Shown in pieces: positions 1 to 64,000 of a DNA stretch of 64,000 bases; positions within the stretch are counted from its first letter, which is position 1, and every line of letters starts with the position of its first letter. Under the pieces are notes generated by a model, which was not told the DNA's origin, ran no database searches, and was given only the letters and a program-made list of their open reading frames with translations. The position numbers and the translations under genes are program-made. This DNA comes from Gammaproteobacteria bacterium. Its GTDB lineage: Bacteria; Pseudomonadota; Gammaproteobacteria; JAKDMP01. Location: assembly GCA_027018875.1 (NCBI GenBank), contig JALUYA010000032.1, positions 26,567 to 90,566 on the forward strand, given 5' to 3'.

Positions 1-171
1 CGGCGCCGACAAGGCTGATCCCGCCGACGATCGCCAGTGAGCCGGCAATCGCCACTTTATCGGGCTGGCCCAGCAGATAGACCAAGATCGGAACCGTTAG
101 AATCGAGCCGCCCGAACCCAGCAACCCAAGGCTCAACCCGACCACAATGGCGCCCAGCCAGGCGAGAATCA
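1..171 (-). CDS. TauE/SafE (DUF81) family anion/sulfite exporter-like membrane protein, N-terminal portion only (gene runs off window start)
   Basis: Minus-strand ATG at 169-171 reads [57 protein letters not shown], the Gly-rich first TM repeat typical of TauE/SafE permeases. Confidence 0.6.
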
Positions 172-185
172 TCGCTTACCGGTCT

Positions 186-551
186 TCAAAATTCGGATGA
201 ATCGGTCAAGGGGCAGTACAGTTCATGCAGCAGGGTCAATATACGCCTTACTTTCTCGCTTTTTATCGAATAATAGACGCTTTGAGCTTCCCTGCGCGTG
301 CGCACCAGCCCGTCGCGGCGCAACAACGCCAAATGCTGAGAAAGTGCGGACTGGCTGATACTGACCCGCCGATTGATGGCTCCCACCGAAAGCTCGCCAT
401 CCACAAGATGGCACAAAATCAACAGGCGGACCGAATTGGCCAGCATTTTCATTAAAATCGCCGCATCATCGGCGTGTACGAGCATGTCCTGAAAAGTGCC
501 CTCCCGTGGCATTCCATCACCACGAATCCCTGCTGAAGCAAGATTGTGCAT
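186..551 (-). CDS. ArsR/SmtB family metalloregulatory HTH transcriptional regulator
   Basis: 121 aa ORF; core LANSVRLLILCHL...GELSVGAI...ISQSALSQHLALLRRDGLV...VYYSI is the ArsR wHTH signature; GGGGA RBS-like upstream; alternative start at 512 (MPREG). Confidence 0.75.
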   Translation of the reverse strand: MHNLASAGIRGDGMPREGTFQDMLVHADDAAILMKMLANSVRLLILCHLVDGELSVGAINRRVSISQSALSQHLALLRRDGLVRTRREAQSVYYSIKSEKVRRILTLLHELYCPLTDSSEF

Positions 552-715
552 AAGTCACTATCCCCGACTAACATCCAAAAGTATATTAGCTTTCTCTTGA
601 AGAAAGGTTTCACTTGCCCCCACGGAACACGGACGAACCGGCCACAGAGGCCGTTGGCGCCCGGATAAACCTCGTTGATTTCCCGCCCCCGGTAGACCGG
701 TGGACACGGAAGTAA

Positions 716-1129
716 TCACCCGCATACGCTGTCGCCGATCACCCCTTGCAACAACCCGAAAAAGGCCTGGGCAGCCTGGAGCAGGCCTCGTTGCATTATT
801 TTATCCGGTAAAAGGGCCGTTGGATGGCCAACTCCGATACCGACCGTCACCAGGTGTTTGATGGCCTCCGTGCCATCCGAATAGAAAGGATTTGCACACG
901 CCACCCCCCGCTCTCTTAACCGGGATTCAAACCACCTGACGGGTTCCAGGTTCGGGTTCGCGCAAGATAAAGGGCACGACGGCAAGGTGGCCGCAAGTCC
1001 AGGGCCCCACACCGGGTAGTGCATCATCTGTTCAGCAATTCGGCCTGAACCCCGGGGCGGACATGACTCTTCGGCCGAACCCAGGATTCTCACTGATCCG
1101 AAAGTTACACGTTGCGGAAAGCGGAACAA
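716..1129 (-). CDS. hypothetical protein (apparently co-transcribed upstream of arsR and the TauE gene)
   Basis: 137 aa ORF co-directional and closely spaced with arsR; no family recognised; true start may be the internal MMHYPVW (~1027); could be a spurious high-GC ORF. Confidence 0.3.
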   Translation of the reverse strand: MFRFPQRVTFGSVRILGSAEESCPPRGSGRIAEQMMHYPVWGPGLAATLPSCPLSCANPNLEPVRWFESRLRERGVACANPFYSDGTEAIKHLVTVGIGVGHPTALLPDKIMQRGLLQAAQAFFGLLQGVIGDSVCG

Positions 1130-1219
1130 AACCGACGGTTGACACGCCCGCGGTCACCCCCTGAAAAACACCCGGTTCTGGCAACGGACACTTTTTTATC
1201 CTACCATGAGACCACCCGC

Positions 1220-1882
1220 ATGGCTCTTCGGACACCGATTATGAACCCCTATGACCGTTTCCTCTTGCCGCATCTCATCGACTGGGTCTGTGCCTTGCCG
1301 CAACTGGGGCGCGAACGCGAGCGCATCGTGCCGCGGGCGGACGGCAAGGTGCTCGAGGTCGGCATCGGCAGCGGACACAACCTGGCTCATTATCGCCGCG
1401 ATCGGGTGGCGATGCTGACCGGAATCGATCCCGGTGCCCTGCGTCATCAAACCGAAAAACGGGCACTCAAGGCCCATATTCCGTTAGAACTTCTCCCCCT
1501 GTCCGCCGAGTCCATACCCGTCGAAGCGGAGAGTTTCGATACCGTAATCAGCACCTTCACCCTGTGCTCGATACCCAGAATAGACCGGGCACTGGAGGAA
1601 ATGCACCGGGTGCTGAAACCGGGCGGCCGATTCCTATTCCTTGAACACGGCGCCGCGCCAGAGCCCGGAGTCCGGCGCTGGCAGGATCGGCTGACCCCAT
1701 TGTGGAAACCGCTCGCCGGCGGCTGCCATCTCAACCGTGAGATCCCCGAACTCATCCGCGACGCCGGCTTCGAGATCCTCGAACAAAGCAGCCGTTATCT
1801 CCAAGGCCCCCGGATATTCGGCTACATTTATCGCGGTGAAGCCAGGGCGGCGCCGGCAACACCGGGAACACGGAACGGATAA
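1220..1882 (+). CDS. class I SAM-dependent methyltransferase (Methyltransf_11-like)
   Basis: Motif I VLEVGIGSGHN and post-I LKPGGRFLFLEH; ORF opens at 1112 but plausible starts are ATG 1220 (MALRT) or 1241 (MNPYD). Confidence 0.75.
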   Translation: MALRTPIMNPYDRFLLPHLIDWVCALPQLGRERERIVPRADGKVLEVGIGSGHNLAHYRRDRVAMLTGIDPGALRHQTEKRALKAHIPLELLPLSAESIPVEAESFDTVISTFTLCSIPRIDRALEEMHRVLKPGGRFLFLEHGAAPEPGVRRWQDRLTPLWKPLAGGCHLNREIPELIRDAGFEILEQSSRYLQGPRIFGYIYRGEARAAPATPGTRNG

Positions 1883-1950
1883 GCGGGAGGCCGCCGCCCG
1901 GGCATCCGTCGCTAAAGCGCATCGGTCCAGGACAAACCGCCGCACCCCCG

Positions 1951-2646
1951 TCACACCTCCAGCCATTCCCGGCGAACACTTTCCTGGGAAAGAAAGTCCT
2001 TCGGTGTACCACTGAACACGATCCGCCCGTGGCCCATGACCAGGACCTGGTGGGAAATACGCAAAGCGATTTGCAGCTTTTGCTCCACGAGAAGGATCGC
2101 CACGCCTTGCCCGGCGATCCTCTCAAGCAACATGCCGACCTGTTCGACCATCTGCGGGGCCAACCCTTCGGTCGGTTCGTCGACCATGACCAGGTCGGGA
2201 TCGCCCATCAGCGTGCGGCATATGGATAACATCTGCTGCTCTCCGCCCGACAAAACACCTGCCGGCGTTGCGGCGCGTTCTCTTAAGTTCGGAAAGAGAT
2301 CAAAAGTCGCCTGGACCGACCACCGCCCCTTCTGGTGCTTGCGCTTCATGCCAATGAGAAGGTTTTCGTGAACCGTCAGGGTCGGGAAAATATTTCGCCT
2401 CTCCGGCACGATTCCTATCCCCCGGCGGGCGATCTCATAGGGCGGAAGCCCGCCGATCTCCTGGTTCTTGAAGCGAATCGAGCCGGCCACTCTTACCATG
2501 CCCATAATGGCCTTGATGGTCGTGGAGCGCCCGACACCGTTCCGCCCCAAGAGGCTGACAACCTCGTTCTCGCCAACCGTAAGATTCACCCCTTGGAGAA
2601 TGTGACTCTTGCCGTAATAGGCGTGAAGATCAGTGACTTGCAGCAT
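1951..2646 (-). CDS. livF: branched-chain amino acid ABC transporter ATP-binding protein LivF
   Basis: MLQVTDLHAYYGKSHILQGVNL...GRNGVGRSTT (Walker A)...LSGGEQQML (signature)...LVMVDEPTEGL (Walker B); start chosen at internal ATG 2644-2646 overlapping livG stop. Confidence 0.9.
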   Translation of the reverse strand: MLQVTDLHAYYGKSHILQGVNLTVGENEVVSLLGRNGVGRSTTIKAIMGMVRVAGSIRFKNQEIGGLPPYEIARRGIGIVPERRNIFPTLTVHENLLIGMKRKHQKGRWSVQATFDLFPNLRERAATPAGVLSGGEQQMLSICRTLMGDPDLVMVDEPTEGLAPQMVEQVGMLLERIAGQGVAILLVEQKLQIALRISHQVLVMGHGRIVFSGTPKDFLSQESVRREWLEV

Positions 2647-3412
2647 GTGCCGATGTTTCCTGTTCCGCTGTCGAGCCCAGGTAGGCCCGCCGCACGGAGA
2701 CGTTGTTGCGAATCTCATCGGGCCCGCCCGTGGCAATGACCTCGCCGTAGACCAGAACGGAGATGCGATCCGCAAGACCGAAGACCACCTCCATGTCGTG
2801 CTCCACGATAAGCAGGGTCTTGCCTGCGGTCACGCGGCGGATGAGTTGAACCGCCTGTTCGGCCTCGGCCCGGCTCATACCCGCGGTGGGTTCATCCAGC
2901 AAAATAACGTTCGGCTCACCCGCGATGGTTATGCCGATCTCCAGCGCCCGCTGATCGGCATAGGAGAGCTCGGCACCGCTGACATCGCGCTGGGCGCCGA
3001 GGCCGATAATTTCCATCAATTCGGTTGCCCGTCTCCCGACCTCGGGCAGGCGCTGGATGCGGCGCCAAAAGTTATAACGATAGCCCAGGGACCACAGGAG
3101 CGCACAACGCAAGGTTTCGTATACCGTCAGGCGGGGAAAGATATTGATGACCTGAAAACTTCGGGCCAGCCCGGAACGCCGGATCCGGTAGGCGGAGTGG
3201 CCGGAGATATCTTTCCCGTGGAGGAAAACATGGCCCCCGGATAACGAGAAGCGGCCGCTGATGAGGTCGAACAGCGTCGATTTTCCGGCCCCGTTCGGCC
3301 CGATGATAGCGTGCCGCTCCCCGTGGCACACATCCAGGTTGACCCCACGGATAATATGCGCGAGACCAAACCTCTTGTTCACATTTTCCAACCGGAGGGC
3401 AGGAGGGCTCAT
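2630..3412 (-). CDS. livG: branched-chain amino acid ABC transporter ATP-binding protein LivG
   Basis: MSPPALRLENVNKRFGLAHIIRGVNL...GPNGAGKSTLF...LSYADQRALEI...ILLDEPTAGM; start ATG at 3410-3412 overlaps livM stop (ATGA). Confidence 0.9.
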   Translation of the reverse strand: MSPPALRLENVNKRFGLAHIIRGVNLDVCHGERHAIIGPNGAGKSTLFDLISGRFSLSGGHVFLHGKDISGHSAYRIRRSGLARSFQVINIFPRLTVYETLRCALLWSLGYRYNFWRRIQRLPEVGRRATELMEIIGLGAQRDVSGAELSYADQRALEIGITIAGEPNVILLDEPTAGMSRAEAEQAVQLIRRVTAGKTLLIVEHDMEVVFGLADRISVLVYGEVIATGGPDEIRNNVSVRRAYLGSTAEQETSAHAASH

Positions 3413-4719
3413 CCAGTATCCCCGTCCGCGCGGCTTGCAAGCGCCTGGGCGGCCTTGATCTCGACGGTGATCCGTTCCCAGGCACATCGCGCACGCGCGA
3501 CTCCAGGGCGCGCGCCGAGAAACGCGCCGGCCGTTACGGCGGCGCCGATCACCCAAGTCCAAACGCTGTGGTCATCGAACGCAAGGCCCATGAAGGTAAA
3601 CGACTGCGTCAGGAATATCTGCGCACCATGAAGCGCGTAGCCCATCTGCACCAGGAAGACCAGTCCCAGGAGGAAAACCCCGCCCGGGACGGCGACGAGA
3701 AGATAGGCCGGCAGCAAGTGATGGAGTTTGCGGTAGCGCATGGCCGGCGCATGCATCTTGAGCAGGCCGGCGATTCCGTCTGGAGCATAAATAACGATGA
3801 ACACGAACAACAAGCCAAGATAGAGTTGCCAGGCGTTCGTGTAGTTGCTGAGCTGGATTTGCATGAAGCTCAGGATGACCGCGCCGATAACCGGCCCGAA
3901 AAATATCGTCGTGCCACCGATATAGGCCATTATGATGACCTCTCCGGAGAGGACGAATCCCAAGGCATCCGGGGCAACGATTCCGTTTGTAATCGCCGCC
4001 ATACCCCCGGCGACGCCCGCGAAAAACCCGGCCAAAGTATGCATGCGTACCCGGATCTGGTAGGGGCTATAACCCATGAACTCCACGCGTTCCGAATTGT
4101 CGCGAACGGCGGTCGCCATTTGCCCGAGCGGCGTGTTCGTGAAGAAATAGATGAGGGCGACACAAACCACGCACCATGCCGCCATCAAGTAGTAAATTTC
4201 CAGGGGGCTGGTGAGCGTAAGACCGAACAGGTGCGTGCCGCCGGCCGGATTGCCGGCAAGCCCGCCGTCGCCGCCGAACCAGTGGCGCAGTATCAACGCC
4301 AGGGAGCCCATGAGAATCCCGATTCCGAACGAGATCATGGCAAAGCCGAGGCCCGCCCGCCGGACGGAGATCACCCCCAGCACGAACCCGAAAAACAATC
4401 CGGCCACGCCGCCAAGCAAAGGCGTCAGCTCCACCGGATAGGGAATGCGGGAGACGGCAAAGTAATTGAGCGCATGCACCGTAAAATAGGCACCGAGGCC
4501 ATAATAGACGGCATGGCCGAACGACAGCAGCCCCGTCTGCCCGAACAGGATGTTGTATGAAAGGGCGAACACGACGGCGACCGCCATCAGGCTAAGCACG
4601 GTAAGCGCGGCGTTCGAGTTAAAAACCCATGGCGCGGCGGCTAGGCTTACGACAAAAAAAGCCCCTGGGCCCAATCCTTGCGGCAACGACAAGCCTCGCG
4701 TGTAAGCACGATCCGCCAT
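3409..4719 (-). CDS. livM: branched-chain amino acid ABC transporter permease LivM
   Basis: 436 aa polytopic membrane protein, LivM-type permease, followed without gap by livG. Confidence 0.85.
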   Translation of the reverse strand: MADRAYTRGLSLPQGLGPGAFFVVSLAAAPWVFNSNAALTVLSLMAVAVVFALSYNILFGQTGLLSFGHAVYYGLGAYFTVHALNYFAVSRIPYPVELTPLLGGVAGLFFGFVLGVISVRRAGLGFAMISFGIGILMGSLALILRHWFGGDGGLAGNPAGGTHLFGLTLTSPLEIYYLMAAWCVVCVALIYFFTNTPLGQMATAVRDNSERVEFMGYSPYQIRVRMHTLAGFFAGVAGGMAAITNGIVAPDALGFVLSGEVIIMAYIGGTTIFFGPVIGAVILSFMQIQLSNYTNAWQLYLGLLFVFIVIYAPDGIAGLLKMHAPAMRYRKLHHLLPAYLLVAVPGGVFLLGLVFLVQMGYALHGAQIFLTQSFTFMGLAFDDHSVWTWVIGAAVTAGAFLGARPGVARARCAWERITVEIKAAQALASRADGDTG

Positions 4720-4727
4720 GGCGTTAC

Positions 4728-5669
4728 TCAGGTTTTCACCTTCCCCATCAAGCCCTGCGGGCGAAAGACCAGGATCAAGATCATGAGCAGATAAGGCATG
4801 ATGGCGGCGAGCTGCGACAGGGGTTGGTTCAGGAGTTCATAGAAGGGGGCATGCGCCCCCATGGAAAGCCCGGCCAGGCCCGCGAGCGACACGTTCAGCG
4901 TCATCATGTAGTTTTGCAGAAACCCGATAAGGAGAGACGCCGCGAGCGCGCCGGTGAACGATCCCATACCGCCGATGACAACGACGACGAAAGTAATGGG
5001 AAGGAGGGAAAGGGCCATGCCGGGCTCGGTCACGAGAATGTTGCCCCCAACGACGCCCGCCACGCCGGCGAGCGCGCAGCCGATGCCGAACACGAGCGTA
5101 AATATCTGCGCGATGTTGTGCCCCAGCATGCCCACCATGTCCCGGTCGCCCAGCGCGGCCTGGATGATGATGCCGAGACGCGTTTTCTTGAGCAGCAGAT
5201 AGAGCAATATGAAAATGGCGACCGCTACGGCCATCATAAAGACATTGTAGGCGGGGTAGGAAACTCCGGCTATCGAGAAAATGGGAAAATCGAGACTTCG
5301 TGGAATACCGTAATTTACGGCGTTGACCCCCCAAGCGAGCTTGACCGCCTCGAGAATTAGGTAGCTTAACCCGAAAGTCAGCAGGAGTTCGGCCACTTGT
5401 CCCCGCATGTGCACCTTGTTCAGCAGATATCGCTCGACGGCGGCACCTAATAATCCGACAAGAAGAGGCGCGAGGAAAAGAGCGACCCAATAATTGGTCC
5501 ACACCATGAGTTGGAACCCGAGATACGCACCCAGCATGTAGAAGCTCACTTGCGCGAAGTTGAGCACACCCATCATGCTGAAAATAAGCGTAAGGCCGCT
5601 GCTGAGCAGGAAGAGCAGCAGGCCGTACATCAACCCATTCACCAGAACGAAGATGGTGGTGTGCAGCAC
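4728..5669 (-). CDS. livH: branched-chain amino acid ABC transporter permease LivH
   Basis: 313 aa; MLHTTIFVLVNGLMYGLLLFLLSSGLTLIFSMMGVLNFAQ... typical LivH N-terminus; 8 bp upstream of livM. Confidence 0.85.
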   Translation of the reverse strand: MLHTTIFVLVNGLMYGLLLFLLSSGLTLIFSMMGVLNFAQVSFYMLGAYLGFQLMVWTNYWVALFLAPLLVGLLGAAVERYLLNKVHMRGQVAELLLTFGLSYLILEAVKLAWGVNAVNYGIPRSLDFPIFSIAGVSYPAYNVFMMAVAVAIFILLYLLLKKTRLGIIIQAALGDRDMVGMLGHNIAQIFTLVFGIGCALAGVAGVVGGNILVTEPGMALSLLPITFVVVVIGGMGSFTGALAASLLIGFLQNYMMTLNVSLAGLAGLSMGAHAPFYELLNQPLSQLAAIMPYLLMILILVFRPQGLMGKVKT

Positions 5670-5808
5670 GGTTCAGCCCCCGCCGGTACAAACCGCCGCT
5701 CGGGGCGGCACCCCCTGGCGATAGGTTCGGAGTCCCGGTTGCGGTGCGGCCCCGGCGGATACCGGGGTCTCGATACCGGGCACCTTCATGACAATCGGTT
5801 TCCCCCGG

Positions 5809-7158
5809 TCACTGTCCGGTGTTGTCGTAATACGCGTTATACAGCACCGCAGCCTTCGGCCGCACCATGTGGCAAGAGCTCGGCAGCATCATGCTGATCG
5901 CCGGGATACGCCCGACGGCCCTCCACTGCATATCGGTACCTTGCAGGTAGGGCTTCACGCCCTTCTCGAGAATCGACAGATACATGGGCATAACCGCGGC
6001 GTTGTTGTCGGCGCGCATATAGACATCGCCGACCGGCGAATCGTAGTGCATTCCCTCGAGATGCAGGGCAACCCGGGTTGGATCGTCGGTCCCCGCCTCT
6101 TCGATGGCCTTGGCCAGCATTCCCGTGAGATACACTTGGGAGCCGTAGTACCAGTCGGTGTGATACTCGGCCTTGAACTCCGTCGCGAGCCTGGTCTCCG
6201 AACTCTTGACCGTCGCCACCCACGGGGTGATCTGCATGATGCGGCCCGCACCGATATCGCCGATCGCCTGGGGAGTGCCGGGCATCCCCGCATAAAACGT
6301 GAAGAACCGGATGCCCGTAAGCCTGGCTTGCCCGGCCGCCTTCCCCAGCAGTGCCATGTCGGCCCCCCAGTTCCCGGTGATGACCGCCTGCGCTCCCGAC
6401 TGTTTTATCTGGTAAACGAAGGGAGTGTAGTCCTTGACCTTGCCGATCGGCGTAAACAGGTCACCAACGATTTTGATGTCCGGCCGTGCCCGCTGCAGCA
6501 TCTCCCTCGCCGCCTCGTCCACCGCGTGACCGTACGAATAATCCATGTTAATCAGAAAGACCTTATGAATTTCCTTCTGAGACTTTATGTAACTCACCAG
6601 GGCGGCCATCTTCATATTCACGTTGGCGTCGAAATTGAAGTGGTAAAAACCGCAGTCGCCGTTGCTCAACCCGGGATCGATCGAGGCGTAATTCAGATAC
6701 AGAATCTTGTCTTTGGGGTGGTTCCGATTATGCTTCTTGAGCCAATGAACCAGGGCAAACGCAACATTGGAGCCGAGACCTTGCACCAGGTAGTGAATGC
6801 CCTCATCGGCGGCTTTCTCGGCATCCAATTGCGCCACAGCGGGACTTACCTTATCGTCGAAGAGAACGAGCTTAAGCTTATAGCGCCCAAGTGCCCCGGA
6901 CCGGTTAACCTTCTTGACCATGAATGCGAGTTCCTGCGCATAGGCGATCCCGACCGGCCCAAAGGGACCGGAAAACGGATCGATCAAGGCAACCGGGATG
7001 ACCTTCGCCGCGGCCTGCGCCGAGCCCATCAGTTGAAGAGCCAAGATAATGGCCGCCGCTACGCCGGCCAGCGACAACCTGCAGCGCCTTCCGAGTGCGG
7101 GCCAAGCTTTCCGCGCGGCGGCGCTTATCCCGACAGTAGCTTGGAAACGAATCTCATC
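5809..7158 (-). CDS. branched-chain amino acid ABC transporter periplasmic substrate-binding protein (LivJ/LivK-like)
   Basis: Type I periplasmic binding fold with signal peptide ...LSLAGVAAAIILALQLMGSAQA/AAK; ORF opens at 7284 but N-terminal 40+ aa look non-native; start placed at in-frame GTG 7156-7158, ambiguous (poor SD spacing; a TTG at ~7072 is an alternative). Confidence 0.7.
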   Translation of the reverse strand, partial: DEIRFQATVGISAAARKAWPALGRRCRLSLAGVAAAIILALQLMGSAQAAAKVIPVALIDPFSGPFGPVGIAYAQELAFMVKKVNRSGALGRYKLKLVLFDDKVSPAVAQLDAEKAADEGIHYLVQGLGSNVAFALVHWLKKHNRNHPKDKILYLNYASIDPGLSNGDCGFYHFNFDANVNMKMAALVSYIKSQKEIHKVFLINMDYSYGHAVDEAAREMLQRARPDIKIVGDLFTPIGKVKDYTPFVYQIKQSGAQAVITGNWGADMALLGKAAGQARLTGIRFFTFYAGMPGTPQAIGDIGAGRIMQITPWVATVKSSETRLATEFKAEYHTDWYYGSQVYLTGMLAKAIEEAGTDDPTRVALHLEGMHYDSPVGDVYMRADNNAAVMPMYLSILEKGVKPYLQGTDMQWRAVGRIPAISMMLPSSCHMVRPKAAVLYNAYYDNTGQ

Positions 7159-7362
7159 CACCTCCTTCCGGTACAGTAATCGCCCCGCTCCACTGAACCG
7201 CTTACGAACATTCCCCCCACTTCTTTCGGCACCCGTTCCCGTGTAGCGGAGTAACCGCTGGGAATCAACCGGCAAGACGGTCACAACACGATCGAAAGCG
7301 GTTTAAGTTTAGAATGCCTTAAGCTCGGCGTCAATGCCGAAGAGGAAAATCATCCGTGCCAT

Positions 7363-8208
7363 TCACCGCCCCGGTTCAACCTCGAGGCGTAGCGAAAGGT
7401 CCAAGGCGCGAACGTTCTTGGTCAGGTCCCCGACAGAAATATAATCGACCCCGGTTTGGGCGATCTCGCGTACATTACCGAGCGAAACATTGCCCGAAGC
7501 CTCCAGCTCGGCCCGCCCGGCGGTTATGGCAACGGCCCGCGACAGGAGTTCGGGAGTGAAATTATCCAGGAGAATCCGGGCGGCACCGGCGGCGAGCGCT
7601 TGCGCCAATTCCCCCAGATTTTCCACCTCGACCTCGACCGGCACCCCGACCCCGGCGACCCGGGCAAGCGCCGCCCCGATACCGCCCGCCGTGGCGATGT
7701 GGTTTTCCTTGATCAGAATTGCATCGTACAGCCCCATGCGATGGTTGCCGCAACCACCGACCGCGACCGCATACTTCTGGGCGGCACGCAGCCCGGGAAG
7801 GGTCTTGCGGGTATCGATCACCTGAGCAGTGCTCCCCGCGACCGCCATGGCATAGCGCCGGGCAAGCGTCGCCGTACCGCAGAGCAACTGCAGAAAATTG
7901 AGCGCGGTCCGCTCGGCGGTGAGGATGGCGCGGGCCGGACCTTCCAGGACGCACAATATGTCATTTTTCGACAGGGCATCACCGTCGCTCCGGCACCAGC
8001 CGAGGCTGATCCCGGGATCGACCTGGTGGAATGCCGCCTGGGCCCAGGGGATTCCTGCCACAACCCCCGGCTCACGCGCAATAATGTGCCCCTTGGCGCG
8101 GGTATGTGCCGGCACCAGGGCCGCGCTCAGGTCTCCCGACCCGATATCCTCGGCCAAGGCCCGGGCAACGGTCCGGTCCGGATCGACGGGAGGGAAATGC
8201 TTGGCCAA
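7363..8208 (-). CDS. nadC: nicotinate-nucleotide pyrophosphorylase (carboxylating) / quinolinate phosphoribosyltransferase NadC
   Basis: LAEDIGSGDLSAALVP...HIIAREPGVVAG...TRKTLPGLR...AVGGCGNHRMGLYDAILIKENHI...; start at TTG 8206-8208 preceded by AGGAG; ORF opens at 8277. Confidence 0.85.
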   Translation of the reverse strand: MAKHFPPVDPDRTVARALAEDIGSGDLSAALVPAHTRAKGHIIAREPGVVAGIPWAQAAFHQVDPGISLGWCRSDGDALSKNDILCVLEGPARAILTAERTALNFLQLLCGTATLARRYAMAVAGSTAQVIDTRKTLPGLRAAQKYAVAVGGCGNHRMGLYDAILIKENHIATAGGIGAALARVAGVGVPVEVEVENLGELAQALAAGAARILLDNFTPELLSRAVAITAGRAELEASGNVSLGNVREIAQTGVDYISVGDLTKNVRALDLSLRLEVEPGR

Positions 8209-8302
8209 GATGCTCCTGCCGGAAACGAAACCGATGAATATAGTAAGTTGTACCGCCTCGCAACGACAACCAACCATTTAGAAACCCAGGAACGATCATC
8301 CC

Positions 8303-9652
8303 ATGAAAACCAGCCAGTTTGATCTTGTCGTGATCGGTGGTGGCAGCGGCGGAGTAGCCGCCGCAAACCGTGCGGCCACCTACGGCGCCCAGGTCGCCCT
8401 GATCGAGGCCGAGCGCCTCGGAGGCACCTGCGTCAACCGCGGCTGTGTGCCGAAAAAGCTCGCCTGGTACGCGGCCCGAACCGCCGCGGCGCTGCGCAAT
8501 GCCCCCGGATACGGTTTTCAGCCGGTAACGGCCCAGCACGATTTCAACGACTTGCGCATCGCCCGGGATAATTACATCATCCACCTCAACCGCCACTACG
8601 CCGAAGGGCTGGAGGCAAATGGCGTGCAGGTCTTCCGCGGCATGGGCCGGTTTATCGACGCCCGCACCGTTGCCGTAGGCCTCCGCCGACTCGAAGGGCG
8701 GCATATTCTGATAGCCACCGGCAGCCGGCCACGAATGTTGGCGGTTCCCGGAGGCGAACTGGCGCTGACATCCGATGGTTTCTTTACCCTGGAAAACCGC
8801 CCCCGGCGGGTGGCGATGATCGGCGCCGGGTTTATCGCCGCCGAACTCGGCGGCATCTTCGCGTCACTTGGCAGCCACGTGTGCATGTTCCTTGGTGGCC
8901 GTGAGCCCCTCGCCCACTTCGACCCGTTCATCGGCCGGGTTTTCCGCGAGGTGCTGGAAGCCCAGGGAGTAAACTGTCACCGCGACACCGTTGTCGGCCT
9001 GCGCCGCGAGAACGATGAATTCCTCGTGCTGGCCGACACGGGCCAGGTCCGCCGTTATGATGCCGTGTTCAATGCTATCGGTCGCGTACCGAATACGGCT
9101 GGACTCGACTTGGAAGCCGCCGGCGTACAATTCGATTCCTGGAACGCGGTAATGGTCAACCGCTACCAGACCACCAATATCGAGCACATCCATGCCGTCG
9201 GTGACGTGACCGGACGGGGCCACCAACTGACGCCGGTCGCCATCGCGGCGGGCCGCCGGCTCGCCGAGCGCCTGTTCGGCGGGATGCCCGGGCGTCACCT
9301 GGATTACGAGTGCATCCCTTCCGTGGTTTTCAGCCATCCACCGGTCGGAACCGTCGGCCTCACCGAGCCGCAAGCCCGAGAACGGTTCGGCTCCGAGGTC
9401 AAAAGCTACAGCCACCGCTTCACTCCCCTGGCCGATGCCCTGACGCCGCACCGCCGGCTCGCGGCGATTAAATTGATTACGGTCGGTGCCGAGGAGCGGG
9501 TCGCCGGAATTCATGCCCTGGGGGAAGGGGCAGACGAAATGCTTCAGGGATTTGCCGTGGCAATGCGCATGGGCGCGACCAAGCGCGACCTGGACGACAC
9601 CGTGGCCATCCACCCCACCAGTGCCGAGGAACTGGTAACTCTGCGAGGATGA
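8303..9652 (+). CDS. gor: glutathione-disulfide reductase (FAD/NAD(P) pyridine nucleotide-disulfide oxidoreductase)
   Basis: [30 protein letters not shown]...[13 protein letters not shown] redox-active disulfide motif; C-terminal [12 protein letters not shown] typical of glutathione reductase. Confidence 0.8.
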
Positions 9653-9782
9653 GCCGGAGGCTTGCCGTGGACGGCCTGGAAACCGAGGCCGGAACGGCTC
9701 AAAGGCGCTTGCCTCGATTGTGCCGGCCCGGTACCAAAATTCAGGCGCGGACGGTCCTCGGACTTCTCCCGCCGCGTGAGTG

Positions 9783-9799
9783 CAGCGTTATCAACGCTG
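9783..9799. terminator. short hairpin in convergent gor / VOC gene 3' intergenic region
   Basis: CAGCGTT-ATC-AACGCTG 7-bp perfect stem with minimal loop followed by CTTTTG; lies in the 158-bp gap between convergent genes. Confidence 0.3.
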
Positions 9800-9810
9800 G
9801 AGCCCGGATA

Positions 9811-10314
9811 TCACTTTTGCCACGACTGAAACTCGATGATATTCCCCTCCGGATCACGCAGGTAGCACCAGGTTACCCGGGATCCGGTCGCCGTCTCCAG
9901 CGTGACAATCTCGCCGACGGCGGAGCCGCCCAGGTCCAGGACCGCCTCGCGGGCCGCGGCCACCGAATCGACCTCGAAGGCGATATGCCCGTAGCCCTTG
10001 CGGTTCACGGCCGGCAACTCCGCATCCCGCCCAGCCGTATAGGTGTAAATTTCCAGCGTGGGCCCGTGTTCACCCGCCCCGGGCAGGCGTAAATGGGCCC
10101 CGCGTAGCCCGGCGCCCGGCACCCCCGTTCCCGCCTCCAGCAGTGCGCCGGCATAATGGCGCGGCGGTGGCACCACCTCGCAACCCAGTAACCGGCGGTA
10201 AAAATCGGCCAATCGACGCCAGTCCGCAGCAACCAGGTTGACGTGTACAAACCGCGCCGCGGCTATCCGTGCCGGCTCATCCGCCGCGGGCCCGGCCCGT
10301 TCTTCTCGGCTCAT
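9811..10314 (-). CDS. VOC (glyoxalase/bleomycin-resistance/dioxygenase) family protein
   Basis: FVHVNLVAADWRRLADFYRRLLGCEV...GYGHIAFEVDSV...LRDPEGNIIEF pattern of paired beta-alpha-beta-beta-beta modules; start at internal ATG 10312-10314 (MSREERAG), ORF opens at 10578. Confidence 0.6.
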   Translation of the reverse strand: MSREERAGPAADEPARIAAARFVHVNLVAADWRRLADFYRRLLGCEVVPPPRHYAGALLEAGTGVPGAGLRGAHLRLPGAGEHGPTLEIYTYTAGRDAELPAVNRKGYGHIAFEVDSVAAAREAVLDLGGSAVGEIVTLETATGSRVTWCYLRDPEGNIIEFQSWQK

Positions 10315-10315
10315 C

Positions 10316-11130
10316 TCATTCTCCACAGGCAAGAGTACGATTCCAATGCAAAGCCGCCGTGCCCGGTCGCACGCCGTGCCAAAGAAAAAACGATTCGGCC
10401 GCCTGCTCCAGCAACATCCCCCAGCCATCGACGGCTTGCGCCCCGAGCGCGGAGGCTCGGCGCAGGAAAGGGCTGGGCGAATCGGCATAGACCAAGTCGT
10501 AGGCGAGAGTCGATGCGCGATCCATCGCCCCCGGGGGGAAATCCGGACACTCCCCCGCAAGCGAAGCCGAGGTGGCATTGACCACCAGTTGATACGGCCC
10601 GCGGCAGGCGCTGCGCGGAAGCGCCCGGACCCGCTCGATACCGAGTCGCCGCGCCAGCGCCCGGGCCCGCGCGGGGGTACGGTTCAAAAGCGTAATCTCA
10701 TCCATGCCCGCCTCCATCAAGGCGGGCACAATGCCCGCGGCGGCACCCCCGGCCCCGAGAATCAGCCCCCGCGCCCCGCGCAGGTCGAAGCCCAACCGTG
10801 CCAGATCCCGCACCAGGCCGAGCCCATCGACGTTATCGGCCCGAAGCCGGCCGGAAACGATCCGGAGCACGTTCGCCACCCCGCAACGCCCGGCCGCGAC
10901 ACCGGCTTCCGCGGCCAGGGCCAGCGCGGCGGCCTTGTACGGCAGAGTCACGTTCAATCCACGGCCCGACGCCGCGAAGAACGCCCGCACCTCGGAGCCG
11001 AAATCGCCGGCCCGGGCCTCGATCAGTCGGTACTCCACCTCCAGGCCCAGCTGCGCGGCGAATACCCGGTGAATCCCCGGGGAGCGGCTGTGCGCGACGG
11101 GGCAACCGATCAGGCCGGTGCGGACCGCCA

Positions 11131-11131
<1 letters not shown>
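10316..11131 (-). CDS. aroE: shikimate dehydrogenase AroE
   Basis: MAVRTGLIGCPVAHSRSPGIHRVFAAQLGL...GRGLNVTLPYKAAA...GLILGAGGAAAGIV...LLNRT; start ATG 11129-11131 overlaps hemB stop by 1 nt; alternative start 11152. Confidence 0.85.
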
Positions 11132-12171
<1,040 letters not shown>

Positions 12172-12579
12172 TCATATAGATATATTAGACGTCAAGTTCA
12201 TTTCGGCTCCGTTGGGGAAATAGGCCGTCAGCTCGACGATCAGCCAGTTTTTCCCCAGTGCAATCGCCTCGCCCTTGATAAGAACCCGTCCACGGGGTCC
12301 GCTCAGGGGAAATTCATAGCGAACCCTGGCCTGGGAACCCAAATGGGAAAAACGATACTTGGCCGTGGCGACCGATGCCTTCAGGGGCATCCCCAGCACC
12401 GCCATCAGCCGCATATTGCCGCTTGCCTGGCGCAGGCTGACCCGGTAAACCTGCTCGAACAACCGGGCCTCGGCCGGAGCCCGCTCCAGCCACAGATAGA
12501 GCGCCGCCCCGGCAAGTGCCGCAAACACGATAATTAGAAAATAACGTAACCGGCCTTCCCAACGCTTTTTCCCCACCAT
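12172..12579 (-). CDS. hypothetical membrane-anchored protein (single N-terminal TM; possibly Coa1/Tim21-like fold)
   Basis: ORF to 12600; likely start MVGKKRW at 12579; TM helix YFLIIVFAALAGAALYLWL then ~100 aa soluble domain; family not confidently recognised. Confidence 0.4.
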   Translation of the reverse strand: MVGKKRWEGRLRYFLIIVFAALAGAALYLWLERAPAEARLFEQVYRVSLRQASGNMRLMAVLGMPLKASVATAKYRFSHLGSQARVRYEFPLSGPRGRVLIKGEAIALGKNWLIVELTAYFPNGAEMNLTSNISI

Positions 12580-12708
12580 TCCATCCCCCCTCGGGATCAC
12601 CCGCCCGGTACAAACCCGGCCTCTCTTTCAAACTCCATAAAATGCCGTTTAATGAGCCATGCATCAAAAAGCGAGTGCCTGCACACGGAAATAGTTTACC
12701 TCGCCGCC

Positions 12709-14046
12709 TCACTTACCGATACAGAAGCGGCTGAAAATAACTCCGAGAAGCTCCTCGCTCGAGCTCTCGCCGGTGATCTCTCCCACCGCCCGCTGTGCCC
12801 GGGCAAGGTCCTCGGCCAAAAGTTCCGGCGCAACCTGGGACTCCGCCTGCGCCAGTAACTCGCAGACCCGCCCCAGTATTTCAAGCTGATATCGCTGTAC
12901 CACGAACCGCGCACCCGCCGAATTGGAGGATTCGCCAAGCGCGCATTCCCGCAACCGCGCAATCAACACATCGAGCCCGGCCCCGGTTTTCGCCGAAACC
13001 GCAATCGCCGGCTCGCCGCCGACTTCACGCTCACCCGCTATCCCGTCACCCAGATCGATCTTGTTCAACACCAGCAGGCGCGGAACGCCGGGAGCAATCT
13101 CCTCTCCCCCGCCAGGCTCGGTTCCGGCACGTACTTCGATGACCCGGTCCGCCCGCAGCGCCCGCGCCCGCGCCCGCCGTCCACCCTCCAGTTCAACCGG
13201 ATCGCCCCCGCCGCCTTGGCGCAGCCCCGCGGTATCCACCAGCCGGATGCGCAATCCATCGATCACTACCTCCGCCTCGATCAGATCCCGCGTAGTCCCC
13301 GGAATTTCCGTAACAATTGCCCGTTCGCTGCCGTTCAGTGCATTGAACAGCGACGACTTGCCCACGTTCGGCGCCCCCACCAGCACGCAGACATACCCCT
13401 CGATCAGGCGCCGTCCGCGGGCGGCGATATCTTCCAGGGCTTCGAACCGGGACCTGATCTCGGCCACCTCGCGCCGCACCACCACATACTCCTCGGGCAC
13501 CTCATCTTCCGGAAAGTCGAGCAGAGCCTCGGTTCTTGCCCGGCACGCCAGCAGGGCTTGCGCGAGCGGGCGCAACCGGTCCGAAAACCGCCCTTCCAGC
13601 GTGGCAAAGGCGGCGCGGGCGGCGGCCCGGGAATCGGCCTCGATCAGATCCGCGACCGCCCCGACCTGGGCCAGGTCCATCCGCCCGTTCACGAATGCCC
13701 GTTCGGTGAATTCGCCGGGTCGGGCAAGGCGAGCGCCGGCCGCTTGCGCCGCACTCAGCAATTCATCCAGCACGGCGGGGGATCCATGTGCCTGCAACTC
13801 AACCACCTCTTCGCCGGTGTACGAACCAGGAGCGGGAAAGTAAAGTACGAGCCCCCGATCGATCGCCTCGCCATTGACGGCGTGGAAAAAACGCAGCTCG
13901 GCCCGGCGCGGCGCAGGTAGCGGCGGAGCGATCGTCGTGGCCACGTGGGCGGCCCGCGGTCCCGACAGGCGCAAGACCCCGATGCCCCCCCTGCCCGGTG
14001 CGGTGGCAATAGCGACAATGGTGTCACCGGTACCGAATTCAGTCAC
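12709..14046 (-). CDS. mnmE: tRNA uridine-5-carboxymethylaminomethyl modification GTPase MnmE (TrmE)
   Basis: 445 aa; G-domain [16 protein letters not shown]...DTAGLR...NKIDL; C-terminal ...FSRFCIGK hallmark. Confidence 0.9.
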
Positions 14047-15220
14047 CGTGCCCTGGCGCGTCCAGTAATTGTTTCAGCCCGGCCCGGTAGGCGGCAAGCG
14101 CCTCGTCACGCCGTCCTTCATGCTCGGCAAGCCGTCCCAGCAGACCGGCTAATTCGGGAGAATCCCCTGCCGAGCCGGCCCCTTCGAAAAAGCTTCGTGC
14201 CTGTCCCCACAGGCCCAGTTCCAGGGCAACCCGGCCCGCTTCACGCAGCAACTCTGGCTTATCCCCATATTTTTTCCGCCATTCATTGAGTAATTTCAGG
14301 CGCGTTTCGGGAGACAGCTCTTGCAAGGAAGCAACAGCGCGCGCATCCTCGGGAGAAAACCCGGCGCCAAGATTCCGTTCGAGCAGGGCGAGCGCACGGC
14401 GTGGCTCGCCACGCTCGGTATAGGCCCCGGCCAGTACCCGGCGCAAGTCCGACCGCGAACGCAAGGCTCGCGGCAATTGCCGCCACAGAATATCGGGTTC
14501 GCTCGCCGGATCCGCCAACGCCCCGGCCAAAGCGGTAGCGGCAAGCCGTGCCACATCTGCCTCCGGTAACGCCTTGAAACGCAGCAGGTCATCAAGCAAC
14601 TTGAGTAAATTCCCATGCTCTCCCAGGCTTACGTAAACCCGCGCCAACTGCCGTAATACCATGGGGTGCGCCGTGCGCTCCCCGCGCAGTCGCTGCAGGG
14701 TGGCCAGCGCCCGTTCGCAATCGCCCCGATCAAGCTCAAGCCGCGCCTGGGTCAGCAGCACCGCGGGGCCTGCCCGCGGGACTTCCTTGTCGGCGCGTCT
14801 CAGGTACGCATCGCGCCGATCCCGGGCTCCCGCCGAATCGGCCGCCCGGGCCGCAGCCAACAATGCCGGTAGCTTGAGCCCTCCGCTGGCAGCCTGCTCC
14901 AGGGCCCGCTCGGCGATCGCCAATCGTCCCTCCGCGAGCGCCACCAGTCCGGTGGTAAGAGACCGCGCCGCCCGCTCCTCCGAACGCCGCCGCCGGTGCC
15001 GCCCCAGCGCGCCCGGAATGCCCAGCAAGCGCCGCCACAGGGCCCACAGCCCACCACCCAGAACCAGTACCATAAGGTAGATGAGAACAAACACGAAGAG
15101 GGTGAATTCCACCCGGGTGGTACCGTAGGCTATCAACACATAGCCCGGCACGCGGGACAACAACAAGCCGACCGCCACCGCAGCGGCAATGGCAAACAGC
15201 AGGCCGAGTAGCATCCTCAC
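14039..15220 (-). CDS. hemY: heme biosynthesis-associated TPR membrane protein HemY
   Basis: 393 aa; two N-terminal TM helices then Ala/Leu-rich TPR-like repeats; position directly downstream of hemX-hemD-hemC. Confidence 0.75.
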
Positions 15221-16356
15221 TGTCGTGCCGCCGCCCGCAATGCCCGCAATTTAGCCAATGCCAATCCCAATTGCGGTAATTTGGGACTCAGCTCGATTTG
15301 CGCCAGTTGCCCGATCGCCGCCGCCATCTGCCGTACCGCGGGTGCGGAGGGGTCGAACCACTCACCCAGCCAGCGGCTTGCCCGCTCCAGGCTGGCACGA
15401 TAAACGCCGGAGCGGCGCTGCAATAATGCCAGCTGCGCCTGCCCCAACGCAAGACGCAGATTCTCGCGGACAAAATAGGCCTGGTTCGGCGGCAGCAGGG
15501 GGCGGGCCAACGGGCCGTGACTCACGACCACCAGGGGAGAGAAGGCCCGTTTGAAGGCGCCGACAATGCCGCTCCAGCCGAAACCGATCGCTTTCCGGGT
15601 CTTGACCGGCGCCTGGGCGGGCACCCGGTTTCCCGCCAGCGGCAGCGAGCCGATCCGCTGCCCCAGGCGGCTCAGGCGGGCATAGATACCGGCTACATTC
15701 GGTTGGGGCACGGCCCTGAGCGCGGCAATCTCCTTGCCCAGCGCCAAACGGACTGCGGCAAACCCCGGGGCGCCCATCGTGGCCAACGCCCGCTCGGCCA
15801 GTTGCAAGGCTTGCGTGGCCCCGGCGACATCGTGCGCCAGTCCCAATCGATCGACCGCAAGGCGCATAAGGGCCGCCGCCTCGTACTCGCGATAACCGTG
15901 GCTGCCGCCGGCAAGCCGGGTCTGGAGCTTTTCCAAGGCGGTACTCATTGCAGCCATTTCGGCCTGCTCCTTGACCTGTAATCGTTGCAGCCGGGCTTGC
16001 AGGTCGTTCAGGTCACGCTGCCGGGCGGCATTGTTCTGTACCGCGATCAAGCGCATGGATTGTGCCGCGACCCGACCCTCCAGCCTGGCGATCCGGCCCT
16101 GTACCCCACGCATCTGATACCAGGCCCAACCCACGCCGGCGACCCCCGCCAAGGCGACCAGGGCCAGGATCAGGGCGACAAACCCCACCCAGATACCCCC
16201 CATATGCGCGGAGGGCGACCGCGGGCGTTCCGGCGGCGTGTAACCCGGGGCCGGGGACTTGGCCGGGTTCTTCGTTTCCGCCTCCACGGGCCCCCCTTCG
16301 GGAGCCATGGGCCGGTCGTTGCCGCCCCCTGGATCACCCTGCTTACTCGATTCCAT
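15217..16356 (-). CDS. hemX: uroporphyrinogen-III C-methyltransferase-like membrane protein HemX
   Basis: ORF to 16437, start taken at MESSKQG (16356); Pro/Gly-rich N-term, single TM (IWVGFVALILALVALAGVAGV), coiled-coil periplasmic region; synteny hemC-hemD-hemX-hemY. Confidence 0.7.
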   Translation of the reverse strand: MESSKQGDPGGGNDRPMAPEGGPVEAETKNPAKSPAPGYTPPERPRSPSAHMGGIWVGFVALILALVALAGVAGVGWAWYQMRGVQGRIARLEGRVAAQSMRLIAVQNNAARQRDLNDLQARLQRLQVKEQAEMAAMSTALEKLQTRLAGGSHGYREYEAAALMRLAVDRLGLAHDVAGATQALQLAERALATMGAPGFAAVRLALGKEIAALRAVPQPNVAGIYARLSRLGQRIGSLPLAGNRVPAQAPVKTRKAIGFGWSGIVGAFKRAFSPLVVVSHGPLARPLLPPNQAYFVRENLRLALGQAQLALLQRRSGVYRASLERASRWLGEWFDPSAPAVRQMAAAIGQLAQIELSPKLPQLGLALAKLRALRAAARQ

Positions 16357-17083
16357 AGTTCGCCCTCTTTTTTTGCCACCACTCGATCGCAGCACGGGCC
16401 ATTGCCGCCCCGCCCGCATCCGCCGCCATGGCCACACACTTCCCGTCCAACCGAGATACGGCCCGCGCTACCCGAACGCTGGACACCAACCAGGGAATCG
16501 CCCTGAATCGCGCCCCGAGCACCAACCCCAGCACCCGGACCACCCCGGTACTGCTCACCATTATGGCATCCACGGCGTCCGGCTCAAAGTCACGCCCGGC
16601 CCGAGCCAGGTCCGGGTTCACCCGGCGGCGATACACCGGAAAAACCCCGCCTTGCGCGACCCGCCCGCGCAGTAGCGTTACACTCCGGCGCACGATCGGG
16701 CGGCCGCACACCAAAAGCACCCGCCAATCGGCCAAATCGAGCATTTGCGGTAACTGAAAAAGGCCTTTTAACCCACTGCCCGTGGACGGCGCCAGAACGG
16801 AATCCACCCCTCTCTCCCGCAGACAATCGGCGGTTCCCGGACCCGGGGCCGCCACCCGCATGGTCGGCGCCCGGTGCAGCCTTTCCAGGCCATAGATTAC
16901 GGCGGCGGGACTGGAAAAAATAGCCAGATCCCACGAACCCGGCGGTGGGGTTACCGCTCCCAGCGGTTCGTGGATAAACACGGGGAACTCGATTACCCGG
17001 GCCCCCTCGCGCCGCAACCGGTCCCCGAGCCCGACGTCGCTACGGGTCAGGACAAAGCGGGCGCCCTCAAGCCGTCCCGGCAT
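16343..17083 (-). CDS. hemD: uroporphyrinogen-III synthase HemD
   Basis: 246 aa, HemD-like two-lobed fold sequence; overlaps hemC stop and hemX start. Confidence 0.8.
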   Translation of the reverse strand: MPGRLEGARFVLTRSDVGLGDRLRREGARVIEFPVFIHEPLGAVTPPPGSWDLAIFSSPAAVIYGLERLHRAPTMRVAAPGPGTADCLRERGVDSVLAPSTGSGLKGLFQLPQMLDLADWRVLLVCGRPIVRRSVTLLRGRVAQGGVFPVYRRRVNPDLARAGRDFEPDAVDAIMVSSTGVVRVLGLVLGARFRAIPWLVSSVRVARAVSRLDGKCVAMAADAGGAAMARAAIEWWQKKRANYGIE

Positions 17084-17984
17084 GCAAATTCAACAATTCG
17101 GCCGCACCCCGCTCGAGCAGCTCCCCGGCCACGGCGGCTCCCAATTCGGCGCCCATGGCACGCCCGCCATAACGCTCGGCTCGAATCACGCGACGGCCGT
17201 CTTCCCGCGCCACCAGCGCCCGCAGCCGAATCCGCCCCGCCGTGACCGTGGCATAAGCCGCTACCGGTGAAGTGCAACCCGCTCCAAGCACCCGGCAACA
17301 GCTCCGTTCGGCGCGGATGGCATCCCGGGTGAGCGGATCTTCGATTGTGGCGGCAAGCGCCAGCACCTCGGCATCATCCGCCCGCGCCTCCAACGCCAAG
17401 GCTCCTTGACCGGGTGCCGGCAACAACTGATCGGGGTCAATCGGCTCCCCCCGGGCGATCCCCAGCCGCTCGAGACCGGCGGCGGCGAGCAGAATCGCAT
17501 CGAACTCGCCGGCATCGAACCGTTCCAGGCGGGTCCCGACTCCGCCCCGCAGAACATCGACGCGGCAATCGGGGCGCAAAGCAAGCACCTGGGCCCGCCG
17601 GCGCAAACTTGCACTACCGATACGGGCTCCCGCCGGCAGGCCCAACAGTCCGCCGGGATAATGCGAAACCAGGCTATCGCGGGGATCGGCGCGCACCGGA
17701 ACGGCGGCAAGGCGGAATCCCGGTTCCAACTGTGTCGGCATATCCTTTAAGGAGTTGACCGCAAGCCGTGCCCGTCCATCGGCCAAGGCCTCTTCCAGCG
17801 TCTTGATGAACAATCCCTTCCCACCCAGAACGGCAAGGGAACGATCGAGCAATTCGTCGCCTCGAGTCGAAAGCGCCAGCACCCCGGTCTTAAGCCCGGG
17901 GTGCCCGGCCCTAATTGCAGCCATCACCCATTCGGTCTGCCGTCGGGCCAATGAACTCTTGCGGGAAGCAAAAATTATTCGCAT
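17067..17984 (-). CDS. hemC: hydroxymethylbilane synthase (porphobilinogen deaminase) HemC
   Basis: MRIIFASRKSSLARRQTEWV...GGKGLFIKTLEEAL...AVNSLKDMP... and dipyrromethane cofactor Cys region RAERSCCRVLGAGCTSPVAA. Confidence 0.9.
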   Translation of the reverse strand: MRIIFASRKSSLARRQTEWVMAAIRAGHPGLKTGVLALSTRGDELLDRSLAVLGGKGLFIKTLEEALADGRARLAVNSLKDMPTQLEPGFRLAAVPVRADPRDSLVSHYPGGLLGLPAGARIGSASLRRRAQVLALRPDCRVDVLRGGVGTRLERFDAGEFDAILLAAAGLERLGIARGEPIDPDQLLPAPGQGALALEARADDAEVLALAATIEDPLTRDAIRAERSCCRVLGAGCTSPVAAYATVTAGRIRLRALVAREDGRRVIRAERYGGRAMGAELGAAVAGELLERGAAELLNLHAGTA

Positions 17985-18706
17985 CGATCATTTCCTCGTT
18001 CAATATAGGCAGCGACGCGGCGCTTGAGCCGCCGCGCTACCGGCAGCCGTGAACCGTCATCGAGTTCCACCCAAGCGCCGGCGGGACCGGATAACAGCCG
18101 CCGCAACGCGGAGCAGCGAACCAGAAGATCCCGCCGAATCCGCATAAACCGGGCGCCGAACTCATTCTCCAACGCCGTCAATGACTCATTGATGGCCACC
18201 TCACCGCCGGCGTAATGCACCAGCGTCGTCTTGTCGCAGGCACGGAAGTAGTTCACCTCGAGAAGTGGAATCATACGCAACTCGCGCCCAACCCGTGCCG
18301 CCAGGTACCGCCGCGATTGCACCCTGGCCAAGTTGAGCAACTGCGCCCGCGAGGGGCGACAGGCACGGGCAATGGCCGCGGCCAGCCGTTCGCGGTTCAC
18401 CGGCTTGACCAGATAGGCCGCTGCCCCGGCCTGCAGCGCCCCGAGCGCCCGATCGGCCAGGGCGGTCACAAACACCACGGCGGGCGGCGGCGTCTCGGCC
18501 GCAAGCGCCATCGCCACGGACAGACCATCGCCCTCGGGCATGCGGATATCGAGCAATACCAGGTCGGGATTCCAGCGGGAAACCCCGGCCAGGGTTTCCC
18601 GGCCGGTCGCGGCCTCGGCCACCACTTCACCGGCCCCCGCGGCATCGACCAAGCGCCGCAAACGCTGCCGTGCAAGTGGCTCATCGTCGGCTATCAGAAT
18701 CCGCAT
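17975..18706 (-). CDS. algR: LytTR-family DNA-binding response regulator (AlgR-like)
   Basis: MRILIADDEPLARQRLRRLV...DLVLLDIRMPEGDG receiver domain plus C-terminal LytTR domain; ORF opens at 19051 but receiver starts at 18706; overlaps upstream kinase gene as in Pseudomonas algZ/algR. Confidence 0.8.
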   Translation of the reverse strand: MRILIADDEPLARQRLRRLVDAAGAGEVVAEAATGRETLAGVSRWNPDLVLLDIRMPEGDGLSVAMALAAETPPPAVVFVTALADRALGALQAGAAAYLVKPVNRERLAAAIARACRPSRAQLLNLARVQSRRYLAARVGRELRMIPLLEVNYFRACDKTTLVHYAGGEVAINESLTALENEFGARFMRIRRDLLVRCSALRRLLSGPAGAWVELDDGSRLPVARRLKRRVAAYIERGNDRCE

Positions 18707-19748
18707 CCATCCGCCTCCAGGGGCACAGAATACGCACCCGGAAGATAGCATCTTTACGTTCCACCGCGATTTCGGCCGCCTCCCCCCAGGCCAACGCCAG
18801 CCGCGCGCGCACACCGGCAAGACCGACCCCGTGGCCCGAGCCGGGATTCCACTCCGCCAGTGGGTTTTCGACCACCAGTTCCAGCCGCTTGCCACGGGGC
18901 GCCGCCCCGATTCGCACCCGGCCCGGACCGGACCGGGGCTCGATGCCATGCACCACGGCATTTTCCACCAAGGGTTGAAGCAAAAACGGTGGAATAGCCA
19001 CCTGTTCGGCCCCCTCGGCAATGCACCAATCAACCTGCAACCGGGGTCCAAGCCGGCGTGCTTCGATGGCCAGGTACCGCCGCGCGAACTCCAGTTCCTC
19101 GGCCAGGGAAACCCGGGCCGGGCGCGCCGTCAACGCGTGACGAAACAACTCGGCCAAATCTTCGAGGGTGCGTTCGGCGGCCTCGGGATTGGCGTGAACC
19201 AGCGCGGCCGCGGTATTCAGGGTGTTAAACAGAAAGTGAGGCTCGATGCGCGCCTCCAACGCCTCCAGCCGGCTTCCGGCCTCGCGGCGGACGTTATCGC
19301 GCCACTCTGCACGCACATAGAGATAGCGCAACACCAGGGCATCGACAATCGCGGCAGCCATCACGAGCCGCACCATCCAGCCCGAATGGCTCCAGGGCCC
19401 GAAACCCGGCGCCCCATAGATCGAATGCACCAGGTAAGCCCCCTCGCCGACCAGCGCCGCCACGGCCAGCAAGGCGAAATAGGCCGACAAGACCGCCGCT
19501 ACCGGAGGCAGTGCCAGCAGATACCGGCGCAGCAAGCACAAGGCGGCCGCGCTGGCCAGGGTCAAGAACTCCGCCAGCAGCACGAGCCGCCCGAGGTCGG
19601 GCCAGAATCCCGGGAGTTCACCACGCGCCAGCGCCAGGGTGATCGCGACCAGCGCGGCAAACAAGATCAGCGTCAGCGTGGCCTCGGCGCTGCACAGATC
19701 CGGCAAAAACCCCTCTCTTTGTCCGCGCGATACCGGAATAGGGTTCAT
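18681..19748 (-). CDS. algZ: LytS/AlgZ(FimS)-type sensor histidine kinase
   Basis: Multi-TM N-terminal region then His_kinase (PF06580-like) region EPHFLFNTLNTAAALVHANPEAAE and HATPase-like QPLVENAVVHGIEP; start taken at MNPIPV (19748). Confidence 0.7.
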   Translation of the reverse strand: MNPIPVSRGQREGFLPDLCSAEATLTLILFAALVAITLALARGELPGFWPDLGRLVLLAEFLTLASAAALCLLRRYLLALPPVAAVLSAYFALLAVAALVGEGAYLVHSIYGAPGFGPWSHSGWMVRLVMAAAIVDALVLRYLYVRAEWRDNVRREAGSRLEALEARIEPHFLFNTLNTAAALVHANPEAAERTLEDLAELFRHALTARPARVSLAEELEFARRYLAIEARRLGPRLQVDWCIAEGAEQVAIPPFLLQPLVENAVVHGIEPRSGPGRVRIGAAPRGKRLELVVENPLAEWNPGSGHGVGLAGVRARLALAWGEAAEIAVERKDAIFRVRILCPWRRMDADSDSRR

Positions 19749-21604
19749 CGATCCAAGTAGGTATAGGCCTTGAGCCCACGTTCCAGCAGAACCTGCAACT
19801 CGCACCGGCGTTGCGGGTCCAGCCCGGAACGGGCCAGGCGGCGGCGCCAGGTTCGCACCAGCGCCTGCGGAGGAATATGCACGTAGCGCAGCAAATCCTC
19901 GGCGCTGTCACCGCGGCGGGTGTCATGCAGCGTGTAACCCGACTCATTCACCGTTATATTCACGGCGTTGGTATCACCGAACAGATTATGCATGTCGCCC
20001 AGAATCTCCTGGTAGGCGCCTACCAGGAAAATACCCAACAGGTAGGGCCGCCCGTCCGGCTCGTGTACCGCCAGGACGGACTCCAGCCCCCGTCCCCCGA
20101 CGTAGAGGTCGATCCGCCCATCGGAATCGCAGGTCAGATCGCGCAACAGGGCATGGCGCCCGGGCGGCTCGTTAAGCCGCCCGAGCGCCGCGATCGGGAA
20201 CACCTGCCCGATGGCCCAGATATCGGGTAGAGACTGGAAAATCGAAAGGTTGATGAACAGGCGGTCGGCCAGCTTTTCGGTCAGGGTTTCGGCCAGTTCG
20301 CGTTGCGCGGCACGGGCCGGATCCAATCGCCCGAGTACCCGCTGCGCCAGCGCCAGATGAATGGCCTCGGCCCGGGCGCGGGCGGCAAGATCGATCAGCC
20401 CGTGGCTGAAAAGCGAGTGCACTTCCCCGATCCAGTACCGGGCATCGGCGTAGGCCTCCTGGGGATTGATGACGGCGGCCCGGCAATAGGCTTGCCATAA
20501 TTCCCGCAAGGCCGGGTGCGCCTCCGGATCCGGCTCTGCGGGGGGTTGCCGAATCACGGGACACTCGGTTTCCACCACATTGGTCAACAGCACCGCGTGA
20601 TGCGCCGTCAAGGCCCGCCCCGACTCGGAAAAAACCGCCGGATTCGGCAACCCCTGGGCGCTACAGACCTCGGCCAGCGCCCGCACCACCGCCTCGGCGT
20701 ATTGCCCGAGGCTGTAGTTCATCGAACAATCGCTGCGCGAACGGGTACCCTCGTAATCCACCCCGAGTCCACCCCCTACATCAACCACTTCGATCGGGGC
20801 GCCCAGAGCCCGCAGCTCGGCATAGAACCGCGCAGTCTCCGCCATGCCACGCTGAATGTCACGGATATTGGCCACCTGGGATCCGAGGTGGACATGTACC
20901 AGCCGCAACCAGTCCAGATGACCGCTTCCGCGTAGCTGATCCACCAGGGTGATCAGCTCGGTTGCGGTCAGGCCGAACTTCGATTTTTCGCCCCCCGTAT
21001 TCTGCCACTTGCCCGCCGAAGCGCTGGCTAAACGCACGCGCACGCCGAGGCGCGGAGTCACACCGAGGGCGGCGGCCTCGCCGAGCAATAACTCGAGTTC
21101 CCCCGGCTTCTCGATCACGATATATACGCGATACCCCATCAGCCCGCCAGCCAGCGCCAGGCGCAAGCCCTCACGATCCTTGTAGCCATTGAATACGATG
21201 GTGCTGGAGCGATGCGCCAGGCCGAGCACCGCGATCAACTCCGGCTTGCTGCCTGCCTCGAGCCCGACCCGATCCGCGCCCAGGCGGGTGATTTCACGGA
21301 TCACGTGACGTTCCTGGTTGACCTTGATCGGGTAAATCAGCCGATAGGCACCGCGGTAGGCGTGCCCGGTTCGCGCTCCGGCAAAGGCATCGATCAATTC
21401 AACGGCCCGGCGCCTGAGCATATCCCCGAAGCGCACCAGGACCGGCAGGCGAATTCCGCCGCGCTGGAGCCGCTCGGCCAGATCCATCAGATCCACCTCG
21501 GCCCCCCCCGCCACGGGCCGCGCAACGAGATGCCCGGCGGCGTTCACCCCGAAATACCCGCCGCCCCAACGATCAATACCATAGTCCGCGCCGCTTGCCG
21601 CCAC
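19745..21604 (-). CDS. speA: biosynthetic arginine decarboxylase SpeA
   Basis: 619 aa; PLP-dependent fold-III decarboxylase motifs YPIKVNQERHVI, HVHLGSQ; C-terminal region typical of SpeA. Confidence 0.9.
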   Translation of the reverse strand: MAASGADYGIDRWGGGYFGVNAAGHLVARPVAGGAEVDLMDLAERLQRGGIRLPVLVRFGDMLRRRAVELIDAFAGARTGHAYRGAYRLIYPIKVNQERHVIREITRLGADRVGLEAGSKPELIAVLGLAHRSSTIVFNGYKDREGLRLALAGGLMGYRVYIVIEKPGELELLLGEAAALGVTPRLGVRVRLASASAGKWQNTGGEKSKFGLTATELITLVDQLRGSGHLDWLRLVHVHLGSQVANIRDIQRGMAETARFYAELRALGAPIEVVDVGGGLGVDYEGTRSRSDCSMNYSLGQYAEAVVRALAEVCSAQGLPNPAVFSESGRALTAHHAVLLTNVVETECPVIRQPPAEPDPEAHPALRELWQAYCRAAVINPQEAYADARYWIGEVHSLFSHGLIDLAARARAEAIHLALAQRVLGRLDPARAAQRELAETLTEKLADRLFINLSIFQSLPDIWAIGQVFPIAALGRLNEPPGRHALLRDLTCDSDGRIDLYVGGRGLESVLAVHEPDGRPYLLGIFLVGAYQEILGDMHNLFGDTNAVNITVNESGYTLHDTRRGDSAEDLLRYVHIPPQALVRTWRRRLARSGLDPQRRCELQVLLERGLKAYTYLDR

Positions 21605-21681
21605 CTGTCGAGTACTCCCATTCCAACCGGATCGCCGAATCTCTCTATACTAATCGGCCTTGACAATCTTGCGAAACGAAA

Positions 21682-22542
21682 ATGACGCTCGACGAAAAAA
21701 AATGGTTTCTTGAATCCGCCGAAGAGGCGGGAACGGTATTCGGCCTCAAGGTAACGGCCAAGCTACACGGTGAATGCAGTCCGTATCAGTCGATCGAGGT
21801 ATATGACACCTTGAAATTCGGCCGCCTGCTGGTCATCGACGGCTACATCATGCTTGCCCAGCGGGATAATTTCCTCTATCACGAAATGTTGGTCCATCCG
21901 GCGCTTTTCACCCATGCCGGCCCCCGGCGGGTCATTATCATCGGTGGCGGCGACTGCGGCAGTCTCACCGAGGCGCTGAAGCATGAAGGGGTCGAGCAGG
22001 TTACCCAGATCGAGATCGACGAACGGGTCACCCGGGTCTCGGAACGCTATTTTCCTGAACTGACGGCCGGCATCGCCGACCCCCGCGCCCGGCTTCGGTT
22101 CACGGACGGCATTGCCTGGATGCGGGCCGCCCCGGCGGCAAGCGCCGATGTTATAATCGTCGACAGCACCGACCCCATCGGTCCCGCGAAGGGGCTATTC
22201 GAATCCGCCTTTTACGCCCAGTGTCATCGCGTGCTGGCTCCCGGCGGCATGTTGGCCCACCAGAGCGAATCCCCCTTTCTGCACCTCGAATTGATCCGCG
22301 CCATGCGCCTTGCCATGCGCGAGGCGGGCTTCCACGCGGTCGCCACCCTGGACTTTCCCCAGCCGGTCTATCCTTCCGGCTGGTGGTCGGCCACACTGGC
22401 CCGAAAAGGAGCCAACCTGGATGGTTTCCGCGAAACGGCCGCCGAGCGCCGCGCCTTCGAAACCCGCTACTACAGCCCGGCGACCCACCGCGCGGCGCTC
22501 GCCCTGCCCCCCTTCGTCCTTGAGGCCCTGGAAGGCAGTTGA
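21682..22542 (+). CDS. speE: polyamine aminopropyltransferase (spermidine synthase) SpeE
   Basis: LHGECSPYQSIEVYDT...GRLLVIDGYIMLAQRDNFLYHEML...VIIIGGGDCGSLTEAL...IIVDSTDPIGPA; divergent from speA. Confidence 0.85.
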   Translation: MTLDEKKWFLESAEEAGTVFGLKVTAKLHGECSPYQSIEVYDTLKFGRLLVIDGYIMLAQRDNFLYHEMLVHPALFTHAGPRRVIIIGGGDCGSLTEALKHEGVEQVTQIEIDERVTRVSERYFPELTAGIADPRARLRFTDGIAWMRAAPAASADVIIVDSTDPIGPAKGLFESAFYAQCHRVLAPGGMLAHQSESPFLHLELIRAMRLAMREAGFHAVATLDFPQPVYPSGWWSATLARKGANLDGFRETAAERRAFETRYYSPATHRAALALPPFVLEALEGS

Positions 22543-22581
22543 ACCCCAACGGGACCGGTTGGCGCGGTTGCGAACCCGTGC

Positions 22582-23392
<811 letters not shown>

Positions 23393-23426
23393 CTACACTC
23401 AGCATATTCCATCGCTTACCCGAATT

Positions 23427-23684
23427 ATGCAAACCAATCCCCGTTTTCTCGATGAACTTGCCCAGCGCTTCACCGCGGGGCTGCCGCAACCTCTGCGCCA
23501 GGCCCGGGAGGACCTGGAACGCAATTTCCGCAGCGTGGTCGAAGCCGGACTGGCGCGGCTCAACCTGGTCACGCGCGAGGAGTTCGATGCCCAAAACGCA
23601 TTGCTCGCGCGAACCCGGGAACATCTGGATCGACTGGCCGCAAGACTTGCCGAGATCGAAACTCAACCCAAGGATCCCGGCTGA
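23427..23684 (+). CDS. ubiK: ubiquinone biosynthesis accessory factor UbiK (YqiC/BMFP family)
   Basis: 85 aa MQTNPRFLDELAQRFTAGLPQ...NLVTREEFDAQNALLARTREHLDRLAARLAEIE matches UbiK coiled-coil family. Confidence 0.75.
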   Translation: MQTNPRFLDELAQRFTAGLPQPLRQAREDLERNFRSVVEAGLARLNLVTREEFDAQNALLARTREHLDRLAARLAEIETQPKDPG

Positions 23685-23701
23685 GCACCAGAGCCGATCC
23701 G

Positions 23702-25213
23702 GTGAACCTCGCCAAGATCCACGCCCGGGCAACGGCGGGAATTACCGCCCCGGCGGTGCGGGTCGAAGTGCATCTTTCTCCCGGCCTGCCAGGATTCGCC
23801 TTGGTCGGGCTCCCGGAAGCGGCCGTACGCGAAGCCCGCGAACGGGTGCGAAGCGCCCTGATCAACAGCCATTTTGAATGGCCCGCCCGGCGGATCACCG
23901 TGAATCTCGCCCCCGCCGACCTGCCCAAGGAAGGTGGACGCTATGATTTGGCCATTGCGCTCGGTATCCTCACGGCATCGAGGCAACTCAAACCCCGGTT
24001 TGAACTGGGGACCCTGGAATTTCTGGGTGAGCTATCCCTCTCGGGGGAGATATGCCCACTGCGTGGCGCCCTGCCGGCCGCTCTTGCCGCCGCCCAGGCC
24101 GGTCGCGGACTGGTGCTACCGCGGGCCAACCTGCCCGAGGCAAGCCGGGTTGCGGGATTGGATGTCTATGCCGCCGAAAGCTTGCCCACCCTGGTCACCG
24201 CCCTTACCGAGGCAACCCTTACCCCCGCCGCGGTCTTTCCCACCCCGAATCATCCCGCCTATGCCGACCTCAGTGAAGTGCGTGGCCAGACCCGGGCCAA
24301 GCGGGCCCTGGAGATTGCCGCCGCGGGCGGGCACAGTCTGCTGATGATCGGCCCTCCCGGTAGCGGCAAGAGCATGCTGGCCGAGCGTTTACCCGGGCTG
24401 CTGCCGCCGCTCACGGAAGCCGAGGCAATCGAAACCGCCGCCATCGCCTCGGTCAGCACCCGGGGCTTCGATCCCGCCGCCTGGAAAAGACGCCCCTACC
24501 GGAATCCGCACCACAGTGCCTCGGCCGCGGCCCTGGTCGGCGGCGGTTCCGTGCCCGGCCCGGGCGAAATCTCCCTGGCTCACAACGGGGTTCTGTTTCT
24601 CGACGAACTCCCCGAGTTCGACCGGCGGGTCCTGGAGGTACTGCGGGAACCGCTGGAGTCCGGACGCATCGTGATCTCGCGCGCCACCCGCCAGGCCGAG
24701 TTCCCGGCCCGGTTTCAGCTCATTGCGGCGATGAATCCCTGCCCCTGTGGCCACCGCGGTGATCCCGACGGGCGCTGCCGCTGTACCCCGGATCAGGTCG
24801 CCCGATACCGAAGCCGGGTATCCGGCCCGATCCTGGATCGTATCGACATGCACGTAGAGGTTCCCCGGCCCAAAGCCGCCAGCCTGGCTCCGGGTCGCGC
24901 CCCCGACGGGGAAACCAGCGCCACCGTCGCCGCCCGGGTCGCAGCGGCCCGGGAACGGCAATACGCGCGGGCCGGCAGGCCCAATGCCAGCCTCGACACC
25001 GCCGCGCTCAACCGCTATTGCCGCCTGGATCCGCCGGGACGTACCTTGCTGGAGCAGGCCAGCGCCCGGCTGGGATTGTCCGCCCGCGGCTACCACCGGA
25101 TTCTCAAACTCGCCCTGACCATTGCCGATCTCGCGGGTAGCGACACCATCGATACCCCGGAGCTGGCCGAGGCGATCGGGTTTCGCACCCTCGATCGCCG
25201 CCTCGAACCCTGA
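23702..25213 (+). CDS. comM: YifB/ComM family Mg-chelatase-like AAA+ ATPase
   Basis: 503 aa; N-terminal Lon-protease-like substrate domain, Walker A LLMIGPPGSGKSML, NGVLFLDELPEF, MNPCPCG...RYRSRVSGPILDRIDMHVEV C-terminal signature. Confidence 0.9.
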   Translation: MNLAKIHARATAGITAPAVRVEVHLSPGLPGFALVGLPEAAVREARERVRSALINSHFEWPARRITVNLAPADLPKEGGRYDLAIALGILTASRQLKPRFELGTLEFLGELSLSGEICPLRGALPAALAAAQAGRGLVLPRANLPEASRVAGLDVYAAESLPTLVTALTEATLTPAAVFPTPNHPAYADLSEVRGQTRAKRALEIAAAGGHSLLMIGPPGSGKSMLAERLPGLLPPLTEAEAIETAAIASVSTRGFDPAAWKRRPYRNPHHSASAAALVGGGSVPGPGEISLAHNGVLFLDELPEFDRRVLEVLREPLESGRIVISRATRQAEFPARFQLIAAMNPCPCGHRGDPDGRCRCTPDQVARYRSRVSGPILDRIDMHVEVPRPKAASLAPGRAPDGETSATVAARVAAARERQYARAGRPNASLDTAALNRYCRLDPPGRTLLEQASARLGLSARGYHRILKLALTIADLAGSDTIDTPELAEAIGFRTLDRRLEP

Positions 25214-25239
25214 AGGCGGCTTGAACCGAACCCCATCAC

Positions 25240-25633
25240 GTGGCAGACCAAACACTACCCGGGCTTGCAGAAAAACGCCATGGAACCGCCGCATCCCGCC
25301 GTGTCGCCATCGCCGGTGGGATGCGTATTCCATTCTGCCGCGCCGGAACCCGCTACGCCGAAATCAGCAACAAAGAGATGCTGCGCCACGTACTGCGGGT
25401 CCTGGTTAAACGCCACGGGCTGAAGGGTCAGCGCCTCGGCGAGATCGCGACCGGCTCAATCGGCACGGCGGCAGTATCGCTATCGCCCATCCCTTCGCGG
25501 CCACCGGGGCACGCATCGTCGCGACGCTGGCCAAGGCCCTGGCGCAAAAAGGCGGCAAGCGCGGGCCGACCCCTATCTGCACCGGCGGGGCACGGGCGTC
25601 GCCGCAATCCTCGAACCCGCATCACCCGCTTAA
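25240..25633 (+). pseudogene. acetyl-CoA acyltransferase (thiolase) gene remnant: N-terminal ~80 codons fused out of frame to C-terminal ~50 codons, with additional frameshift
   Basis: Frame from GTG 25240 reads RRVAIAGGMRIPFCRAGTRYAEISNKEMLRHVLRVLVKRHGLKGQRLGEIATG (thiolase N-term); a different frame from ~25457 reads HGGSIAIAHPFAATGARIVATLAKALAQKGGKRG...CTGG then a third frame GTGVAAILEPAS* (thiolase C-terminal catalytic His/Cys region); about 270 central codons are missing. Confidence 0.6.
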
Positions 25634-25709
25634 TCAATGCGGTTAAAAATCGGTCTCCGCCTCCCCGGGCGCCACGGATCCCGGCGGATCCGCTCCCGGC
25701 CGGCCCGGG

Positions 25710-28397
25710 CTATTTCGCGCTCATATAGCGATCGAAAGGTTCAGGCGGGCCGTCACGCTCGATTTGACTTAAAAAATCACAGAAATCCTTGGCGGCCATG
25801 GGTCGTGCCAACAGGTACCCCTGAATCTCATCACAACCCAGTTCATGCAAGGCGCGTAACTCCTCCTCTTTTTCCGCCCCTTCCGCCACCACCCGGGCGC
25901 CGAAGTCGCGCGCCAGGGAAATGATGCCCCGCACCAGGGCGGCCACATTCTTGTCCAGCAACATCCGTTGCACGAAGCTGCGATCGATTTTAACCACGTC
26001 GATGTTCAGGCGAATCAGATAGGCGAGGTTCGAATACCCGGTGCCAAAGTCATCCAGTGCCAGTCGGATCCCGTTGCTCTTGAGGATGAGCAGATCTTGT
26101 TCCTGCGCCAAGCCAAGGTCCAGCAGCTGGGTTTCGGTCAGCTCGATCTCGAGCATCGAATGGGCGACGTTGGAGTGTGCGAGCGTCTCCAGGGCCTTGT
26201 CCGAGAAATCCTGGCCCCGCAATTGCTGCGCGGATACATTGACCCCGATCGAAGGAGGAGATTTAACCAATCCATTCCAGATTTTCCACTCGGAAAGAGC
26301 CGTGCGCAGGGCCCACAATCCCAGGTCTTCGATTAGGCGGCTGCGCTCGGCAATGGGAATGAACTCTTCGGGGCTGATTGTTCCCAGCGAGGGTGAAACC
26401 CACCGCGCCAGCGCCTCGACCCCCGAAATTCGTCCGTCGGCCAGGGAAATACGGGGCTGAAAATAGAGGGTGAGTTCTTCATTCGCGACCGCCAGGCGCA
26501 ACTCCTCTTCGAGCTTGAGTAGCCGCATGGCGGCACGGTTCAAACTGGGTTCGAAGAACGCCACCCGCCCCCGCCCCTGGTCCTTGGCCCGATACATTGC
26601 CGTTTCCGCATTTCCCAGGAGCGTATTGACATCCGGACCGTCTTGCGGGAATACGGCGATGCCGATGGAGGCCATCAAATGCAACTCGAGCCCGAGCACC
26701 GTGTAGGTCCGACTCAGTGCATCGAGTATCCGCTGCGCCGCATCCCCGATGTCATTCGCCTCCCTCTGGTTACCCACCAGGACCGCAAACTCATCCGCAC
26801 CGATTCTGGCAACCAGATCCTCGGCGCCCAGGCATCCCTGCAAGCGGGAAGCCAGTTCGATAAGCACCAGGTCTCCGGTATCGTGCCCATGAAAATCATT
26901 GATATTTTTGAACCGATCCAGATCGACCAATAACACCCCCGCAAGACGGTTCCTGGATGCCATCAGCACCCGTTCCGCGCTCACCTCGAAAAACACCCGG
27001 TTCGGCAACCCCGTCAACTGATCGTAATTGGCCACGAAACGAGCCTGCCGTTCGGCCTCGCGCCTCTCGGTAATGTCCGTAATGACCCCTACGTAGTACT
27101 CGGGGTTTCCGCTCGCATCGCGCAGCAACCGGGCGGTATTCAGCCCGGTAAAATGCGTTCCGTCGGCACGCCGGTACTCCACCTCGACATCCCGGTACTC
27201 ATTTTCATGCATCAGTTTTTCACGTAACTTCTCACGCTGGGACGGATCGGCGTAAAAATCCTGCGGCGGCTGCGAAAGCGCGTTGGCCTCCGTTTTCAAT
27301 CCAAACATCCGCACCAGGCTTCTATTCACATAGACCAGGCCTTCTTGCAACGTGCCGCGGTAAACACCATCGTGGATATTGTCGGTTACCGAAGCCAAAA
27401 GATCGCGGTTTTCCCGCACCTCGCGGGTCATCCGCCGGGCGAGGTTCAGGGCCCGATTCCGGGTACTTGCCAAAACGAAAAAAAACGCCCCCAGCAGCAG
27501 TGCCATCAACAATCCGCCGACGAACACCCCATAGGCCAAGGGGCTTGCATTCACCCAGGCTTGAGACTGAATCCGCCAGGGCGTTCGCGGGATGCTCAGG
27601 TCGCTGGAAACTTTCCGCGCCAGCCCCAACCGGCGGGCGAAGGCCCCCGGCGGGGATCCGGCAAACATTCCGGCATAAAGCACCCGCCCGTGCCCACCGG
27701 AGCTATTCCCCCCGGTGATGATCCGCCAGTTCATGCCGCCGGCCTGAACCGGCGGAATATAAAATGCGTCCCGCAGCGGAACGCTCAAGACCACCCAGCT
27801 TCCCGCCGCGGAAACCCAGCGGACGAATATCAGGCCCGGAATCTCAATATGGTTGCGCAGCAAAAAAGTTCGCGCGGGAATCGTTATCCCCCGCTGTTTT
27901 TCCGCCCGTTGGAGCACCTGCCGGCCGACGGTTGGAGCACAACCATTAAAGCCTGCCAAGCGGGAGTACAAACCACCCGGCCAGACCCGATCCACCACGC
28001 AGTAGCGTTCGGCCGCGGCAAATCTCCTTGCCGCGGCCGGTGCATGCAGCCCGCGGTAAAAGGCTTTTATCGCGGAGGGGCTGACCGGGCGCAGGCGTAA
28101 AAGCGCCTCTCCGGTAATTTTTGGATCCGGCCATACCGTGTGGGCAAAACGCACCCAGTGCGCCTGGGTCGCCTGCGGCATGCTCCGGTTGTAGGCCGCC
28201 ATGGCGTTTAACAATGTCCGGTAGCGATCCAAGCGGGACTCCAGCGCATAGCGGGTGCGTTCCGCTACCAATCGCACTTTGTTGGCATCAACCCGGGTTT
28301 GCAACCTCGCCGCAACGTAGGCGACCCCGCCCGAAGCGGCAAGCGCCAGTGTCAATACCACGGTACCCAAGACCATGCCGCTAAGGCCTGCCCGCAT
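25710..28397 (-). CDS. membrane sensor protein with periplasmic domain, PAS, degenerate GGDEF (GADEF) and intact EAL domain (predicted c-di-GMP phosphodiesterase)
   Basis: ORF to 28448, start taken at MRAGLSGMVLG (28397); two TM helices flanking ~270 aa periplasmic region; PAS region; RIGADEFAVLV in place of GGDEF with no RxxD I-site; EAL motifs GVEALARW, DDFGTGYSNLAYL, KIDRSFV present. Confidence 0.85.
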   Translation of the reverse strand: MRAGLSGMVLGTVVLTLALAASGGVAYVAARLQTRVDANKVRLVAERTRYALESRLDRYRTLLNAMAAYNRSMPQATQAHWVRFAHTVWPDPKITGEALLRLRPVSPSAIKAFYRGLHAPAAARRFAAAERYCVVDRVWPGGLYSRLAGFNGCAPTVGRQVLQRAEKQRGITIPARTFLLRNHIEIPGLIFVRWVSAAGSWVVLSVPLRDAFYIPPVQAGGMNWRIITGGNSSGGHGRVLYAGMFAGSPPGAFARRLGLARKVSSDLSIPRTPWRIQSQAWVNASPLAYGVFVGGLLMALLLGAFFFVLASTRNRALNLARRMTREVRENRDLLASVTDNIHDGVYRGTLQEGLVYVNRSLVRMFGLKTEANALSQPPQDFYADPSQREKLREKLMHENEYRDVEVEYRRADGTHFTGLNTARLLRDASGNPEYYVGVITDITERREAERQARFVANYDQLTGLPNRVFFEVSAERVLMASRNRLAGVLLVDLDRFKNINDFHGHDTGDLVLIELASRLQGCLGAEDLVARIGADEFAVLVGNQREANDIGDAAQRILDALSRTYTVLGLELHLMASIGIAVFPQDGPDVNTLLGNAETAMYRAKDQGRGRVAFFEPSLNRAAMRLLKLEEELRLAVANEELTLYFQPRISLADGRISGVEALARWVSPSLGTISPEEFIPIAERSRLIEDLGLWALRTALSEWKIWNGLVKSPPSIGVNVSAQQLRGQDFSDKALETLAHSNVAHSMLEIELTETQLLDLGLAQEQDLLILKSNGIRLALDDFGTGYSNLAYLIRLNIDVVKIDRSFVQRMLLDKNVAALVRGIISLARDFGARVVAEGAEKEEELRALHELGCDEIQGYLLARPMAAKDFCDFLSQIERDGPPEPFDRYMSAK

Positions 28398-28712
28398 GTT
28401 GAATCTACTCCCCACTATCAAGATAAGATCGCGGCCAAGATGAGTCAAAAATATGACAAGACGAAATTATTGCGCCTCGTTCCTCCCGCACGAATTTCTT
28501 GTATCTCTCCGGCCTGCCCATCCTACTAGTACATTCGTTCAAAACCCTAGCCATTCATGTTCAACTTAGCCATGTTTTCCCCGTCGGATGCATTTACCGG
28601 TAGTATAACGGGGTTTGGATGGTCGGTCCCTCACGGTGGGTAATCCCCATTCCCGGGTTTGAGTGCCCCGTGAATACACCGGCCTATCCGCTCCACCCGT
28701 GGGAATGCAGTT

Positions 28713-29909
28713 ATGGATGAACTACTATTGACTCGCCAACCGGTTTTCGATACCCGCCTGCAGGTGGTCGGCTACCTGCTGGAACACCATTTCATTGCCG
28801 GGATGGACAACGCCACAACCGCCGGAAATCACCAATCGCAAATCACCGCACTCATTGAAACCGGGCTGGAATATTTGACGGCGGAGCATCGTATTTTTAT
28901 CGCCACCACCCACGCTGATATCGAGTGGCTCATGGAACTTTGCGCCCCACACCCCCAGCTGGGAATCGCCTTGGAATATTCCCCCGACCTGGACCCCGAG
29001 GCCTCCTACCTGGCGCGGCTGTCGGCACAGCGGGGAATCAACCTGGCGTTGTTGAAATTCCCCTACACTCCCAGCCTGTTCCCCTTGTTTTTGCAAGCCG
29101 AAATCGTCATCATTCCGGGTGGGACGACCTCCCCATCCGAACTGGGCGCCTGGCTCCAGCGACTCCAGGGATACCCGGCCCGCGGGTGTGCTTCCGGGCT
29201 CGACACCCAAGCGGATTTCGACGCGGCCAAACAGGCCGGGTTCGAGTTATTCCAGGGTCAATTCCTGTCTCACTCCGATAGCTGGAGCAACCGCAAAATC
29301 CCTCCCAGCCTGATGGCTCCCCTGGCCTTGCTGGCACAACTCCAGAACCCGGAAATCGCCGTCAAGGATATCGAGGACCTGGTAAAGGCCGATGCGGCGC
29401 TCAGCTACCGGGTATTGCGCTGGGTCAATTCCGCCTATTACGGGATTGAGATCGAAATCGAGAGCATCAGCCATGCCATCGTCTATCTCGGCGTCGACCA
29501 ACTCAGGAATTGGCTCGGCCTCATGGCCCTGTCCGGCCTGAAACCCATCAGTGCGGAGCTTTTGGACATGGCCGCCATTCGCGCCAGGATGGCGGAGGTT
29601 CTCGCGCCCCTGCTCGGCCTGAACCCCGGCAAGGCCTTTACCCTGGGCCTGTTTTCCCTGCTCGATGCCATCATCCAGGCACCGATACGGGAAATATTGG
29701 TCTCGCTGCCCTTGAGCAAGGACCTGAAGGCCGCCCTGGAGGAGGGAACCGGGCCTTATGCCCGGCTGCTGAGCCTGATCAAAAATTATGAGCAGGGCCA
29801 CTGGAGTCAAGTCGTGAATACCCCCGTTCCTGCGGCTCAATTGGGAGAAGCCTATCTCCAGGCCATCGAATGGACCAATGCACATCGCCTCTCGGATACC
29901 CCCCGCTAG
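28713..29909 (+). CDS. degenerate-EAL plus HDOD domain protein (likely c-di-GMP-related signalling/effector protein)
   Basis: N-terminal EAL-like fold with QPVFD...YLLEHHF replacing EALxR and no DDFGTG; C-terminal HDOD-like region (AVKDIEDLVKADAALSYRVLRWVNSAYYG...HAIVYLGVDQLRNWL). Confidence 0.7.
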   Translation: MDELLLTRQPVFDTRLQVVGYLLEHHFIAGMDNATTAGNHQSQITALIETGLEYLTAEHRIFIATTHADIEWLMELCAPHPQLGIALEYSPDLDPEASYLARLSAQRGINLALLKFPYTPSLFPLFLQAEIVIIPGGTTSPSELGAWLQRLQGYPARGCASGLDTQADFDAAKQAGFELFQGQFLSHSDSWSNRKIPPSLMAPLALLAQLQNPEIAVKDIEDLVKADAALSYRVLRWVNSAYYGIEIEIESISHAIVYLGVDQLRNWLGLMALSGLKPISAELLDMAAIRARMAEVLAPLLGLNPGKAFTLGLFSLLDAIIQAPIREILVSLPLSKDLKAALEEGTGPYARLLSLIKNYEQGHWSQVVNTPVPAAQLGEAYLQAIEWTNAHRLSDTPR

Positions 29910-30007
29910 CCAACCTCTCCTTGCCTGCCCCGCCCGGGCGACGCGGATCCCGGAAAGAGAACCCCAAATAGCTCACCCCCGGCACCACGCGCACCAGCTC
30001 GATTCGA

Positions 30008-30625
30008 TCATCCCCGGACCGGGTCCCCGGTATCATCGGGCGTACCGGGTGGGTCGCCTTCGGCCTCCAGGCGTTCATGACGTTCACGTAGAATGCGCCG
30101 ATGATAGCGAAAGGCCACCCGGGCGACACCCTGGCGCGCCGCCGGCGACATTTGCTCCAGGCGGGTCTCGATGTGCCACTTGGAACCATCCCCGGAAGGA
30201 ATCACTTGTTGCACGGTCGCCGGCAAGATCAGCGGCATCGGCAAACGCGAATTGAGATACACCTCGACCAGCAGGGTCGCGTCCCGCGGGGGTGCGGTAT
30301 CGCTCTCCCAGGCCAAGGTGTTCTCACCCAGAATCACCGGAACCACGGGAGGCGGCTCGAACTGCCGCCGCAGCCACATGCCGAACAAGGCGATCAGCAA
30401 GCCCAGCCGGGTCTCGGTCCGGGCCTGTGGATCCTCCCCGACCGGCGTATCCCGATAACTGCTTTCCAGCTCTTCCAGCCAGACCTGATTAGCCAAAAGC
30501 GCCTCATTGTCGTGCATGATGGCGTTCAGCACCCGGGTCTCGGGTATTACCGCTTCCCGCCAGCTCAGCCCGAGGCGTTGATGCAACTTGACCCCGTCAT
30601 TGCCGCTATGCGGATCCGTCTCCAT
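30008..30625 (-). CDS. hypothetical protein, last gene of the fliC-flaG-fliD-fliS string
   Basis: 205 aa from ATG 30623-30625 with GAGGTGG RBS 9 nt upstream; overlaps fliS 3' end by 20 nt; no family recognised (not FliT-sized, no PilZ motifs). Confidence 0.4.
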   Translation of the reverse strand: METDPHSGNDGVKLHQRLGLSWREAVIPETRVLNAIMHDNEALLANQVWLEELESSYRDTPVGEDPQARTETRLGLLIALFGMWLRRQFEPPPVVPVILGENTLAWESDTAPPRDATLLVEVYLNSRLPMPLILPATVQQVIPSGDGSKWHIETRLEQMSPAARQGVARVAFRYHRRILRERHERLEAEGDPPGTPDDTGDPVRG

Positions 30626-31007
30626 TTCCGGCCACCTCGTTCCACGCAAGACGCAAATTTTCCACCACCGGGCGACATTCGGCAAGCAGTTCGGGATCAT
30701 TGAAAATGTTGGCCCGGGCCAGCCGGTCCAGGAGAAAGCGGTATAGGCCCTCCAGATTCATGGCCAGCTCACCGCCCGCTTCGAAATCCAGGGCGGCCAG
30801 AAGATGTTCCACCACGCGAAAGGCGCGATCCAGGGCCTGTGCCCGGGCGGAAACATCACCGGATTCGAATCCCTGGTAGGCGCGGCGCAGGTATTCGCTC
30901 AACCCGTCGAAGCCCAGGGCCACCATGCGCGCGGGATCCATACCGACCGCACGGGTGCTGCGATAGGCCGCTACCCCTATTCTGGTTACGGCTCCGTCTG
31001 CATTCAT
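30606..31007 (-). CDS. fliS: flagellin-specific export chaperone FliS
   Basis: 133 aa; ...YRSTRAVGMDPARMVALGFDGL...ALDRAFRVVEHLLAALDFEAGGELAMNLEGLYRFLLDRLARANIFNDPELL... FliS family pattern. Confidence 0.85.
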   Translation of the reverse strand: MNADGAVTRIGVAAYRSTRAVGMDPARMVALGFDGLSEYLRRAYQGFESGDVSARAQALDRAFRVVEHLLAALDFEAGGELAMNLEGLYRFLLDRLARANIFNDPELLAECRPVVENLRLAWNEVAGNGDGSA

Positions 31008-31034
31008 GGTATCTCGCTCCCGAGTGTCCTGGAT

Positions 31035-32981
31035 TTAAGGGGTTTTGGAACCGGACCCACCCGTGCCGGTATTGGAGCCGGAATTAGTCCCGAAGTAATT
31101 GCTCAGGTAGGTTCCCGTCTGCTGCAACTGCGCCAGCGTCTGTTCCATCTGGTTGAACTGCGCCTGCAGCAGTTGGGTTTGCGCCTGCACATTCTGCTGC
31201 AGGGTGGAGATGCGCTGGTTCAGGCTGTCTATCGTTGAATTGATGCTGTTGGTAGCCGCCACAATCGCCCCGTTTTGGGTATCGAGCACATTGCTCAACA
31301 GGGGGTTGAGCTGCTGGTAGAGCCCACTGGAAACCGTAACCGAACCGATATTCCCGGTGGCCGCGCTGGTCAGGTTCAAGTTCAGGCCATAGGCCGCCCC
31401 GGTCCCCGTTACCTGCGCCTGCTGGCCGGTTCCGGTGGTGGCCTGGCCATTGACCGTTGCGACCACATCCACCCCCGTGCCCGTCAGCGTGGTGGTGCCG
31501 ATCCCGCTTTGCCCGGCAGCCGGCTGGTTCGATACCACGCTAAACTGCTGGCTGCTGCCATAGGCGGTGCTGTACAGCTTCAGGTATCCATTGCTGTTTA
31601 CCGCGGTGAGCCCATCGAGTCCCTGCTGGGTAAGCGCCGCGTTGATATCGCTGACGATAGTTCCGATGGTGCTCCCCGCGGCCAACGTAACCCCGACCGA
31701 GGTGGTACCCGAAGTGACAGTAAGGGTCTCGCTCGCGGCGATACCGCTTGCCGGCACCGCGCTCGAGCCGGTCAGGCTCGCCTGGCTGGCGGGAGTGGTG
31801 ACATCCACCGCATAGGTACCGGGCTGAGTCTGATCCCCGGCGGACACATACTGGATGCCGCTGCCGGTACTCGATCCGATGCGCCCGAACAGCCCGGCAA
31901 CCGCCGTGAAATTGTCCTGCAGCGCCGTGGTCAGGGTCCCGCTATCGAGGCTGAGGGTGCCATCCTGATTGATTGTCAACCCCACCGAGCCCAGCCCATT
32001 GTACTGGCTGCCCAGCGGGACTCCCTGGCCGAACCCGCTAATAGCATTGAGCAACTGCGTGCGCACCGATTGCACTTCGGGGTTCCCCAGCAGCGGTCCG
32101 GCGGTCTGGGTCGTGGCGTCATACTTGGTCAGGTCGTTGATGGTATTCATCGCCCCGTTGAAAGCAGTGACAAAGTCCTGGACCGCCTTGACCACGCTGC
32201 CGACATCCTGGCTGACCGTCAACGTCGCCGAGCCCGGCTGCAGCAACTGGATAGTGAGCCCCGGAACCGTGCCGGAAAGGGTATTGGTGGTGGAAGTAAC
32301 CGCGATGCCGTTGATGGTGGCGGCCGCATCCTGGGCCGCCGCGCTTTCGGTCATATTCTTGGTGGTGGCGTTATAGTTCAGGTCGGCAAGGCTCCCGGTG
32401 GCTCCCGAGACCGTCACGGTAAAGGCATTGGCGGCACCCGGCTGGGTTCCCGCCAGGGTGAGCCGATAACCGCTGCCGTCGTAAATAACCGCCGCCCTGA
32501 CCCCGGCGCCGGCACCGTTAATGGCGCTGGCGATGCCGTTGAGCGTATCGTTCGAGTTGTCGATGCTCAGGCTGAGCGGACTCCCCGAACCAACCTGAAT
32601 CTGTAGTGTTCCCGTGCCGACAACGGTCTGGTCGGCACTGGCGAAAGCGGCCGAATAAAGATCCTGGGCCTGCGCCAAGGCGGTAACCGACAGAGAATAG
32701 GCTCCCGGCGAGGCGGTATTGTCCACCGTAGCGGTGGCCACACCGGTGTTGGAACTGCTCACCGAGCGCTGGCTTAGCGTATTGATATTCGCCAGTCCGC
32801 CCAGGCCACTCTGCAACTGCGCCAGGCCGCTCTTGAAATTACCCCAGGCAGTGAGCTGCGCATTCTCCTGGGCCACCTGGGACTGGAGCTGCTTGATCGG
32901 CGCCTGATAAATCTGGGTCAGTTTTTGAATCAACTGGCCGGTATTGATGCCACTGATGATCCCGGGGATGGAAACGGTCAT
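31035..32981 (-). CDS. fliD: flagellar filament capping protein FliD (HAP2)
   Basis: 648 aa; N-terminal MTVSIPGIISGINTGQLIQKLTQIYQAPIKQLQ and C-terminal ...QNVQAQTQLLQAQFNQMEQTLAQLQQTGTYL coiled-coil regions typical of FliD. Confidence 0.9.
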   Translation of the reverse strand: MTVSIPGIISGINTGQLIQKLTQIYQAPIKQLQSQVAQENAQLTAWGNFKSGLAQLQSGLGGLANINTLSQRSVSSSNTGVATATVDNTASPGAYSLSVTALAQAQDLYSAAFASADQTVVGTGTLQIQVGSGSPLSLSIDNSNDTLNGIASAINGAGAGVRAAVIYDGSGYRLTLAGTQPGAANAFTVTVSGATGSLADLNYNATTKNMTESAAAQDAAATINGIAVTSTTNTLSGTVPGLTIQLLQPGSATLTVSQDVGSVVKAVQDFVTAFNGAMNTINDLTKYDATTQTAGPLLGNPEVQSVRTQLLNAISGFGQGVPLGSQYNGLGSVGLTINQDGTLSLDSGTLTTALQDNFTAVAGLFGRIGSSTGSGIQYVSAGDQTQPGTYAVDVTTPASQASLTGSSAVPASGIAASETLTVTSGTTSVGVTLAAGSTIGTIVSDINAALTQQGLDGLTAVNSNGYLKLYSTAYGSSQQFSVVSNQPAAGQSGIGTTTLTGTGVDVVATVNGQATTGTGQQAQVTGTGAAYGLNLNLTSAATGNIGSVTVSSGLYQQLNPLLSNVLDTQNGAIVAATNSINSTIDSLNQRISTLQQNVQAQTQLLQAQFNQMEQTLAQLQQTGTYLSNYFGTNSGSNTGTGGSGSKTP

Positions 32982-32992
32982 TCAAGTTCTCC

Positions 32993-33445
32993 TCAAATCT
33001 TCGAATCCACAAATAACCCTGAACCCATGCCGTTGACCACCAGGCGCGCCACCACGGGCGAGGCCTGATCGGGCGGAATCCGAAAATAGACCTGGTGGGT
33101 CATGCGGTCTATCAACTGCAACACGATCCCGCTCCCTCCCTTGGCCCCGGATTCGCCGAGTCCGACCTGCAGTACCACGGCCGATCGTGGTGGGAAATGG
33201 GCCTGTACCTGCCTTGCCAATGCCTCGGCATGACGCAGTTCAGCCGCGGACGGAGCCGCGGATAGCGGGGACCGCCGGGCGCTCCGCGGGGCGCGTGCCC
33301 TCCCGTCGTCACGCTTGGTCTCCGACGCGATAACGGCTGTTCGGACGCCGCGGCGCGGAGCCTGGCCGGCAACGGCGGCGCCCGCGCGCGGTACCCCCGC
33401 TGCCGTGGGTTGCGGTGCGGGTTGAATGGTCACGGCATGAATCAT
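32993..33445 (-). CDS. flaG: flagellar protein FlaG
   Basis: 150 aa; C-terminal ...VLQLIDRMTHQVYFRIPPDQASPVVARL matches FlaG family core; position between fliC and fliD. Confidence 0.7.
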   Translation of the reverse strand: MIHAVTIQPAPQPTAAGVPRAGAAVAGQAPRRGVRTAVIASETKRDDGRARAPRSARRSPLSAAPSAAELRHAEALARQVQAHFPPRSAVVLQVGLGESGAKGGSGIVLQLIDRMTHQVYFRIPPDQASPVVARLVVNGMGSGLFVDSKI

Positions 33446-33463
33446 GGCGCAATCCCGGTAAAC

Positions 33464-33496
33464 CTACGGGGCTCCGGATATACCGGAACCCCGTAG
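33464..33496 (-). terminator. stem-loop downstream of fliC (candidate terminator)
   Basis: CTACGGGG...CCCCGTAG 8-bp stem with internal TCCGGATATACCGGA near-palindrome, ~20 nt after fliC stop; only a weak T-run follows. Confidence 0.4.
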
Positions 33497-33514
33497 TAGC
33501 CATGGCGGCCCGAC

Positions 33515-34990
33515 TCAGGGCAGCAGCTTGAGGAAGCTCTGCTGCAATGCATTGGCCTGCGCCAGGGTGGAAATACCCGCCTGTTGCAGAATCTGCTCGC
33601 GGGTCAACTGCGATGTGACCTGGGCGATATTGGCATCCTGGACCGTGGAACGCGCCGCGGTCAGGTTGGTCGCCGCCGTCTGCAAGTTGCTGGTGATGCT
33701 CTGAATGCGGTTTTGTATCGCGCCCAGTTGCCCCCCCTGCTGGTTGAGTGCCGAGATCGCAAAATCGACGATGCTGATCGCCTTGTTGGCTCCCTGCACC
33801 GTGCCGACATTCACGCTCGACACACTTTGCAACGTGCTCGCCGACGTTATCCCGATATTGCTGGCGCCGGAGGTGATCGCAAAGCCCTGGGTGGATTGCG
33901 CCGTCACCAGGCCCTGGAATAACCCGGTAGCGGATCCCGAGGTGATCGCGGTTCCCGTCCCGCCGGACGCCACCGCCGTCAAGCTGGTTCCGCTGACGCC
34001 GGTAAAGCCGGTGATGGAGATGTTCGCACCATTGGACTGGGTCAAAACCAGGTTGCCGTTGGCGTCCTCGCTCGCGGCGATACCGGTGGTGGCCGTGTTA
34101 TCGTTGACCGAGCTGATCAGCCCCTGCAGGTTGGTCGCGGTGATATTGACCGTATTCGTCTGCGCGGCGGTCGTACCGTTGCCCAATGTGAAGCTGATCG
34201 AGCTGCCGTTGAAGTTCGCCGTAAATGCAACGCTGGTCTTCGCCGCGGCGCTGACCCCGGTGTTCTCGGTCACCGCGTTGATGGAGGCGGCAATGCTTTG
34301 TGCGGACTCCGTCGCGGCGGTCACCGTGACGCTCTGGGTGCCGGTGGAGCCGGCAATCGTGACCGCCCCCGAGGTGAATGCCCCACCCGAGGTGGTCCCG
34401 GTAAAGGCCAGCCCATTCACCGTCGAACCCGACGTGCCACCGAACAGGGTGCTCCCTGCACCGGTTTCATTCACCCCGATCGACTTCGCGCTGGCATTGG
34501 CGATCGAAACATTGAGGATCTGGTTGGCGTTGGCGCCCACCTGAAACTGCTCGCCGGCAAAGTTCCCGTTCAAGATGTTCTGGCCGTTGAACTGGGTCTG
34601 CTGGGCGATGGTGTTGACCTGCGCGGTGAGTTGCCCCACCACGTTTTGCAGCGCCTGGCGGTCGGTGACGCTGTTCGAGCCGTTGGCCGCCTGCACCGCG
34701 ATGGTGCGGATCTTCTGCAGAATGTTGGTCTGCTGCTGAATGGCGCCGGTGGCGGTCTGGACCAGCGAAACGGCCTGGTTGGCATTGGAAATCGCCTGGT
34801 TCACCCCGTTAAGCTGGGTGGTGAACCGTTGCGCAATCGCGTAGCCGGCCGGATTGTCCGCCGGGCTGTTGATCTTCAGGCCCGTGGACAATTCCTCGAC
34901 CGCCCGATTCAAACCGGCGGCGGTGTTGTTGAGGGCGTTGCGTGCGAACAGCGCCCCCAGGTTGGTGTTGATTACCCCTGAAACTGCCAT
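33515..34990 (-). CDS. fliC: flagellin FliC
   Basis: 491 aa; conserved N-term INTNLGALFARNALNNTAAGLNRAVEELSTGLKINSPADNPAGYAIAQRF and C-term TREQILQQAGISTLAQANALQQSFLKLLP; Thr/Ser/Gly-rich variable middle; AAGGAG RBS 8 nt before ATG. Confidence 0.9.
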   Translation of the reverse strand: MAVSGVINTNLGALFARNALNNTAAGLNRAVEELSTGLKINSPADNPAGYAIAQRFTTQLNGVNQAISNANQAVSLVQTATGAIQQQTNILQKIRTIAVQAANGSNSVTDRQALQNVVGQLTAQVNTIAQQTQFNGQNILNGNFAGEQFQVGANANQILNVSIANASAKSIGVNETGAGSTLFGGTSGSTVNGLAFTGTTSGGAFTSGAVTIAGSTGTQSVTVTAATESAQSIAASINAVTENTGVSAAAKTSVAFTANFNGSSISFTLGNGTTAAQTNTVNITATNLQGLISSVNDNTATTGIAASEDANGNLVLTQSNGANISITGFTGVSGTSLTAVASGGTGTAITSGSATGLFQGLVTAQSTQGFAITSGASNIGITSASTLQSVSSVNVGTVQGANKAISIVDFAISALNQQGGQLGAIQNRIQSITSNLQTAATNLTAARSTVQDANIAQVTSQLTREQILQQAGISTLAQANALQQSFLKLLP

Positions 34991-35005
34991 GATTTCGCTC
35001 CTTAC

Positions 35006-38000
35006 TTAAGCGTTATATCGGCGTACCTGCCGGGATTCAATGGCGGGCGCCTCGCCCGCATCCCCTTTAACGGCACCCCGCGCGGGGACTTTAGAGCCCG
35101 GCAGCCAGGCGCCCAGCACCTCCTCCAGGTGATCCTCCAACAACCAGCGTTCGCGCACCAGCCGCTGCAGTTCACGCCCCTGCGCCGCGAGCGCCTCGGG
35201 CTCGGCCAGGCGTTCGCGGATGGCGCGGATCCAGTCGCGGCGGCGCGGACCCACCCGCGTGAGCGGCAACGCCCCCCGGTAGGCGACGACATCGCTGGCG
35301 ATCACCGGGTAGCCGCAGGCGCCATACTCGAGCAGGCGCAGGTTACTCTTGGCGGCATTGAATGGAGAGGCGGTGAGCGGCGCCAACGCGAGATCGAGCG
35401 CCAGCGCCCGCAGCGCCCGGGGGTAGGCGCCCAGCGGCACCGCCGGGTGTAACTCCTTCACGTAGCGCCGCAGCGGTTCGGGGCACATGCCGAAGAACAC
35501 CCAGTCCACCTCCCGCGCCAGGGCCTCGACCACGCCGGCGATCAGGGCCAGGTCGCCCGCATGGCCGATACCACCGGCCCAGCCGACACGGGGCCGGCGG
35601 GAGCCTATCGGCGCGGGAGGATCGAACGCCCCCCAAACGCTACGCGGCAGATAATTCGGCCTCACGACCACCTCCGGAGCCAAGTGCCCATAGGCCTCGG
35701 CCAGTGGCTCGGTGGCCACCACCAGGCGGTCACAGAGGCCCACGGCATCGCGCAAGCGGCGCATGATGTCGGCGGGAATCGTGCTTCGGTGGGCACTGGT
35801 AAGCGGCAGGTTGGAAATCAGATCATCCAGCTCGTAGCTGAGAAACGCCCGGCCGGTGCGACGATAGCGGCGGATCGCCTCGATCTGGTGATCCTCGAGC
35901 TGGCGCTGCAGCAGCACCGCCTGGGGTTGGACGCGCTCGATCTCGACCGCGTTGAGGGGAAGTTCGAAGCTCGCCTGCGCCTCGGCCAGCCCGGCGCCCA
36001 CCAGGGCCCGCGCCGGGGCCAGCACCCGGTACTCGCCGCAGCCCTGCCGATCCGCCGGGTGGCACAGGATCCGTGGCGGCGCCACCCGCGCCAGGTACCG
36101 CGGCGCCGGCAGTGCCGCCTCGGGCGTAAACCCCTTCCCGCGCAAACTAAGGTTTGGGTTATAGACCGGATCGGCCGCGATCCGCGGCAACCAGCGCGAC
36201 AGCATCACCCTGGATTCCTCACCAAACTGCGCCGACTGCCGGGTAGCGGAAACGCCTTCAACCTGGGATCGCTGGCTTTTCGAGCCTTCGTGAAGCAGGG
36301 TTGCATAGGGGGTATAGACCACGCGGCGGCCGCGGCGACGCAACTTGAGGCACAGGTCCACATCATTGAAAGCCACGGCCAGGTCGTCCTCATCCATGCC
36401 GCCCACAGCCAGGTAGTCCGCCCGGGAAAGCAGCAGGCAGGCCGCCGTGACCGCCGAGTAATCCTGGGCCAGCCGCGCCCGCCCGAAGTAACCGGGCGCA
36501 TCCGCCGCCAATCCGAGGAACGGATGATCCGCCGGCGCGCCGTCGCCGATGCCGAGCACCACCCCCGCGTGCTGCACCCGACCGCCGGGAAACAACAGCC
36601 GGGCGCCGACCGCGCCGACCCCGGGCTGCAGCACCCGGGCCAGCATCTCCCGCAGCCAGTCAGAATGCAGGGCCGCCGTGTCGTTGTTGAGCAACAGCAG
36701 GTATTCGCCCCGGGCGGCGGCGGCCCCGCGGTTGATCATGGCACTGAAGTTGAAGGGCCCGGGACAGGGCAAAACCCGCAGCTTCCCGTCGAGTTCCCGC
36801 GCCGCCGCGATCAGCCCGTCGAGGTACTGCCGGGCCTCGGGCTCTCGGCTGTCGTTGTCGAGCACGATCACCTCGAGGTCGGGATAGTCGGTGGCGCCGA
36901 GCAGGATTTCCAGGCAGCGCTGCAACTGCCCCACCTCGTCCCGCGTGGGAATCAGGATGGAAACCGGCGGTGTCCGCGGCAACGGGTAACACACCCGGAA
37001 GCTCGCCGGAAAGGGCCCGTCCCGGACGGTCGCGCCGGCGGCGGTGCGCGCCAGGTGCGCGCCGAGGGCGGCCCGCGCCGCCGCGATCATCTCCTCGATG
37101 CTCACTGCGCAGCGACGGGACTGGGCGTCGCGGTGATACAGAATATCCGGCAGGTGCACCAGGGTATCGCCCCCGGTATGCTCCCAGACTCGTAGCGCAA
37201 GATCGTAATCCTCGGCGCCGGGGTAGCGGTCATCCCAGCCCAGGTCCCCCAGAACGTCCTGGCGCACCAGCATCACCCCCCCCAGGTAGGGCATGCTGCG
37301 CAGCAGTTCGGGGTTGAAATCCGGCTTGTAGTGCGGGTTGACCCGCTGCCCCGAAGCCTCCAGCGTGTCCTCGTCGCTATAGAGCAGGGTCGCCCGCGGG
37401 TGTTCGGCGAGAAACCGGCGGCATAACCCGACCGCCTCCGGGTGCAGCCGGTCGCCGGCCTCGAGCAGCCCCACCCAGTGCTGCGGGTTGCGTGGCAATC
37501 CCGCGGAAAACGAATGCAGGGAAGCTTTTCCTGCGATCCGCCATTGGATCCGGGGGTCGGCCGCAACCTCATCCGCCGCCGGGCCGGCGGCCAGCACCGT
37601 CAGCCGCCAGTGACCATCGCCCTGGGCCAGCAAGCTGGCGACCGAGGCCCGGGCCGCTTTCTCACGCCCCGCAAGAGCGATACAGACCAGGTGAACCGCT
37701 CCCGCCCCGGCGGGAGCGGGGCTCGCCCGGACCGCCCGCTGCCACACGGCTTGATGCGCCCGCCACCGCGCATAGGCATCGGGCTCCGCCGCCTGCGCCC
37801 GGATGAAGGCCTCCCCCGCCTCGCGACACCAGTCCAACCCGGCGGAACGGTGACCGGGATGGTGCGCCTCTTCCACCAGGCAGCGCCAGGTTTCATACGC
37901 CGGATCGAGTGCCCCCGGCGCGGGCGCCGCCGCCCCGTCGCCGTGATGCCTCCAGGCCCCGTGCACCGCGGCCGCCGCCCGTTCGCGATCCAGTCCGGGA

Positions 38001-39583
38001 AGATCCAGCGCCGCCAGGGTGGCCCCCGGATCGCGCACCAAATCCTCGTACACCACGACCACCCGCGCCAGATCCGCCGTGTCCCGTTCGATCGCCAGCA
38101 TGTGCTCCAGCCACAGTGCCAGCGCCTGCTCGCGCTCCATGCCGTCGCGGCGGGCGAGCGAGGCGGCCACCGCCTCCGGGTGACGCACCACCACCACCGC
38201 CATTACCCGCGCGGCCGCCGCCTCGAGCAACGGCTTCCAGAACGGCAACAGACGCGCCATCCGCGGCTCCTTGAGGCCCCATAAACCGGTTCGTGCAACG
38301 GCTCGCGTGAGCGCCATGCGCGCCGCCGGGCAATAGGGCGCAAGGCCCGCGAGGGCCGCAGGATCGAGGTCCAGGCCCGGCGCGTCCCAGCGGCCGCCGC
38401 GCGCCGCAAGCAGCGCCTCGTCGATCTCCAGCAGCGACAGCGCCTCGTGATAGCCGCCCGGATTATCGGCCTGGGGCGGCAATTGTTCCGTCCCGAAATC
38501 GATGCCACCGGCCTCCAGCGCCGCGGCCATCGCCGAGGTGCCGCCGCGGTGCATACCCAGCACCACGACGGCGTGCCCGCGCCGGGCGCCGGGATGCCAG
38601 GCCTCCCGGGCGCGGGCGAAACTCTCCAGGTGCCCCGCCGTGCTTGCGGCCCAGGTATAACCCGACACCTGCTCCCGCCCGGCCCGGGCCAGCTCCTCGC
38701 GCCGCCCGCGCGACTCGCTCAACTGCCGCAACGCGGTGCCAATCCCCACCGGGTCGCGCGGATCGAAGCGCAGGTAAGCCTCGCCGTAGAGTTCGCGTAG
38801 CGCCGCTATATCGGCCGCCGCGACCGGACAGCCACAGGCCATCGCCTCGGCCACCGGCAAGGCGAAGGTCTCGTGCAGCGACGGGCACACCAGCGCCACC
38901 GCGGAGCGGTAGTAGGCGGCAAGATCCGCCGCGTCGAGCGCGCGGGCGATCAGGCGCACCCCCGCGGGGAGCGCGGGCCCGGCATAACCCGGCAGCACCA
39001 GGGTCAGCGGCAGCCGCCCACTAGCGGGCAGCCGGCACCAGGCATCGACCAGGCGGGCAATGTTCTTCTTCGGCTGCCACTGGGCCACGCAGAGCAGCCC
39101 GACCGCTTCCTCCCGCACCCGGCCGGCGGGCGTATAGACCCCTTGATCGATCCCGTGCGGGACGACATCGATTCGCGCCGCGGGAAAGCCGAGGTGGTGC
39201 ATCGCCTCGGCGGCCGCCGCCCGCGAGGGCGTGATCAGCCGATCGATGCGCCAGCGCCGCTGTACCCACGCAGCCAACTGGTGCAGTTGGCCCGCGGTAC
39301 CCCTCGCGGCCGCCGCCGGCGTGGCGTAGTAATCCTCGGGCGGAAGCGCCAACGGCCCGACCCCATGCAGGGTCACCACGGTGGGGCGGGCCGCCTCGAG
39401 CGGCGGTAACGCCCGGGGAAACAACCCACCGGCACAGTAGGGATCCCAGTACAGCTCGCCATCCCCGCCGGGGTGGACCTCGATCCCGCCTTCGCCGAGC
39501 CCGGCAACGATCCGGTCCCGGTAGACCGCGAGACTCAGGGGCACCGGCCCGGGCGCGGGCGCAAGCGTGATCCGTGCGGTCAT
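35006..39583 (-). CDS. 1525-aa multidomain glycosyltransferase: GT4 (GT-B) - sulfotransferase-like P-loop domain - GT2 - GT2 - C-terminal GT-B domain; predicted flagellin glycan assembly enzyme
   Basis: Single uninterrupted ORF. aa 1-330 GT4-like (ETFALPVAEAMACGCPVAAAD). aa ~335-545 sulfotransferase-like (5'PSB-like VLGMHRGGTS, 3'PB-like VVRHPEAVAASL). aa ~600-830 GT2 (LYSDED). aa ~860-1090 canonical GT2 (VSILIPTRD, DNDS, NNDT, GGMDE...AFNDVDLCLKLRRRG). C-terminus GT-B (EYGACGYPVIASD). Sits between flgL and fliC. Confidence 0.8.
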   Translation of the reverse strand: MTARITLAPAPGPVPLSLAVYRDRIVAGLGEGGIEVHPGGDGELYWDPYCAGGLFPRALPPLEAARPTVVTLHGVGPLALPPEDYYATPAAAARGTAGQLHQLAAWVQRRWRIDRLITPSRAAAAEAMHHLGFPAARIDVVPHGIDQGVYTPAGRVREEAVGLLCVAQWQPKKNIARLVDAWCRLPASGRLPLTLVLPGYAGPALPAGVRLIARALDAADLAAYYRSAVALVCPSLHETFALPVAEAMACGCPVAAADIAALRELYGEAYLRFDPRDPVGIGTALRQLSESRGRREELARAGREQVSGYTWAASTAGHLESFARAREAWHPGARRGHAVVVLGMHRGGTSAMAAALEAGGIDFGTEQLPPQADNPGGYHEALSLLEIDEALLAARGGRWDAPGLDLDPAALAGLAPYCPAARMALTRAVARTGLWGLKEPRMARLLPFWKPLLEAAAARVMAVVVVRHPEAVAASLARRDGMEREQALALWLEHMLAIERDTADLARVVVVYEDLVRDPGATLAALDLPGLDRERAAAAVHGAWRHHGDGAAAPAPGALDPAYETWRCLVEEAHHPGHRSAGLDWCREAGEAFIRAQAAEPDAYARWRAHQAVWQRAVRASPAPAGAGAVHLVCIALAGREKAARASVASLLAQGDGHWRLTVLAAGPAADEVAADPRIQWRIAGKASLHSFSAGLPRNPQHWVGLLEAGDRLHPEAVGLCRRFLAEHPRATLLYSDEDTLEASGQRVNPHYKPDFNPELLRSMPYLGGVMLVRQDVLGDLGWDDRYPGAEDYDLALRVWEHTGGDTLVHLPDILYHRDAQSRRCAVSIEEMIAAARAALGAHLARTAAGATVRDGPFPASFRVCYPLPRTPPVSILIPTRDEVGQLQRCLEILLGATDYPDLEVIVLDNDSREPEARQYLDGLIAAARELDGKLRVLPCPGPFNFSAMINRGAAAARGEYLLLLNNDTAALHSDWLREMLARVLQPGVGAVGARLLFPGGRVQHAGVVLGIGDGAPADHPFLGLAADAPGYFGRARLAQDYSAVTAACLLLSRADYLAVGGMDEDDLAVAFNDVDLCLKLRRRGRRVVYTPYATLLHEGSKSQRSQVEGVSATRQSAQFGEESRVMLSRWLPRIAADPVYNPNLSLRGKGFTPEAALPAPRYLARVAPPRILCHPADRQGCGEYRVLAPARALVGAGLAEAQASFELPLNAVEIERVQPQAVLLQRQLEDHQIEAIRRYRRTGRAFLSYELDDLISNLPLTSAHRSTIPADIMRRLRDAVGLCDRLVVATEPLAEAYGHLAPEVVVRPNYLPRSVWGAFDPPAPIGSRRPRVGWAGGIGHAGDLALIAGVVEALAREVDWVFFGMCPEPLRRYVKELHPAVPLGAYPRALRALALDLALAPLTASPFNAAKSNLRLLEYGACGYPVIASDVVAYRGALPLTRVGPRRRDWIRAIRERLAEPEALAAQGRELQRLVRERWLLEDHLEEVLGAWLPGSKVPARGAVKGDAGEAPAIESRQVRRYNA
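35015..35045 (-). promoter_or_regulatory. possible sigma28-type -10 element (GCCGATAT) for fliC embedded in the 3' end of the glycosyltransferase ORF
   Basis: Minus strand reads ...TTGAATCC-N11-GCCGATAT-AACGCTTAAGTAAGGAGCGAAATC-ATG; -10 matches GCCGATAA 7/8, -35 weak; only 15 bp separate the GT stop and fliC ATG. Confidence 0.3.
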
Positions 39584-40896
39584 GGTTGTTCATCCTCCCG
39601 CCGCACCTGCCACAGCGTGGTGCCGCGATAGCGCAACAGGGCCGTCCCCGGCGGGGCACCGGCGCGGGCCAGGGTAGTGCTCAAGGGCTCGTGCCATGCG
39701 GTAATAGCACCGGCGTATTCTCCCGTGGGTTGGGTCTCGAAGCCGGCCACCAGCAGACACCGGCCGGTACACCGCCACAGGTGTTCGACGAAGGCGGTGT
39801 AGGCCGCCCGCTCGTGCTGGTGAATCAGAACATCGAGGCAAACCACCAGGTCCGCCGCCGGTGCGGTCTTTGCCCAGGCCAGGAAATCGCCGGCGACGAA
39901 GCCAAGATCGGGCCACTTCCGGCGTAATCGCTCAATTTGCTCCTCGGCGACATCGATCCCGGTATAGCGGGCTCCCCGCGGCAACGCGACGGATTCCCAC
40001 AAAACCCGATCACCACAGCCGACGTCGAGAATTGAATCGGGCGCGACCTCGTGCATAACGCGTGCAAGACACGCCTTTTTCTGCCGCCCCACGGAACCGC
40101 GCGAGCCAAGGCCCGAGCCCAGCTCGGGGTTTATTCGGTAGCGATCATTCCAGAAGCGGCGGTTATCGAACACCGCCCCCTCCCAAGGCGCAGCCACGCC
40201 GGCGGGAAGCCTCCGCCCGGGGGCGGCGAGCACCCGTACCACCGCGCGGGAGCGCTCGAGGGTGCCCCGACCGTCGCTATCGAGAAGCAATTCGCTCCAA
40301 CCACCGGGCAATGGGGTGGAATCCACGTCGCAAGTCAGAATGGGCTTGAACCGCCGCCAGGCGGGCAGTCGTCGAAGCAGATCGAGCCAGTCGGCCAGGC
40401 GCGTGCACCGCACCCAATCCACCGCATCCGGCACCGCGGCATCCGCACGATCGAGTTCGATATAGCGCACCGCGGATTGAGCCTCGACGCGGCGTAGAAT
40501 TTCGCGCCATGGCGTCACCCCACGCGCCAGCCCGGCAATGGCGACGGGCCCGTCCGCGTGGGTGGCGAGACGAAAGGTAAGCGGATCCCCATACAGATCG
40601 ATAACCCCGCGCCCGCGCAACCGCGAGGCAAGCTGTGCCTCGATCCGCGCCCGCGGGGACGGCGGACACAGAAACCGCATTGCCAGTTGCGCATCGAGCA
40701 GCGGGATACGGGCATGATCTTCTCCCCAGCTCCACTCGATCTCCGCACCATAGGCATGCAGGGTGGCAAACTCGGCGGCGGCCGCGGCCAACCCGGTGGC
40801 CTCCTCGGTGAAAGCCGCCTCGCGCCGGGCCCAGGCAAGCACGGTCTGTACATAGGCCAGCGCCCCCTGCGCGGCACCGGGACGGGGAGCCGTCAT
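39580..40896 (-). CDS. two-domain protein with C-terminal class I SAM-dependent methyltransferase (predicted flagellin-glycan methyltransferase)
   Basis: 438 aa; C-terminal ILDVGCGDRVLWESV...ARYTGIDVAEEQ...DLVVCLDVLIH SAM-MTase motifs; ~250 aa N-terminal domain unassigned; ATGA overlaps with flgL (40893-40896) and with the GT gene (39580-39583). Confidence 0.7.
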   Translation of the reverse strand: MTAPRPGAAQGALAYVQTVLAWARREAAFTEEATGLAAAAAEFATLHAYGAEIEWSWGEDHARIPLLDAQLAMRFLCPPSPRARIEAQLASRLRGRGVIDLYGDPLTFRLATHADGPVAIAGLARGVTPWREILRRVEAQSAVRYIELDRADAAVPDAVDWVRCTRLADWLDLLRRLPAWRRFKPILTCDVDSTPLPGGWSELLLDSDGRGTLERSRAVVRVLAAPGRRLPAGVAAPWEGAVFDNRRFWNDRYRINPELGSGLGSRGSVGRQKKACLARVMHEVAPDSILDVGCGDRVLWESVALPRGARYTGIDVAEEQIERLRRKWPDLGFVAGDFLAWAKTAPAADLVVCLDVLIHQHERAAYTAFVEHLWRCTGRCLLVAGFETQPTGEYAGAITAWHEPLSTTLARAGAPPGTALLRYRGTTLWQVRREDEQP

Positions 40897-42155
40897 GGCA
40901 GATAGTTGAACAACGACAGACTCTGCATCTGCACAAACGCCTTGGAGGCCGCCTGCAGGGCAAGGGAGGCCTGGTCGAGCCGGGTGATGACCTGCGGCAG
41001 ATTGGCGTCCTCGAGCCCGGAGCGAATCTGCTTGAACTGCGTCTGCACGGACTGATTGACCTGGGCCGCCGTCTGCGCCGCCTGAATCCGGGTGCCCACG
41101 GCCGCCTGGGTCGATCCGAGACGCGTCTGGGCCTGATCCAGGGACTCGATCACGGTATTGATTGCCTGCATGTTGCGGGCATTCTGGGCCGGCGACGCGG
41201 CCGCCGAAGTCAGCGCGGAATGCAGGTTAAGCAGCGTCTTGAACAGGCTTTGCCCGCGGCTGGGGTTGAGATCGAAGGTATCTCCCGAGGCGGGGTTACC
41301 GGCGAAATTGATCGCCAGGCCATCGAAATTGATCGTCGCCCCCGCGCTGAAGCTCCCGCTGGCCACCTGGGTTGCTCCAGCGTTCCAGCCCGCGCTCCCG
41401 ACCGCACCCGGGCCTCGCATTACGCTATAGTTCAATCCCCCCGAACCGCTGCTGAAGCGTATTTGATAACTGTCGCCGTTGGCCTGCAGGTAGGTGGCGG
41501 CCTGTACCGGATCGGTTACATTTCCCGCCGCGGTCGCCGTTCCGGTATTGGTGCTTCCCGCCTCGATGCTGAAGGTTCCGTTCCCGTCCGCAATGTTCAT
41601 GAACAGGGCGTTTCCCGGATCGCTAACCGGAATGGACTCCCCACTCGATATGGGTAAACTGCGCTGCCCGCCATCGCCGTAGTACTCGACCTGCGTCCCG
41701 CCGTTGTTCAAGGCAAACGGCTGGACATGGGTACGGCTGCCGGCGAACAGGTATTCTCCTCCCGGCCCCTGGGCATTGGCATAGCCGATCAATTGATCGA
41801 GATAGCTCTGCACGATCGCCGCGCCGTTGCGCCGATCCTGAAGGCTCAAGGTGCCATTGGCCATTTGCAGGGCCAGCGTCCGCACCCGGTTGACCAGCGT
41901 CGTCACGCTCTGCAACTGCGTGCTTTCATACCCGAGGGATTGCTGGGCATTGTCGGCGTTCCGGGCCCAGCCGCCGAAACGCTCGAGCGCCGTGTCGAGC
42001 CCGATCACCCGGGCCGCCGCGGCCGGCGCATCGGAGGGGCGGTTGATTTTCCGGCCACTGGAAAGCTGCTGATAATCGCTGTTGATGCGTGACTGCTGCT
42101 CGAGAATGCCGTTAATGGCAATCTGGTAAATTTGGCTGGTGCTGAAACGAATCAT
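40893..42155 (-). CDS. flgL: flagellar hook-associated protein 3 FlgL
   Basis: MIRFSTSQIYQIAINGILEQQSRINSDYQQLSSGRKINRPSDAPAAAARV... and C-terminal ...LEDANLPQVITRLDQASLALQAASKAFVQMQSLSLFNYL flagellin-like termini. Confidence 0.85.
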   Translation of the reverse strand: MIRFSTSQIYQIAINGILEQQSRINSDYQQLSSGRKINRPSDAPAAAARVIGLDTALERFGGWARNADNAQQSLGYESTQLQSVTTLVNRVRTLALQMANGTLSLQDRRNGAAIVQSYLDQLIGYANAQGPGGEYLFAGSRTHVQPFALNNGGTQVEYYGDGGQRSLPISSGESIPVSDPGNALFMNIADGNGTFSIEAGSTNTGTATAAGNVTDPVQAATYLQANGDSYQIRFSSGSGGLNYSVMRGPGAVGSAGWNAGATQVASGSFSAGATINFDGLAINFAGNPASGDTFDLNPSRGQSLFKTLLNLHSALTSAAASPAQNARNMQAINTVIESLDQAQTRLGSTQAAVGTRIQAAQTAAQVNQSVQTQFKQIRSGLEDANLPQVITRLDQASLALQAASKAFVQMQSLSLFNYLP

Positions 42156-42157
42156 GA

Positions 42158-44119
42158 TCACAGACTCAAAATGGAATTGAACAGTTGCGCGGCAATACCG
42201 ATGGACTTGGCCGCCGCCTGAAACGCCTGCTGGTAACGCAACATATCGGCCGCTTCCTGGTTCAGGTTGACGCCGGAAATGCTTTGCTGCGCCTGCTGCG
42301 CCTGGTTCAAGGTCGCCTGCTCGGCGTTCGCGGCCAATTTGGCCTGTTGCCCGGCATTGCCCACCATGCCGGTGAGATTGGCATAGGCCTGGCTGAAGCT
42401 CTCGCTGCCGTTTCCCAGGGTTTGTGCCTGGGCCAGGGCACCCATCGCCAGGGCATTGCGATTATCCCCGGATCCGGCCGGTTGCAATACAAAACTATCC
42501 AGGGTTTTCGGCGCGCTACCCGAGAGGGTTACCTGCCAGTAATGTCCCGCCGGTGCCGGGGGCGAAGGATAGGCCACTGCCAGGGTCGCACCCGAACTAT
42601 AGCTCCCGCTGGCGACCACGCCGCTCGCATCGGAAACCTGGTAGCTGCCGGGTGCCGTGAACTGTAACGTTAACGTCTGGCCGAACTCGGCGGCTGGAAG
42701 CACGGTGGCACCGACGGCGGGCGAAGTCACCACCTGCCCCGGTGAAATCGTCACGTTCCCGGTATTGGTATTGCTCAAGCTCCCGTTCACCAGGCGGCCC
42801 GGACTGGCAACATAGGGCAGAGCGGCGGCCACGGTATTGGGATCCGCCAGCACGGCCTGGATGCCGGTGGCGGCACCGGCCGTGGGTTTTAGCAGGAACC
42901 GGTCACCGTTGGCGGGAGTCCCGCTCACGGTGACGCTCAAGCCGTCGAAGCTCAGCGTGTTGCCGCTCACGGTTGGGCTCACACTCTGCCGGCCCGGCCA
43001 GGTCTGTACTGTCCAGTTTCCGCCCTGGTATTGCAGCTCGTAATTCGCGCCGGTGATTTTTGTGCTATCGGCAAGGGTCGCGGTCAGAATGGCACTGCCG
43101 GTGTTATTGTCGGCGGCGCCGACCTGCGGCGCCGGCACGGCAAACAGAGGCGGCCCGGAGATCCCATTCAGGTCGATACCCAGACTCTGCTGGCGGTTGA
43201 GGTCGGCGCCGACGGCCACGGCGATTTGCCCCAGCGAATTTTGCGCCTGGGCGATGGTGTCCCGGGCGGCGAACAGGCCGCCGAGGGTGCCTCCGGAAAT
43301 GCCGTTCGAGACCACCGCGCCGGAAGGCGCGTAAACCACATCGAGATTTTGCCCGTCCAGGTCGTTGGGCCGGGTCGCCAACTGAAATGCCTTGGAACCG
43401 GCCACCAACGCCTGCCCATTGGCCGTAAACACGCTGTAGCTACCTTGAGATTGCTGCAGCACCGATACCCCGACGAGTTGATTAAGCTGGGTGATCAGGT
43501 GGTCGCGCTGATCCAGCAGGCCGTTGGGCTGCGACGCCCCGGAAGGCTGGCTCGCCCCGCCGATTTCCACGTTCAGCCGGGCGATCTGGGCGGTCAGGGT
43601 ATTCACTTGATCCACGCTACCCGTGATCTGGTCATTGATATTCCGGCGCAGGGAGCGGATGGCCCCGCCGATGGCATTGAAGCGATTGGCCAGCGTGGCT
43701 GCCGCCGACACCACCGCCTGGCGTTCGGTGGCCCCGGAGGGATTACCGGCCAGGTTGCGCAGCGCCTGAAAAAACCCGGACAGGGCGGGAGTCAGATTGA
43801 CCCCGGAAGTTGACAGTATATTGTTCAACTGCGCCATCGAGGTCTGGCGCTGCGCCGCCGCCGCCGATCCCGCCGTCGCCTGCCACAGGCGGGTTTGCGC
43901 AAACTGACTGAAGTTTCGCGTGATCGCGGTAACTTCTACCCCCGAGCCCTGGATAACGCCCGTCTGCCCGTAAGGGACCTGCGGCGCCTGGATCACCGTC
44001 TCGCGGCTATAGCCGGGGCTGTTCGCATTGGCGATATTGTTGCCGGTCGCGGCCAGTCCGGCCCGCGCCGCATCCAATGCCGAGAGGGCGATTCGCGACA
44101 AGGAACTGATGGAACTCAT
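42158..44119 (-). CDS. flgK: flagellar hook-associated protein 1 FlgK
   Basis: 653 aa; MSSISSLSRIALSALDAARAGLAATGNNIANANSPGYSRETV... and C-terminal ...SGVNLNQEAADMLRYQQAFQAAAKSIGIAAQLFNSIL. Confidence 0.9.
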   Translation of the reverse strand: MSSISSLSRIALSALDAARAGLAATGNNIANANSPGYSRETVIQAPQVPYGQTGVIQGSGVEVTAITRNFSQFAQTRLWQATAGSAAAAQRQTSMAQLNNILSTSGVNLTPALSGFFQALRNLAGNPSGATERQAVVSAAATLANRFNAIGGAIRSLRRNINDQITGSVDQVNTLTAQIARLNVEIGGASQPSGASQPNGLLDQRDHLITQLNQLVGVSVLQQSQGSYSVFTANGQALVAGSKAFQLATRPNDLDGQNLDVVYAPSGAVVSNGISGGTLGGLFAARDTIAQAQNSLGQIAVAVGADLNRQQSLGIDLNGISGPPLFAVPAPQVGAADNNTGSAILTATLADSTKITGANYELQYQGGNWTVQTWPGRQSVSPTVSGNTLSFDGLSVTVSGTPANGDRFLLKPTAGAATGIQAVLADPNTVAAALPYVASPGRLVNGSLSNTNTGNVTISPGQVVTSPAVGATVLPAAEFGQTLTLQFTAPGSYQVSDASGVVASGSYSSGATLAVAYPSPPAPAGHYWQVTLSGSAPKTLDSFVLQPAGSGDNRNALAMGALAQAQTLGNGSESFSQAYANLTGMVGNAGQQAKLAANAEQATLNQAQQAQQSISGVNLNQEAADMLRYQQAFQAAAKSIGIAAQLFNSILSL

Positions 44120-44125
44120 CGCCGC

Positions 44126-44494
44126 CTACCCCTTGGCCAGGGTCGATCCGGCGGCCGGGGTCGCCCCATACACCGGCAAGCGACTCCGCCGGGCCAATGT
44201 CCGCTGGAGCCCCGCCAAGCGTTCATTCACCATTTCAAGGTTCCGCCGATTGGCCCGATACAGCTCGCGCGCCCGGCGCTCGAGTTCGACCGGGACCCGG
44301 GCCGCGCCGGGCGGCGCCTCCGCCACCCGGCGCCGGCTTACGGCCTCCAGGCGCGCCAACAGTTCGGCCCGGCGGGCAATAAACGGGGAAGCCTGCATCG
44401 CGTTTTCCCTGGCGAGCCAGGCGCTTTCCGCGTCCAGTAATTCGATCAGCGCCTCGATCAGGGCCGACTCCCGGGCGATCTCTGCGGCGGCCAT
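44126..44494 (-). CDS. hypothetical coiled-coil protein, FlgN-like (second FlgN-family paralog inserted between flgJ and flgK)
   Basis: 122 aa; GGGGAG RBS 5 nt before ATG; LIEALIELLDAESAWLARENAMQ...LLARLEAV pattern resembles FlgN export-chaperone family but canonical flgN lies after flgM at 53107. Confidence 0.45.
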   Translation of the reverse strand: MAAAEIARESALIEALIELLDAESAWLARENAMQASPFIARRAELLARLEAVSRRRVAEAPPGAARVPVELERRARELYRANRRNLEMVNERLAGLQRTLARRSRLPVYGATPAAGSTLAKG

Positions 44495-44504
44495 CTCTGC
44501 TCCC

Positions 44505-45470
44505 CTATCTCAACAAGTCAGTTAACGACACGGCGGGAAGAGACTTGAAAACCTCTCGTGCGCCCTCCAGCGCGGCCCGCATCAACGGACCCGAGGCAAT
44601 ACTTTCAAGCTTGGCCGCATAATCGGGGTCCGTGGCATAGCCCGCCCGCATCAGCCGTTCGCCCCAGCCCCGGGGCGAGATCGGCGCCTGCTCGCCCGGC
44701 GCCCCGAGCCGCGGCCGTACCAAGTTCACGAAATCCATAACCCCCGCCCGAATATCGGGATAAACGCGAAACTCCGCCCTGGTGGAGTAAAACCCACCGG
44801 GCGCATATTCCCGGGTGGAATCGTCGGCCGTCGGGCCGCGCCAATCCGCTCCCGCCTTGACGCCGAACAGGTTGTGGCTGGCCGCGCCCGCCGCGCCCCG
44901 GGGCTGGTGCCGGCCCCAACCCGTCTCCAGCGCGGCCTGGGCCAGCAGTGCCACCGGCGAGGCATTCAGAGCGGCCGCGGCGCGCTTCACCTCCGGAAGA
45001 ATACGGTGAATGAAATCGCGGGCCTGGAGCCTCGAGGCCGCTGCCGGAGCGGCAACCGTCCTTGCCGTTGCCGAGGGGGCGCTACGAGTCGGAATATTTT
45101 CCCCGTATCCGCCGCGAGGGATCGGCCCGGGATCCGCGGCCCACGGTTCCGCACCCCGCCCTGCAAGGATGCCGGTGGGTGATTTCCCCCCCAACTGTTG
45201 CTCCAGCAACCGGGCGATACCGAACGGATCCCGCGACGCGATGCGGCGGGAAAATTGCCCATTGAGCAGACCACGATACACCGAGCCGCCCGCCCCATCG
45301 GTCCCGGTGGGGCCGAAATGAACCGCTTGCATATCCTGCATCAAACGGTCTATCAGCAGGGCCTCGAAATTTTCGGCGGCGCGCCGCAGCGCCCCGGCCC
45401 GCGCGGCGGCGGGCCGGGGCGCTCGCGCCGTCCCCAGGCGAATATTCACCGCGCTCGCCGGCACCATCAC
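44505..45470 (-). CDS. flgJ: flagellar rod assembly protein/peptidoglycan hydrolase FlgJ
   Basis: N-terminal rod-binding domain (AAENFEALLIDRLMQDMQ) plus C-terminal glucosaminidase domain (ALLAQAALETGWGRHQP...HNLFGVKA). Confidence 0.85.
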   Translation of the reverse strand: MMVPASAVNIRLGTARAPRPAAARAGALRRAAENFEALLIDRLMQDMQAVHFGPTGTDGAGGSVYRGLLNGQFSRRIASRDPFGIARLLEQQLGGKSPTGILAGRGAEPWAADPGPIPRGGYGENIPTRSAPSATARTVAAPAAASRLQARDFIHRILPEVKRAAAALNASPVALLAQAALETGWGRHQPRGAAGAASHNLFGVKAGADWRGPTADDSTREYAPGGFYSTRAEFRVYPDIRAGVMDFVNLVRPRLGAPGEQAPISPRGWGERLMRAGYATDPDYAAKLESIASGPLMRAALEGAREVFKSLPAVSLTDLLR

Positions 45471-46579
45471 ATGACCTGCAGCTTGCCATGCAGGGCGCCC
45501 GCCTGCTTCATGGCCTGCAAAATGGCCACCAGATCGGAAGGCGTCGCGCCAACCGCATTCAGGGCCCGGACCACGGCGCCGAGCGTGGTTCCGGCACGGA
45601 ACAGGAGCACGTGCGCCCGCTTTTCGCCGGCCCTCACCCGAGTCTGGCGCGTGGTGACCGTCCGCCCCCGGGAAAACGGCGACGGCTGGCTGACCGTCGA
45701 AGTCCGGGTAACGGTGACGGTGAGATTGCCATGCGCCACCGCCACCGGGCCGATCCGCACATCGGCGCCGAGAACCACGGTTCCATTGCGCGGATTGATG
45801 ATAACGAGCGCGGGAGGGCGCCCCGGGCGAATCTCGAGTGCCTGGATATTGGCCATAAACCCGACCCGGGCGCTCGGATTACCCGGCATGCGTACCCGCA
45901 CCACCCCGGCATTTTCGGCTACCGCCGTACCCGGCCCCCAAACCGTATTGATCACTTGTTGAATGCGGTTGGCGGTGGCGAAATCCGGTCGGTCAAGCAG
46001 CAGGTTCAGCGCCGCGGCCCGGTCGAAGTCGGTATCGCGCACCGCGCGCTCTACCGTGGCTCCGTTGGGAATCAAACCGGAGGCCAGGCTGTTGACCCGA
46101 GTCGTCGCACCGCCGGCCGAGGCCCCATACCCGCTGACGATCAACGACCCTTGGGCGGCCGCATAGACCTTGCCGTCGGCCCCGTGCAACAAGGTCAACA
46201 ACAACGTGCCCCCGCGCAGGCTCTTGGCATTGCCCAGCGAAGAAACCGTAACGCCTATGGTTTGCCCCGGCCTGGCGAAGGGGGGCAACTCGGCGGTCAC
46301 CATGACCGCGGCCACATTTTTCAACTGCAACGTCCCCTGGTTGGCCGGGGGCACAATGCCGAAGCGCTTGAGCATGTTAGCGATCATCTGGGTGGTGAAC
46401 GGCGTCTGGGTGGTCTGGTCTCCCGTCCCGTCCAGCCCGACCACCAGGCCGTAGCCGATCAACTGGTTCTCGCGCACACCCTGTACCGTCACCAGGTTCC
46501 GTATCCGTTCGCCATGCGCCAGCAGCGGCGCCAGCAAGCCGAGCGCCAAAATTAATATCCCCATGCGTTTGCCATTCAT
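45467..46579 (-). CDS. flgI: flagellar P-ring protein FlgI
   Basis: 370 aa with signal peptide; RIRNLVTVQGVRENQLIGYGLVVGLDGTGDQTTQTPFTTQ... near-universal FlgI sequence. Confidence 0.9.
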   Translation of the reverse strand: MNGKRMGILILALGLLAPLLAHGERIRNLVTVQGVRENQLIGYGLVVGLDGTGDQTTQTPFTTQMIANMLKRFGIVPPANQGTLQLKNVAAVMVTAELPPFARPGQTIGVTVSSLGNAKSLRGGTLLLTLLHGADGKVYAAAQGSLIVSGYGASAGGATTRVNSLASGLIPNGATVERAVRDTDFDRAAALNLLLDRPDFATANRIQQVINTVWGPGTAVAENAGVVRVRMPGNPSARVGFMANIQALEIRPGRPPALVIINPRNGTVVLGADVRIGPVAVAHGNLTVTVTRTSTVSQPSPFSRGRTVTTRQTRVRAGEKRAHVLLFRAGTTLGAVVRALNAVGATPSDLVAILQAMKQAGALHGKLQVM

Positions 46580-46592
46580 CCGTTCGCCCTCC

Positions 46593-47255
46593 TCAGAACG
46601 GCCAAAGCATCAGCAGCAGGCGTTGCAGCCAACCCATGCGCTGGGCGTCCTGCATCGCGCCCGAGCCGGTGTAGCGGATCGTCTCGTCGGCGATCTGGCT
46701 GGAATAGACCGTATTGTTCGGCCCGATGGATGCCGGGCGCACAATCCCCGAAAGACGAATAATCTCCGGCCCCTGGTCGAGAACCACCTTCTTGCGTCCG
46801 GAGATCACGAGGTTTCCGCCGGGCAACACATGCGTAACAAGCGCCGTGAGCGTGGTGGTAAAACTGTTCTTCTGCGCGGCCTGCCCCCCGCCGCTGAACT
46901 TGGTCGCGGCACCCGCCTTGAGGTTGAAACCACCCGGATTCACGCTATTGAACAGGGCCGTGGCCGAATTATCCACGCTTCCCTGCCGATCCACCTTGGT
47001 GGCGGCCTGTTTGCTTGCGACCGCCTGCTCATTGATCAGCACGGTAATCACGTCGCCGACGCGCCGGGCGCGCACATCGGTAAACAGGCCCCGCACATCG
47101 TTCGTGGCGAAAATCGCCCCCGCGCTGTGCCGGCTCGGCGGCGGGGCCACGTCCGCCGTCGACCACCAGGGTTTGACCGGCGTCGCGGCGCATCCGCCAA
47201 GGAGCACCAGCCCGGCCAACAATGTCCCCCACCCGGCGTGTTGGTTCATGTCCAT
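46593..47255 (-). CDS. flgH: flagellar L-ring lipoprotein FlgH
   Basis: Lipobox LLGGC; ...GDVITVLINEQAVASKQAATKVDRQGS...GNLVISGRKKVVLDQGPEIIRLSGIVRP. Confidence 0.9.
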   Translation of the reverse strand: MDMNQHAGWGTLLAGLVLLGGCAATPVKPWWSTADVAPPPSRHSAGAIFATNDVRGLFTDVRARRVGDVITVLINEQAVASKQAATKVDRQGSVDNSATALFNSVNPGGFNLKAGAATKFSGGGQAAQKNSFTTTLTALVTHVLPGGNLVISGRKKVVLDQGPEIIRLSGIVRPASIGPNNTVYSSQIADETIRYTGSGAMQDAQRMGWLQRLLLMLWPF

Positions 47256-47270
47256 GGTTCTCCGGCGGCC

Positions 47271-48056
47271 TCAGAGGGTGTTGTTGGCGTACTGCATCAT
47301 CTGATTCGATGCCTGCACCATCTTCGAGTTGACTTCATAGGCCCGCTGGGTGGCGATCATGCTGACCAACGCCTGGACCACATTGACGTTGGAGGTTTCG
47401 AGAAAGCCCTGGCGCAGGGTACCGACTCCATTGACGCCGGGCTGGCCGGTGGTGGGCGGCCCGGAGGCGGTCGTCTCGAGATACTGGTTGTCGCCACTGG
47501 CCTGCAACCCCGCCGGGTTGACGAAGGTGGCCAGCTGCAGGTTACCGACTTGCTGCGCCTGCGCCTGTCCCGGCAGAGTAACCGAGACCGTGCCGTCGGC
47601 GGCAATGGTGACCGAGGTGGCTCCCTGGGGAATGGTGATCGCGGGCTGTAGCGGGTATCCCTCCGGGGTCACCAGCTGGCCCTGGTTATTCAGCTCCAAG
47701 TTGCCGGCGCGGGTATAGGCCAGGGTGCCGTTGGGAAGCAGCACCTGCAGGAAGCCGTTGCCGTTGATCGCCACATCGAGGGGGTTGTTGGTTTGGGTAA
47801 GATTGCCTTCGCTGAACAACCGCTCGGTGGCCACGGTGCGCACGCCGGTACCGATCTCAAGCCCCGAGGGCAGCTCGGTCTGCTGCGAGGACTGGGCCCC
47901 GGCCTGGCGCAGGTTCTGATACAGAAGATCGGCAAACACCGCGCGCTCGCGTTTATAGCCGGTCGTGTTGACATTGGCGATATTGTTGGCGATGACATCC
48001 ATGCGGGTCTGTTGCGCGTTAAGCCCCGTCTTGGCGATCCATAGTGATCTGATCAT
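47271..48056 (-). CDS. flgG: flagellar basal-body distal rod protein FlgG
   Basis: 261 aa [47 protein letters not shown]...[40 protein letters not shown]. Confidence 0.95.
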
Positions 48057-48074
48057 GATTTTCTTCCCCGCGGT

Positions 48075-48809
48075 CTATATCTGCAAAATTCTCGCCGCCA
48101 CCTGAGCATTATCGGCGCTCGTGCGGGCCAGGCGAATCTGGGTTTCAAAGGATCTGGAATCCTGAATTAAATTGAGCAAGGCATTGATGGTGTTGACATT
48201 ACTCCCTTCCAGTGCCCGGGGTTCCAGGCGCACGTCGGCCGCGCCGACCAGTGGCAGACGCGAACGAAACAGACCGTCCGCCCCCCGCAAAAGATTCTTC
48301 GCCGCTGGATTCACCAGCAGAATCCGGCCCAGCGTGACCGGCGCGTTGGGTTGCGAGCCCAGGGGAACCCCGGAAACCGTGCCGTCGGCCCCGATCACCA
48401 GCGAACTCATGGGCGGCACGGAGATCGGGCGGCGATTGCCTCCCAGCAGCGGATGGCCGGTGGCCGTTTCCAACAATCCGGTGGCGCCGACGGCAAGATT
48501 TCCATCGCGGGTCAGGGCGGGTCGGCCGTCCGGTGCCCGCACCACGATCCAACCCGGCCCGTTGATCGCCACATCGAGCGCCCGTCCGGTGCGGGTGATC
48601 GGCCCCACCGTGAGCTTGGCCCCCGCCGTCTGCGTCACGGCGTAAACCCGCGTCGGCAAGCCGCCGCCCACAACCGGGAGGGCTCTCGCGGCGGCCTCGG
48701 CGGCCCGGTACCCGGTGGTATTGGCGTTGGCCAGATTGTTGGCCGTCACCGCCTGGCGGCTAAGGGCGGCATTCGCCCCGCTCATCGCCACCCAAAGATA
48801 CGCATCCAT
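48075..48809 (-). CDS. flgF: flagellar basal-body proximal rod protein FlgF
   Basis: 244 aa; MDAYLWVAMSGANAALSRQAVTANNLANANTTGYRA... and ...EGSNVNTINALLNLIQDSRSFETQIRLARTSADNAQVAARIL. Confidence 0.9.
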   Translation of the reverse strand: MDAYLWVAMSGANAALSRQAVTANNLANANTTGYRAAEAAARALPVVGGGLPTRVYAVTQTAGAKLTVGPITRTGRALDVAINGPGWIVVRAPDGRPALTRDGNLAVGATGLLETATGHPLLGGNRRPISVPPMSSLVIGADGTVSGVPLGSQPNAPVTLGRILLVNPAAKNLLRGADGLFRSRLPLVGAADVRLEPRALEGSNVNTINALLNLIQDSRSFETQIRLARTSADNAQVAARILQI

Positions 48810-48817
48810 GGCGGGCC

Positions 48818-50071
48818 TCAGCTCAGGCTCAGGATCGTCTGCAGAATCTGGTTCTCGGTCTTGATCGTCTTGGCGTTGGCCTGATAGGTCTGCTGCGCGG
48901 TGATCAGGTTCACCAGCGACTGGGTCAGGTCCACGTTCGAACTTTCCGTCGCCGAGGCCTTGATGGTGCCCAAGGCGCCCGCACCCGGAGTGCCGAGAAG
49001 CGGTGGCCCGGAATCGATGGAGGCCCCGAACAAGTTGTTACCCAGGGGGATCAACCCGGTCAGGCTGCGGAAATTCGCGAGCGCGACCTGCCCCAGGGTC
49101 TTGGACTGGCCGTTGCTGTAGTTCCCCTGCACGGTGCCGTCGGTACCGATACTAATGCCGCTCAGGGCGCCGGCCGCGTTGCCGTCGATGGCGAGATTGT
49201 TGACCGCGAACGGCTGGTCGAACAGGCGGCTGGAGGCGAAGTTCACCGCGATCGCCCCCGGCGTTGATCCATCGCCCCAGTTGATCGTCCCGGTGGAACC
49301 CGTGGTGGTTCCGGTGGGTTGGCCGCTACTGTTAAAAGTGAGTCCGCTGAGCAGGGTTCCACCGGAAGGCGTGTTGCCGCCGGTGCCATTATCCACCTGC
49401 CAGTTGACATTCCATTTATCGGGCGCGCCGGTACCGCCGCTGCCCTGCACCTTGGTGAAATACAGCGTGAGCAGGTGCGAAGTGCCGAGACTGTCATAGA
49501 CGGTCATCGAAGTCGAGTAGTTATAGCTGTTGGGATCGGCGGGGTTGAACGGATAAGTCGTGGTGTCAATGGCGCTCGCCGAGGCCTGCAGGTTGAGATT
49601 CGCGCCGACCTGGGCGGTCGCCTGCGGGGCGATCTGCCCGATCGGGATCTGCAAGGGTCCGAGGGCCCCGGAAACGACGCCGTTATTGGCCAGGTAGCCG
49701 CTCAACCGGGCGCCGTTGGCGTTGACGATATAGCCGTTGCTGTCGAGGTGAAACTGGCCATTGCGTGAATAGGCGACCCCCGTGCCCGTTACCAGGCGAA
49801 ACATGCCGCCGCCGTTGATCGCCAGGTAAAGCGGATTGGCGCTCGCCTGGATCGTCCCCTGGGCGAAATTCGGGTCGATGCCCGCCACCTGCACGCCCAA
49901 ACCGGCCTGGCTCCCGCCGCTGACCAGGCCGGAGGCCGCCGCAAACACATCGGCGAACAGCGTACTCGAGGACTTGAACCCCACCGTATTGGCATTGGCA
50001 ATATTATTGCCCAGGACCTGAAGATCCGTTGATGCGGCGTTCAATCCGCTCAATGCCGTTGAAAAACCCAT
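48818..50071 (-). CDS. flgE: flagellar hook protein FlgE
   Basis: 417 aa; MGFSTALSGLNAASTDLQVLGNNIANANTVGFKSS... and ...ESSNVDLTQSLVNLITAQQTYQANAKTIKTENQILQTIL. Confidence 0.9.
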   Translation of the reverse strand: MGFSTALSGLNAASTDLQVLGNNIANANTVGFKSSSTLFADVFAAASGLVSGGSQAGLGVQVAGIDPNFAQGTIQASANPLYLAINGGGMFRLVTGTGVAYSRNGQFHLDSNGYIVNANGARLSGYLANNGVVSGALGPLQIPIGQIAPQATAQVGANLNLQASASAIDTTTYPFNPADPNSYNYSTSMTVYDSLGTSHLLTLYFTKVQGSGGTGAPDKWNVNWQVDNGTGGNTPSGGTLLSGLTFNSSGQPTGTTTGSTGTINWGDGSTPGAIAVNFASSRLFDQPFAVNNLAIDGNAAGALSGISIGTDGTVQGNYSNGQSKTLGQVALANFRSLTGLIPLGNNLFGASIDSGPPLLGTPGAGALGTIKASATESSNVDLTQSLVNLITAQQTYQANAKTIKTENQILQTILSLS

Positions 50072-50087
50072 AGCAATCTCCCCTGAA

Positions 50088-50801
50088 TTAGAAAATAGTC
50101 GTTACCCGGTCCAGCGGCATCGCTCCGGGACGGTCGGAAAATACCAGCGTTACCCCACCGTTCGGCATGAACTGGACACTGCCCACCCGAGCCAGGCTTA
50201 AGGGCTGCACCGCCAAAAGTTTTCCCGAGTCATCGAACGCCTGCACCGAGAAGGTGTAGGTGCCGGGCGGTTGACCGGATCCGGGCCACTGGAACCGATG
50301 TGTCCCCGCGGCAACCGCGCCCAGCGCCTCCCGGCCCACCACCACGCCCTTTGCGTTCTGAATCGTGACCTGCACCTTCTGCGCCGCCGCCGGCAGCACA
50401 TAGGCCCCCGCCGCGGGTGCGCCGCTGCCGAGCCCCAGGCTGTTGCCGGACACGCCCACGTAATGGCCGATGAGCGCGGTGGCCCGGAGCCGATCGCTCG
50501 TGTTCAGATCCGCCTTCAGCCCTCCCACCGTGGCACTCAGCGAGCGCATTCCGCTGGCCGTACTCAGCTGTGCCAGCTCACTCATGAATTGGGTCGAATT
50601 CATCGGTGCCAGCGGATCCTGGTGGGAAAGCTGCGCCGTCAGCAGTTGAAAGAAATGGCCGGTACTCAAAAAACCCTGTCCGGATGTCTCCACCCCGGAG
50701 GCGGGGGAGCCGGAAGCCGCCGCCGCGGGCCGCCCTGCGACCGCCGCCGTCATGATGCCGCGAGCCCAGGCCGTATTCAATAATCCTGCCAGTCCACTCA
50801 T
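50088..50801 (-). CDS. flgD: flagellar hook assembly/cap protein FlgD
   Basis: 237 aa; FLQLLTAQLSHQDPLAPMNSTQFMSELAQLSTASGMRSL motif and C-terminal Ig/FN3-like region. Confidence 0.85.
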   Translation of the reverse strand: MSGLAGLLNTAWARGIMTAAVAGRPAAAASGSPASGVETSGQGFLSTGHFFQLLTAQLSHQDPLAPMNSTQFMSELAQLSTASGMRSLSATVGGLKADLNTSDRLRATALIGHYVGVSGNSLGLGSGAPAAGAYVLPAAAQKVQVTIQNAKGVVVGREALGAVAAGTHRFQWPGSGQPPGTYTFSVQAFDDSGKLLAVQPLSLARVGSVQFMPNGGVTLVFSDRPGAMPLDRVTTIF

Positions 50802-50816
50802 TAATATTTCTCCCGT

Positions 50817-51224
50817 TTACAAGGTCAAGGTCTTCAGGAACAAGGCCTTGGCCGCATTCATCACATTCGCATTGGCCTTGTAACTGCGCGAGGCCGCGAT
50901 CATATTGATCATTTCGTCCACCAGGTTGACGTTGGGATAGGTCACGTACCCCTTGGCATCCGCCAACGGGTTTCCCGGTTCATAGACCCGGCGCATGGGG
51001 GCCCGGCTCAGCGTTACCCCGGCGACCCGCACGCCCTCGGCCCCCGGCGCCGCATCCGGCCCCACCGGGGCGGCCTGAAACACCACCTCGCGGGCGCGAT
51101 AGGGTCGGCCGTTCGCGGAAGTCAGGCTATCGGCATTGGCCAGGTTGCTGGCCACCACCGAGAGGCGGTAAGTCTGGGCGCTCATGGCGGAACCGGCAAT
51201 AGAAAAAATACTTTCCAGGCCCAT
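50817..51224 (-). CDS. flgC: flagellar basal-body rod protein FlgC
   Basis: 135 aa; [29 protein letters not shown]...[41 protein letters not shown]. Confidence 0.95.
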
Positions 51225-51225
51225 A

Positions 51226-51633
51226 TCAGCTCCCCCGGATCGCCAGGCGCAGCGTTTTGATGCGCCCGATGAGAAAGGTCAGATCCGCCTCGTAGGCGAG
51301 TGCATTGGCGCTGAAACGCGCTTCCGCTTGCGCCAGGTCCACGTTATTCCCATCGATGCCCATGGCTTGCCCCGTGCGGTACCCCACGAACGCCGCCTCG
51401 GGGTTCGTCCCCAGGCCCGGCAACTGCCCGGGTTGGGTCCGCCGCAGCGCCAAAGTGCCTCCGCCACCGTTGCGCTCGGCGGCCAGCGTGCGGGCAAAAT
51501 CCAGATCCCGCGCCTTGTAGTTCGGCGTGTCCGCATTGGCGATATTGGCCGCCAACAGCCCTTGCCGGTAAGCACGTAGCTCCAGGGCCGGCGCCAACGG
51601 ACGAAATACCGCATCGAGCAGGGAAACCGTCAT
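51226..51633 (-). CDS. flgB: flagellar basal-body rod protein FlgB
   Basis: [46 protein letters not shown]...; ORF opens at 51978 but FlgB homology and an AAGG RBS support ATG 51631-51633 (alt 51648). Confidence 0.9.
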
Positions 51634-51664
51634 CCAGAATGCCTTCATTACCCACCCAAAGAAC

Positions 51665-51680
51665 AGCAAGATACATGCCA
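51665..51680 (-). promoter_or_regulatory. putative sigma54 (RpoN) -24/-12 promoter for flgBCDE...
   Basis: Minus strand reads TGGCAT-GTATC-TTGCT (GG-N10-GC spacing correct), -12 element ~34 nt upstream of flgB ATG 51633. Confidence 0.5.
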
Positions 51681-51823
51681 TAGCCACGAACCGCGGTTCC
51701 TCCCGCGGAGAGGGGATTTTCCGCCGAGCGGGCCCACCCCGACCCGGCATGAATTGGCCGCCGGCACGACCGGTTCTTGCCGCCCGACGGCACCGCGGCC
51801 CAGGAACCGACTCTCCCATGAAC

Positions 51824-51839
51824 CGGCACGGATCTTGCT
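51824..51839 (+). promoter_or_regulatory. putative sigma54 (RpoN) -24/-12 promoter for flgA(-flgMN)
   Basis: cGGCACG-GATC-TTGCT on plus strand (matches TGGCACG-N4-TTGCW), -12 GC ~37 nt upstream of flgA ATG 51875. Confidence 0.5.
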
Positions 51840-51874
51840 TCAATTTATCTGGATCACCCGAGTAGGAAATAAGC

Positions 51875-52603
51875 ATGCTCACGCAGCCGCACTCCAGGGC
51901 TCGTCCGGTCCGGATGATATTGGCGGCGCTTGCCGTCCTGGCCGCGGCACCCGCGGCCGCGGCCTTGCCCGCGGGCACGAATCAAAACCTCACCGCCCTG
52001 ACCCGGGCGGCCGCCCGCTGGCTGCGCCGGCAACCCCACCTGAAGGAGGGAAAACGCCGCATTCGCATTCAGCCACCGGATCCGCGGTTGAATCTTCCCC
52101 GTTGTTCCGGCCCGGAGTTCAGCCTGCTCAATCCCGCCGCAGCGGGGCCTCGCATCACCATCCGGGTGCGCTGCCCTCGCCCTGCCTGGCAACTGTTCTT
52201 GAACGCCCGGGTCACCACCTGGGTGCCGGTTGTGGTGGCTCGGCGGGCGCTGGGCGTGGGCATGCGGATCACTCGTGGCGACATCGAAGTGCTCGAACGC
52301 CCCCTGCGCACGCTGCCGCCGAGCCCGCTGTCCCGCCCGGCACAGGCCCTGGGGCGGATCATCCGCATCGGCCTGGCTCCCGGCATGGCCCTGGGCGCGG
52401 CGGCGCTCGCCTCGCCGCTGCTGATCCGCCCGGGCGAGCGGCTCAGGATCGTGGCCGCCGCGGATGGGTTGCGGGTGAGCATGGCCGGGATCGCCATGCA
52501 GGCGGGACGGCGCGGTGCACGCATTCTCGTCCGCAACGCCTCCAGCGGGCGGGTGCTGCGCGCCACCGTAACCGGTCCTCACCGGGTTCGGGTTGGATTT
52601 TGA
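51875..52603 (+). CDS. flgA: flagellar basal-body P-ring formation chaperone FlgA
   Basis: Signal peptide (MILAALAVLAAAPAAAA), C-terminal SAF-like region GERLRIVAAADGLRVSMAGIAMQAGRRGARILVRNASSGRVLRATV typical of FlgA; AGGAAA RBS. Confidence 0.8.
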   Translation: MLTQPHSRARPVRMILAALAVLAAAPAAAALPAGTNQNLTALTRAAARWLRRQPHLKEGKRRIRIQPPDPRLNLPRCSGPEFSLLNPAAAGPRITIRVRCPRPAWQLFLNARVTTWVPVVVARRALGVGMRITRGDIEVLERPLRTLPPSPLSRPAQALGRIIRIGLAPGMALGAAALASPLLIRPGERLRIVAAADGLRVSMAGIAMQAGRRGARILVRNASSGRVLRATVTGPHRVRVGF

Positions 52604-52735
52604 CCGCAACCGCATCCTCCCACCCGGATAGCGCTGGCACTTCGCCTCAACACCGCGTACACTGGTCTTGGCCTTCTTGACTCCCCTTCACGGTAACGAT
52701 TCAATTCACCCTGAAGGGGGGATGGGAATGCCGGC

Positions 52736-52762
52736 TAAAGTCTGTTTCGATCGTGCCGTTTC
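52736..52762 (+). promoter_or_regulatory. putative sigma28 (FliA) class III promoter for flgMN
   Basis: TAAAGTCT-N11-GCCGTTTC (consensus TAAAGTTT-N11-GCCGATAA) ending ~28 nt before flgM TTG start. Confidence 0.5.
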
Positions 52763-52789
52763 CCATTGTGAACGGAGGAGAAAACCACC

Positions 52790-53110
52790 TTGTCACGCAT
52801 AGATCTCGTCAACGAACTGCTCCAGAGCGGTTCCGTCCGCACCCAGGCGAAATCCGCACGGCCCGCCACCACCGCCAAGGCCCGCGGTGATGCCCCGGGG
52901 CACAAATCCGGCGTGGAAATCCAGCTTTCGGCGGCGGCGCATCAACTGGTGGCAAACCAGGGAGCCCCGCTGGACAGCCGGCACGTCGAGGCCGTCCGCG
53001 CCGCGATGCAACAAGGCCGATACCTCATCGACAGCGCCGCCCTCGCCCGGAAGATGACCACCACCATCCTGGAAACTCTCGGGCTCCCAGGGGAAAGCGG
53101 TTCGTCATGA
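52790..53110 (+). CDS. flgM: anti-sigma-28 factor FlgM
   Basis: 106 aa from TTG with GGAGGAG RBS 9 nt upstream; C-terminal VEAVRAAMQQGRYLIDSAALARKM matches FlgM sigma28-binding helix. Confidence 0.75.
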   Translation: MSRIDLVNELLQSGSVRTQAKSARPATTAKARGDAPGHKSGVEIQLSAAAHQLVANQGAPLDSRHVEAVRAAMQQGRYLIDSAALARKMTTTILETLGLPGESGSS

Positions 53111-53508
53111 CCTCCCGCCGTCTCCGCCCGGAACACCGCGAAGGATTGCTGGCGCTGGAGCAGATGCTGGAGGCGGAACGCGTGGCCCTGGTCAACGCCG
53201 ATTATGACCGGCTGCAAAGCCTTTCCGAGGAGAAGATCCGCCTGCTGGGATGGCTGGAAAAGATTCTCGGCGAGGAATTTTCCGGCGACGATGTACTCGC
53301 CGGCGACACCGACTGGAAACAATTTCTCGGCGCGCTGGCCGAAGCCCGGCAGAAGAACCGGGAAAACGGCGCCCTTATCAGCCGCATGCAGGACTTTGTC
53401 CGCGAAGCCCTGGCGGTATTGCGGGGAACGGACGGCGACAGCGCCTACGATGCGCACGGAAGCGCCGACCAGGCCTGCATAAAAAGCCACACCCTGGGCC
53501 GGGCCTGA
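53107..53508 (+). CDS. flgN: flagellar export chaperone FlgN
   Basis: 133 aa; LLALEQMLEAERVALVNADYDRLQSLSEEKIRLLGWL... FlgN family pattern; overlaps flgM stop and csrA start. Confidence 0.7.
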   Translation: MTSRRLRPEHREGLLALEQMLEAERVALVNADYDRLQSLSEEKIRLLGWLEKILGEEFSGDDVLAGDTDWKQFLGALAEARQKNRENGALISRMQDFVREALAVLRGTDGDSAYDAHGSADQACIKSHTLGRA

Positions 53509-53738
53509 TGTTTGTACTCAGCCGCAGGATCGGCGAAGCCATTCGCATCGGCGACATCCGGGTGGTCGTTACCCGCATCTCGGGAAAACAGGTGCGGCTG
53601 GGGTTTAAAACCCCCACCGGGCTGCGGGCGTACCGGGCGGAGCTGTATGCCGCCATCGAGGCCGATAACCGCGCCGCGCAACGCGTCACCCCCCAACTAC
53701 TGGATTACTGGACGAAACATGACAACGCAACGGATTGA
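53508..53738 (+). CDS. csrA: carbon storage regulator CsrA (flagellar-type, FliW-partnered)
   Basis: 76 aa MFVLSRRIGEAIRIGDIRVVVTRISGKQVRLGFKTPTGLRAYRAELYAAIE... vs canonical MLVLTRRVGETLMIGD...; ATG overlaps flgN stop (TGATG); extended C-terminus. Confidence 0.85.
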   Translation: MFVLSRRIGEAIRIGDIRVVVTRISGKQVRLGFKTPTGLRAYRAELYAAIEADNRAAQRVTPQLLDYWTKHDNATD

Positions 53739-54189
53739 GACGGCCTTCGGCCCCATCGAAGTACGGCCCGGGCAGCTTTGGAGCATCGCCGGCAGCCTGG
53801 CCGGGTTTCCCGAACTGCGTCATTTCGTGTTGCTCGATGTCGCCTGCCACCGGCCGTTGGTCTGGCTCCAGGCCATTGAAGACCCGTCGGTCTGCTTCGC
53901 CCTTGCCGCCCCGGCGACCTTTTCCCTGGCCTACCCGCCGGTACCCACCGAAGCCTTGTTCGGAACGCCCGCCGCCGAGACCCTGCTGATGCTGATGGTT
54001 ATCCTGGAGCGGCAGGGCCAAGGCCGGATCGTGCCCCAGCCACATCGCCTGGCCCCCTTGTGTTTCGACCTGCGGCGCAAGCGCCTGACCCAGTGGATTC
54101 TCGCCAACCCCCGGGCAGTTACCACCATCACTTTCCCCGTGACGCAAGTCCCCGCGCCGCCGCTGGAACCCATCGCCGTCAACGCCTAG
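53720..54189 (+). CDS. fliW: flagellar assembly factor FliW
   Basis: 156 aa MTTQRIETAFGPIEVRPGQLWSIAGSLAGFPELRHFVLLDVA...PLVWLQAIEDPSVCFALAAPATF matches FliW (DUF180); overlaps csrA 3' end by 19 nt. Confidence 0.8.
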
Positions 54190-54208
54190 GCGCGGCAATA
54201 GGTACCGG

Positions 54209-55315
54209 CTAATCCGTTTCCCCGCCGCGGCGATCCACCGTGGCTACCCGTCCCATCCGGGCAAAACCCATCACCGCCGCCCCCATGCGCTCCAGCGGCA
54301 ACACGGCCTCGGCCCCCCCCTTCTCGATGCCCGCGCGCGGCATGCCGAACACCACCGAGCTGGCCTCATCCTGGGCCAGCGTATGCGCCCCGGTGCGGCG
54401 CAACGCCAGCAACCCCGCGGCGCCGTCCGCCCCCATCCCCGTCAACAACAGTGCCAACATATTGGCCCCGCCGCCAACGCGGGCCGCGGAATGAAACAGG
54501 ACATCGACCGAAGGCCGGTGGCGGTTGACCGGCGGGGAATCCTCCAACCGAACCCGATAATTCCTCCCGCTACGCTGGATCAGCAAATGCCGGTCTCCCG
54601 GCGCGATCAGCACCCGCCCCGGCAAAAGCTGGTCGCCGGATTGCGCCTCGTCCACCTCCATGGCACACAAATGATCCAGCCGTTCCGCCAGCGCCTTGGT
54701 GAAGTACGCGGGCATGTGTTGCACGATGGCCAGGGGGGGGCACTGTGCCGGCAAGTCGCCCAACAACCTCTCGATCGCCTGCACCCCCCCGGTCGAGGTG
54801 CCGATCAGCACGATACGCTCGGCACCGGGCCGGGGGCCCGTCGCCGCCGGGAGCCGCCGGGGGAGAGGCCGCGGCGCCTGCCCGCGCGGCGCAACCGCCA
54901 CGGACGAGGGGAGATTCGCCTGGGCCGCCGCCTTGATCGTGGCCACCAGTTCCGGGCCCTGGCGCTGGAAAAACTCCTGGAGCCCCGAGTGCGGCTTCGC
55001 CACCGTGGCAAAGGCGCCGTTCGCCAGGGCCTCCAGGGTGGCCCGCGCGCCGGTCTGGGTCAACGAGGAACAGATCACCACGGGGGTAGGCCGATCCCGC
55101 ATCAATCGCTTGAGAAAAGTCAACCCGTCCATGCGCGGCATTTCCAGGTCGAGCACGATCACATCCGGCCACTGCCGCGCCAGGTACCGCTCGGCAAAAA
55201 TAGGGTCGGCGGCGGCGCCCAAGACTTCCAGCCCGGGATCGGCGCCCAGCAACCGCCCGAACGCCCGGCGGAGCAACGCCGAATCGTCGATGATCAACAC
55301 CCCTATCTTGCTCAT
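54209..55315 (-). CDS. cheB: chemotaxis response regulator protein-glutamate methylesterase CheB
   Basis: [17 protein letters not shown]...[14 protein letters not shown] receiver domain plus methylesterase domain ([24 protein letters not shown], catalytic Ser/His/Asp context); AAAGAGG RBS. Confidence 0.9.
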
Positions 55316-55440
55316 GGGCACCTCTTTCTTTGTCTTTCATCATATCATTGCCCCGGGGCCGAGGCCCCGGCGCAGCGCCGCCTCAAGTTCCGCCGGGCCG
55401 TGACGTAAAGGAGAACAGGTTTCCTCACCCCCTCCGTCTC

Positions 55441-57063
55441 ATGCAGTGGATTCACAACCTCGGCTTTCGCACCAAGCTATTCATCCCCAACCTGCTCGCC
55501 ATCGCCGCCATGATCGCGGGGCTGGCGCTCGCGGTTTACATGATTCACTCGGTGGAAGGCAGGATGCTGAAACTCCACGCCACCACCGAAACGGCCATGA
55601 TAGACATCGTGGCAGTCTCCCACGACACCCGGGTGCTGGGCCAACTGATCCGCGCCGCCAACTTCAGCGCCAGCTCGGGGCAGCTCAGCGCCCGCCAGGC
55701 CCGGGCCCGGCGCGAGGCCCTGGCCGATCTGCCCCGCCGGATACAATCCCTGCGCACGGTATTCAAGGGCACCTCCCTGGATGCCCGGGCCGACTCCCTG
55801 GCAACGGCGGCCGACACCGCCCGGCGGACCGCGATCGCCGCGCTCGCCGCCAGCAAGAGCGTCGGCGCGGCGGCCCTGCTGCGCGCCCAGGCCAGCGCCG
55901 CCGCCGGAAATGCCTTCGACAAGGCGGCCCAAACCTTCATGGGCCAACTGGACCGTTTCATAGCCGCCAGGGTGGCCGCCGAAAGGGCCTCTGTGCGCGA
56001 CAATATCGCCCTGCTGCTGGTTCTCGCCGGGATCATGATCGTGGTGCTGCTGGGGATCGCCTACCTGCTGAGCCGCCTGATCACCCGGCCCCTGGCGACC
56101 GCGGTGCGGGTCTCCGAATCCCTGGCCAACGGCGACCTCGGCGCCGAGGTCAGAGTATTGGGCCGCGATGAAATGAGCCGCCTGATGCAGTCGATTCAAA
56201 ACATGACCGCCCGCCTGCGCGAGACCATCCGCAAGCTGCAGGCCACCGCCGTGGATGCCGGCGGCAGCGCCCAGCAGGTCGCCGCCGCGACCGAGGTTAT
56301 CTCCCAGGGCGCCACCGAACAGGCCGCCAGCGTCGAGGAGACCAGCGCCTCGACCGAGGAGATGTCGGCCTCGGTCAACCAGAATGCCGATAATGCCCGC
56401 GCCGCCGAGACCAACGCCGTGCGTGTGGCGGAGAAGGCGGAACAGGCCGCACAAGCCACCGAAGGCGCCCTGGAAGCCATCCGCACCATCGCCAAGAAGA
56501 TCGGCCTGGTCGATGAGATCGCCTCCCAGACCAACCTCCTGGCGCTCAATGCCGCGATCGAGGCGGCGCGCGCGGGGGAGTCCGGCAAGGGCTTTGCGGT
56601 GGTCGCCGAGGAGGTTCGCAAACTCGCCGAACGCAGCCGCTCGGCGGCCCAGGAGATCAATGCCCTGGCCGGGGAAACCGTCGGCAAGGCCGAAAACACG
56701 ACCGGGTTGATTCAGGGCATGCTCGATGATATTCGCAAGAACCGGGATCTCACCCAGGAGATCGCCGCCGCCTCCGAGGAACAGTCCACCGGCCTGTCGC
56801 AAATTACGACTGCCATTGCCCAAATCAACCAGGCGGTACAGCAAAACGCGCAGACGGCCAACCAACTGGCCGCCACGGCGGGTACGCTGCGCCACCAGGC
56901 CGAGGAGATTACCCACCAGGTCGGCTTCTTTCGCCTCCCCGGATCCGAGCCGAATGCGCCCGCCCCATCCGCCTCCATGCCGCGTAACGCTCCCCCGGCG
57001 CCGCCGCGGCCGCATCCATCCGAACTCGCCGCCGACCGGGAAGCCGATTTCGTCAGCTTTTAA
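55441..57063 (+). CDS. methyl-accepting chemotaxis protein with 2 TM helices, HAMP, and C-terminal DFVSF pentapeptide-like tail
   Basis: Highly conserved MCP signalling hairpin [37 protein letters not shown]; methylation heptads; ORF opens at 55330 (TTG) but start taken at ATG 55441 just before TM1. Confidence 0.85.
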
Positions 57064-57272
57064 CGGCTGGGGGACCCTTATAATGGAGCCGGGTTGCCAT
57101 GGAGATTCAAACTCTGTGTTTTTTGCTCCCGGTGAAACCGCGGCGACCCGGCCCCCGACAAGCCTGAACGAACCCATGACTCCCGGGCGCGCGAGTCATG
57201 GCTGAATCCCCGTCGCCGGGCCCCCTCACCCATCAGAAAACGCTCGCCCGGGGCCAGCCGCCCCCCGCGGCC

Positions 57273-58070
57273 ATGACGGAGAACGAATTCCAGCGGTTCC
57301 AGGCGCTGTTCGCGCAAACCCTGGGGCTGAGCTTCACCTCCGAAAAACGGGACCTGTTGACGCTGCGCCTCGCACCCCGGCTGGCCGCGCTGGGGCTGAG
57401 GGATTACACCGCCTACCATGCCCTTATCGCCCGCCCCGAGGCCCGGGAAGAACGCCTGCGCGCCTTCGATCTGGTGACCACCCACGAAACCTGGTTCTTC
57501 CGCGAGATCCGCCATTTCGATTACCTGCGTGAGCAGGCCTCGGAATGGCCGCTGGACCGCAAGCTGCGCGTCTGGGACGCCGCCTGCTCGAGCGGCGAGG
57601 AGGCCTATTCCATCGCCATGACCCTGGCCGAGGTCATGGGAACCCACCGCAAACGCTGGGAACTGCTCGCGAGCGACATCAGCCACCCCTGCCTCCAGGC
57701 GGCCCGCCACGGCAAGTACCCGCTCGGGCGCGGAAAAGATATCCCTCAGCGCCACCTGGAACGTTTTTGCCTCAAGGGAGTCCACTCCCAGGAGGGCCAA
57801 TTCTGCATCCGCCGCGAACTGCGCGATACCGTTCACTTCAAGTTGATCAACCTGGTCGAGCCGCTACCCTTGCTCTCCCCATTCGACATGATCTTCCTGC
57901 GCAACACGCTCATCTACATGAACCCGGCCGTGCGAACCTCGATCGTTACCGCATTGACCTCGCGGCTTGCTCCCGACGGCATTCTGTTCATCAGCCACAC
58001 CGAAAGCCTTCAAGGCCTGGGCCTGAAATTTCGCCTGCTCCAACCGGGAATCTACTGCCGTGATTACTGA
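57273..58070 (+). CDS. cheR: chemotaxis protein methyltransferase CheR
   Basis: FQRFQALFAQTLGLSFTSEKRDLLTLRLAPRLAALGL...ETWFFRE...RVWDAACSSGEEAYSIAM...; alternative upstream start 57198 adds a Pro-rich 25 aa. Confidence 0.8.
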   Translation: MTENEFQRFQALFAQTLGLSFTSEKRDLLTLRLAPRLAALGLRDYTAYHALIARPEAREERLRAFDLVTTHETWFFREIRHFDYLREQASEWPLDRKLRVWDAACSSGEEAYSIAMTLAEVMGTHRKRWELLASDISHPCLQAARHGKYPLGRGKDIPQRHLERFCLKGVHSQEGQFCIRRELRDTVHFKLINLVEPLPLLSPFDMIFLRNTLIYMNPAVRTSIVTALTSRLAPDGILFISHTESLQGLGLKFRLLQPGIYCRDY

Positions 58071-58197
58071 TACAAACATCGCCCGGGCCCCCCGGATCCC
58101 GCCGGGACGATGAGCTGGAGATCGGCCCGGCGCACCCCGGGACCCTATAGCCGAACCGCAATCGGCAACCACCCGGAAACCCCTTTATAATGAACTG

Positions 58198-58249
58198 GAA
58201 GCCATTGCCTCCAAGACCGGGTGCCACCGCCGGGCCCGGCAATGGCTTC
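58198..58249 (+). repeat. perfect 12-bp inverted repeat (GAAGCCATTGCC ... GGCAATGGCTTC) with 28-nt GC-rich spacer, in cheR-fliM intergenic region
   Basis: Read directly: 58198-58209 is the exact reverse complement of 58238-58249; lies ~45 nt upstream of the fliM-like start, just after a TATAAT hexamer (58186-58191). Confidence 0.5.
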
Positions 58250-58293
58250 ACCACCACCGGGACGGGGAGACTCTTGAGGCGGATGATCTGGAA

Positions 58294-59475
58294 ATGACCA
58301 CGGAGAAAAAGCCACGAACCCGAAAGAAACCGCGAACGGCCAAGCCCGCGGCGCGCAAGAAGACCGCACCCGGCAAACCAGCGGATAGGGTAAAGGATGC
58401 GCCCGCAGCGACGCTCTCCCAGGACGAAACCGATCAAACCGTCCAGAATGCCCAGCCGGGCACCGCGCAAATCCAAGAAGAACGCCTGCTCTCCCAGGAC
58501 GAAATCGATACCCTGCTCTCCGCCATCGATGGCGGAGATATCGGCAAGGAAACGGATCAGATCGAACCGCAGGAGGGGGATATTCAGCCCTATGATCTTA
58601 CCCGGCAGCACCAGAAAAACATGCACTTTCCCGGCCTGGAACTGCTCAACGAACGCTTCGCCCGACGCTTCCGGATCGCTTTGCTGAGCTTGCTGCGCTG
58701 CGCAATCGAAATCAAGCCCACCCCGCTGCGCCCACAAACCTTCACGCAGTTCATGAACCAGCTTCCCATGCCGACGTGCCTGAACATCGTCAATGTGCGC
58801 CCCCTTTACGGCTCGGCCATGTTCGTATTCGACACCCAGCTCGTCTATACCCTGGTCGATATTTACTTCGGGGGCTCCGGGCGCACCCCCATCAAGGCCG
58901 AAGGGCGCGACTTCACCCCCACGGAAATCCGGGTCGTGCGGGCCATCCTGCGACAGGCCTTCGCCGATCTGTCCGCCGTCTGGGACCCGATCTCCCCGCT
59001 TCGGTTCCAGTATGACCGGTTCGAGCAGAACCCCCGCTTTGCCACCATCCTGGGCCCGGATGAACTGGTCTTGGAGTCCGGTTTCACCCTGAATGTGGGC
59101 GGCAGCAGCGGGGTTTTTCGCGTTCTTTTCCCCCTGACCATGCTCGAACCCGTGCAGCAACTGCTCGCCACCACCTACCAGGAAACCATACCGGAACAGG
59201 CCAATGAGACCTCCATTCACCTCTCTTCCCTGGAGGGGATCGACATCGAGGCCGTATGCGAATTCGGCACGCTATCCCTGAGCGTGGGCCAACTGCTGTC
59301 CCTGAAGCCCGGAGCGGTCATTCCCCTCGAGCCCACGAGTCACCCGCAATTGAGGATCTCCGGCCTGGTCATTGCCCAGGGACAGGCCGGCATGAAGGAC
59401 GGCAACCTGGGCTTCCGGGTAGAATCGATGGAATCCATCGAACCTGAACCGCCGGCCCCGAGTCAACACCCATGA
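58294..59475 (+). CDS. fliM: FliM-like flagellar motor switch protein with 65-aa basic N-terminal extension
   Basis: 393 aa; [13 protein letters not shown] CheY-P-binding motif (plus an upstream partial copy [10 protein letters not shown]), middle domain [21 protein letters not shown] (cf. E. coli LEIINERFARHFRMGLFNLLR), C-terminal FliN/SpoA-like domain; stop overlaps cheY start (ATGA). Confidence 0.75.
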
Positions 59476-59867
59476 AACGCCAAAACCTGTCCATCCTCGT
59501 AGTCGATGACTTCGCCACCATGCGCCGGATCGTTCGCAGCCTGCTCGCCGAGCTGGGTTACACGAAAGTCATGGAGGCCGAAGACGGCCTGCAAGCGCTC
59601 TCGGTACTCCGCACCCAGCCCATCGATTTCGTGATTTCCGACTGGAACATGCCCCGGATGCAGGGTATCGATATGCTTCGGGCTATTCGTGCGGACCAGG
59701 CGCTGGCCCATATTCCGGTGTTGATGGTCACGGCCGAGGCCAAGCGGGAACAGATCGTCGCCGCCGTCCAGGCCGGGGTCAACGGCTATGTGGTCAAGCC
59801 TTTCACCGCCGTGACGTTAAAGGAGAAGATGAGCCGGATCTTCGAACGGTTGGAGGGAAGCGCCTGA
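59472..59867 (+). CDS. cheY: chemotaxis response regulator CheY
   Basis: 131 aa [25 protein letters not shown]...[24 protein letters not shown]...[32 protein letters not shown]. Confidence 0.9.
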
Positions 59868-59913
59868 CCCGAGCCGGCTCGAGACCCCGCAATAGTCTGA
59901 GCTGGGAGGCGGC

Positions 59914-61803
59914 ATGGGCGAACTGGAACAAGAGCTGTTACAGGACTTTCTGGTCGAGGGCCGGGAACTTCTCGAAAATCTCGATGAAAACCTGGTCGAT
60001 CTGGAACAACGGCCGAACGACGAGGAACTGCTGAACGCGGTCTTCCGGGGGTTCCATACCCTGAAGGGGGGTGCCGGATTTCTGGGTATCGCCCCGATGG
60101 TCAATCTCTGTCATCGGGCCGAGGCACTGCTGGATCGCCTGCGCCAGGGCGAGCTACGCATCGACGCCCCCCTCATGGACACCATCCTGACCGCACTCGA
60201 CGCGACCAAGGCGATGTTCGCCACCCTGGAACAAGGGAAAAAGCCGGAAGATCCCGATCCCTCGCTGTACGCGCAATTGGATCATTACGTATCCGCCCCG
60301 GGAGCGGAACCCGAAACCGGGACGGAGGCGGTTCCGCAAGCCCCCCCGCAGACCGGTGGAACCGGGGGGGTGAGTTTTGAAACCCTGCTGGCCGAGGCGG
60401 CCAATGCGGATCCGCCACCGGGCACGGATGAAGCGATAAGCGATGAGGAATTTGAAACCTTACTGGACGGGATGTACGGTCCCGGCGCGGCCCCCGGAGT
60501 TGCTCAAACCCGGGAGCCATCCCCTGTGCAGCAAGCTTCACACTCCAGGGAAAACACAGAAAATACTCCGCCCGTTCCATCGTCACCGCACCCGGAAAAA
60601 ATTTCCGTACCGAAACCTCCTACGGAAAACACGATCCGGGTGGACGCCAAACGCCTCGACGAGTGTCTGAACCTGGTGGGTGAGCTGGTGCTCACCCGCA
60701 ATCGCCTGTTTACCCTGGCCGAGAAATCCATGGGTGCAAGCTATGCCGATGTGCTCGCCAACATGGACCAGATCACTTCCGGTCTCCAGAATGCCATCCT
60801 GAAGCTGAGGATGCAGCCGATTCAACGCGTTTTTTCCCGTTTTCACCGGGTGGTGCGCGACCTGGCGCGCCACCTCGGCAAGGAGGTTCGCCTGGAGTTG
60901 ATCGGCGAGGAAACCGAGGTGGACCGCAGGGTCATCGAAGAACTGGCCGACCCGCTGACCCATCTACTGCGCAACGGCCTGGATCATGGGATCGAACCTC
61001 CCGATGAGCGCGAGGCCCTGAACAAGCCCCGCGAGGGTCGCCTGACGCTTCGCGCCTCCCAGCAGGGCGACCACATCCTGATCGAGATGATCGATGACGG
61101 GCGCGGCATCGACCCCGATCGATTGCGCCGGGCGGCGGTGGAAAAGGGCCTTATCGGCGTCGACAACATCGGCGATATCAGCGACGAGGAGGCCTACGAT
61201 CTGATGTTTCTGCCGGGTTTTTCCACCCGGGCCCAGGTTTCCGACATTTCCGGGCGTGGGGTCGGCATGGACGTCGTCCGTAACGGCATCACCAACCTGA
61301 ACGGTAATATCCAGGTTCGCTCGGAGCCCGGCAAGGGCAGCTGTTTTCGCATCACCCTGCCGCTCACCCTGACGATCCTGCCCACCCTGATCGTCGGCGT
61401 GAATGGCCAACGCTTCGCCTTCCCCCTGTCGCGCGTACGCGAAGTAACCCGCCTATCGGAACACCATCAACACCGGGTCGGACACCGCAGCACCCTGGTC
61501 TTTCGCGGCCAGACCGTGGTCCTGTTCGATCTGCGCCGGGAACTGGGTGAGCGGCGAAACTCCGAAAATCCCCCCCCGGAGGCAAACCCCCAGGTCCTGA
61601 TCATCGAGGCGGCCAACCGCACGGCCGCCATATTCGTCGATACGATCCTCGGCCAACAGGATGTGGTCGTCAAGCCCCTGGCCGTGGAGCTGACCTCCAC
61701 CACGGGAATTTCCGGGTCATCTATCACCGGCGATGGACGCATTGTCCTGATCCTGGATCTGGACGAACTCGTCCGCTCCCTGCTACTGGAGCGGGCCGCT
61801 TGA
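59914..61803 (+). CDS. cheA: chemotaxis histidine kinase CheA
   Basis: 629 aa; HPt P1 domain FRGFHTLKGGAGFLG, dimerisation/HATPase (HLLRNGLDHGIE, DDGRGID, GRGVGMDVV), C-terminal CheW-like domain. Confidence 0.9.
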   Translation: MGELEQELLQDFLVEGRELLENLDENLVDLEQRPNDEELLNAVFRGFHTLKGGAGFLGIAPMVNLCHRAEALLDRLRQGELRIDAPLMDTILTALDATKAMFATLEQGKKPEDPDPSLYAQLDHYVSAPGAEPETGTEAVPQAPPQTGGTGGVSFETLLAEAANADPPPGTDEAISDEEFETLLDGMYGPGAAPGVAQTREPSPVQQASHSRENTENTPPVPSSPHPEKISVPKPPTENTIRVDAKRLDECLNLVGELVLTRNRLFTLAEKSMGASYADVLANMDQITSGLQNAILKLRMQPIQRVFSRFHRVVRDLARHLGKEVRLELIGEETEVDRRVIEELADPLTHLLRNGLDHGIEPPDEREALNKPREGRLTLRASQQGDHILIEMIDDGRGIDPDRLRRAAVEKGLIGVDNIGDISDEEAYDLMFLPGFSTRAQVSDISGRGVGMDVVRNGITNLNGNIQVRSEPGKGSCFRITLPLTLTILPTLIVGVNGQRFAFPLSRVREVTRLSEHHQHRVGHRSTLVFRGQTVVLFDLRRELGERRNSENPPPEANPQVLIIEAANRTAAIFVDTILGQQDVVVKPLAVELTSTTGISGSSITGDGRIVLILDLDELVRSLLLERAA

Positions 61804-62582
61804 GACGCTTTGCGGTCGTCAACCAGAAGGGCGGGGTCGGCAAGACCACGACCGCTCTCAGCCTGGGCGCCCTGCTCGCCCGCGATCACGCTCCGGTACT
61901 CTTGGTGGACCTGGATCCACACGGATCGCTTACGACCTATTTCGGCCTGGATCCCGATCGGGTTCAAGCCGGAAGCCAGAGCTTGTTCGACGTGCCTCCG
62001 GGCACCGATTTTCCGCCCTTGGAATCCCTCGCGGTGCCTACCGGTACGCCGAATCTCATCCTCCTGCCCGCCGCCAGCACCCTGGCGACGATCGAGCGAC
62101 GCCTGGCCTCGGCCGTCGGCACAGGCCTGGTTCTGCGCACGGCAATCGAAAAATCCGGGTCGGATTTCAGCCACATCCTGATCGACACCCCCCCCACCCT
62201 GGGGGTACTCATGATCAACGCGCTGGCCGCCTGTGAACAGGTCATCATTCCCGCGCAAACCGACTATCTCGCCCTGCGGGGACTCGACCTGGTTTCCCGC
62301 ACCCTCGAGCGAGTACGCAAAACCCGTCACTGGCCCTTGCCCGAGTTGATCGTTCCCACTTTCTACGATCGCCGCACCAAGGCCTCCGAGGCCGGCCTCG
62401 CCGAACTCAAGCGCCGCTACCCGGAACGGCTTTGGCCCGATGTGATTCCCATCGACAGCGGCATCCGCAATGCCAGTGCCGCGGGCATTCCCTATCCCGC
62501 GTACAATCCCCGGGGCAAGGCCACCCGGGCCTATGAACGGCTTCTCTCCCATTTGTTGCCCCGGGAGGGAAATACCGAGTAA
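61800..62582 (+). CDS. ParA/MinD-family ATPase, chemotaxis-cluster type (ParC-like)
   Basis: 260 aa from TTG overlapping cheA stop; deviant Walker A VVNQKGGVGKTTTAL; position between cheA and cheW genes as for ParC. Confidence 0.7.
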   Translation: MRRFAVVNQKGGVGKTTTALSLGALLARDHAPVLLVDLDPHGSLTTYFGLDPDRVQAGSQSLFDVPPGTDFPPLESLAVPTGTPNLILLPAASTLATIERRLASAVGTGLVLRTAIEKSGSDFSHILIDTPPTLGVLMINALAACEQVIIPAQTDYLALRGLDLVSRTLERVRKTRHWPLPELIVPTFYDRRTKASEAGLAELKRRYPERLWPDVIPIDSGIRNASAAGIPYPAYNPRGKATRAYERLLSHLLPREGNTE

Positions 62583-62696
62583 CCTCTACCCCGGGCCGGG
62601 GCCGGCCGAGCCTTCAGATTCTATCTTTTGTAACGTATGTAAAATGGTAATTTATTTTTCAACCCGTGGCTCCCATGCCGATCCAGGAGATTATGC

Positions 62697-63041
62697 ATGT
62701 CACACAGAATTCCCGCGGCCTCGATTTTGATCCTGTCCCTGTTGCTGCCCTCCAGTGCCTGGGCCATCGGCAGTCGTGTGCAAAATACCCTGCTGCAGGC
62801 GGCCGTAATCGGCGGCAATGCCAAGGCTTGCGGCATTGCCACCAAGGCGCTGATTCAAACCTTTGACCGGACATTGTTCCACCTGGGCGTCGGCGTGGTT
62901 GAACAGCAACAACTCAAGGGGGCCTTCCGCTATGCGTTCAACCTCGGCATTCAGCGCCAACTGGCCGCCGGTAATAAAAATTGCGGTAGCGTCAAAGAAC
63001 GGTTGGCCGACTCGATCGCCCAATTAAAAGCCCTGCACTAA
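62697..63041 (+). CDS. hypothetical small secreted protein
   Basis: 114 aa; signal peptide MSHRIPAASILILSLLLPSSAWA; AGGAG RBS 7 nt upstream; preceded by an unusually AT-rich promoter-like island 62610-62680; two Cys (possible disulfide). Confidence 0.45.
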   Translation: MSHRIPAASILILSLLLPSSAWAIGSRVQNTLLQAAVIGGNAKACGIATKALIQTFDRTLFHLGVGVVEQQQLKGAFRYAFNLGIQRQLAAGNKNCGSVKERLADSIAQLKALH

Positions 63042-63076
63042 ATCGCTTTGGGTAGCGGCGCAGGCACGGGGAAATA

Positions 63077-63550
63077 ATGAACACAGCAACCAATATCATC
63101 CAGAACTATCTCTCGGATCTGCTGCAGGAGCCGCCACAGGCAGCGCCCGATCCGGATCGCTACCGCATGGTTACGCTGGCGGGCCTGCGCCTGCTGCTGC
63201 CACCCCCCTACGCGGATCGGGTCTCGACCTCCCCCGCGGCGATACCACCCGGGCGCCGCGTCGATATCCGCCCCGTGCTATTCCCCGAAGGACATCCCGC
63301 CAGGCTCCACCAGGAGCAGGCACGCTGCTGGCTGGAACTCCCCGAACCCGGGCTGGTTCTATGGTTTGGAGCGGACAAGGGCCTGCGGCACATCGATCCC
63401 GAATCGCTCGCCGTCCCGGGGACACCGACCCAACGCCCCTGGCTCCTGGCCACGGTTGCCGACCTCAAGGCCGCCATAATCGATCCCAGCCGGTTGATTG
63501 AATGCCTGCAACCGGATCCGATAGTAAATTCAGAGGATTCACCGATATGA
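63077..63550 (+). CDS. divergent CheW-like domain protein (possible ParP-like coupling protein)
   Basis: 157 aa; weak CheW-like pattern (MVTLAGLRLLLPPPYADRV ... GLVLWFGADKGLRHIDPESLAVPG); stop overlaps cheW start (ATGA). Confidence 0.45.
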   Translation: MNTATNIIQNYLSDLLQEPPQAAPDPDRYRMVTLAGLRLLLPPPYADRVSTSPAAIPPGRRVDIRPVLFPEGHPARLHQEQARCWLELPEPGLVLWFGADKGLRHIDPESLAVPGTPTQRPWLLATVADLKAAIIDPSRLIECLQPDPIVNSEDSPI

Positions 63551-64000
63551 ATATCCCACCGGATGACACCGCCAAGCCGCTGGCCGCACTGGTCTTTACC
63601 GTGGGCGGAGAATATTATCTTGCCGATGTCCTGGCACTGCGCGAAGTTATCAAGGCCACGGACGAAATCGTTGCGGTCGCCGGCGCCGCCCCCGCCATCC
63701 TCGGGGTAATGAATCTGCGCGGTAATGTCATCACGGTATTCGACCTGCGCAAGCTACTGGGAGTCGAATCGGCGCAAACCACGGACAACTCCATCATCGT
63801 GGTCTCCCTGGAGGATCATTATGTAGGCCTGATGGTGGACGACGTGTCCACGGTGCTGCAGATCGATGCCCACTCCATCGAACCGCCCCCGGACCTGGGC
63901 GTCCAACATGGCCCCCGCTTGATCCAGGGGCTGGTTCAACGAGACGGAACGCTATACCAGCTTCTGGATCTCGATGCCCTGCCCTTGCGGGAAGAAACGA
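63547..64000 (+). CDS. cheW: chemotaxis coupling protein CheW (3' end beyond window)
   Basis: Translation from ATG 63547: MNIPPDDTAKPLAALVFTVGGEYYLADVLALREVIKATDEIVAVAGAAPAILGVMNLRGNVITVFDLRKLLG...DNSIIVVSLEDHYVGLMVDDVSTVLQIDAHSIEPPPDLG canonical CheW; no stop before window end. Confidence 0.8.
   Translation, partial: MNIPPDDTAKPLAALVFTVGGEYYLADVLALREVIKATDEIVAVAGAAPAILGVMNLRGNVITVFDLRKLLGVESAQTTDNSIIVVSLEDHYVGLMVDDVSTVLQIDAHSIEPPPDLGVQHGPRLIQGLVQRDGTLYQLLDLDALPLREET

Follow-up and report, generated by a model that had tools for sequence, protein, structure and literature searches.

The two genes lying between flgL and fliC in the DNA analyzed here (64,000 nucleotides from a gammaproteobacterium, hereafter the window) are best explained as a two-gene flagellin O-glycosylation island with a modular enzyme of the FgtA family, a reading to which we give a probability of about 0.8; that the 1525-aa and 438-aa genes belong among the FgtA-family flagellin glycosylation islands is itself highly probable. 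The system is of a known type, and what is new here is its sulfotransferase-carrying version.

Organization of the flgL-fliC interval

The window comes from an organism known only from metagenome assemblies. On its minus strand the gene order is flgK, flgL, the 438-aa gene, the 1525-aa gene and fliC, with the following features:

40893-42161, minus strand: flgL, hook-filament junction protein (Pfam Flagellin_N, E 5e-17)
39580-40896, minus strand: 438-aa ORF, methyltransferase gene
40156-40896, minus strand: residues 1-247 of the 438-aa protein, orphan N-terminal domain without Pfam match (pLDDT 30-60)
39583-40155 (stop codon 39580-39582), minus strand: residues 248-438, class I SAM-dependent methyltransferase domain (Methyltransf_25, Foldseek)
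35006-39583, minus strand: 1525-aa ORF, multi-module sugar-transferase
38594-39583, minus strand: module 1, residues 1-330, GT4-type GT-B (Pfam GT4/GT1 models, EX7E motif)
37949-38593, minus strand: module 2, residues 331-545, PAPS-type sulfotransferase, ST (PF13469, motifs, model pLDDT ~90)
37724-37948, minus strand: residues 546-620, short helical linker (three helices in the model, without Pfam match)
37004-37723, minus strand: module 3, GT2a, residues 621-860, divergent GT-A (family profile, Foldseek, conservation)
36176-37003, minus strand: module 4, GT2b, residues 861-1136, canonical GT2 (Pfam GT2, motifs)
35096-36073, minus strand: module 5, GTBc, residues 1171-1496, C-terminal GT-B (two-Rossmann GT-B fold found)
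35006-35095, minus strand: residues 1497-1525 and stop codon, disordered C-terminal tail (pLDDT <50)
35067-35093, minus strand: sigma-28-type promoter-like site TAAAGTCC-N11-GCCGTTAA, about 77-103 nt upstream of the fliC ATG
33515-34990, minus strand: fliC, flagellin, the presumed substrate (Pfam Flagellin_N, E 3e-37; Flagellin_C, E 2e-17)

Pfam also recognised flgK and fliD near the island, and ORF calls together with these neighbours bear out the two genes that the initial annotation had placed in the flgL-fliC slot. The ATGA overlaps it reported at 40893-40896 and 39580-39583 can be read directly in the sequence and are real, since the stop codon of flgL runs into the start codon of the 438-aa gene in CTGCCATGACGG and a stop/start overlap of the same kind joins the 438-aa and 1525-aa genes in CAACCATGACC. 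Judging from these overlaps, flgL and the two island genes may be translationally coupled; the island closes the flgK-flgL transcription unit on its 3' side and directly precedes fliC. The giant ORF is kept as one ORF of ~1516-1569 aa in 8 other clusters (37-87% identity), therefore we rejected an origin by chance in G+C-rich DNA as well as one by assembly fusion. Glycosylation of the Maf or nonulosonic-acid type was likewise rejected, as Pfam matches in the island and its neighbouring genes included no Maf-type transferase and no pseudaminic or legionaminic acid genes.

The adjacent flagellin has the Ser/Thr-rich variable region expected of a substrate by the initial annotation: FliC residues 146-400 include 79 Ser/Thr (31%) and a single Tyr in the translation. 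The fliC gene starts 15 nt past the stop codon of the glycosyltransferase gene, behind an AAGGAG ribosome-binding site. The promoter-like site within the coding region of the C-terminal tail is the sole match in the window to TAAA-N14-16-GCCGWTAW (0.01 expected by chance); it is kept in the related locus L081 and largely in L082, and the DNA of the tail region (35006-35095) is conserved in blocks in both. The last codons of the glycosyltransferase gene likely serve also as promoter region for fliC and as the beginning of a probable leader.

Modules of the two proteins

The division of the 1525-aa protein into GT4, sulfotransferase-like, two GT2 and C-terminal GT-B modules, with boundaries at ~330, 545, 850 and 1100, came with the initial annotation; all five modules are supported by Pfam, profile or fold evidence, the boundaries are essentially right, and an HMM domain search on the translation returned both GT4 (E 1e-19) and GT2 (E 1e-18) matches. 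GT4 lies at residues 63-312 with three models above the Pfam cut-offs of 26-28.5 bits (Glyco_trans_1_4, E 1.3e-19, 71.3 bits; Glycos_transf_1, E 5e-16, 59.1 bits; Glyco_transf_4, E 7e-11, 42.9 bits) and an intact EX7E motif (E238-x7-E246); structure modelling began after residue 329, and this assignment comes from sequence.

Of the two domains annotated as GT2, the second is indeed a canonical GT2 with a GT-A fold (residues 872-1103, E 1e-18, 63 bits, above cut-off; LDNDS 908-912, LNNDT 965-969, NDVDLC 1073-1078), whereas the first is a divergent GT-A domain. As a single sequence GT2a gives only E 0.003, but its family profile matches the GT-A (A2) domain of the chondroitin polymerase K4CP (E 1.8e-11), and GT2a plus GT2b align by Foldseek with the tandem GT-A polymerases PmHS2, K4CP and LARGE1 (E about 1e-15), which together identify a GT-A fold. 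The position aligned to LDSDD of K4CP reads EAGD (AGD, 708-711), so that the canonical DXD is absent from GT2a, as is the usual nucleotide-binding Asp motif; for this reason the domain may be non-catalytic. Conserved in it are YSDED 735-739, 25 residues past the DXD position, and KPDFN 753-757. GTBc is the best-conserved part of the family (RVGWAGG 1332-1338, DWVFFGMCP 1360-1368, K1412, E1419), and across the modules the catalytic-type motifs are intact, the DXD position of GT2a being the exception.

The ST module of the window protein alone scores 24.6 bits with Sulfotransfer_3 (PF13469, residues 339-526), below the cut-off of 27, and contains GMHRGGTS 343-350, KEPR 438-441 and RHPEAVAASL 467-476. 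We take the first and third of these, GMHR[S/G]GTS and R-H-P-x-x-V-A-x-S in general form, to be the 5'-phosphosulfate loop and the 3'-phosphate strand-helix of PAPS binding. A PDB sequence search gave no solved sulfotransferase relative of the module, nor was there a solved sulfotransferase among the 50-60 fold matches listed, which come mostly from the larger GT domains; a scan of large ORFs over the greater part of the 64 kb gave no gene for PAPS or nucleotide-sugar synthesis. If the module were inactive, purely structural or served by another donor, the flagellin glycan would be unsulfated. We consider this unlikely: PF13469 is matched by 26 of 28 homologous ST domains (best E 1.2e-9) and Sulfotransfer_1 by 6 of them, and the two general motifs are invariant or nearly so in the 28 sequences, which come from distant lineages, thus arguing for selection on catalysis. 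Since the FgtA-type enzyme carries an ST module here, the island predicts a flagellin O-glycan that is sulfated as well as methylated. No report of a sulfated sugar on bacterial flagellin was found in the literature searched, where such filament sulfation appears only in archaea.

In the case of the 438-aa protein, described earlier as a two-domain methyltransferase, one half is a SAM methyltransferase and the other an orphan domain of unassigned fold. Methyltransf_25 matches residues 284-376 (E 2.6e-10; 41.3 bits, cut-off 27), the glycine-rich SAM loop is DVGCGD at 291-296, and the domain model (pLDDT ~90) gives Foldseek matches to ChlM (E 1e-9), RedM and NodS (E 1e-9 to 1e-7). Nothing recognisable in Pfam falls within residues 1-247, and only 5 representatives below E 1e-10 were found among 1.84 billion proteins. 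This orphan domain is seen only beside the present GT subtype, and in loci L084-L087 it forms a stand-alone gene of 231-233 aa before it. A relationship to the GT8-like N-domains of other methyltransferase-domain homologues was discarded (hhalign probability 0.13%, essentially none).

FliB is the flagellin lysine methylase of Salmonella. Modification of flagellin itself in a similar manner, instead of the glycan, would suit the closeness of the 438-aa gene to fliC, and the generic small-molecule methyltransferase fold does not reveal the substrate. This is nonetheless very improbable: Pfam matched generic class I methyltransferase families and no FliB-type family, and FliC residues 146-400 hold just 2 Lys and no Arg. 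Moreover, the islands at L084-L087 have the N-domain alone, an FkbM methyltransferase gene takes the place of the 438-aa gene in a sister lineage, and 17 of 44 family members fuse a methyltransferase to the glycosyltransferase. Being dispensable, replaceable or fused in this way is the pattern expected for glycan tailoring. A FliB-type lysine methyltransferase was thus rejected, the centre of FliC also being devoid of a Lys-rich domain.

Homology to FgtA and proposed mechanism

The fgtA gene of P. aeruginosa PAO1 sits in the flgL-fliC glycosylation island, the slot with which the interval had been compared from the start. The likeness is one of true homology: BLASTP aligned window residues 641-1495 with residues 861-1684 of PAO1 FgtA (PA1091, about 1685 aa) at 39% identity (873 columns, E 1.3e-123), using an FgtA sequence machine-read from the PDF supplement of PMC11833859, in which small errors are possible. 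L081 (85% identity), L082 (49%), L084-L087 and L088 share the gene order flgK-flgL-(small gene)-megaGT-fliC-fliD.

At least 3805 protein clusters, mostly 1150-1700 aa long, make up the family defined by the GT2a-GT2b-GTBc core, and flagellar genes lie within 8 kb at 56 of 80 family loci from other species, with none within that distance at about 20. N-terminal modules are interchangeable: besides the methyltransferases already mentioned, the 44 members carry GT2 (16), GT1/GT4 (10) or RgpF (9) modules, and also sulfotransferase and GT9. The fusion of so many folds had been called unusual, which is only partly right in view of the size of the family, the length of FgtA and the frequent ST-core fusions of Stellaceae; what is rare is the precise combination GT4+ST+core (9 clusters). 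FgtA-type enzymes thus form a very large modular family with a constant three-domain core and swappable tailoring modules.

The tandem GT-A pair resembles polysaccharide polymerases, and ST, GT2a and GT2b are 33-40% identical to a protein of an Azotobacter vinelandii O-antigen cluster, as would be expected if the enzymes acted on O-antigen or exopolysaccharide and their flagellar placement were incidental. We give very little credence to this, because the full core including GTBc, which the Azotobacter protein lacks, is homologous to FgtA, an enzyme needed for flagellin glycosylation; the flgL/fliC synteny is kept down to 49% identity and across classes; and ORF calls and Pfam placed no transporter, flippase or lipid-carrier gene within the island.

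If flagellin is the substrate, it would be glycosylated while still in the cytoplasm, ahead of its passage through the flagellar export machinery. The core would join the first sugar to Ser/Thr in the surface-exposed middle part of FliC. Rhamnose or another deoxyhexose is the probable sugar, as hinted by the RgpF fusions within the family, by the 33-40%-identity homologue in an rmlBDAC cluster and by Fgt1 of P. syringae, a rhamnosyltransferase acting on Ser (PMC3927599). Priming could be performed by GT2a or GTBc, possibly both; GT2b would then extend the glycan by one sugar and the GT4 module by another, in an order that is conjectural, and the short chain would receive its sulfate and methyl groups from the sulfotransferase and methyltransferase. 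This module-by-module scheme, sulfation included, is tentative, with a chance somewhat short of even.

FgtA offers a concrete hypothesis on which domain does what. Flagellin is unglycosylated in a pa1091 mutant, and the PAO1 flagellin glycan contains a single deoxyhexose (PMC11833859). FgtA keeps 16 of 17 conserved positions in GT2a and 71 of 78 in GTBc, but only 39 of 56 in GT2b, where it lacks the catalytic-motif residues D909, N910 and N966-N967-D968 that are intact in the window protein; its GT2 Pfam score is 26 bits, compared with 63 bits. Since an enzyme adding one deoxyhexose has lost the GT2b motifs and retains GT2a and GTBc, we hypothesize that GT2b is dispensable for the first sugar, which would be primed by one of the other two.

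The same comparison bears on whether every GT fold transfers a sugar. FgtA retains both GT2a and GTBc and adds one sugar, so at least one of them seems unneeded for transfer there; together with AGD at the DXD position of GT2a, its missing nucleotide-binding Asp, and the replacement of the first Glu of the GT4 EX7E in some relatives (read from printed sequences), this would suit non-catalytic scaffolds, notably GT2a or GTBc, and a glycan with fewer sugars than GT folds. Against it, invariant polar residues are kept in GT2a (D711, D737, H810) and GTBc (R1332, H1341, K1412, E1419), and EX7E is intact in the window protein; we thus regard scaffolding as a minority possibility and retain catalytic modules in the scheme.

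In ABC-transporter-type O-antigen systems (WbdD/WbdA, WbbB) a terminal-modifying domain is joined to polymerising GT domains. A speculative, rather improbable extension is that the FgtA-family core is an O-antigen-type assembly unit re-targeted to protein, in which the GT-A pair would extend a rhamnan-like chain on flagellin Ser/Thr, the N-terminal modules would cap it as those terminal modifiers do, and the orphan domain would be an adaptor between enzyme and flagellin. Were this so, the flagellin O-glycan of the organism would be the first in bacteria to be described as capped by sulfate. Capping would fall here to the sulfotransferase, with help from a separate methyltransferase, and elsewhere to a methyltransferase, to FkbM or to a TagF-like phosphotransferase.

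Motility, surface charge and recognition by phages and the immune system are all influenced by flagellin glycans, whose chemistry has been worked out in only a few species. Current understanding is not overturned by any of these findings; the testable prediction made by the island is a bacterial flagellin whose O-glycan bears both sulfate and methyl groups.

Comparison with known systems

The best structural matches of GT2a plus GT2b are K4CP, the heparosan synthase PmHS2 and LARGE1 (~560-640 aligned columns, E 1e-15 to 1e-12), although at no more than 11-14% identity; long alternating polymers are the products of the known enzymes, and the DXD is absent from GT2a here. The GT-B protein Ser O-glycosyltransferases of Gram-positive bacteria (GtfA, SdgB) are also among the closest known systems.

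In the A. vinelandii protein WP_302228542 the ST domain (GMHRSGTS, KDPR) likewise precedes the tandem GT-A pair, both being shared with the window protein at the identity given above, and its gene lies within an rmlBDAC-wzm-wzt O-antigen cluster. Unlike the window protein, the Azotobacter enzyme lacks GTBc and the GT4 module, and has ~450 residues between ST and the GT pair in place of three short helices; a faint SlyX Pfam match suggests a coiled coil in that stretch. Its substrate is presumably a lipid-linked glycan instead of a protein, and the shared module suggests a possible origin of FgtA-type enzymes.

Large flagellin glycosyltransferases encoded upstream of fliC are also known from P. 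syringae (Fgt1/Fgt2 and VioT, the last 1173 aa long) and from P. aeruginosa PAK (OrfN); Rha-based O-glycans on flagellin Ser are their products, with methylated sugars also present (PMC3927599). Judging from homologues of the genus Pseudomonas in the same position (L062-L068), Fgt1/Fgt2, VioT and OrfN of P. aeruginosa PAK (a-type) would belong to the same family; their systems differ from the window island in having separate sugar-biosynthesis islands and no sulfotransferase.

In FgtA of PAO1 (b-type) the whole GT2a-GT2b-GTBc core is homologous. The PAO1 island includes three further genes, pa1088-1090, for a phospho-dimethylthreonine donor (PMC11833859), compared with only the orphan-domain/methyltransferase gene here. 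Both enzymes are giant multi-module proteins with an accessory module adding an anionic group to the sugar, this being a TagF-like phosphotransferase (Glyphos_transf) in FgtA, and GT4 plus the predicted sulfotransferase instead in the window protein.

Gene order, composition and expression of the island

The giant modular glycosyltransferase (megaGT, 1525 aa) and the 438-aa protein are encoded between flgL and fliC, in the order displayed below.

Genes of the flagellar region (positions in the window, strand, identity and basis)
42158-44119, minus strand, flgK (Pfam)
40893-42161, minus strand, flgL (Pfam)
39580-40896, minus strand, 438-aa ORF (ORF call)
35006-39583, minus strand, 1525-aa ORF (ORF call)
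33515-34990, minus strand, fliC (Pfam)
32993-33445, minus strand, 150-aa ORF between fliC and fliD (ORF call)
31035-32981, minus strand, fliD (Pfam)

Direct reading of the gene junctions gave CTGCCATGACGG and CAACCATGACC, so that the ATGA stop/start overlaps described in the initial annotation, one between flgL and the 438-aa gene and the other between this and the 1525-aa gene, are indeed present; because of these overlaps both island genes are probably co-transcribed with flgKL. The fliC ATG lies 15 nt past the megaGT stop codon and is preceded by an AAGGAG ribosome-binding site. The giant ORF represents a genuine gene, since it is retained as a single ORF of ~1516-1569 aa in 8 other protein clusters, with 37-87% identity; the closest assembly is GCA_054033315.1 (85% identity). 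The 150-aa ORF had no Pfam or NCBIfam match; it occupies the usual place of FlaG-like proteins, a position kept in the syntenic relatives L081 (66% identity) and L082. Another small ORF (122 aa, 44126-44494, minus strand) lies between flgJ and flgK, and its counterpart in the sister lineage L088 displays a faint FlgN match.

Although the G+C content of the island is 0.70-0.73, versus 0.61-0.65 in the flanks, a horizontally transferred island was rejected: third-position GC is equal in the two island genes (0.73-0.84) and the flanking flagellar genes (0.75-0.83), and the excess, found at codon position 1, reflects amino-acid composition. Base composition therefore gives no hint that the genes arrived recently by transfer.

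Regarding fliC expression, a sigma-28-type promoter-like site, TAAAGTCC-N11-GCCGTTAA (35067-35093, minus strand), was located within the last 29 megaGT codons (35009-35095), which encode residues predicted to be disordered in the structure model. It is the sole match in the window (0.01 expected by chance), L081 keeps it and L082 keeps most of it, which makes it probable that fliC is transcribed from a promoter of its own within the megaGT gene. Conservation in the presumed fliC leader (34991-35060, minus strand) exceeds that of the coding DNA beside it: L081 and L082 share the blocks CCGCCATTGAA, CCGGCAGG and CGCTTAAGTAAGGAGCG, and this conservation persists in L082, where megaGT protein identity is 49%. 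The leader folds no better than shuffled sequence (z = -1.1), Rfam detected no RNA element in the window, leader included, and terminator and sigma-70 scans of the island gave nothing above chance. On the plus strand, a csrA-like ORF, MFVLSRRIGEAIRIGD, was found inside ORF 53250-53738, followed by fliW (PF02623; region about 53500-54189); the translations of ORFs 52790-53110 and 53107-53508 (both plus strand) read as FlgM-like and FlgN-like, respectively. Because the csrA-like ORF directly precedes fliW, flagellin translation may be under CsrA/FliW control, in which case the conserved, GGA-containing leader of fliC would be a candidate target.

Modules of the two island proteins

Pfam was run on the whole 1525-aa protein and on pieces of it, and was combined with family profiles and an AlphaFold2 model of residues 330-1525 (mean pLDDT 89.5, pTM 0.85). 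The three approaches, the model within its own range, agreed on five modules, bearing out the glycosyltransferase/sulfotransferase make-up first proposed for this protein; four of them are listed here, and the fifth is the C-terminal GT-B module, GTBc, whose profile found no meaningful solved relative by sequence.

Modules of the 1525-aa protein (residues, module, basis)
1-330, GT4: three Pfam models over their cut-offs; E238-x7-E246 intact
331-545, sulfotransferase (ST): Sulfotransfer_3 in homologues, plus conserved motifs
621-860, GT2a, divergent GT-A: family profile against K4CP
861-1136, GT2b, canonical GT2: Pfam; LDNDS and LNNDT conserved

The GT2a profile matches the second GT-A domain of chondroitin polymerase K4CP (E 1.8e-11); it shows AGD at the position of the DXD motif, with conserved YSDED and KPDFN further on. 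In Foldseek, GT2a and GT2b jointly gave alignments of 560-640 columns to PmHS2, K4CP and LARGE1, which are tandem GT-A polymerases.

Taken alone, the ST module of the window protein scores 24.6 bits with Sulfotransfer_3, for which the cut-off is 27, and 26 of 28 homologous ST domains match this model (best E 1.2e-9). The motifs GMHR(S/G)GTS, K(D/E)PR and R-H-P-x-x-V-A-x-S-L show little or no variation across these domains, and we take them to be the 5'-phosphosulfate loop and the 3'-phosphate-binding Arg/Ser element. Searching PDB sequences with the ST profile gave no solved relative even at E 10, and no sulfotransferase structure appeared among the fold-search matches listed, these lists being filled by the larger glycosyltransferase domains.

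In the 438-aa protein, a class I SAM methyltransferase domain (model pLDDT ~90) spans residues 248-438 and was matched by Foldseek to ChlM, RedM and the sugar N-methylase NodS with E values of 1e-9 to 1e-7; these fold matches leave its substrate unspecified. Methylation of flagellin lysines is unlikely, because the part of FliC that is exposed contains just 2 Lys and lacks Arg. Residues 1-247, here called the orphan domain, had no Pfam match and a low-confidence model. A GT8-like domain, whose profile found no solved relative by sequence, stands before the methyltransferase domain in most homologues; a decayed form of it was considered for the orphan domain and rejected, given an hhalign probability of 0.13%, the low-confidence model and the recovery of only its own clade in an exhaustive search. 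This profile search of 1.84 billion representatives returned only five proteins below E 1e-10, two of them stand-alone (228-231 aa). Moreover, in loci L084-L087 of other genomes the gene between flgL and the GT4-ST-core enzyme (the core being GT2a-GT2b-GTBc) encodes the orphan domain only (231-233 aa), without methyltransferase, which argues that this glycosyltransferase subtype has the orphan domain as its constant companion, the methyltransferase being optional; our guess would be an adaptor or specificity factor. The slot before megaGT varies between close relatives, and in L088 it holds an FkbM methyltransferase gene (5138-6001).

The predicted glycan and modules shared with an O-antigen enzyme

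Taken together, the island predicts a flagellin O-glycan that is both sulfated and methylated, which is the new point of this system; the literature searched for sulfated flagellin glycans offered no bacterial example, only the sulfated N-glycans of Halobacterium. Among the large ORFs scanned, which take up most of the window though not the whole of it, the remaining ones were housekeeping, chemotaxis and flagellar genes, and none was for sugar-nucleotide or PAPS synthesis, so the genome must supply the donors from other loci.

A 1179-aa protein of Azotobacter vinelandii, which has no GTBc, shares 33-40% identity with the ST module and the GT-A pair; its gene directly follows rmlBDAC, wzm and wzt, an ABC-transporter-type O-antigen cluster (L090, CP092752.2, 1702381-1719920). 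This protein is a candidate sulfate-capping O-antigen polymerase, and, by this comparison, GTBc may be what sets the flagellin-linked family apart. The position of the Azotobacter homologue in an rml cluster supports deoxyhexose (rhamnose) as the donor sugar of the GT-A pair; the RgpF fusions described below also favour it, as does P. syringae Fgt1, which transfers rhamnose (PMC3927599). By analogy with O-antigen synthesis, the N-terminal tailoring modules might serve to terminate the chain, but this seems doubtful, because only three short helices separate ST and GT2a in the window protein, whereas the Azotobacter protein has a long spacer between ST and the GT-A pair.

Relationship to FgtA and other flagellin glycosyltransferases

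The initial annotation had likened this locus to the glycosylation island of Pseudomonas, and the likeness proved to be true homology: megaGT residues 641-1495 align by BLASTP with residues 861-1684 of FgtA (PA1091), the flagellin glycosyltransferase of P. aeruginosa PAO1, with 39% identity over 873 columns (E 1.3e-123). A pa1091 mutant has unglycosylated flagellin, and the b-type glycan consists of one deoxyhexose with phospho-N,N-dimethylthreonine (PMC11833859). The FgtA sequence was machine-read from the PDF supplement of PMC11833859, thus single differences may be errors.

When FgtA was added to the core alignment and the positions with 90% or higher conservation across the family were counted, it retained 16/17 in GT2a and 71/78 in GTBc, but only 39/56 in GT2b. 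The GT2b changes fall at catalytic-type motifs (D909A, N910S, N966G, N967A, D968G, Q1004R, H1005E and H1098Q), and this clustered loss is not a PDF-reading error; the GT2 Pfam score, 26 bits for FgtA versus 63 bits for the window protein, fits it. Because PAO1 flagellin carries a single sugar while the GT2b motifs of FgtA are lost, the simplest reading of these sequences would be that GT2b adds a second sugar, being dead in PAO1 FgtA and intact in the window protein, while attachment of the first sugar to Ser/Thr would fall to GT2a or GTBc.

The core profile recovered at least 3805 protein clusters at E <= 1e-20 (8000 candidates scored). Listed family members are mostly 1150-1600 aa long, the smallest (817-900 aa) being the core alone. 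Across 82 loci of other genomes the core gene usually adjoins flgL or fliC, with flagellar genes less than 8 kb away in 56/80. The region N-terminal of the core is variable, and among 44 members it carries methyltransferase domains (17-18), an extra GT2 (15-16), GT1/GT4 (9-10), RgpF (9), Sulfotransfer_3 (4), and GT9, FkbM or TPR (2 each). Stellaceae as a rule have the ST fused to the core without GT4 (~28 loci), and the GT4-ST-core arrangement was found in nine clusters (P0001-P0008 and P0223). Some loci of Gammaproteobacteria MAGs (L058, L061, L067) have two tandem GT2a-GT2b-GTBc cores or frames of up to ~2665 aa, so the family takes in enzymes that are larger still or duplicated.

Identity between the window and L082 is 81% for flagellin, 49% for megaGT and ~39% for the 438-aa protein; divergence is much faster in the modifying enzymes than in the flagellin they would act on.

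The fusion had also been called unusual, a claim which holds only for this exact combination of modules and is weakened for large glycosyltransferase fusions as such, since the reference enzyme is even larger: FgtA (~1685 aa) carries a TagF-like phosphotransferase domain before the same core. The first observation is thus borne out and its interpretation was right in kind, and the island is a variant of a kind of system already known.

Follow-up and report, generated by a model that had tools for sequence, protein, structure and literature searches.

The 1525-aa protein encoded between the flagellar genes flgL and fliC of this gammaproteobacterium contains, at residues 335–545, a domain which, judged from its sequence and its predicted structure, is a PAPS-type sulfotransferase (ST) domain and not a kinase. 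We propose that this domain is a catalytically intact, PAPS-dependent enzyme that works within a five-domain flagellin-glycan protein and sulfates the glycan, a reading to which we assign a probability of roughly 65%. The bacterium, in other words, probably puts sulfate on its flagellar sugars, as we infer from the gene context and the domain fusion. No report of sulfated bacterial flagellin glycans was found in the literature, where sulfate esters are documented only on archaeal archaellin glycans.

The gene lies in a flagellar cluster with the order flgK-flgL-MT-X-fliC-orf150-fliD-fliS, where X is the 1525-aa gene; this order recurs in related loci. The relevant genes of the window (the whole stretch of DNA analysed, 64,000 nucleotides) are as follows.

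42158..44119, minus strand: flgK, hook-filament junction protein (open reading frame; Pfam FlgK_D1 on the identical gene in locus L084)
40893..42161, minus strand: flgL, hook-filament junction protein (open reading frame; Pfam Flagellin_N on the identical gene in L084)
39580..40896, minus strand: MT, 438-aa protein with a C-terminal class I SAM methyltransferase (Pfam Methyltransf_25/11/23/12, residues 284–376)
35006..39583, minus strand: X, predicted multidomain flagellin-glycan assembly protein, 1525 aa (open reading frame list, Pfam domains)
33515..34990, minus strand: fliC, flagellin of 491 aa and presumed acceptor (Pfam Flagellin_N, Flagellin_C)
31035..32981, minus strand: fliD, filament cap (Pfam FliD_N, FliD_C)

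The overlapping gene run is opened by flgK and flgL (40893..44119). All four genes from flgK to X are joined by 4-nt overlaps, the methyltransferase gene overlapping flgL upstream and the 1525-aa frame downstream, and the stop codon of X is located 15 nt ahead of the fliC start codon (ATG). A promoter and terminator scan of the region from 33.3 to 44.3 kb revealed nothing above shuffled expectation. In the 438-aa methyltransferase protein, Pfam found nothing for residues 1–271. The flagellin is rich in Ser and Thr, which account for 23% of all residues and 32% of the central region, and contains a single Tyr, located in the conserved N-terminal helix region.

The 1525-aa protein has the domain order GT4–ST–GT2-like–GT2–GT-B, which corresponds to the following segments.

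38594..39583, minus strand: N-terminal GT4-type (GT-B) glycosyltransferase, residues ~1–330 (Pfam)
37949..38581, minus strand: ST domain, residues 335–545 (Pfam PF13469, homologues, profile against PDB, AF2, Foldseek)
36974..37903, minus strand: Pro/Gly-interrupted linker (residues ~546–620) followed by a divergent GT2-like domain (to residue 870; Pfam, conservation)
36275..36970, minus strand: GT2 (GT-A) glycosyltransferase, residues 872–1103 (Pfam)
35009..36253, minus strand: C-terminal GT-B (GT4-like) domain, residues 1111–1525 (homologues, AF2, Foldseek)

The same fusion is present in two independent assemblies, whose copies differ by one residue, and is therefore no assembly artefact; the GC3 of the frame is 0.84. 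Among GTDB representatives, nothing more than ~53% identical to the protein was detected. The N-terminal domain matches Glyco_trans_1_4, Glycos_transf_1 and Glyco_transf_4 of Pfam (E-values from 1e-19 to 7e-11), and its counterpart is absent from all 80 related loci. A query with residues 1–600 returned no protein sharing the GT4-ST junction; its matches were relatives of either the GT4 or the ST part and a small number of further ST-glycosyltransferase fusions. The GT2-like domain has only a weak Pfam match (Glyco_trans_2_3, E = 0.003); together with the linker, it is kept in all related loci at 30–50% identity. The GT2 domain is well matched by Glyco_tranf_2_3 (E = 1.4e-18) and Glycos_transf_2 (E = 4e-17). 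Homologues of the C-terminal domain are 48–53% identical, those of Pseudomonas aeruginosa and Xanthomonas oryzae 48–49%. Its AF2 model (pLDDT 87.6) has GT4-type GT-B enzymes as all of its best Foldseek matches (E = 7e-12). A CD0244/TagF-like phosphotransferase, an idea suggested for PA1091 (PMC11833859), was also considered for this domain and rejected; there is no Pfam Glyphos_transf match and GT4 glycosyltransferases lead the fold search, and we therefore term the domain GT-B only.

The initial annotation had proposed a sulfotransferase-like domain at about residues 335–545, and the interval it gave, 37950–38581, translates in frame to residues 335–544/545. Four lines of comparison now agree on the domain, and the resemblance is far stronger than chance would give. 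First, Pfam Sulfotransfer_3 (PF13469) covers residues 339–526 over profile positions 2–206 of 216, with an E-value of 2.2e-5 for the isolated domain. The score lies below the gathering threshold of 27 bits (25.2 for the domain alone and 19.2 for the whole protein). The equivalent domain of the related locus L013 scores 29.4 bits against the same profile, and two family members score well above it (P0220, 76 bits; P0200, 53 bits); by sequence, the window domain is a divergent member of a branch straddling the PF13469 threshold. We also collected 123 homologues of the domain (E-values down to 1e-34), many of which are precomputed as PF13469. Second, a profile of the homologues compared with the PDB retrieved almost only sulfotransferases (SULT1A3, TPST, the CurM/olefin-synthase (OLS) sulfotransferase, SULT2B and StaL; E-values from 6e-7 upward), and a direct phmmer search of the PDB with the ST domain had the CurM/OLS sulfotransferase as its sole match. 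Third, hhalign aligned the ST family to TPST1 (sequence entered by hand) over 179 columns with E = 4e-6. Finally, the AF2 model of the domain (pLDDT 88.9, pTM 0.87) shows one alpha/beta domain built on a central parallel sheet, and its closest folds are solved sulfotransferases. These occupy Foldseek ranks 1–29 without exception (E-values from 2.4e-6 to 5e-3, probabilities 0.97–1.00; TM-scores modest, 0.36–0.53), with the CurM sulfotransferase as the best match (E = 2.4e-6). Best matches to other P-loop families had been named beforehand as the outcome that would refute the proposal; the best matches of the profile and fold searches are sulfotransferases.

Alignment places the following motifs and candidate residues of this superfamily in the domain, all on the minus strand.

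38534..38563: predicted 5'-phosphosulfate-binding loop VLGMHRGGTS, residues 341–350 (alignment, conservation)
38444..38446: E380, candidate catalytic base (invariance, hhalign)
38261..38272: KEPR, residues 438–441, family consensus KDPR (alignment, conservation)
38156..38191: predicted 3'-phosphate-binding motif VVRHPEAVAASL, residues 465–476 (alignment, conservation)

The likeness of VLGMHRGGTS to a PAPS 5'-phosphosulfate-binding motif, already noted in the initial annotation, holds: in alignments the loop falls on GGMPRSGTT in the tick TPST and likewise on TPST1, with R346 corresponding to TPST R78/R79. Four of its residues, H345, R346, G348 and S350, show no variation among 50 family members or among all 27 flagellar-locus copies. 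In the model, L342-G-M-H-R-G-G-T-S350 is found between strand E16-21 and helix H28-37 (fragment numbering). E380 is likewise invariant in the 50 members and in the flagellar-locus copies; hhalign places it on the GEE(T) segment of TPST1, which contains the catalytic Glu, to within one residue and in a gapped stretch of the alignment to the hand-entered sequence. KEPR lines up with NKDPF in both tick TPST and TPST1, K438 corresponding to TPST K158/K159, and K438, P440 and R441 are kept in all 27 flagellar-locus copies. As for the 3'-phosphate motif, the resemblance noted earlier is real, but its wording as 'RxPxD...S' was loose and the conserved pattern is R-x-P-x-x-V-A-x-S-L. VVRHPEAVAASL aligns with VRNPKDVAVS of SULT1A3, RDGRAVVHS of TPST and VRHPYAVIES of the OLS sulfotransferase, R467 and S475 (27/27 and 26/27 copies) lying at strand E138-145 and helix H148-159 of the model. 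Thus, R346, E380, K438, R467 and S475 are each kept in 26–27 of the 27 flagellar-locus copies, and ten invariant columns of the family take in every predicted PAPS-binding and catalytic position. In TPST2, R78, E99 and K158 have been identified as catalytic by experiment (PMC10951654).

The annotation had left room for a divergent P-loop kinase or NTPase. Sulfotransferases and nucleotide kinases have a common ancestral fold, and dephospho-CoA and guanylate kinases do appear in the fold search; however, they do so only from rank 30 and with E-values above 5e-3, compared with 2e-6 for sulfotransferases, and no kinase family of Pfam or NCBIfam matches the domain at E <= 1, results on which the kinase/NTPase candidate was rejected. 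The loop, G-M-H-R-G-G-T-S, also lacks the Walker-A lysine of GxxxxGK[ST]. A catalytically dead structural spacer would not be expected to keep its PAPS-binding and catalytic positions invariant, as they are here across more than 70 sequences. It is highly improbable, then, that the domain is either such an NTPase or a spacer.

The closest sequence and structure relatives include the TPSTs (human TPST1/2 and tick TPST; PDB 5wrj, 3ap1, 8w5z), of the Sulfotransfer_3-like group. They have the same alpha/beta fold, with the GMxRSGT(T/S) loop, the KDP lysine and the R...S 3'-phosphate-binding motif at equivalent positions, and the conserved Glu of the ST domain may correspond to their catalytic base (within one residue, in a gapped alignment); overall identity is ~17%. 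In view of this relationship and of the common GM(P/H)RSGT(T/S) and KDP motifs, the domain might sulfate flagellin itself, on Tyr, Ser or Thr side chains, rather than a sugar. We regard such protein sulfation as quite improbable. Tyr sulfation is unlikely because flagellin has only one Tyr, and that in the conserved N-terminal helical region; the ST domain is covalently tied to four glycosyltransferase domains; and its relatives occur in polysaccharide loci and in ST-glycosyltransferase fusions. Moreover, CurM, Stf1, StaL and 3-OST are equally close in fold and act on non-protein acceptors. The ST domain further differs from TPSTs in being compact (~210 aa), cytoplasmic, free of a membrane anchor and part of a glycosyltransferase, and its likely acceptor is a sugar, whereas theirs is tyrosine. 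The CurM/olefin-synthase domains (PDB 4gbm, 4gox) resemble it in being embedded in a multidomain assembly-line protein, but they sulfate a beta-hydroxyacyl-ACP for decarboxylative elimination in polyketide synthesis, whereas the domain described here is associated with glycosyltransferases and flagellin.

The ST-GT2-GT2-GT-B module directly follows flgL in 26 other loci, mainly of Stellaceae and other alphaproteobacterial MAGs, with one gammaproteobacterial MAG. Downstream of the module, fliC is present in 23 of the 26, the other three showing a contig end or no fliC within the flank; in L013, rmlD and rmlA sit between module and fliC. Related loci of Thiomonas, Thiobacillus, Pseudomonas and others lack the ST domain, which therefore appears to be an accessory decoration and not core machinery.

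In P. aeruginosa PAO1, FgtA (PA1091), encoded beside fliC, is needed for flagellin glycosylation (PMC11833859). Like FgtA, the 1525-aa protein is large, multidomain and GT2-containing and is encoded next to fliC. Its gene is part of the late flagellar cluster, placed after flgL and before fliC, and the protein has a GT2 and a C-terminal domain in common with Pseudomonas and Xanthomonas proteins. Syntenic Pseudomonas loci exist, and the P. aeruginosa homologues of the C-terminal GT-B mentioned above are not equated here with PA1091. FgtA and the X. oryzae relatives lack both the sulfotransferase and the N-terminal GT4 of our protein. The anionic decoration of PAO1 flagellin is phospho-N,N-dimethylthreonine, made with PA1088-PA1090, and not sulfate (PMC11833859).

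The ST domain could be a real sulfotransferase for some other glycan (O-antigen, capsule or exopolysaccharide) whose position near fliC is incidental. Relatives of the protein are named 'O-antigen biosynthesis protein' by their sources, including those of P. aeruginosa and of X. oryzae, the latter called RbfC, and members of the ST subfamily often occur in wzm/wzt polysaccharide loci. We nevertheless consider this unlikely, since the flgL-fliC position is kept in the 26 further loci, the glycosyltransferase part adjoins fliC even in loci without ST, such as those of Pseudomonas, and the gene run overlaps flgL. In addition, the neighbours scanned include no gene for an exporter, a polyprenol-phosphate initiating transferase or a ligase, and the fliC-adjacent PA1091 acts on flagellin.

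For the preferred reading, sulfation of the flagellin glycan, we propose the following scheme. The glycosyltransferase modules would act in the cytoplasm, assembling an O-linked oligosaccharide on flagellin, in its Ser/Thr-rich central region; among relatives, the glycan probably contains rhamnose. The ST domain would move sulfate from PAPS, the presumed donor, to a sugar hydroxyl, with R346 of the 5'-phosphosulfate-binding loop and K438 stabilising the leaving phosphosulfate, E380 acting as the base and R467/S475 holding the 3'-phosphate. The neighbouring methyltransferase may add methyl groups, and assembly and sulfation would both precede export through the flagellar apparatus. Genes for PAPS synthesis were sought by tblastn with hand-entered Escherichia coli sequences: none was found within the 64-kb window (CysC, CysD, CysQ) or near ST-bearing loci (CysC, CysD, CysQ, CysN). 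Across the related loci the search matched just one gene, for an APS kinase, and this gene lies in L056, which lacks this ST.

The only experimentally documented enzymatic sulfation of a glycan on a motility-filament protein that we found in the literature is that of Halobacterium salinarum, in which the sulfotransferases VNG1056C and VNG1057C modify the N-linked tetrasaccharide carried by archaellins and by the S-layer glycoprotein (PMC11980604). These enzymes are archaeal and free-standing, and their glycan is N-linked and lipid-carried. Nor are the archaellum and the bacterial flagellum homologous; the parallel with our domain is one of function.

Beyond flagellar loci, the branch of the Sulfotransfer_3/TPST-like superfamily that includes the ST domain is uncharacterised and very large, with 36,413 clusters at E <= 1e-3, the majority of which Pfam's threshold misses. 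Three of six free-standing homologues examined adjoin wzm/wzt(Wzt_C) O-antigen-type exporters and glycosyltransferases, and all seven long members examined are ST-glycosyltransferase fusions; such neighbours and fusions point to a glycan as the probable substrate. The order ST–coiled coil–GT2–GT1 also occurs in the family, with coiled-coil-type Pfam matches between ST and glycosyltransferase in P0237 and P0263 and a faint one in L013, and free-standing members have C-terminal extensions of coiled-coil appearance.

This context resembles that of WbdD (E. coli O9a) and WbbB (Klebsiella O12/Raoultella), the chain terminators of ABC-transporter-dependent O-antigen synthesis, whose modifying or terminating module is coiled-coil-joined to, or works with, polymerising glycosyltransferases, and whose loci encode a Wzt bearing a C-terminal carbohydrate-binding domain. 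In Aeromonas salmonicida, wzt and wbbB flank an ST gene that is uncharacterised (PMC4483657). We tentatively suggest, by analogy, that the ST may be a chain terminator: once its non-reducing sugar carried sulfate, the growing flagellin glycan would be capped and the polymerising glycosyltransferase modules of the same polypeptide would be halted. The whole family, whose members are often found right after a Wzt_C-bearing wzt or fused in the order given above, might consist of sulfate-based terminators. This idea is speculative. The group added by known terminators of the WbdD/WbbB type is methyl, phosphate-methyl or Kdo and not sulfate; in place of a long coiled coil, the window protein has only a ~75-aa linker with Pro/Gly stretches (read by eye) between ST and glycosyltransferase; and its proposed acceptor is protein-linked, whereas theirs is lipid-linked.

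In bacteria, the glycans on flagellin influence how the filament assembles, how the cell moves, what charge its surface carries and how the immune system and phages recognise it. Their anionic decorations include nonulosonic acids and phosphate-linked groups, and the type B flagellin of Clostridioides difficile has sulfonated peptidyl-amido sugars. With an ST domain built into a flagellin glycosyltransferase in at least 27 loci, sulfated bacterial flagella become a concrete, testable prediction. The flagellar domain also offers a functional handle on a very large ST branch with ties to glycan assembly lines and a possible part in controlling chain length. If the terminator idea were true, the family would be a class of glycan terminators that has gone unrecognised, one that works with sulfate and uses it as an export or quality-control tag.

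The 1525-aa open reading frame beside fliC is a multidomain glycosyltransferase (GT) protein that also contains a sulfotransferase (ST) domain.

Domains and motifs of the 1525-aa ORF
window 35006–39583 (−): whole ORF, 1525 aa, from the ORF list
aa ~1–330: GT4-type GT-B domain (Pfam, E 1e-19)
aa 335–545, window 37950–38581 (−): sulfotransferase domain (Pfam, homologues, PDB profile search and fold)
aa 341–350, window 38534–38563 (−): VLGMHRGGTS
aa 465–476, window 38156–38191 (−): VVRHPEAVAASL
aa ~546–620: Pro/Gly-interrupted linker, by reading the sequence
up to aa 870: divergent GT2-like domain (weak Pfam match, E 0.003)
aa 872–1103: GT2 domain (Pfam, E 1e-18)
aa 1111–1525: C-terminal GT-B domain (AlphaFold2 pLDDT 87.6; Foldseek list headed by GT4 enzymes, E 7e-12)

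The ST-GT fusion is genuine and not an assembly artefact, because third-position GC is uniformly high across the ORF (0.84) and an independent Logan assembly also gives a single 1525-aa gene with identical neighbours. A second assembly copy differs at one residue, outside the ST domain. Among homologues of the C-terminal GT-B domain (48–53% identity) are proteins of Pseudomonas aeruginosa and Xanthomonas oryzae that carry the annotation 'O-antigen biosynthesis protein' or glycosyltransferase. GC content reaches 0.71–0.72 over the ORF (window 36001–40000) versus 0.63–0.66 in the flanking flagellar genes. Since third-position GC is near that of the neighbours (0.84 vs. 0.77–0.83) whereas first-position GC is far higher (0.77 vs. 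0.52–0.62), the rise comes from an Ala/Arg/Gly-rich protein composition and is not clearly a sign of foreign DNA.

Both motifs from which the initial annotation had proposed a sulfotransferase-like domain lie within aa 335–545, and the proposal was borne out by profile searches and structure prediction alike. Pfam Sulfotransfer_3 (PF13469) matched aa 339–526 of the isolated domain (profile positions 2–206 of 216, E 2.2e-5), at a score just under threshold (25.2 bits vs. a gathering cutoff of 27). A query with aa 322–564 yielded 123 homologues (E down to 1e-34, 30–46% identity), most of them free-standing proteins of 230–420 aa; many already carry PF13469, and a few are called sulfotransferase at source. 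A family profile was built from an alignment of 50 of these homologues. Searched against all PDB sequences, it gave 41 matches, nearly all sulfotransferases: the best were SULT1A3 (6e-7) and tick TPST (7.5e-7), followed by other cytosolic SULTs, TPST1, the CurM and OLS sulfotransferase domains, HS 3-OST and StaL. Even the single-sequence PDB search reached the OLS domain (4gox), via the VRHP...S motif. The AlphaFold2 model computed from the alignment was confident (pLDDT 88.9, pTM 0.87), and sulfotransferases alone filled Foldseek ranks 1–29 against PDB, including CurM ST (2.4e-6), TPST1/2, OLS ST, Stf1, Stf9, StaL, Teg12, Teg14 and 3-OST. TM-scores were modest (0.36–0.53), the structural likeness being clear by ranking; such values fit a compact core with differing substrate-binding inserts.

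The initial annotation had also considered a divergent P-loop kinase or NTPase. Dephospho-CoA and guanylate kinases do appear in the Foldseek list, first at rank 30 with E > 5e-3, but no kinase or NTPase family was matched at E <= 1 in Pfam or NCBIfam, and the loop (G-M-H-R-G-G-T-S) lacks the Walker-A lysine. A kinase, or a dead domain, is unlikely. In the 50-sequence alignment, H345, R346, G348, S350, G360, E380, K438, P440, R467 and S475 are invariant, and among the 27 flagellar-locus copies R346, E380, K438 and R467 are each present in 27 and S475 in 26. HMMER alignment to tick TPST pairs the family's VLGMHRSGTS with GGMPRSGTT, KDPR with NKDPF, and RhPxeVAASL with RDGRAVVHS. As supporting rather than primary evidence, profile-profile alignment to human TPST1 (probability 87%, E 4e-6, 179 columns) pairs R346 with R79, K438 with K159, R467 with R184 and S475 with S192; E380 falls, in a gapped stretch and within one residue, on the GEE(T) segment, where the catalytic Glu sits. 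In TPST2, Arg78, Glu99 and Lys158 are experimentally supported catalytic residues (PMC10951654). As all TPST-equivalent positions are invariant and the Walker-A lysine is absent, we conclude that the ST domain is probably a catalytically competent PAPS-type sulfotransferase, with predicted activity.

The ORF is embedded among flagellar genes.

Neighbouring genes
window 42158–44119 (−): flgK
window 40893–42161 (−): flgL
window 39580–40896 (−): 438-aa protein with a SAM methyltransferase at the C-terminus
window 33515–34990 (−): fliC

Overlaps of 4 nt join flgK, flgL, the methyltransferase gene and the 1525-aa ORF, whose stop lies 15 nt ahead of the fliC start codon; beyond fliC follow a 150-aa ORF (window 32993–33445, no Pfam match), fliD, fliS and c-di-GMP-related genes. 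With so short a gap, any fliC promoter must lie inside the upstream coding sequence. The octamer GCCGATAT (window 35015–35022 (−)), within the final codons of the ORF, ~25 nt ahead of the fliC start, agrees at 7/8 positions with the sigma-28 -10 consensus GCCGATAA; no clear -35 element was seen for it. The tPilZ-domain, HDOD and PAS-GGDEF-EAL proteins (window 25710–30700) adjoining the fliC-fliD(-fliS) group suggest c-di-GMP control of motility. In the 438-aa protein the methyltransferase is confined to the C-terminal third, the first ~270 aa matched no Pfam family, and tblastn (E < 1e-5) found no counterpart in 80 related loci. In P. aeruginosa PAO1, flagellin O-glycosylation requires PA1091/FgtA, a multidomain GT2 protein likewise encoded beside fliC (PMC11833859).

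The analysis establishes homology, fold, domain order and synteny, together with the gene overlaps and the conservation of PAPS-binding and catalytic residues; the route that follows is proposed. The GT modules would assemble an O-linked oligosaccharide, in the cytoplasm, on the Ser/Thr-rich surface domain of flagellin (Ser+Thr 23% of the whole flagellin, 32% of its central region). The ST domain would then sulfate a hydroxyl of a sugar, with PAPS as donor; methylation of the glycan would fall to the neighbouring methyltransferase. Direct protein sulfation, which the TPST matches bring to mind, is unlikely: the only Tyr of the flagellin falls within its conserved helical N-terminal region.

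Genes for PAPS supply (cysC, cysD, cysQ) were absent from the 64-kb window, and queries with these and cysN found none near ST-bearing loci. In a Curvibacter MAG (L056), an island for flagellar glycosylation that has an FgtA-like GT and no member of this ST family carries a gene for an APS-kinase-family protein (9915–10421; PF01583, E 6e-27). Next to it are encoded a Glyphos_transf protein, a GT61/TPR protein, a formyltransferase-like protein and a PEP-utilising enzyme. The APS-kinase-family protein may provide PAPS specifically for a flagellin glycan, or serve a different phosphorylation step for it.

A scan of one genome per species gave 431 relatives; 80 loci were kept, with domains called by domain-wise tblastn and the ST-family HMM. 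The segment ST – GT2-like – GT2 – GT-B was present in 26 of the 80, most of them MAGs of Stellaceae or other alphaproteobacteria, with a single gammaproteobacterial MAG (L058) in addition. In every case flgK-flgL stand immediately upstream of the segment, and fliC and fliD follow downstream in 23; the other three reach a contig end or have no fliC within the flank examined. Relatives in Thiomonas, Thiobacillus, Pseudomonas, Silvimonas and others carry the GT part but no ST, and counterparts of the window's N-terminal GT4 and separate methyltransferase were found in none of the 80 loci. The ST of L013 scores above the Pfam threshold (29.4 bits); rmlD and rmlA between its ST-GT gene and fliC point to a rhamnose-containing glycan. 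In L058, a methyltransferase domain precedes the ST and a second giant FkbM-methyltransferase/GT2/GT4 protein follows. This unusually elaborate flagellin-modification island has three large genes between flgL and fliC (8543–22298), encoding proteins of 1713 aa (methyltransferase, ST, GT2 and GT-B), 1968 aa (FkbM methyltransferase, GT2, GT4 and more) and 813 aa (radical-SAM/SPASM). In two MAG loci (L043 9794–10889; L045 9836–11191) breaks inside the ST or shortly behind it split the ST-GT gene into shorter ORFs, as a result of sequencing frameshifts or of real pseudogenisation.

Both the sulfotransferase fold and the glycosylation of flagellin are familiar. In the full-text literature searched, which leaves out most subscription journals, neither a sulfotransferase within a flagellar glycosylation locus of bacteria nor a sulfate ester on one of their flagellin glycans turned up; the sole documented cases there are archaeal archaellins.

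Searched exhaustively, the family profile matched 36,413 cluster representatives (E <= 1e-3), of which 17,069 reach E <= 1e-30; many have lengths of 1000–2200 aa. All seven long members scanned join the ST to GT2 and/or GT1/GT4, two with a coiled-coil-type Pfam match between the ST and GT domains. Several free-standing homologues have C-terminal extensions, coiled-coil in look. Contigs were read for six free-standing members; three contexts were uninformative, and the other three were ABC-transporter-type polysaccharide loci, where the ST gene adjoins (large) glycosyltransferases and stands directly after a wzt with a Wzt_C carbohydrate-binding domain (two) or close to wzm/wzt (one).

Free-standing ST homologues near wzm/wzt (Wzt_C), by locus
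L081 8001–9224
L086 6417–7430
L087 7785–9002

In Aeromonas salmonicida, an unexplained sulfotransferase-domain gene lies between wzt and wbbB of the O-antigen cluster (PMC4483657). Such loci might favor another glycan as the target of the window protein as well; with its gene set between flgL and fliC, we consider this unlikely and prefer the flagellin glycan. The association with wzm/wzt loci and GTs speaks for glycans as the substrates of the family. By analogy with the O-antigen chain-terminating enzymes WbdD and WbbB, it also suggests, as a hypothesis, a capping or terminating role. No long coiled coil is present in the window protein. Judged by these contexts, ABC-transporter-dependent polysaccharide synthesis may include a class of sulfate-adding modifiers not recognised so far, perhaps chain terminators.

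Follow-up and report, generated by a model that had tools for sequence, protein, structure and literature searches.

Evidence for a single fliM relocated into the chemotaxis operon of a gammaproteobacterium and carrying a predicted disordered, basic N-terminal extension

Among the closest described counterparts of the protein considered here are the canonical FliM proteins of the gammaproteobacteria, such as those of Salmonella (8UMD, 8WIW) and Halothiobacillus (locus L011). In these proteins, the motif that binds CheY-P lies at the extreme N-terminus and is followed by a linker, a middle domain with a GGXG motif, and a C-terminal SpoA domain, and the gene is found between fliL and fliN. The GGXG motif has a role in the binding of FliG. 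A different arrangement is seen in the fla/che operon of Bacillus subtilis, in which the order of the genes is fliL-fliM-fliY-cheY. The FliM described here has the same motif, linker, and two domains as the canonical proteins and is 34-40% identical to them over amino acids (aa) 64-379. It differs in having about 63 disordered residues ahead of the motif and in being encoded between cheR and cheY.

The gene lies in a 64-kb stretch of gammaproteobacterial DNA, which in its full length is referred to here as the window. A preliminary description of this DNA had placed a FliM-like gene between cheR and cheY, with its stop codon overlapping the cheY start, and both points are borne out by the features of this part of the window:

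57198 to 58070, plus strand: cheR, upstream of fliM (Pfam CheR_N and CheR)
58162 to 58191, plus strand: candidate sigma-70-type promoter, TCGGCA-18-TATAAT, in the cheR-fliM spacer (10 of 12 consensus positions)
58294 to 59475, plus strand: fliM, encoding the flagellar motor switch (C-ring) protein of 393 aa (TIGR01397, Pfam, phmmer, Foldseek)
59472 to 59475, plus strand: ATGA, in which the stop of fliM overlaps the start of cheY, read from the sequence
59472 to 59867, plus strand: cheY, 131 aa (NF007901 CheY equivalog, 191.9 bits against a cutoff of 189)
59914 to 61803, plus strand: cheA (Pfam Hpt, H-kinase_dim, HATPase_c, and CheW)
61800 to 62582, plus strand: ParA/MinD-family ATPase (ParC-like), after cheA in the operon (Pfam AAA_31, CbiA, and ParA)

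The ATGA overlap implies that fliM and cheY are translationally coupled, and an identical or nearly identical overlap is found in relatives (L004, L050, L054, and L055). The gene for the ParC-like ATPase after cheA is also kept in relatives. The window as a whole begins with fliD, a flagellin gene, a gene for a 1,525-aa multi-glycosyltransferase, a methyltransferase gene, and the flgL-to-flgB genes on the minus strand; these are followed by flgA, flgM, flgN, csrA, and fliW and then by cheB (minus strand), an MCP gene, cheR, fliM, cheY, cheA, the ParC-like ATPase gene, and genes for two small proteins that have no Pfam match. Past this point, according to a metagenome contig of identical sequence (L002), come cheW, a sigma-54 activator, and a YcgR-like PilZ protein.

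The lack of a cheZ in the cluster, also part of the preliminary description, extends to the whole 64-kb window. CheZ, CheC, and CheX Pfam families are missing among the window genes scanned, and no cheZ emerges anywhere in the window from tblastn or when all six reading frames are translated and screened for the CheZ catalytic motif. Since cheA starts only 46 nt past cheY, there is no space for a cheZ between the two. Elsewhere in the genome, cheZ, cheC, and cheX would be excluded only by parsimony from the relatives. As for transcription, the candidate in the cheR-fliM spacer is weak evidence for a sigma-70-type promoter: about 0.8 equally good matches are expected by chance per 3 kb, and its TTATAAT is kept in the spacer of L050, which is otherwise diverged. 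No match to the sigma-28 promoter consensus is found in the window.

The product of the gene, which starts with ATG, belongs to the FliM family by all sequence and structure criteria tested. Its parts are as follows:

58294 to 58482, plus strand: N-terminal extension, aa 1-63, not found in canonical FliM and predicted to be disordered (AlphaFold, clade comparison)
58294 to 58383, plus strand: basic head of the extension, aa 1-30, rich in Lys, Arg, and Pro, with a net charge of +11 (12 Lys/Arg)
58414 to 58443, plus strand: degenerate upstream copy of the CheY-binding motif, aa 41-50 (DNA repeat; -3.3 bits)
58489 to 58518, plus strand: canonical CheY-P-binding (and FlhG-binding) motif, aa 66-75, internal rather than N-terminal (28.7 bits)
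58624 to 59166, plus strand: FliM middle domain with a CheC-like fold, aa 111-291 (PF02154)
58867 to 58881, plus strand: GGXG motif FGGSG, aa 192-196, within the middle domain
59230 to 59430, plus strand: C-terminal FliN-like (SpoA) domain, aa 313-379 (PF01052; matches the FliM-FliN fusion structure 4yxb)

The product scores 249.1 bits with the TIGR01397 fliM_switch equivalog, passing the cutoff of 219.6, and positions 1-316 of the 320 in this model fall on aa 64-377, which leaves about 63 residues ahead of the canonical start. The Pfam domains are found with E values of 1.5e-48 (FliM) and 1.5e-12 (FliMN_C). A phmmer comparison with PDB sequences places aa 64-379 on residues 4-320 of Salmonella FliM (8umd_C, E 3.5e-58), and G193, G194, and G196 of the GGXG motif are invariant across the alignment of FliM homologs. 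An AlphaFold2 model, built from an alignment of 15 sequences, is confident in the middle and C-terminal domains (pLDDT 80-94 in the middle domain). The top Foldseek matches to this model are FliM chains from C-ring structures solved by cryo-EM, with TM-scores of 0.86-0.95 against the middle domains of Vibrio, H. pylori, and T. maritima FliM (0.95 for Vibrio 7dm9). The CheC-like fold is also that of the CheC, CheX, and FliY phosphatases, which act on CheY-P and carry the active-site motif D/S-X3-E-X2-N-X22-P. The two groups are separated clearly by Foldseek, in which FliM structures match with E values of 1e-27 to 1e-13 versus 1e-10 to 1e-5 for CheC, CheX, and FliY, and the FliY equivalog model gives the protein just 24.9 bits against a cutoff of 218.

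The extended FliM is not a single oddity. A word-indexed protein search finds 11 proteins (P0001-P0011) of 368-405 aa and 42-85% identity to the query, all of them metagenomic, after which the scores drop from 329 to 240 bits and ordinary FliMs of 325-350 aa begin. An exhaustive search of 1.84 billion representatives has a similar gap, from 391 to 230 bits. In a neighbor-joining (NJ) tree, the 11 extended FliMs are monophyletic with 100% bootstrap and fall into subgroups A (P0001, P0002, and P0004, the subgroup of the window), B (P0009-P0011), and C (P0003 and P0005-P0008), with A and B as sisters (99% bootstrap) and C as the outgroup. When 185,579 species-representative genomes are scanned for the pattern of the clade alignment, zero members of the clade are found; what is returned are canonical FliMs of Halothiobacillus, Guyparkeria, and others, at 29-42% identity and in fliLMN-type loci. 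A scan of genome contigs with the downstream YcgR-like protein as the query gives no match. The housekeeping protein SpeA of the window is at most 71% identical to that of gammaproteobacterial metagenome-assembled genomes and about 55% identical to that of Inmirania, Thiohalobacter, and Sulfurifustis. Combined with the clade's absence from representative genomes, these identities indicate that the host belongs to an uncultured gammaproteobacterial lineage.

The loci of the relatives show what has become of the usual site of fliM. In subgroup C, the P0005 gene lies in a che operon with the order cheR-cheV-fliM-cheY-cheA-parC, and the same 230-kb contig (L042) carries fliI, fliK, fliL, fliN, fliO, fliP, fliQ, fliR, flhB, flhA, and flhG. 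Here fliL (3368-3943) and fliN (3985-4461) are separated by 41 nt, and fliM is not between them. In subgroup B, fliN also directly adjoins fliL (L052/L053 and L056, the loci of P0010 and P0011), and a solitary fliM is flanked by fliW on one side and by a convergent ycgR-motB-motA-fliA-flhG-flhA block on the other; che genes are altogether missing there. The locus of P0002, whose FliM is 85% identical to that of the window, continues with ycgR-motB-motA-fliA, as in other relatives. Control loci outside the clade (Halothiobacillus L011, L044) have the canonical fliL-fliM-fliN order. When searched by tblastn with both clade and canonical FliMs, the 64-kb window contains one fliM, and so does each clade locus.

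Since the subgroup of the window is sister to B, with C as the outgroup, the loss of fliM from its old site predates the whole clade. The position in the che operon, found in both A and C, is the original one of the clade, and by parsimony subgroup B would have lost the flanking che genes later and retained fliM. Parsimony from the relatives that bracket the window likewise suggests that this gene is the only fliM of its genome, with none left at fliL-fliN. It is thus very probable that we are dealing with a single functional fliM that was relocated from fliL-fliN into the che operon and carries a disordered basic extension. This agrees with one of the two possibilities raised in the preliminary description, that of a canonical fliM in an atypical place: the gene has all the hallmarks of fliM, and the bracketing relatives have fliL-fliN without fliM and one fliM per locus.

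How such a switch protein might work can be outlined from its conserved domains. In the ancestor of the clade, fliM would have left fliL-fliM-fliN and settled in the che operon just 5' of cheY, to which it is translationally coupled. The middle domain with its GGXG motif would bind FliG, and the C-terminal SpoA domain would pair with FliN in the C-ring. The motif helix at aa 65-79 would capture CheY-P, by which rotation is switched or modulated. The coupling may tie the output of the switch subunit to the output of its ligand CheY.

The N-terminal extension is the second unusual trait of this protein. The Lys/Arg/Pro-rich stretch noticed earlier is real, with about 63 aa ahead of the canonical start, and its charge of +11 over the first 30 residues makes the head the most basic N-terminus among the 50 window genes. 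AlphaFold gives pLDDT values below 50 for aa 1-63. No in-frame ATG, GTG, or TTG other than the ATG at 58294 occurs after the upstream stop (58111-58113) and before LSQDEID. This motif is conserved universally and CheY-P binding requires it, so the 63 residues ahead of it must be translated. The extension aligns with that of P0002 with zero indels, the first 12 aa are identical, and DNA conservation between the window and this relative restarts just 5' of the shared ATG. In P0002, a TTG located 15 codons upstream was called as the start; the window lacks an equivalent of this codon. In nearly all of the best 150 FliM representatives, what corresponds to query residue 62-66 is residue 2-8, which means that FliM normally starts at the motif. 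An apparent extension of the Halothiobacillus FliM, for which tblastn aligned query residues 2-378, is rejected as an artefact, being a read-through of the in-frame Lys-rich C-terminus of FliL.

Within the clade, an extension of 39-70 aa with 3-14% hydrophobic residues is present in 11 of 11 members, and it has a block architecture in which a basic head is followed by an acidic or Pro/Ala/Thr-rich spacer. A cluster of Lys/Arg is found within the first 12 residues in 10 of the 11, and in 8 of them the net charge of residues 1-30 is +7 to +11. The exception is P0007, whose extension is acidic, not basic. Compared with the P0002 gene, dN/dS is 0.74 for the whole extension, 0.48 for aa 1-30, and 0.97 for aa 31-63. 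This means that the head is under mild purifying selection and the spacer behind it is nearly neutral, and much of the extension may be functionally neutral.

The head probably makes an electrostatic contact with a partner; the acidic extension of P0007 weakens any single account of its function. Electrostatic capture of CheY was rejected as the leading idea because the CheY of the window has a net charge of +2 and is not acidic. A speculative proposal, which we regard as unlikely, is that the head is a tag for a partner ATPase of the ParA/MinD type, either FlhG or the ParC-like protein of the operon. Diverse proteins that activate such ATPases have in common a short N-terminal extension that is disordered and positively charged (PMC7993993, PMC10241942), and FlhG binds the N-terminus of FliM (PMC12826062). 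The head could then stimulate ATP hydrolysis, or release, as FliM reaches the C-ring or the pole. Consistent with this, 10 of the 11 clade members have a basic head, and the ParC-like gene lies two genes downstream, in the same operon. The usual place of flhF is between flhA and flhG. In every clade locus that reaches this region, flhG is present and flhF is missing from that place, and flhF is present in non-clade loci from the same scan. Against the proposal, its support is compositional and includes no specific motif, P0007 has no basic head, and contacts with membrane, nucleic acid, or another part of FliM explain a polybasic head equally well. Also, the one evolutionary origin of the clade makes the link with the loss of flhF a single event.

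Slightly more doubtful still is the fuller version of this proposal, in which a lineage without FlhF has placed a polybasic tag on FliM some 40-60 residues 5' of the FlhG-binding EIDAL motif, so that FliM itself would activate or release FlhG or the ParC-like ATPase. If true, the control of flagellar number and position, or the coupling of motor and array, would have been rewired, and co-translation with CheY would be part of it. To our knowledge, FliM has not been described as a partner of a ParA/MinD ATPase. Even so, the conserved polybasic head, together with the flhF missing beside flhG, offers a lead on the interplay of FlhG or ParC with FliM.

The spacer behind the head holds a further peculiarity. 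The preliminary description had reported two copies of the CheY-P-binding peptide, which overstates the case: both strings and the DNA repeat behind them are real, but the upstream string is degenerate. The counterpart of the canonical motif in Salmonella FliM is SILSQAEIDALLNG; the motif is kept in all homologs, scores 28.7 bits over aa 65-75, and has an AlphaFold helix at aa 68-79. An exact 16-nt repeat, CTCTCCCAGGACGAAA, is found at 58414 and 58489, 75 nt apart, and the likeness extends over seven codons, with 20 of 21 nt identical. This seven-codon repeat is real, a short duplication or a conversion tract, and not a product of chance. A tandem duplication of the whole 75-nt unit is rejected, as there are 12 of 54 matches outside the 21-nt core, no better than in shuffles. 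A position-specific scoring matrix (PSSM) was derived from 127 unique FliM N-termini, and with it the range for genuine motifs is +20 to +40 bits. The upstream copy has -3.3 bits in P0001 and -3.4 bits in P0002, and shuffled sequences average -26.7 (p about 0.0002). It retains LSQDE.D but has Thr for Ile and Thr-Val for Leu-Leu, so that the hydrophobic half is gone. The P0002 version is LSQGEIDQTV, with the Ile kept. The copy is most likely a decaying relic, and its predicted binding of CheY-P, judged from sequence and model, would be weak or nil; in the species of the window and its closest relative, it lies in the nearly neutral spacer.

It is improbable that the upstream copy is instead a working second site for CheY-P or FlhG, with two docking sites per FliM and an altered sensitivity of the switch as the result. 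The copy is kept in two species whose FliMs are 85% identical, its score is far above chance, the Ile survives in P0002, and tandem motifs do evolve, as is seen in unrelated metagenomic FliMs with two full motifs (P0145, P0180, and P0235). Yet it is missing from the other nine clade members, its surroundings evolve at a dN/dS of 0.97, AlphaFold predicts no helix there (pLDDT about 32), and, with its hydrophobic positions gone, it scores -3.3 bits, whereas the second motif of FliMs that truly have two reaches +10.6 to +35 bits. These three proteins are worth recording in their own right: each has two motifs that are both genuine by score, the weaker copy at +10.6 to +35 bits, and no description of them was found in the literature searched.

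The other possibility raised in the preliminary description was that of a FliM paralog in the che operon that serves as a sink or scaffold for CheY-P. Such a paralog would make up for the lack of CheZ, and another, canonical fliM would build the motor. The place of the gene beside cheY, the lack of cheZ in the window, and the second motif-like sequence in the N-terminus would all suit such a protein. However, the bracketing relatives have no fliM between fliL and fliN and one fliM per locus, the score is above the FliM equivalog cutoff, and the determinants for binding FliG and FliN are all conserved. The core of the protein is under strong purifying selection, with a dN/dS of 0.13 between the window and P0002 genes. 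Subgroup B holds the gene with no che genes adjacent to it, which fits an indispensable structural gene and not an accessory sink. A paralog of this kind is therefore very improbable, and the earlier suggestion finds no support. Least probable of all is that the extension is an annotation artefact with the real start downstream, a doubt also voiced earlier: ATG 58294 has a weak Shine-Dalgarno sequence before it, L050 does not share the GAGG at -17, and GC3 is 0.67 in the extension versus 0.78 in the core, but zero in-frame ATG, GTG, or TTG codons lie between codon 2 and the motif, frame, length, and the first 12 residues are kept between P0001 and P0002, and extensions of like block architecture occur in 11 of 11 clade members.

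The gene is, in our reading, the motor's own switch protein in an odd place and not a decoy FliM, and a tempting over-interpretation is thereby corrected. It would be a natural example of a single essential flagellar gene that was cut out of fliLMN, rewired into a che operon, and coupled to the gene for the ligand CheY. The docking motif is N-terminal in almost all other FliMs examined, and its internal position here, behind about 60 disordered residues, indicates that a free N-terminus is not required for this CheY-P/FlhG docking motif. A search of the literature on FliM N-terminal extensions, tandem CheY-binding motifs, and fliM in che operons returned nothing relevant; neither a fliM alone in a gammaproteobacterial che operon nor a docking motif that is internal behind a polybasic disordered head was found there.

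Several known systems share one trait or another with this FliM. The three two-motif proteins mentioned above (P0145, P0180, and P0235) have the CheY-binding motif tandemly duplicated in the FliM N-terminus, as here, but both of their copies are genuine (+10.6 to +40 bits), they have no basic head, and they lie outside the clade. More than one docking peptide for CheY-P or FlhG per set of C-ring subunits is also found where FliY or FliN has an N-terminal EIDAL, as in the FliY of Bacillus and Thermotoga; there the extra motif is intact and carried on another protein, whereas in the window it is on FliM and degenerate. ParB, MinE, PomX, McdB, and TlpT resemble the window FliM in that a short, disordered, Lys/Arg-rich N-terminus is placed on an unrelated cargo-binding protein (PMC7993993, PMC10241942), and this likeness of the ParA/MinD partners is one of composition only. 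The fla/che operon of B. subtilis also has a switch-protein gene beside cheY in one transcription unit. In Bacillus, however, fliM stays beside fliL in one giant flagellar operon and its product has no N-terminal extension, whereas in the window fliM alone has been excised from fliL-fliN into a separate gammaproteobacterial che operon.

In subgroup B of the clade, to which P0010 and P0011 belong, the extended fliM stands alone, and the entire che operon of subgroups A and C is missing on either side of it.

L052/L053 10001-11886 and L056 9687-11602: extended fliM with fliW on one side and a convergent ycgR-like gene on the other

In subgroup C, cheV, which encodes a CheW domain and a receiver domain, lies between cheR and fliM. 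The window and the loci of P0002 and P0004 have a non-coding spacer of 140-270 nt at this place, and a TTATAAT sequence is conserved between the spacers of the window (58185-58191) and L050, the P0002 locus.

Window 58071-58293, L004 9136-10008, L055 9139-9996 and L057 1110-1985: interval between cheR and fliM

Behind flgM-flgN, both the window and every clade locus spanning that region have a csrA-fliW pair. flhG comes immediately after flhA, with flhF missing between them, in all four of the clade loci that cover this junction.

Window 53508-54189: csrA-fliW pair, after flgM-flgN
L042 7906-10804, L052 14333-17199, L054 19735-21107 and L056 14008-16916: flhA followed directly by flhG

When the FlhF of Halothiobacillus was used as a tblastn query, no match to it was seen in the window or in any clade locus, while FlhF was present in the non-clade loci L043, L044 and L047. 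The clade may carry FlhG without FlhF.

Other genes of the cluster include a stretch probably representing an island for flagellin glycosylation or modification. One of its genes encodes a 1,525-aa protein combining GT4, GT2 and sulfotransferase-like domains, the other encodes a methyltransferase of 438 aa, and GC content climbs to 0.71 in this stretch. Several genes related to c-di-GMP directly adjoin the flagellar cluster; they encode a 912-aa PAS-GGDEF-EAL protein, a protein with an HDOD domain and a PilZ protein of the atypical tPilZ type. On L002, the metagenome contig that continues the window, a YcgR-like PilZN-PilZ gene is found downstream of the che operon. Two small ORFs between the gene for a ParC-like ATPase and cheW are kept in relatives, and neither has a match in Pfam or NCBIfam. 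The 114-aa product has a signal-peptide-like N-terminus, and the 157-aa one sits at the position expected of ParP.

Window 35006-40896, minus strand: two genes between the flagellin gene and flgL
Window 25710-30700: c-di-GMP-related genes
Window 62697-63041 and 63077-63550: small ORFs

The 405-aa length of P0002 is probably an over-extension, because the position matching the P0002 TTG holds no start codon in the window. An N-terminal extension returned by tblastn for the FliM of Halothiobacillus sp. DCM-1 is spurious, since the Lys-rich C-terminus of FliL lies in frame with fliM there. Such an in-frame FliL C-terminus is a pitfall for automated comparisons.

L050 6962-7006: over-extended P0002 gene call, with a TTG start 15 codons upstream of the ATG shared with the window
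L011 9800-10153: Lys-rich FliL C-terminus in frame with fliM

In the P0005 organism, the N-terminus of FliN resembles that of FliM from the same organism in having a polybasic head, followed by a spacer that is acidic and contains Pro/Ala. Neither L052 nor L056 encodes a FliN of this kind.

L042 3985-4461: FliN beginning with a polybasic head and acidic Pro/Ala spacer, MTTRRKKTSTKKAKDEDQAPASRPDES...

No description of FliMs bearing a pair of intact CheY-binding motifs was found in the literature searched. Three unrelated metagenomic FliMs (P0145, P0180 and P0235) carry two intact motifs in tandem, as in MGDVLSQDEVDSLLNG...ILSQDEVNSLLQG, with a distance of 30-50 residues between them, and each of the two copies scores as genuine.
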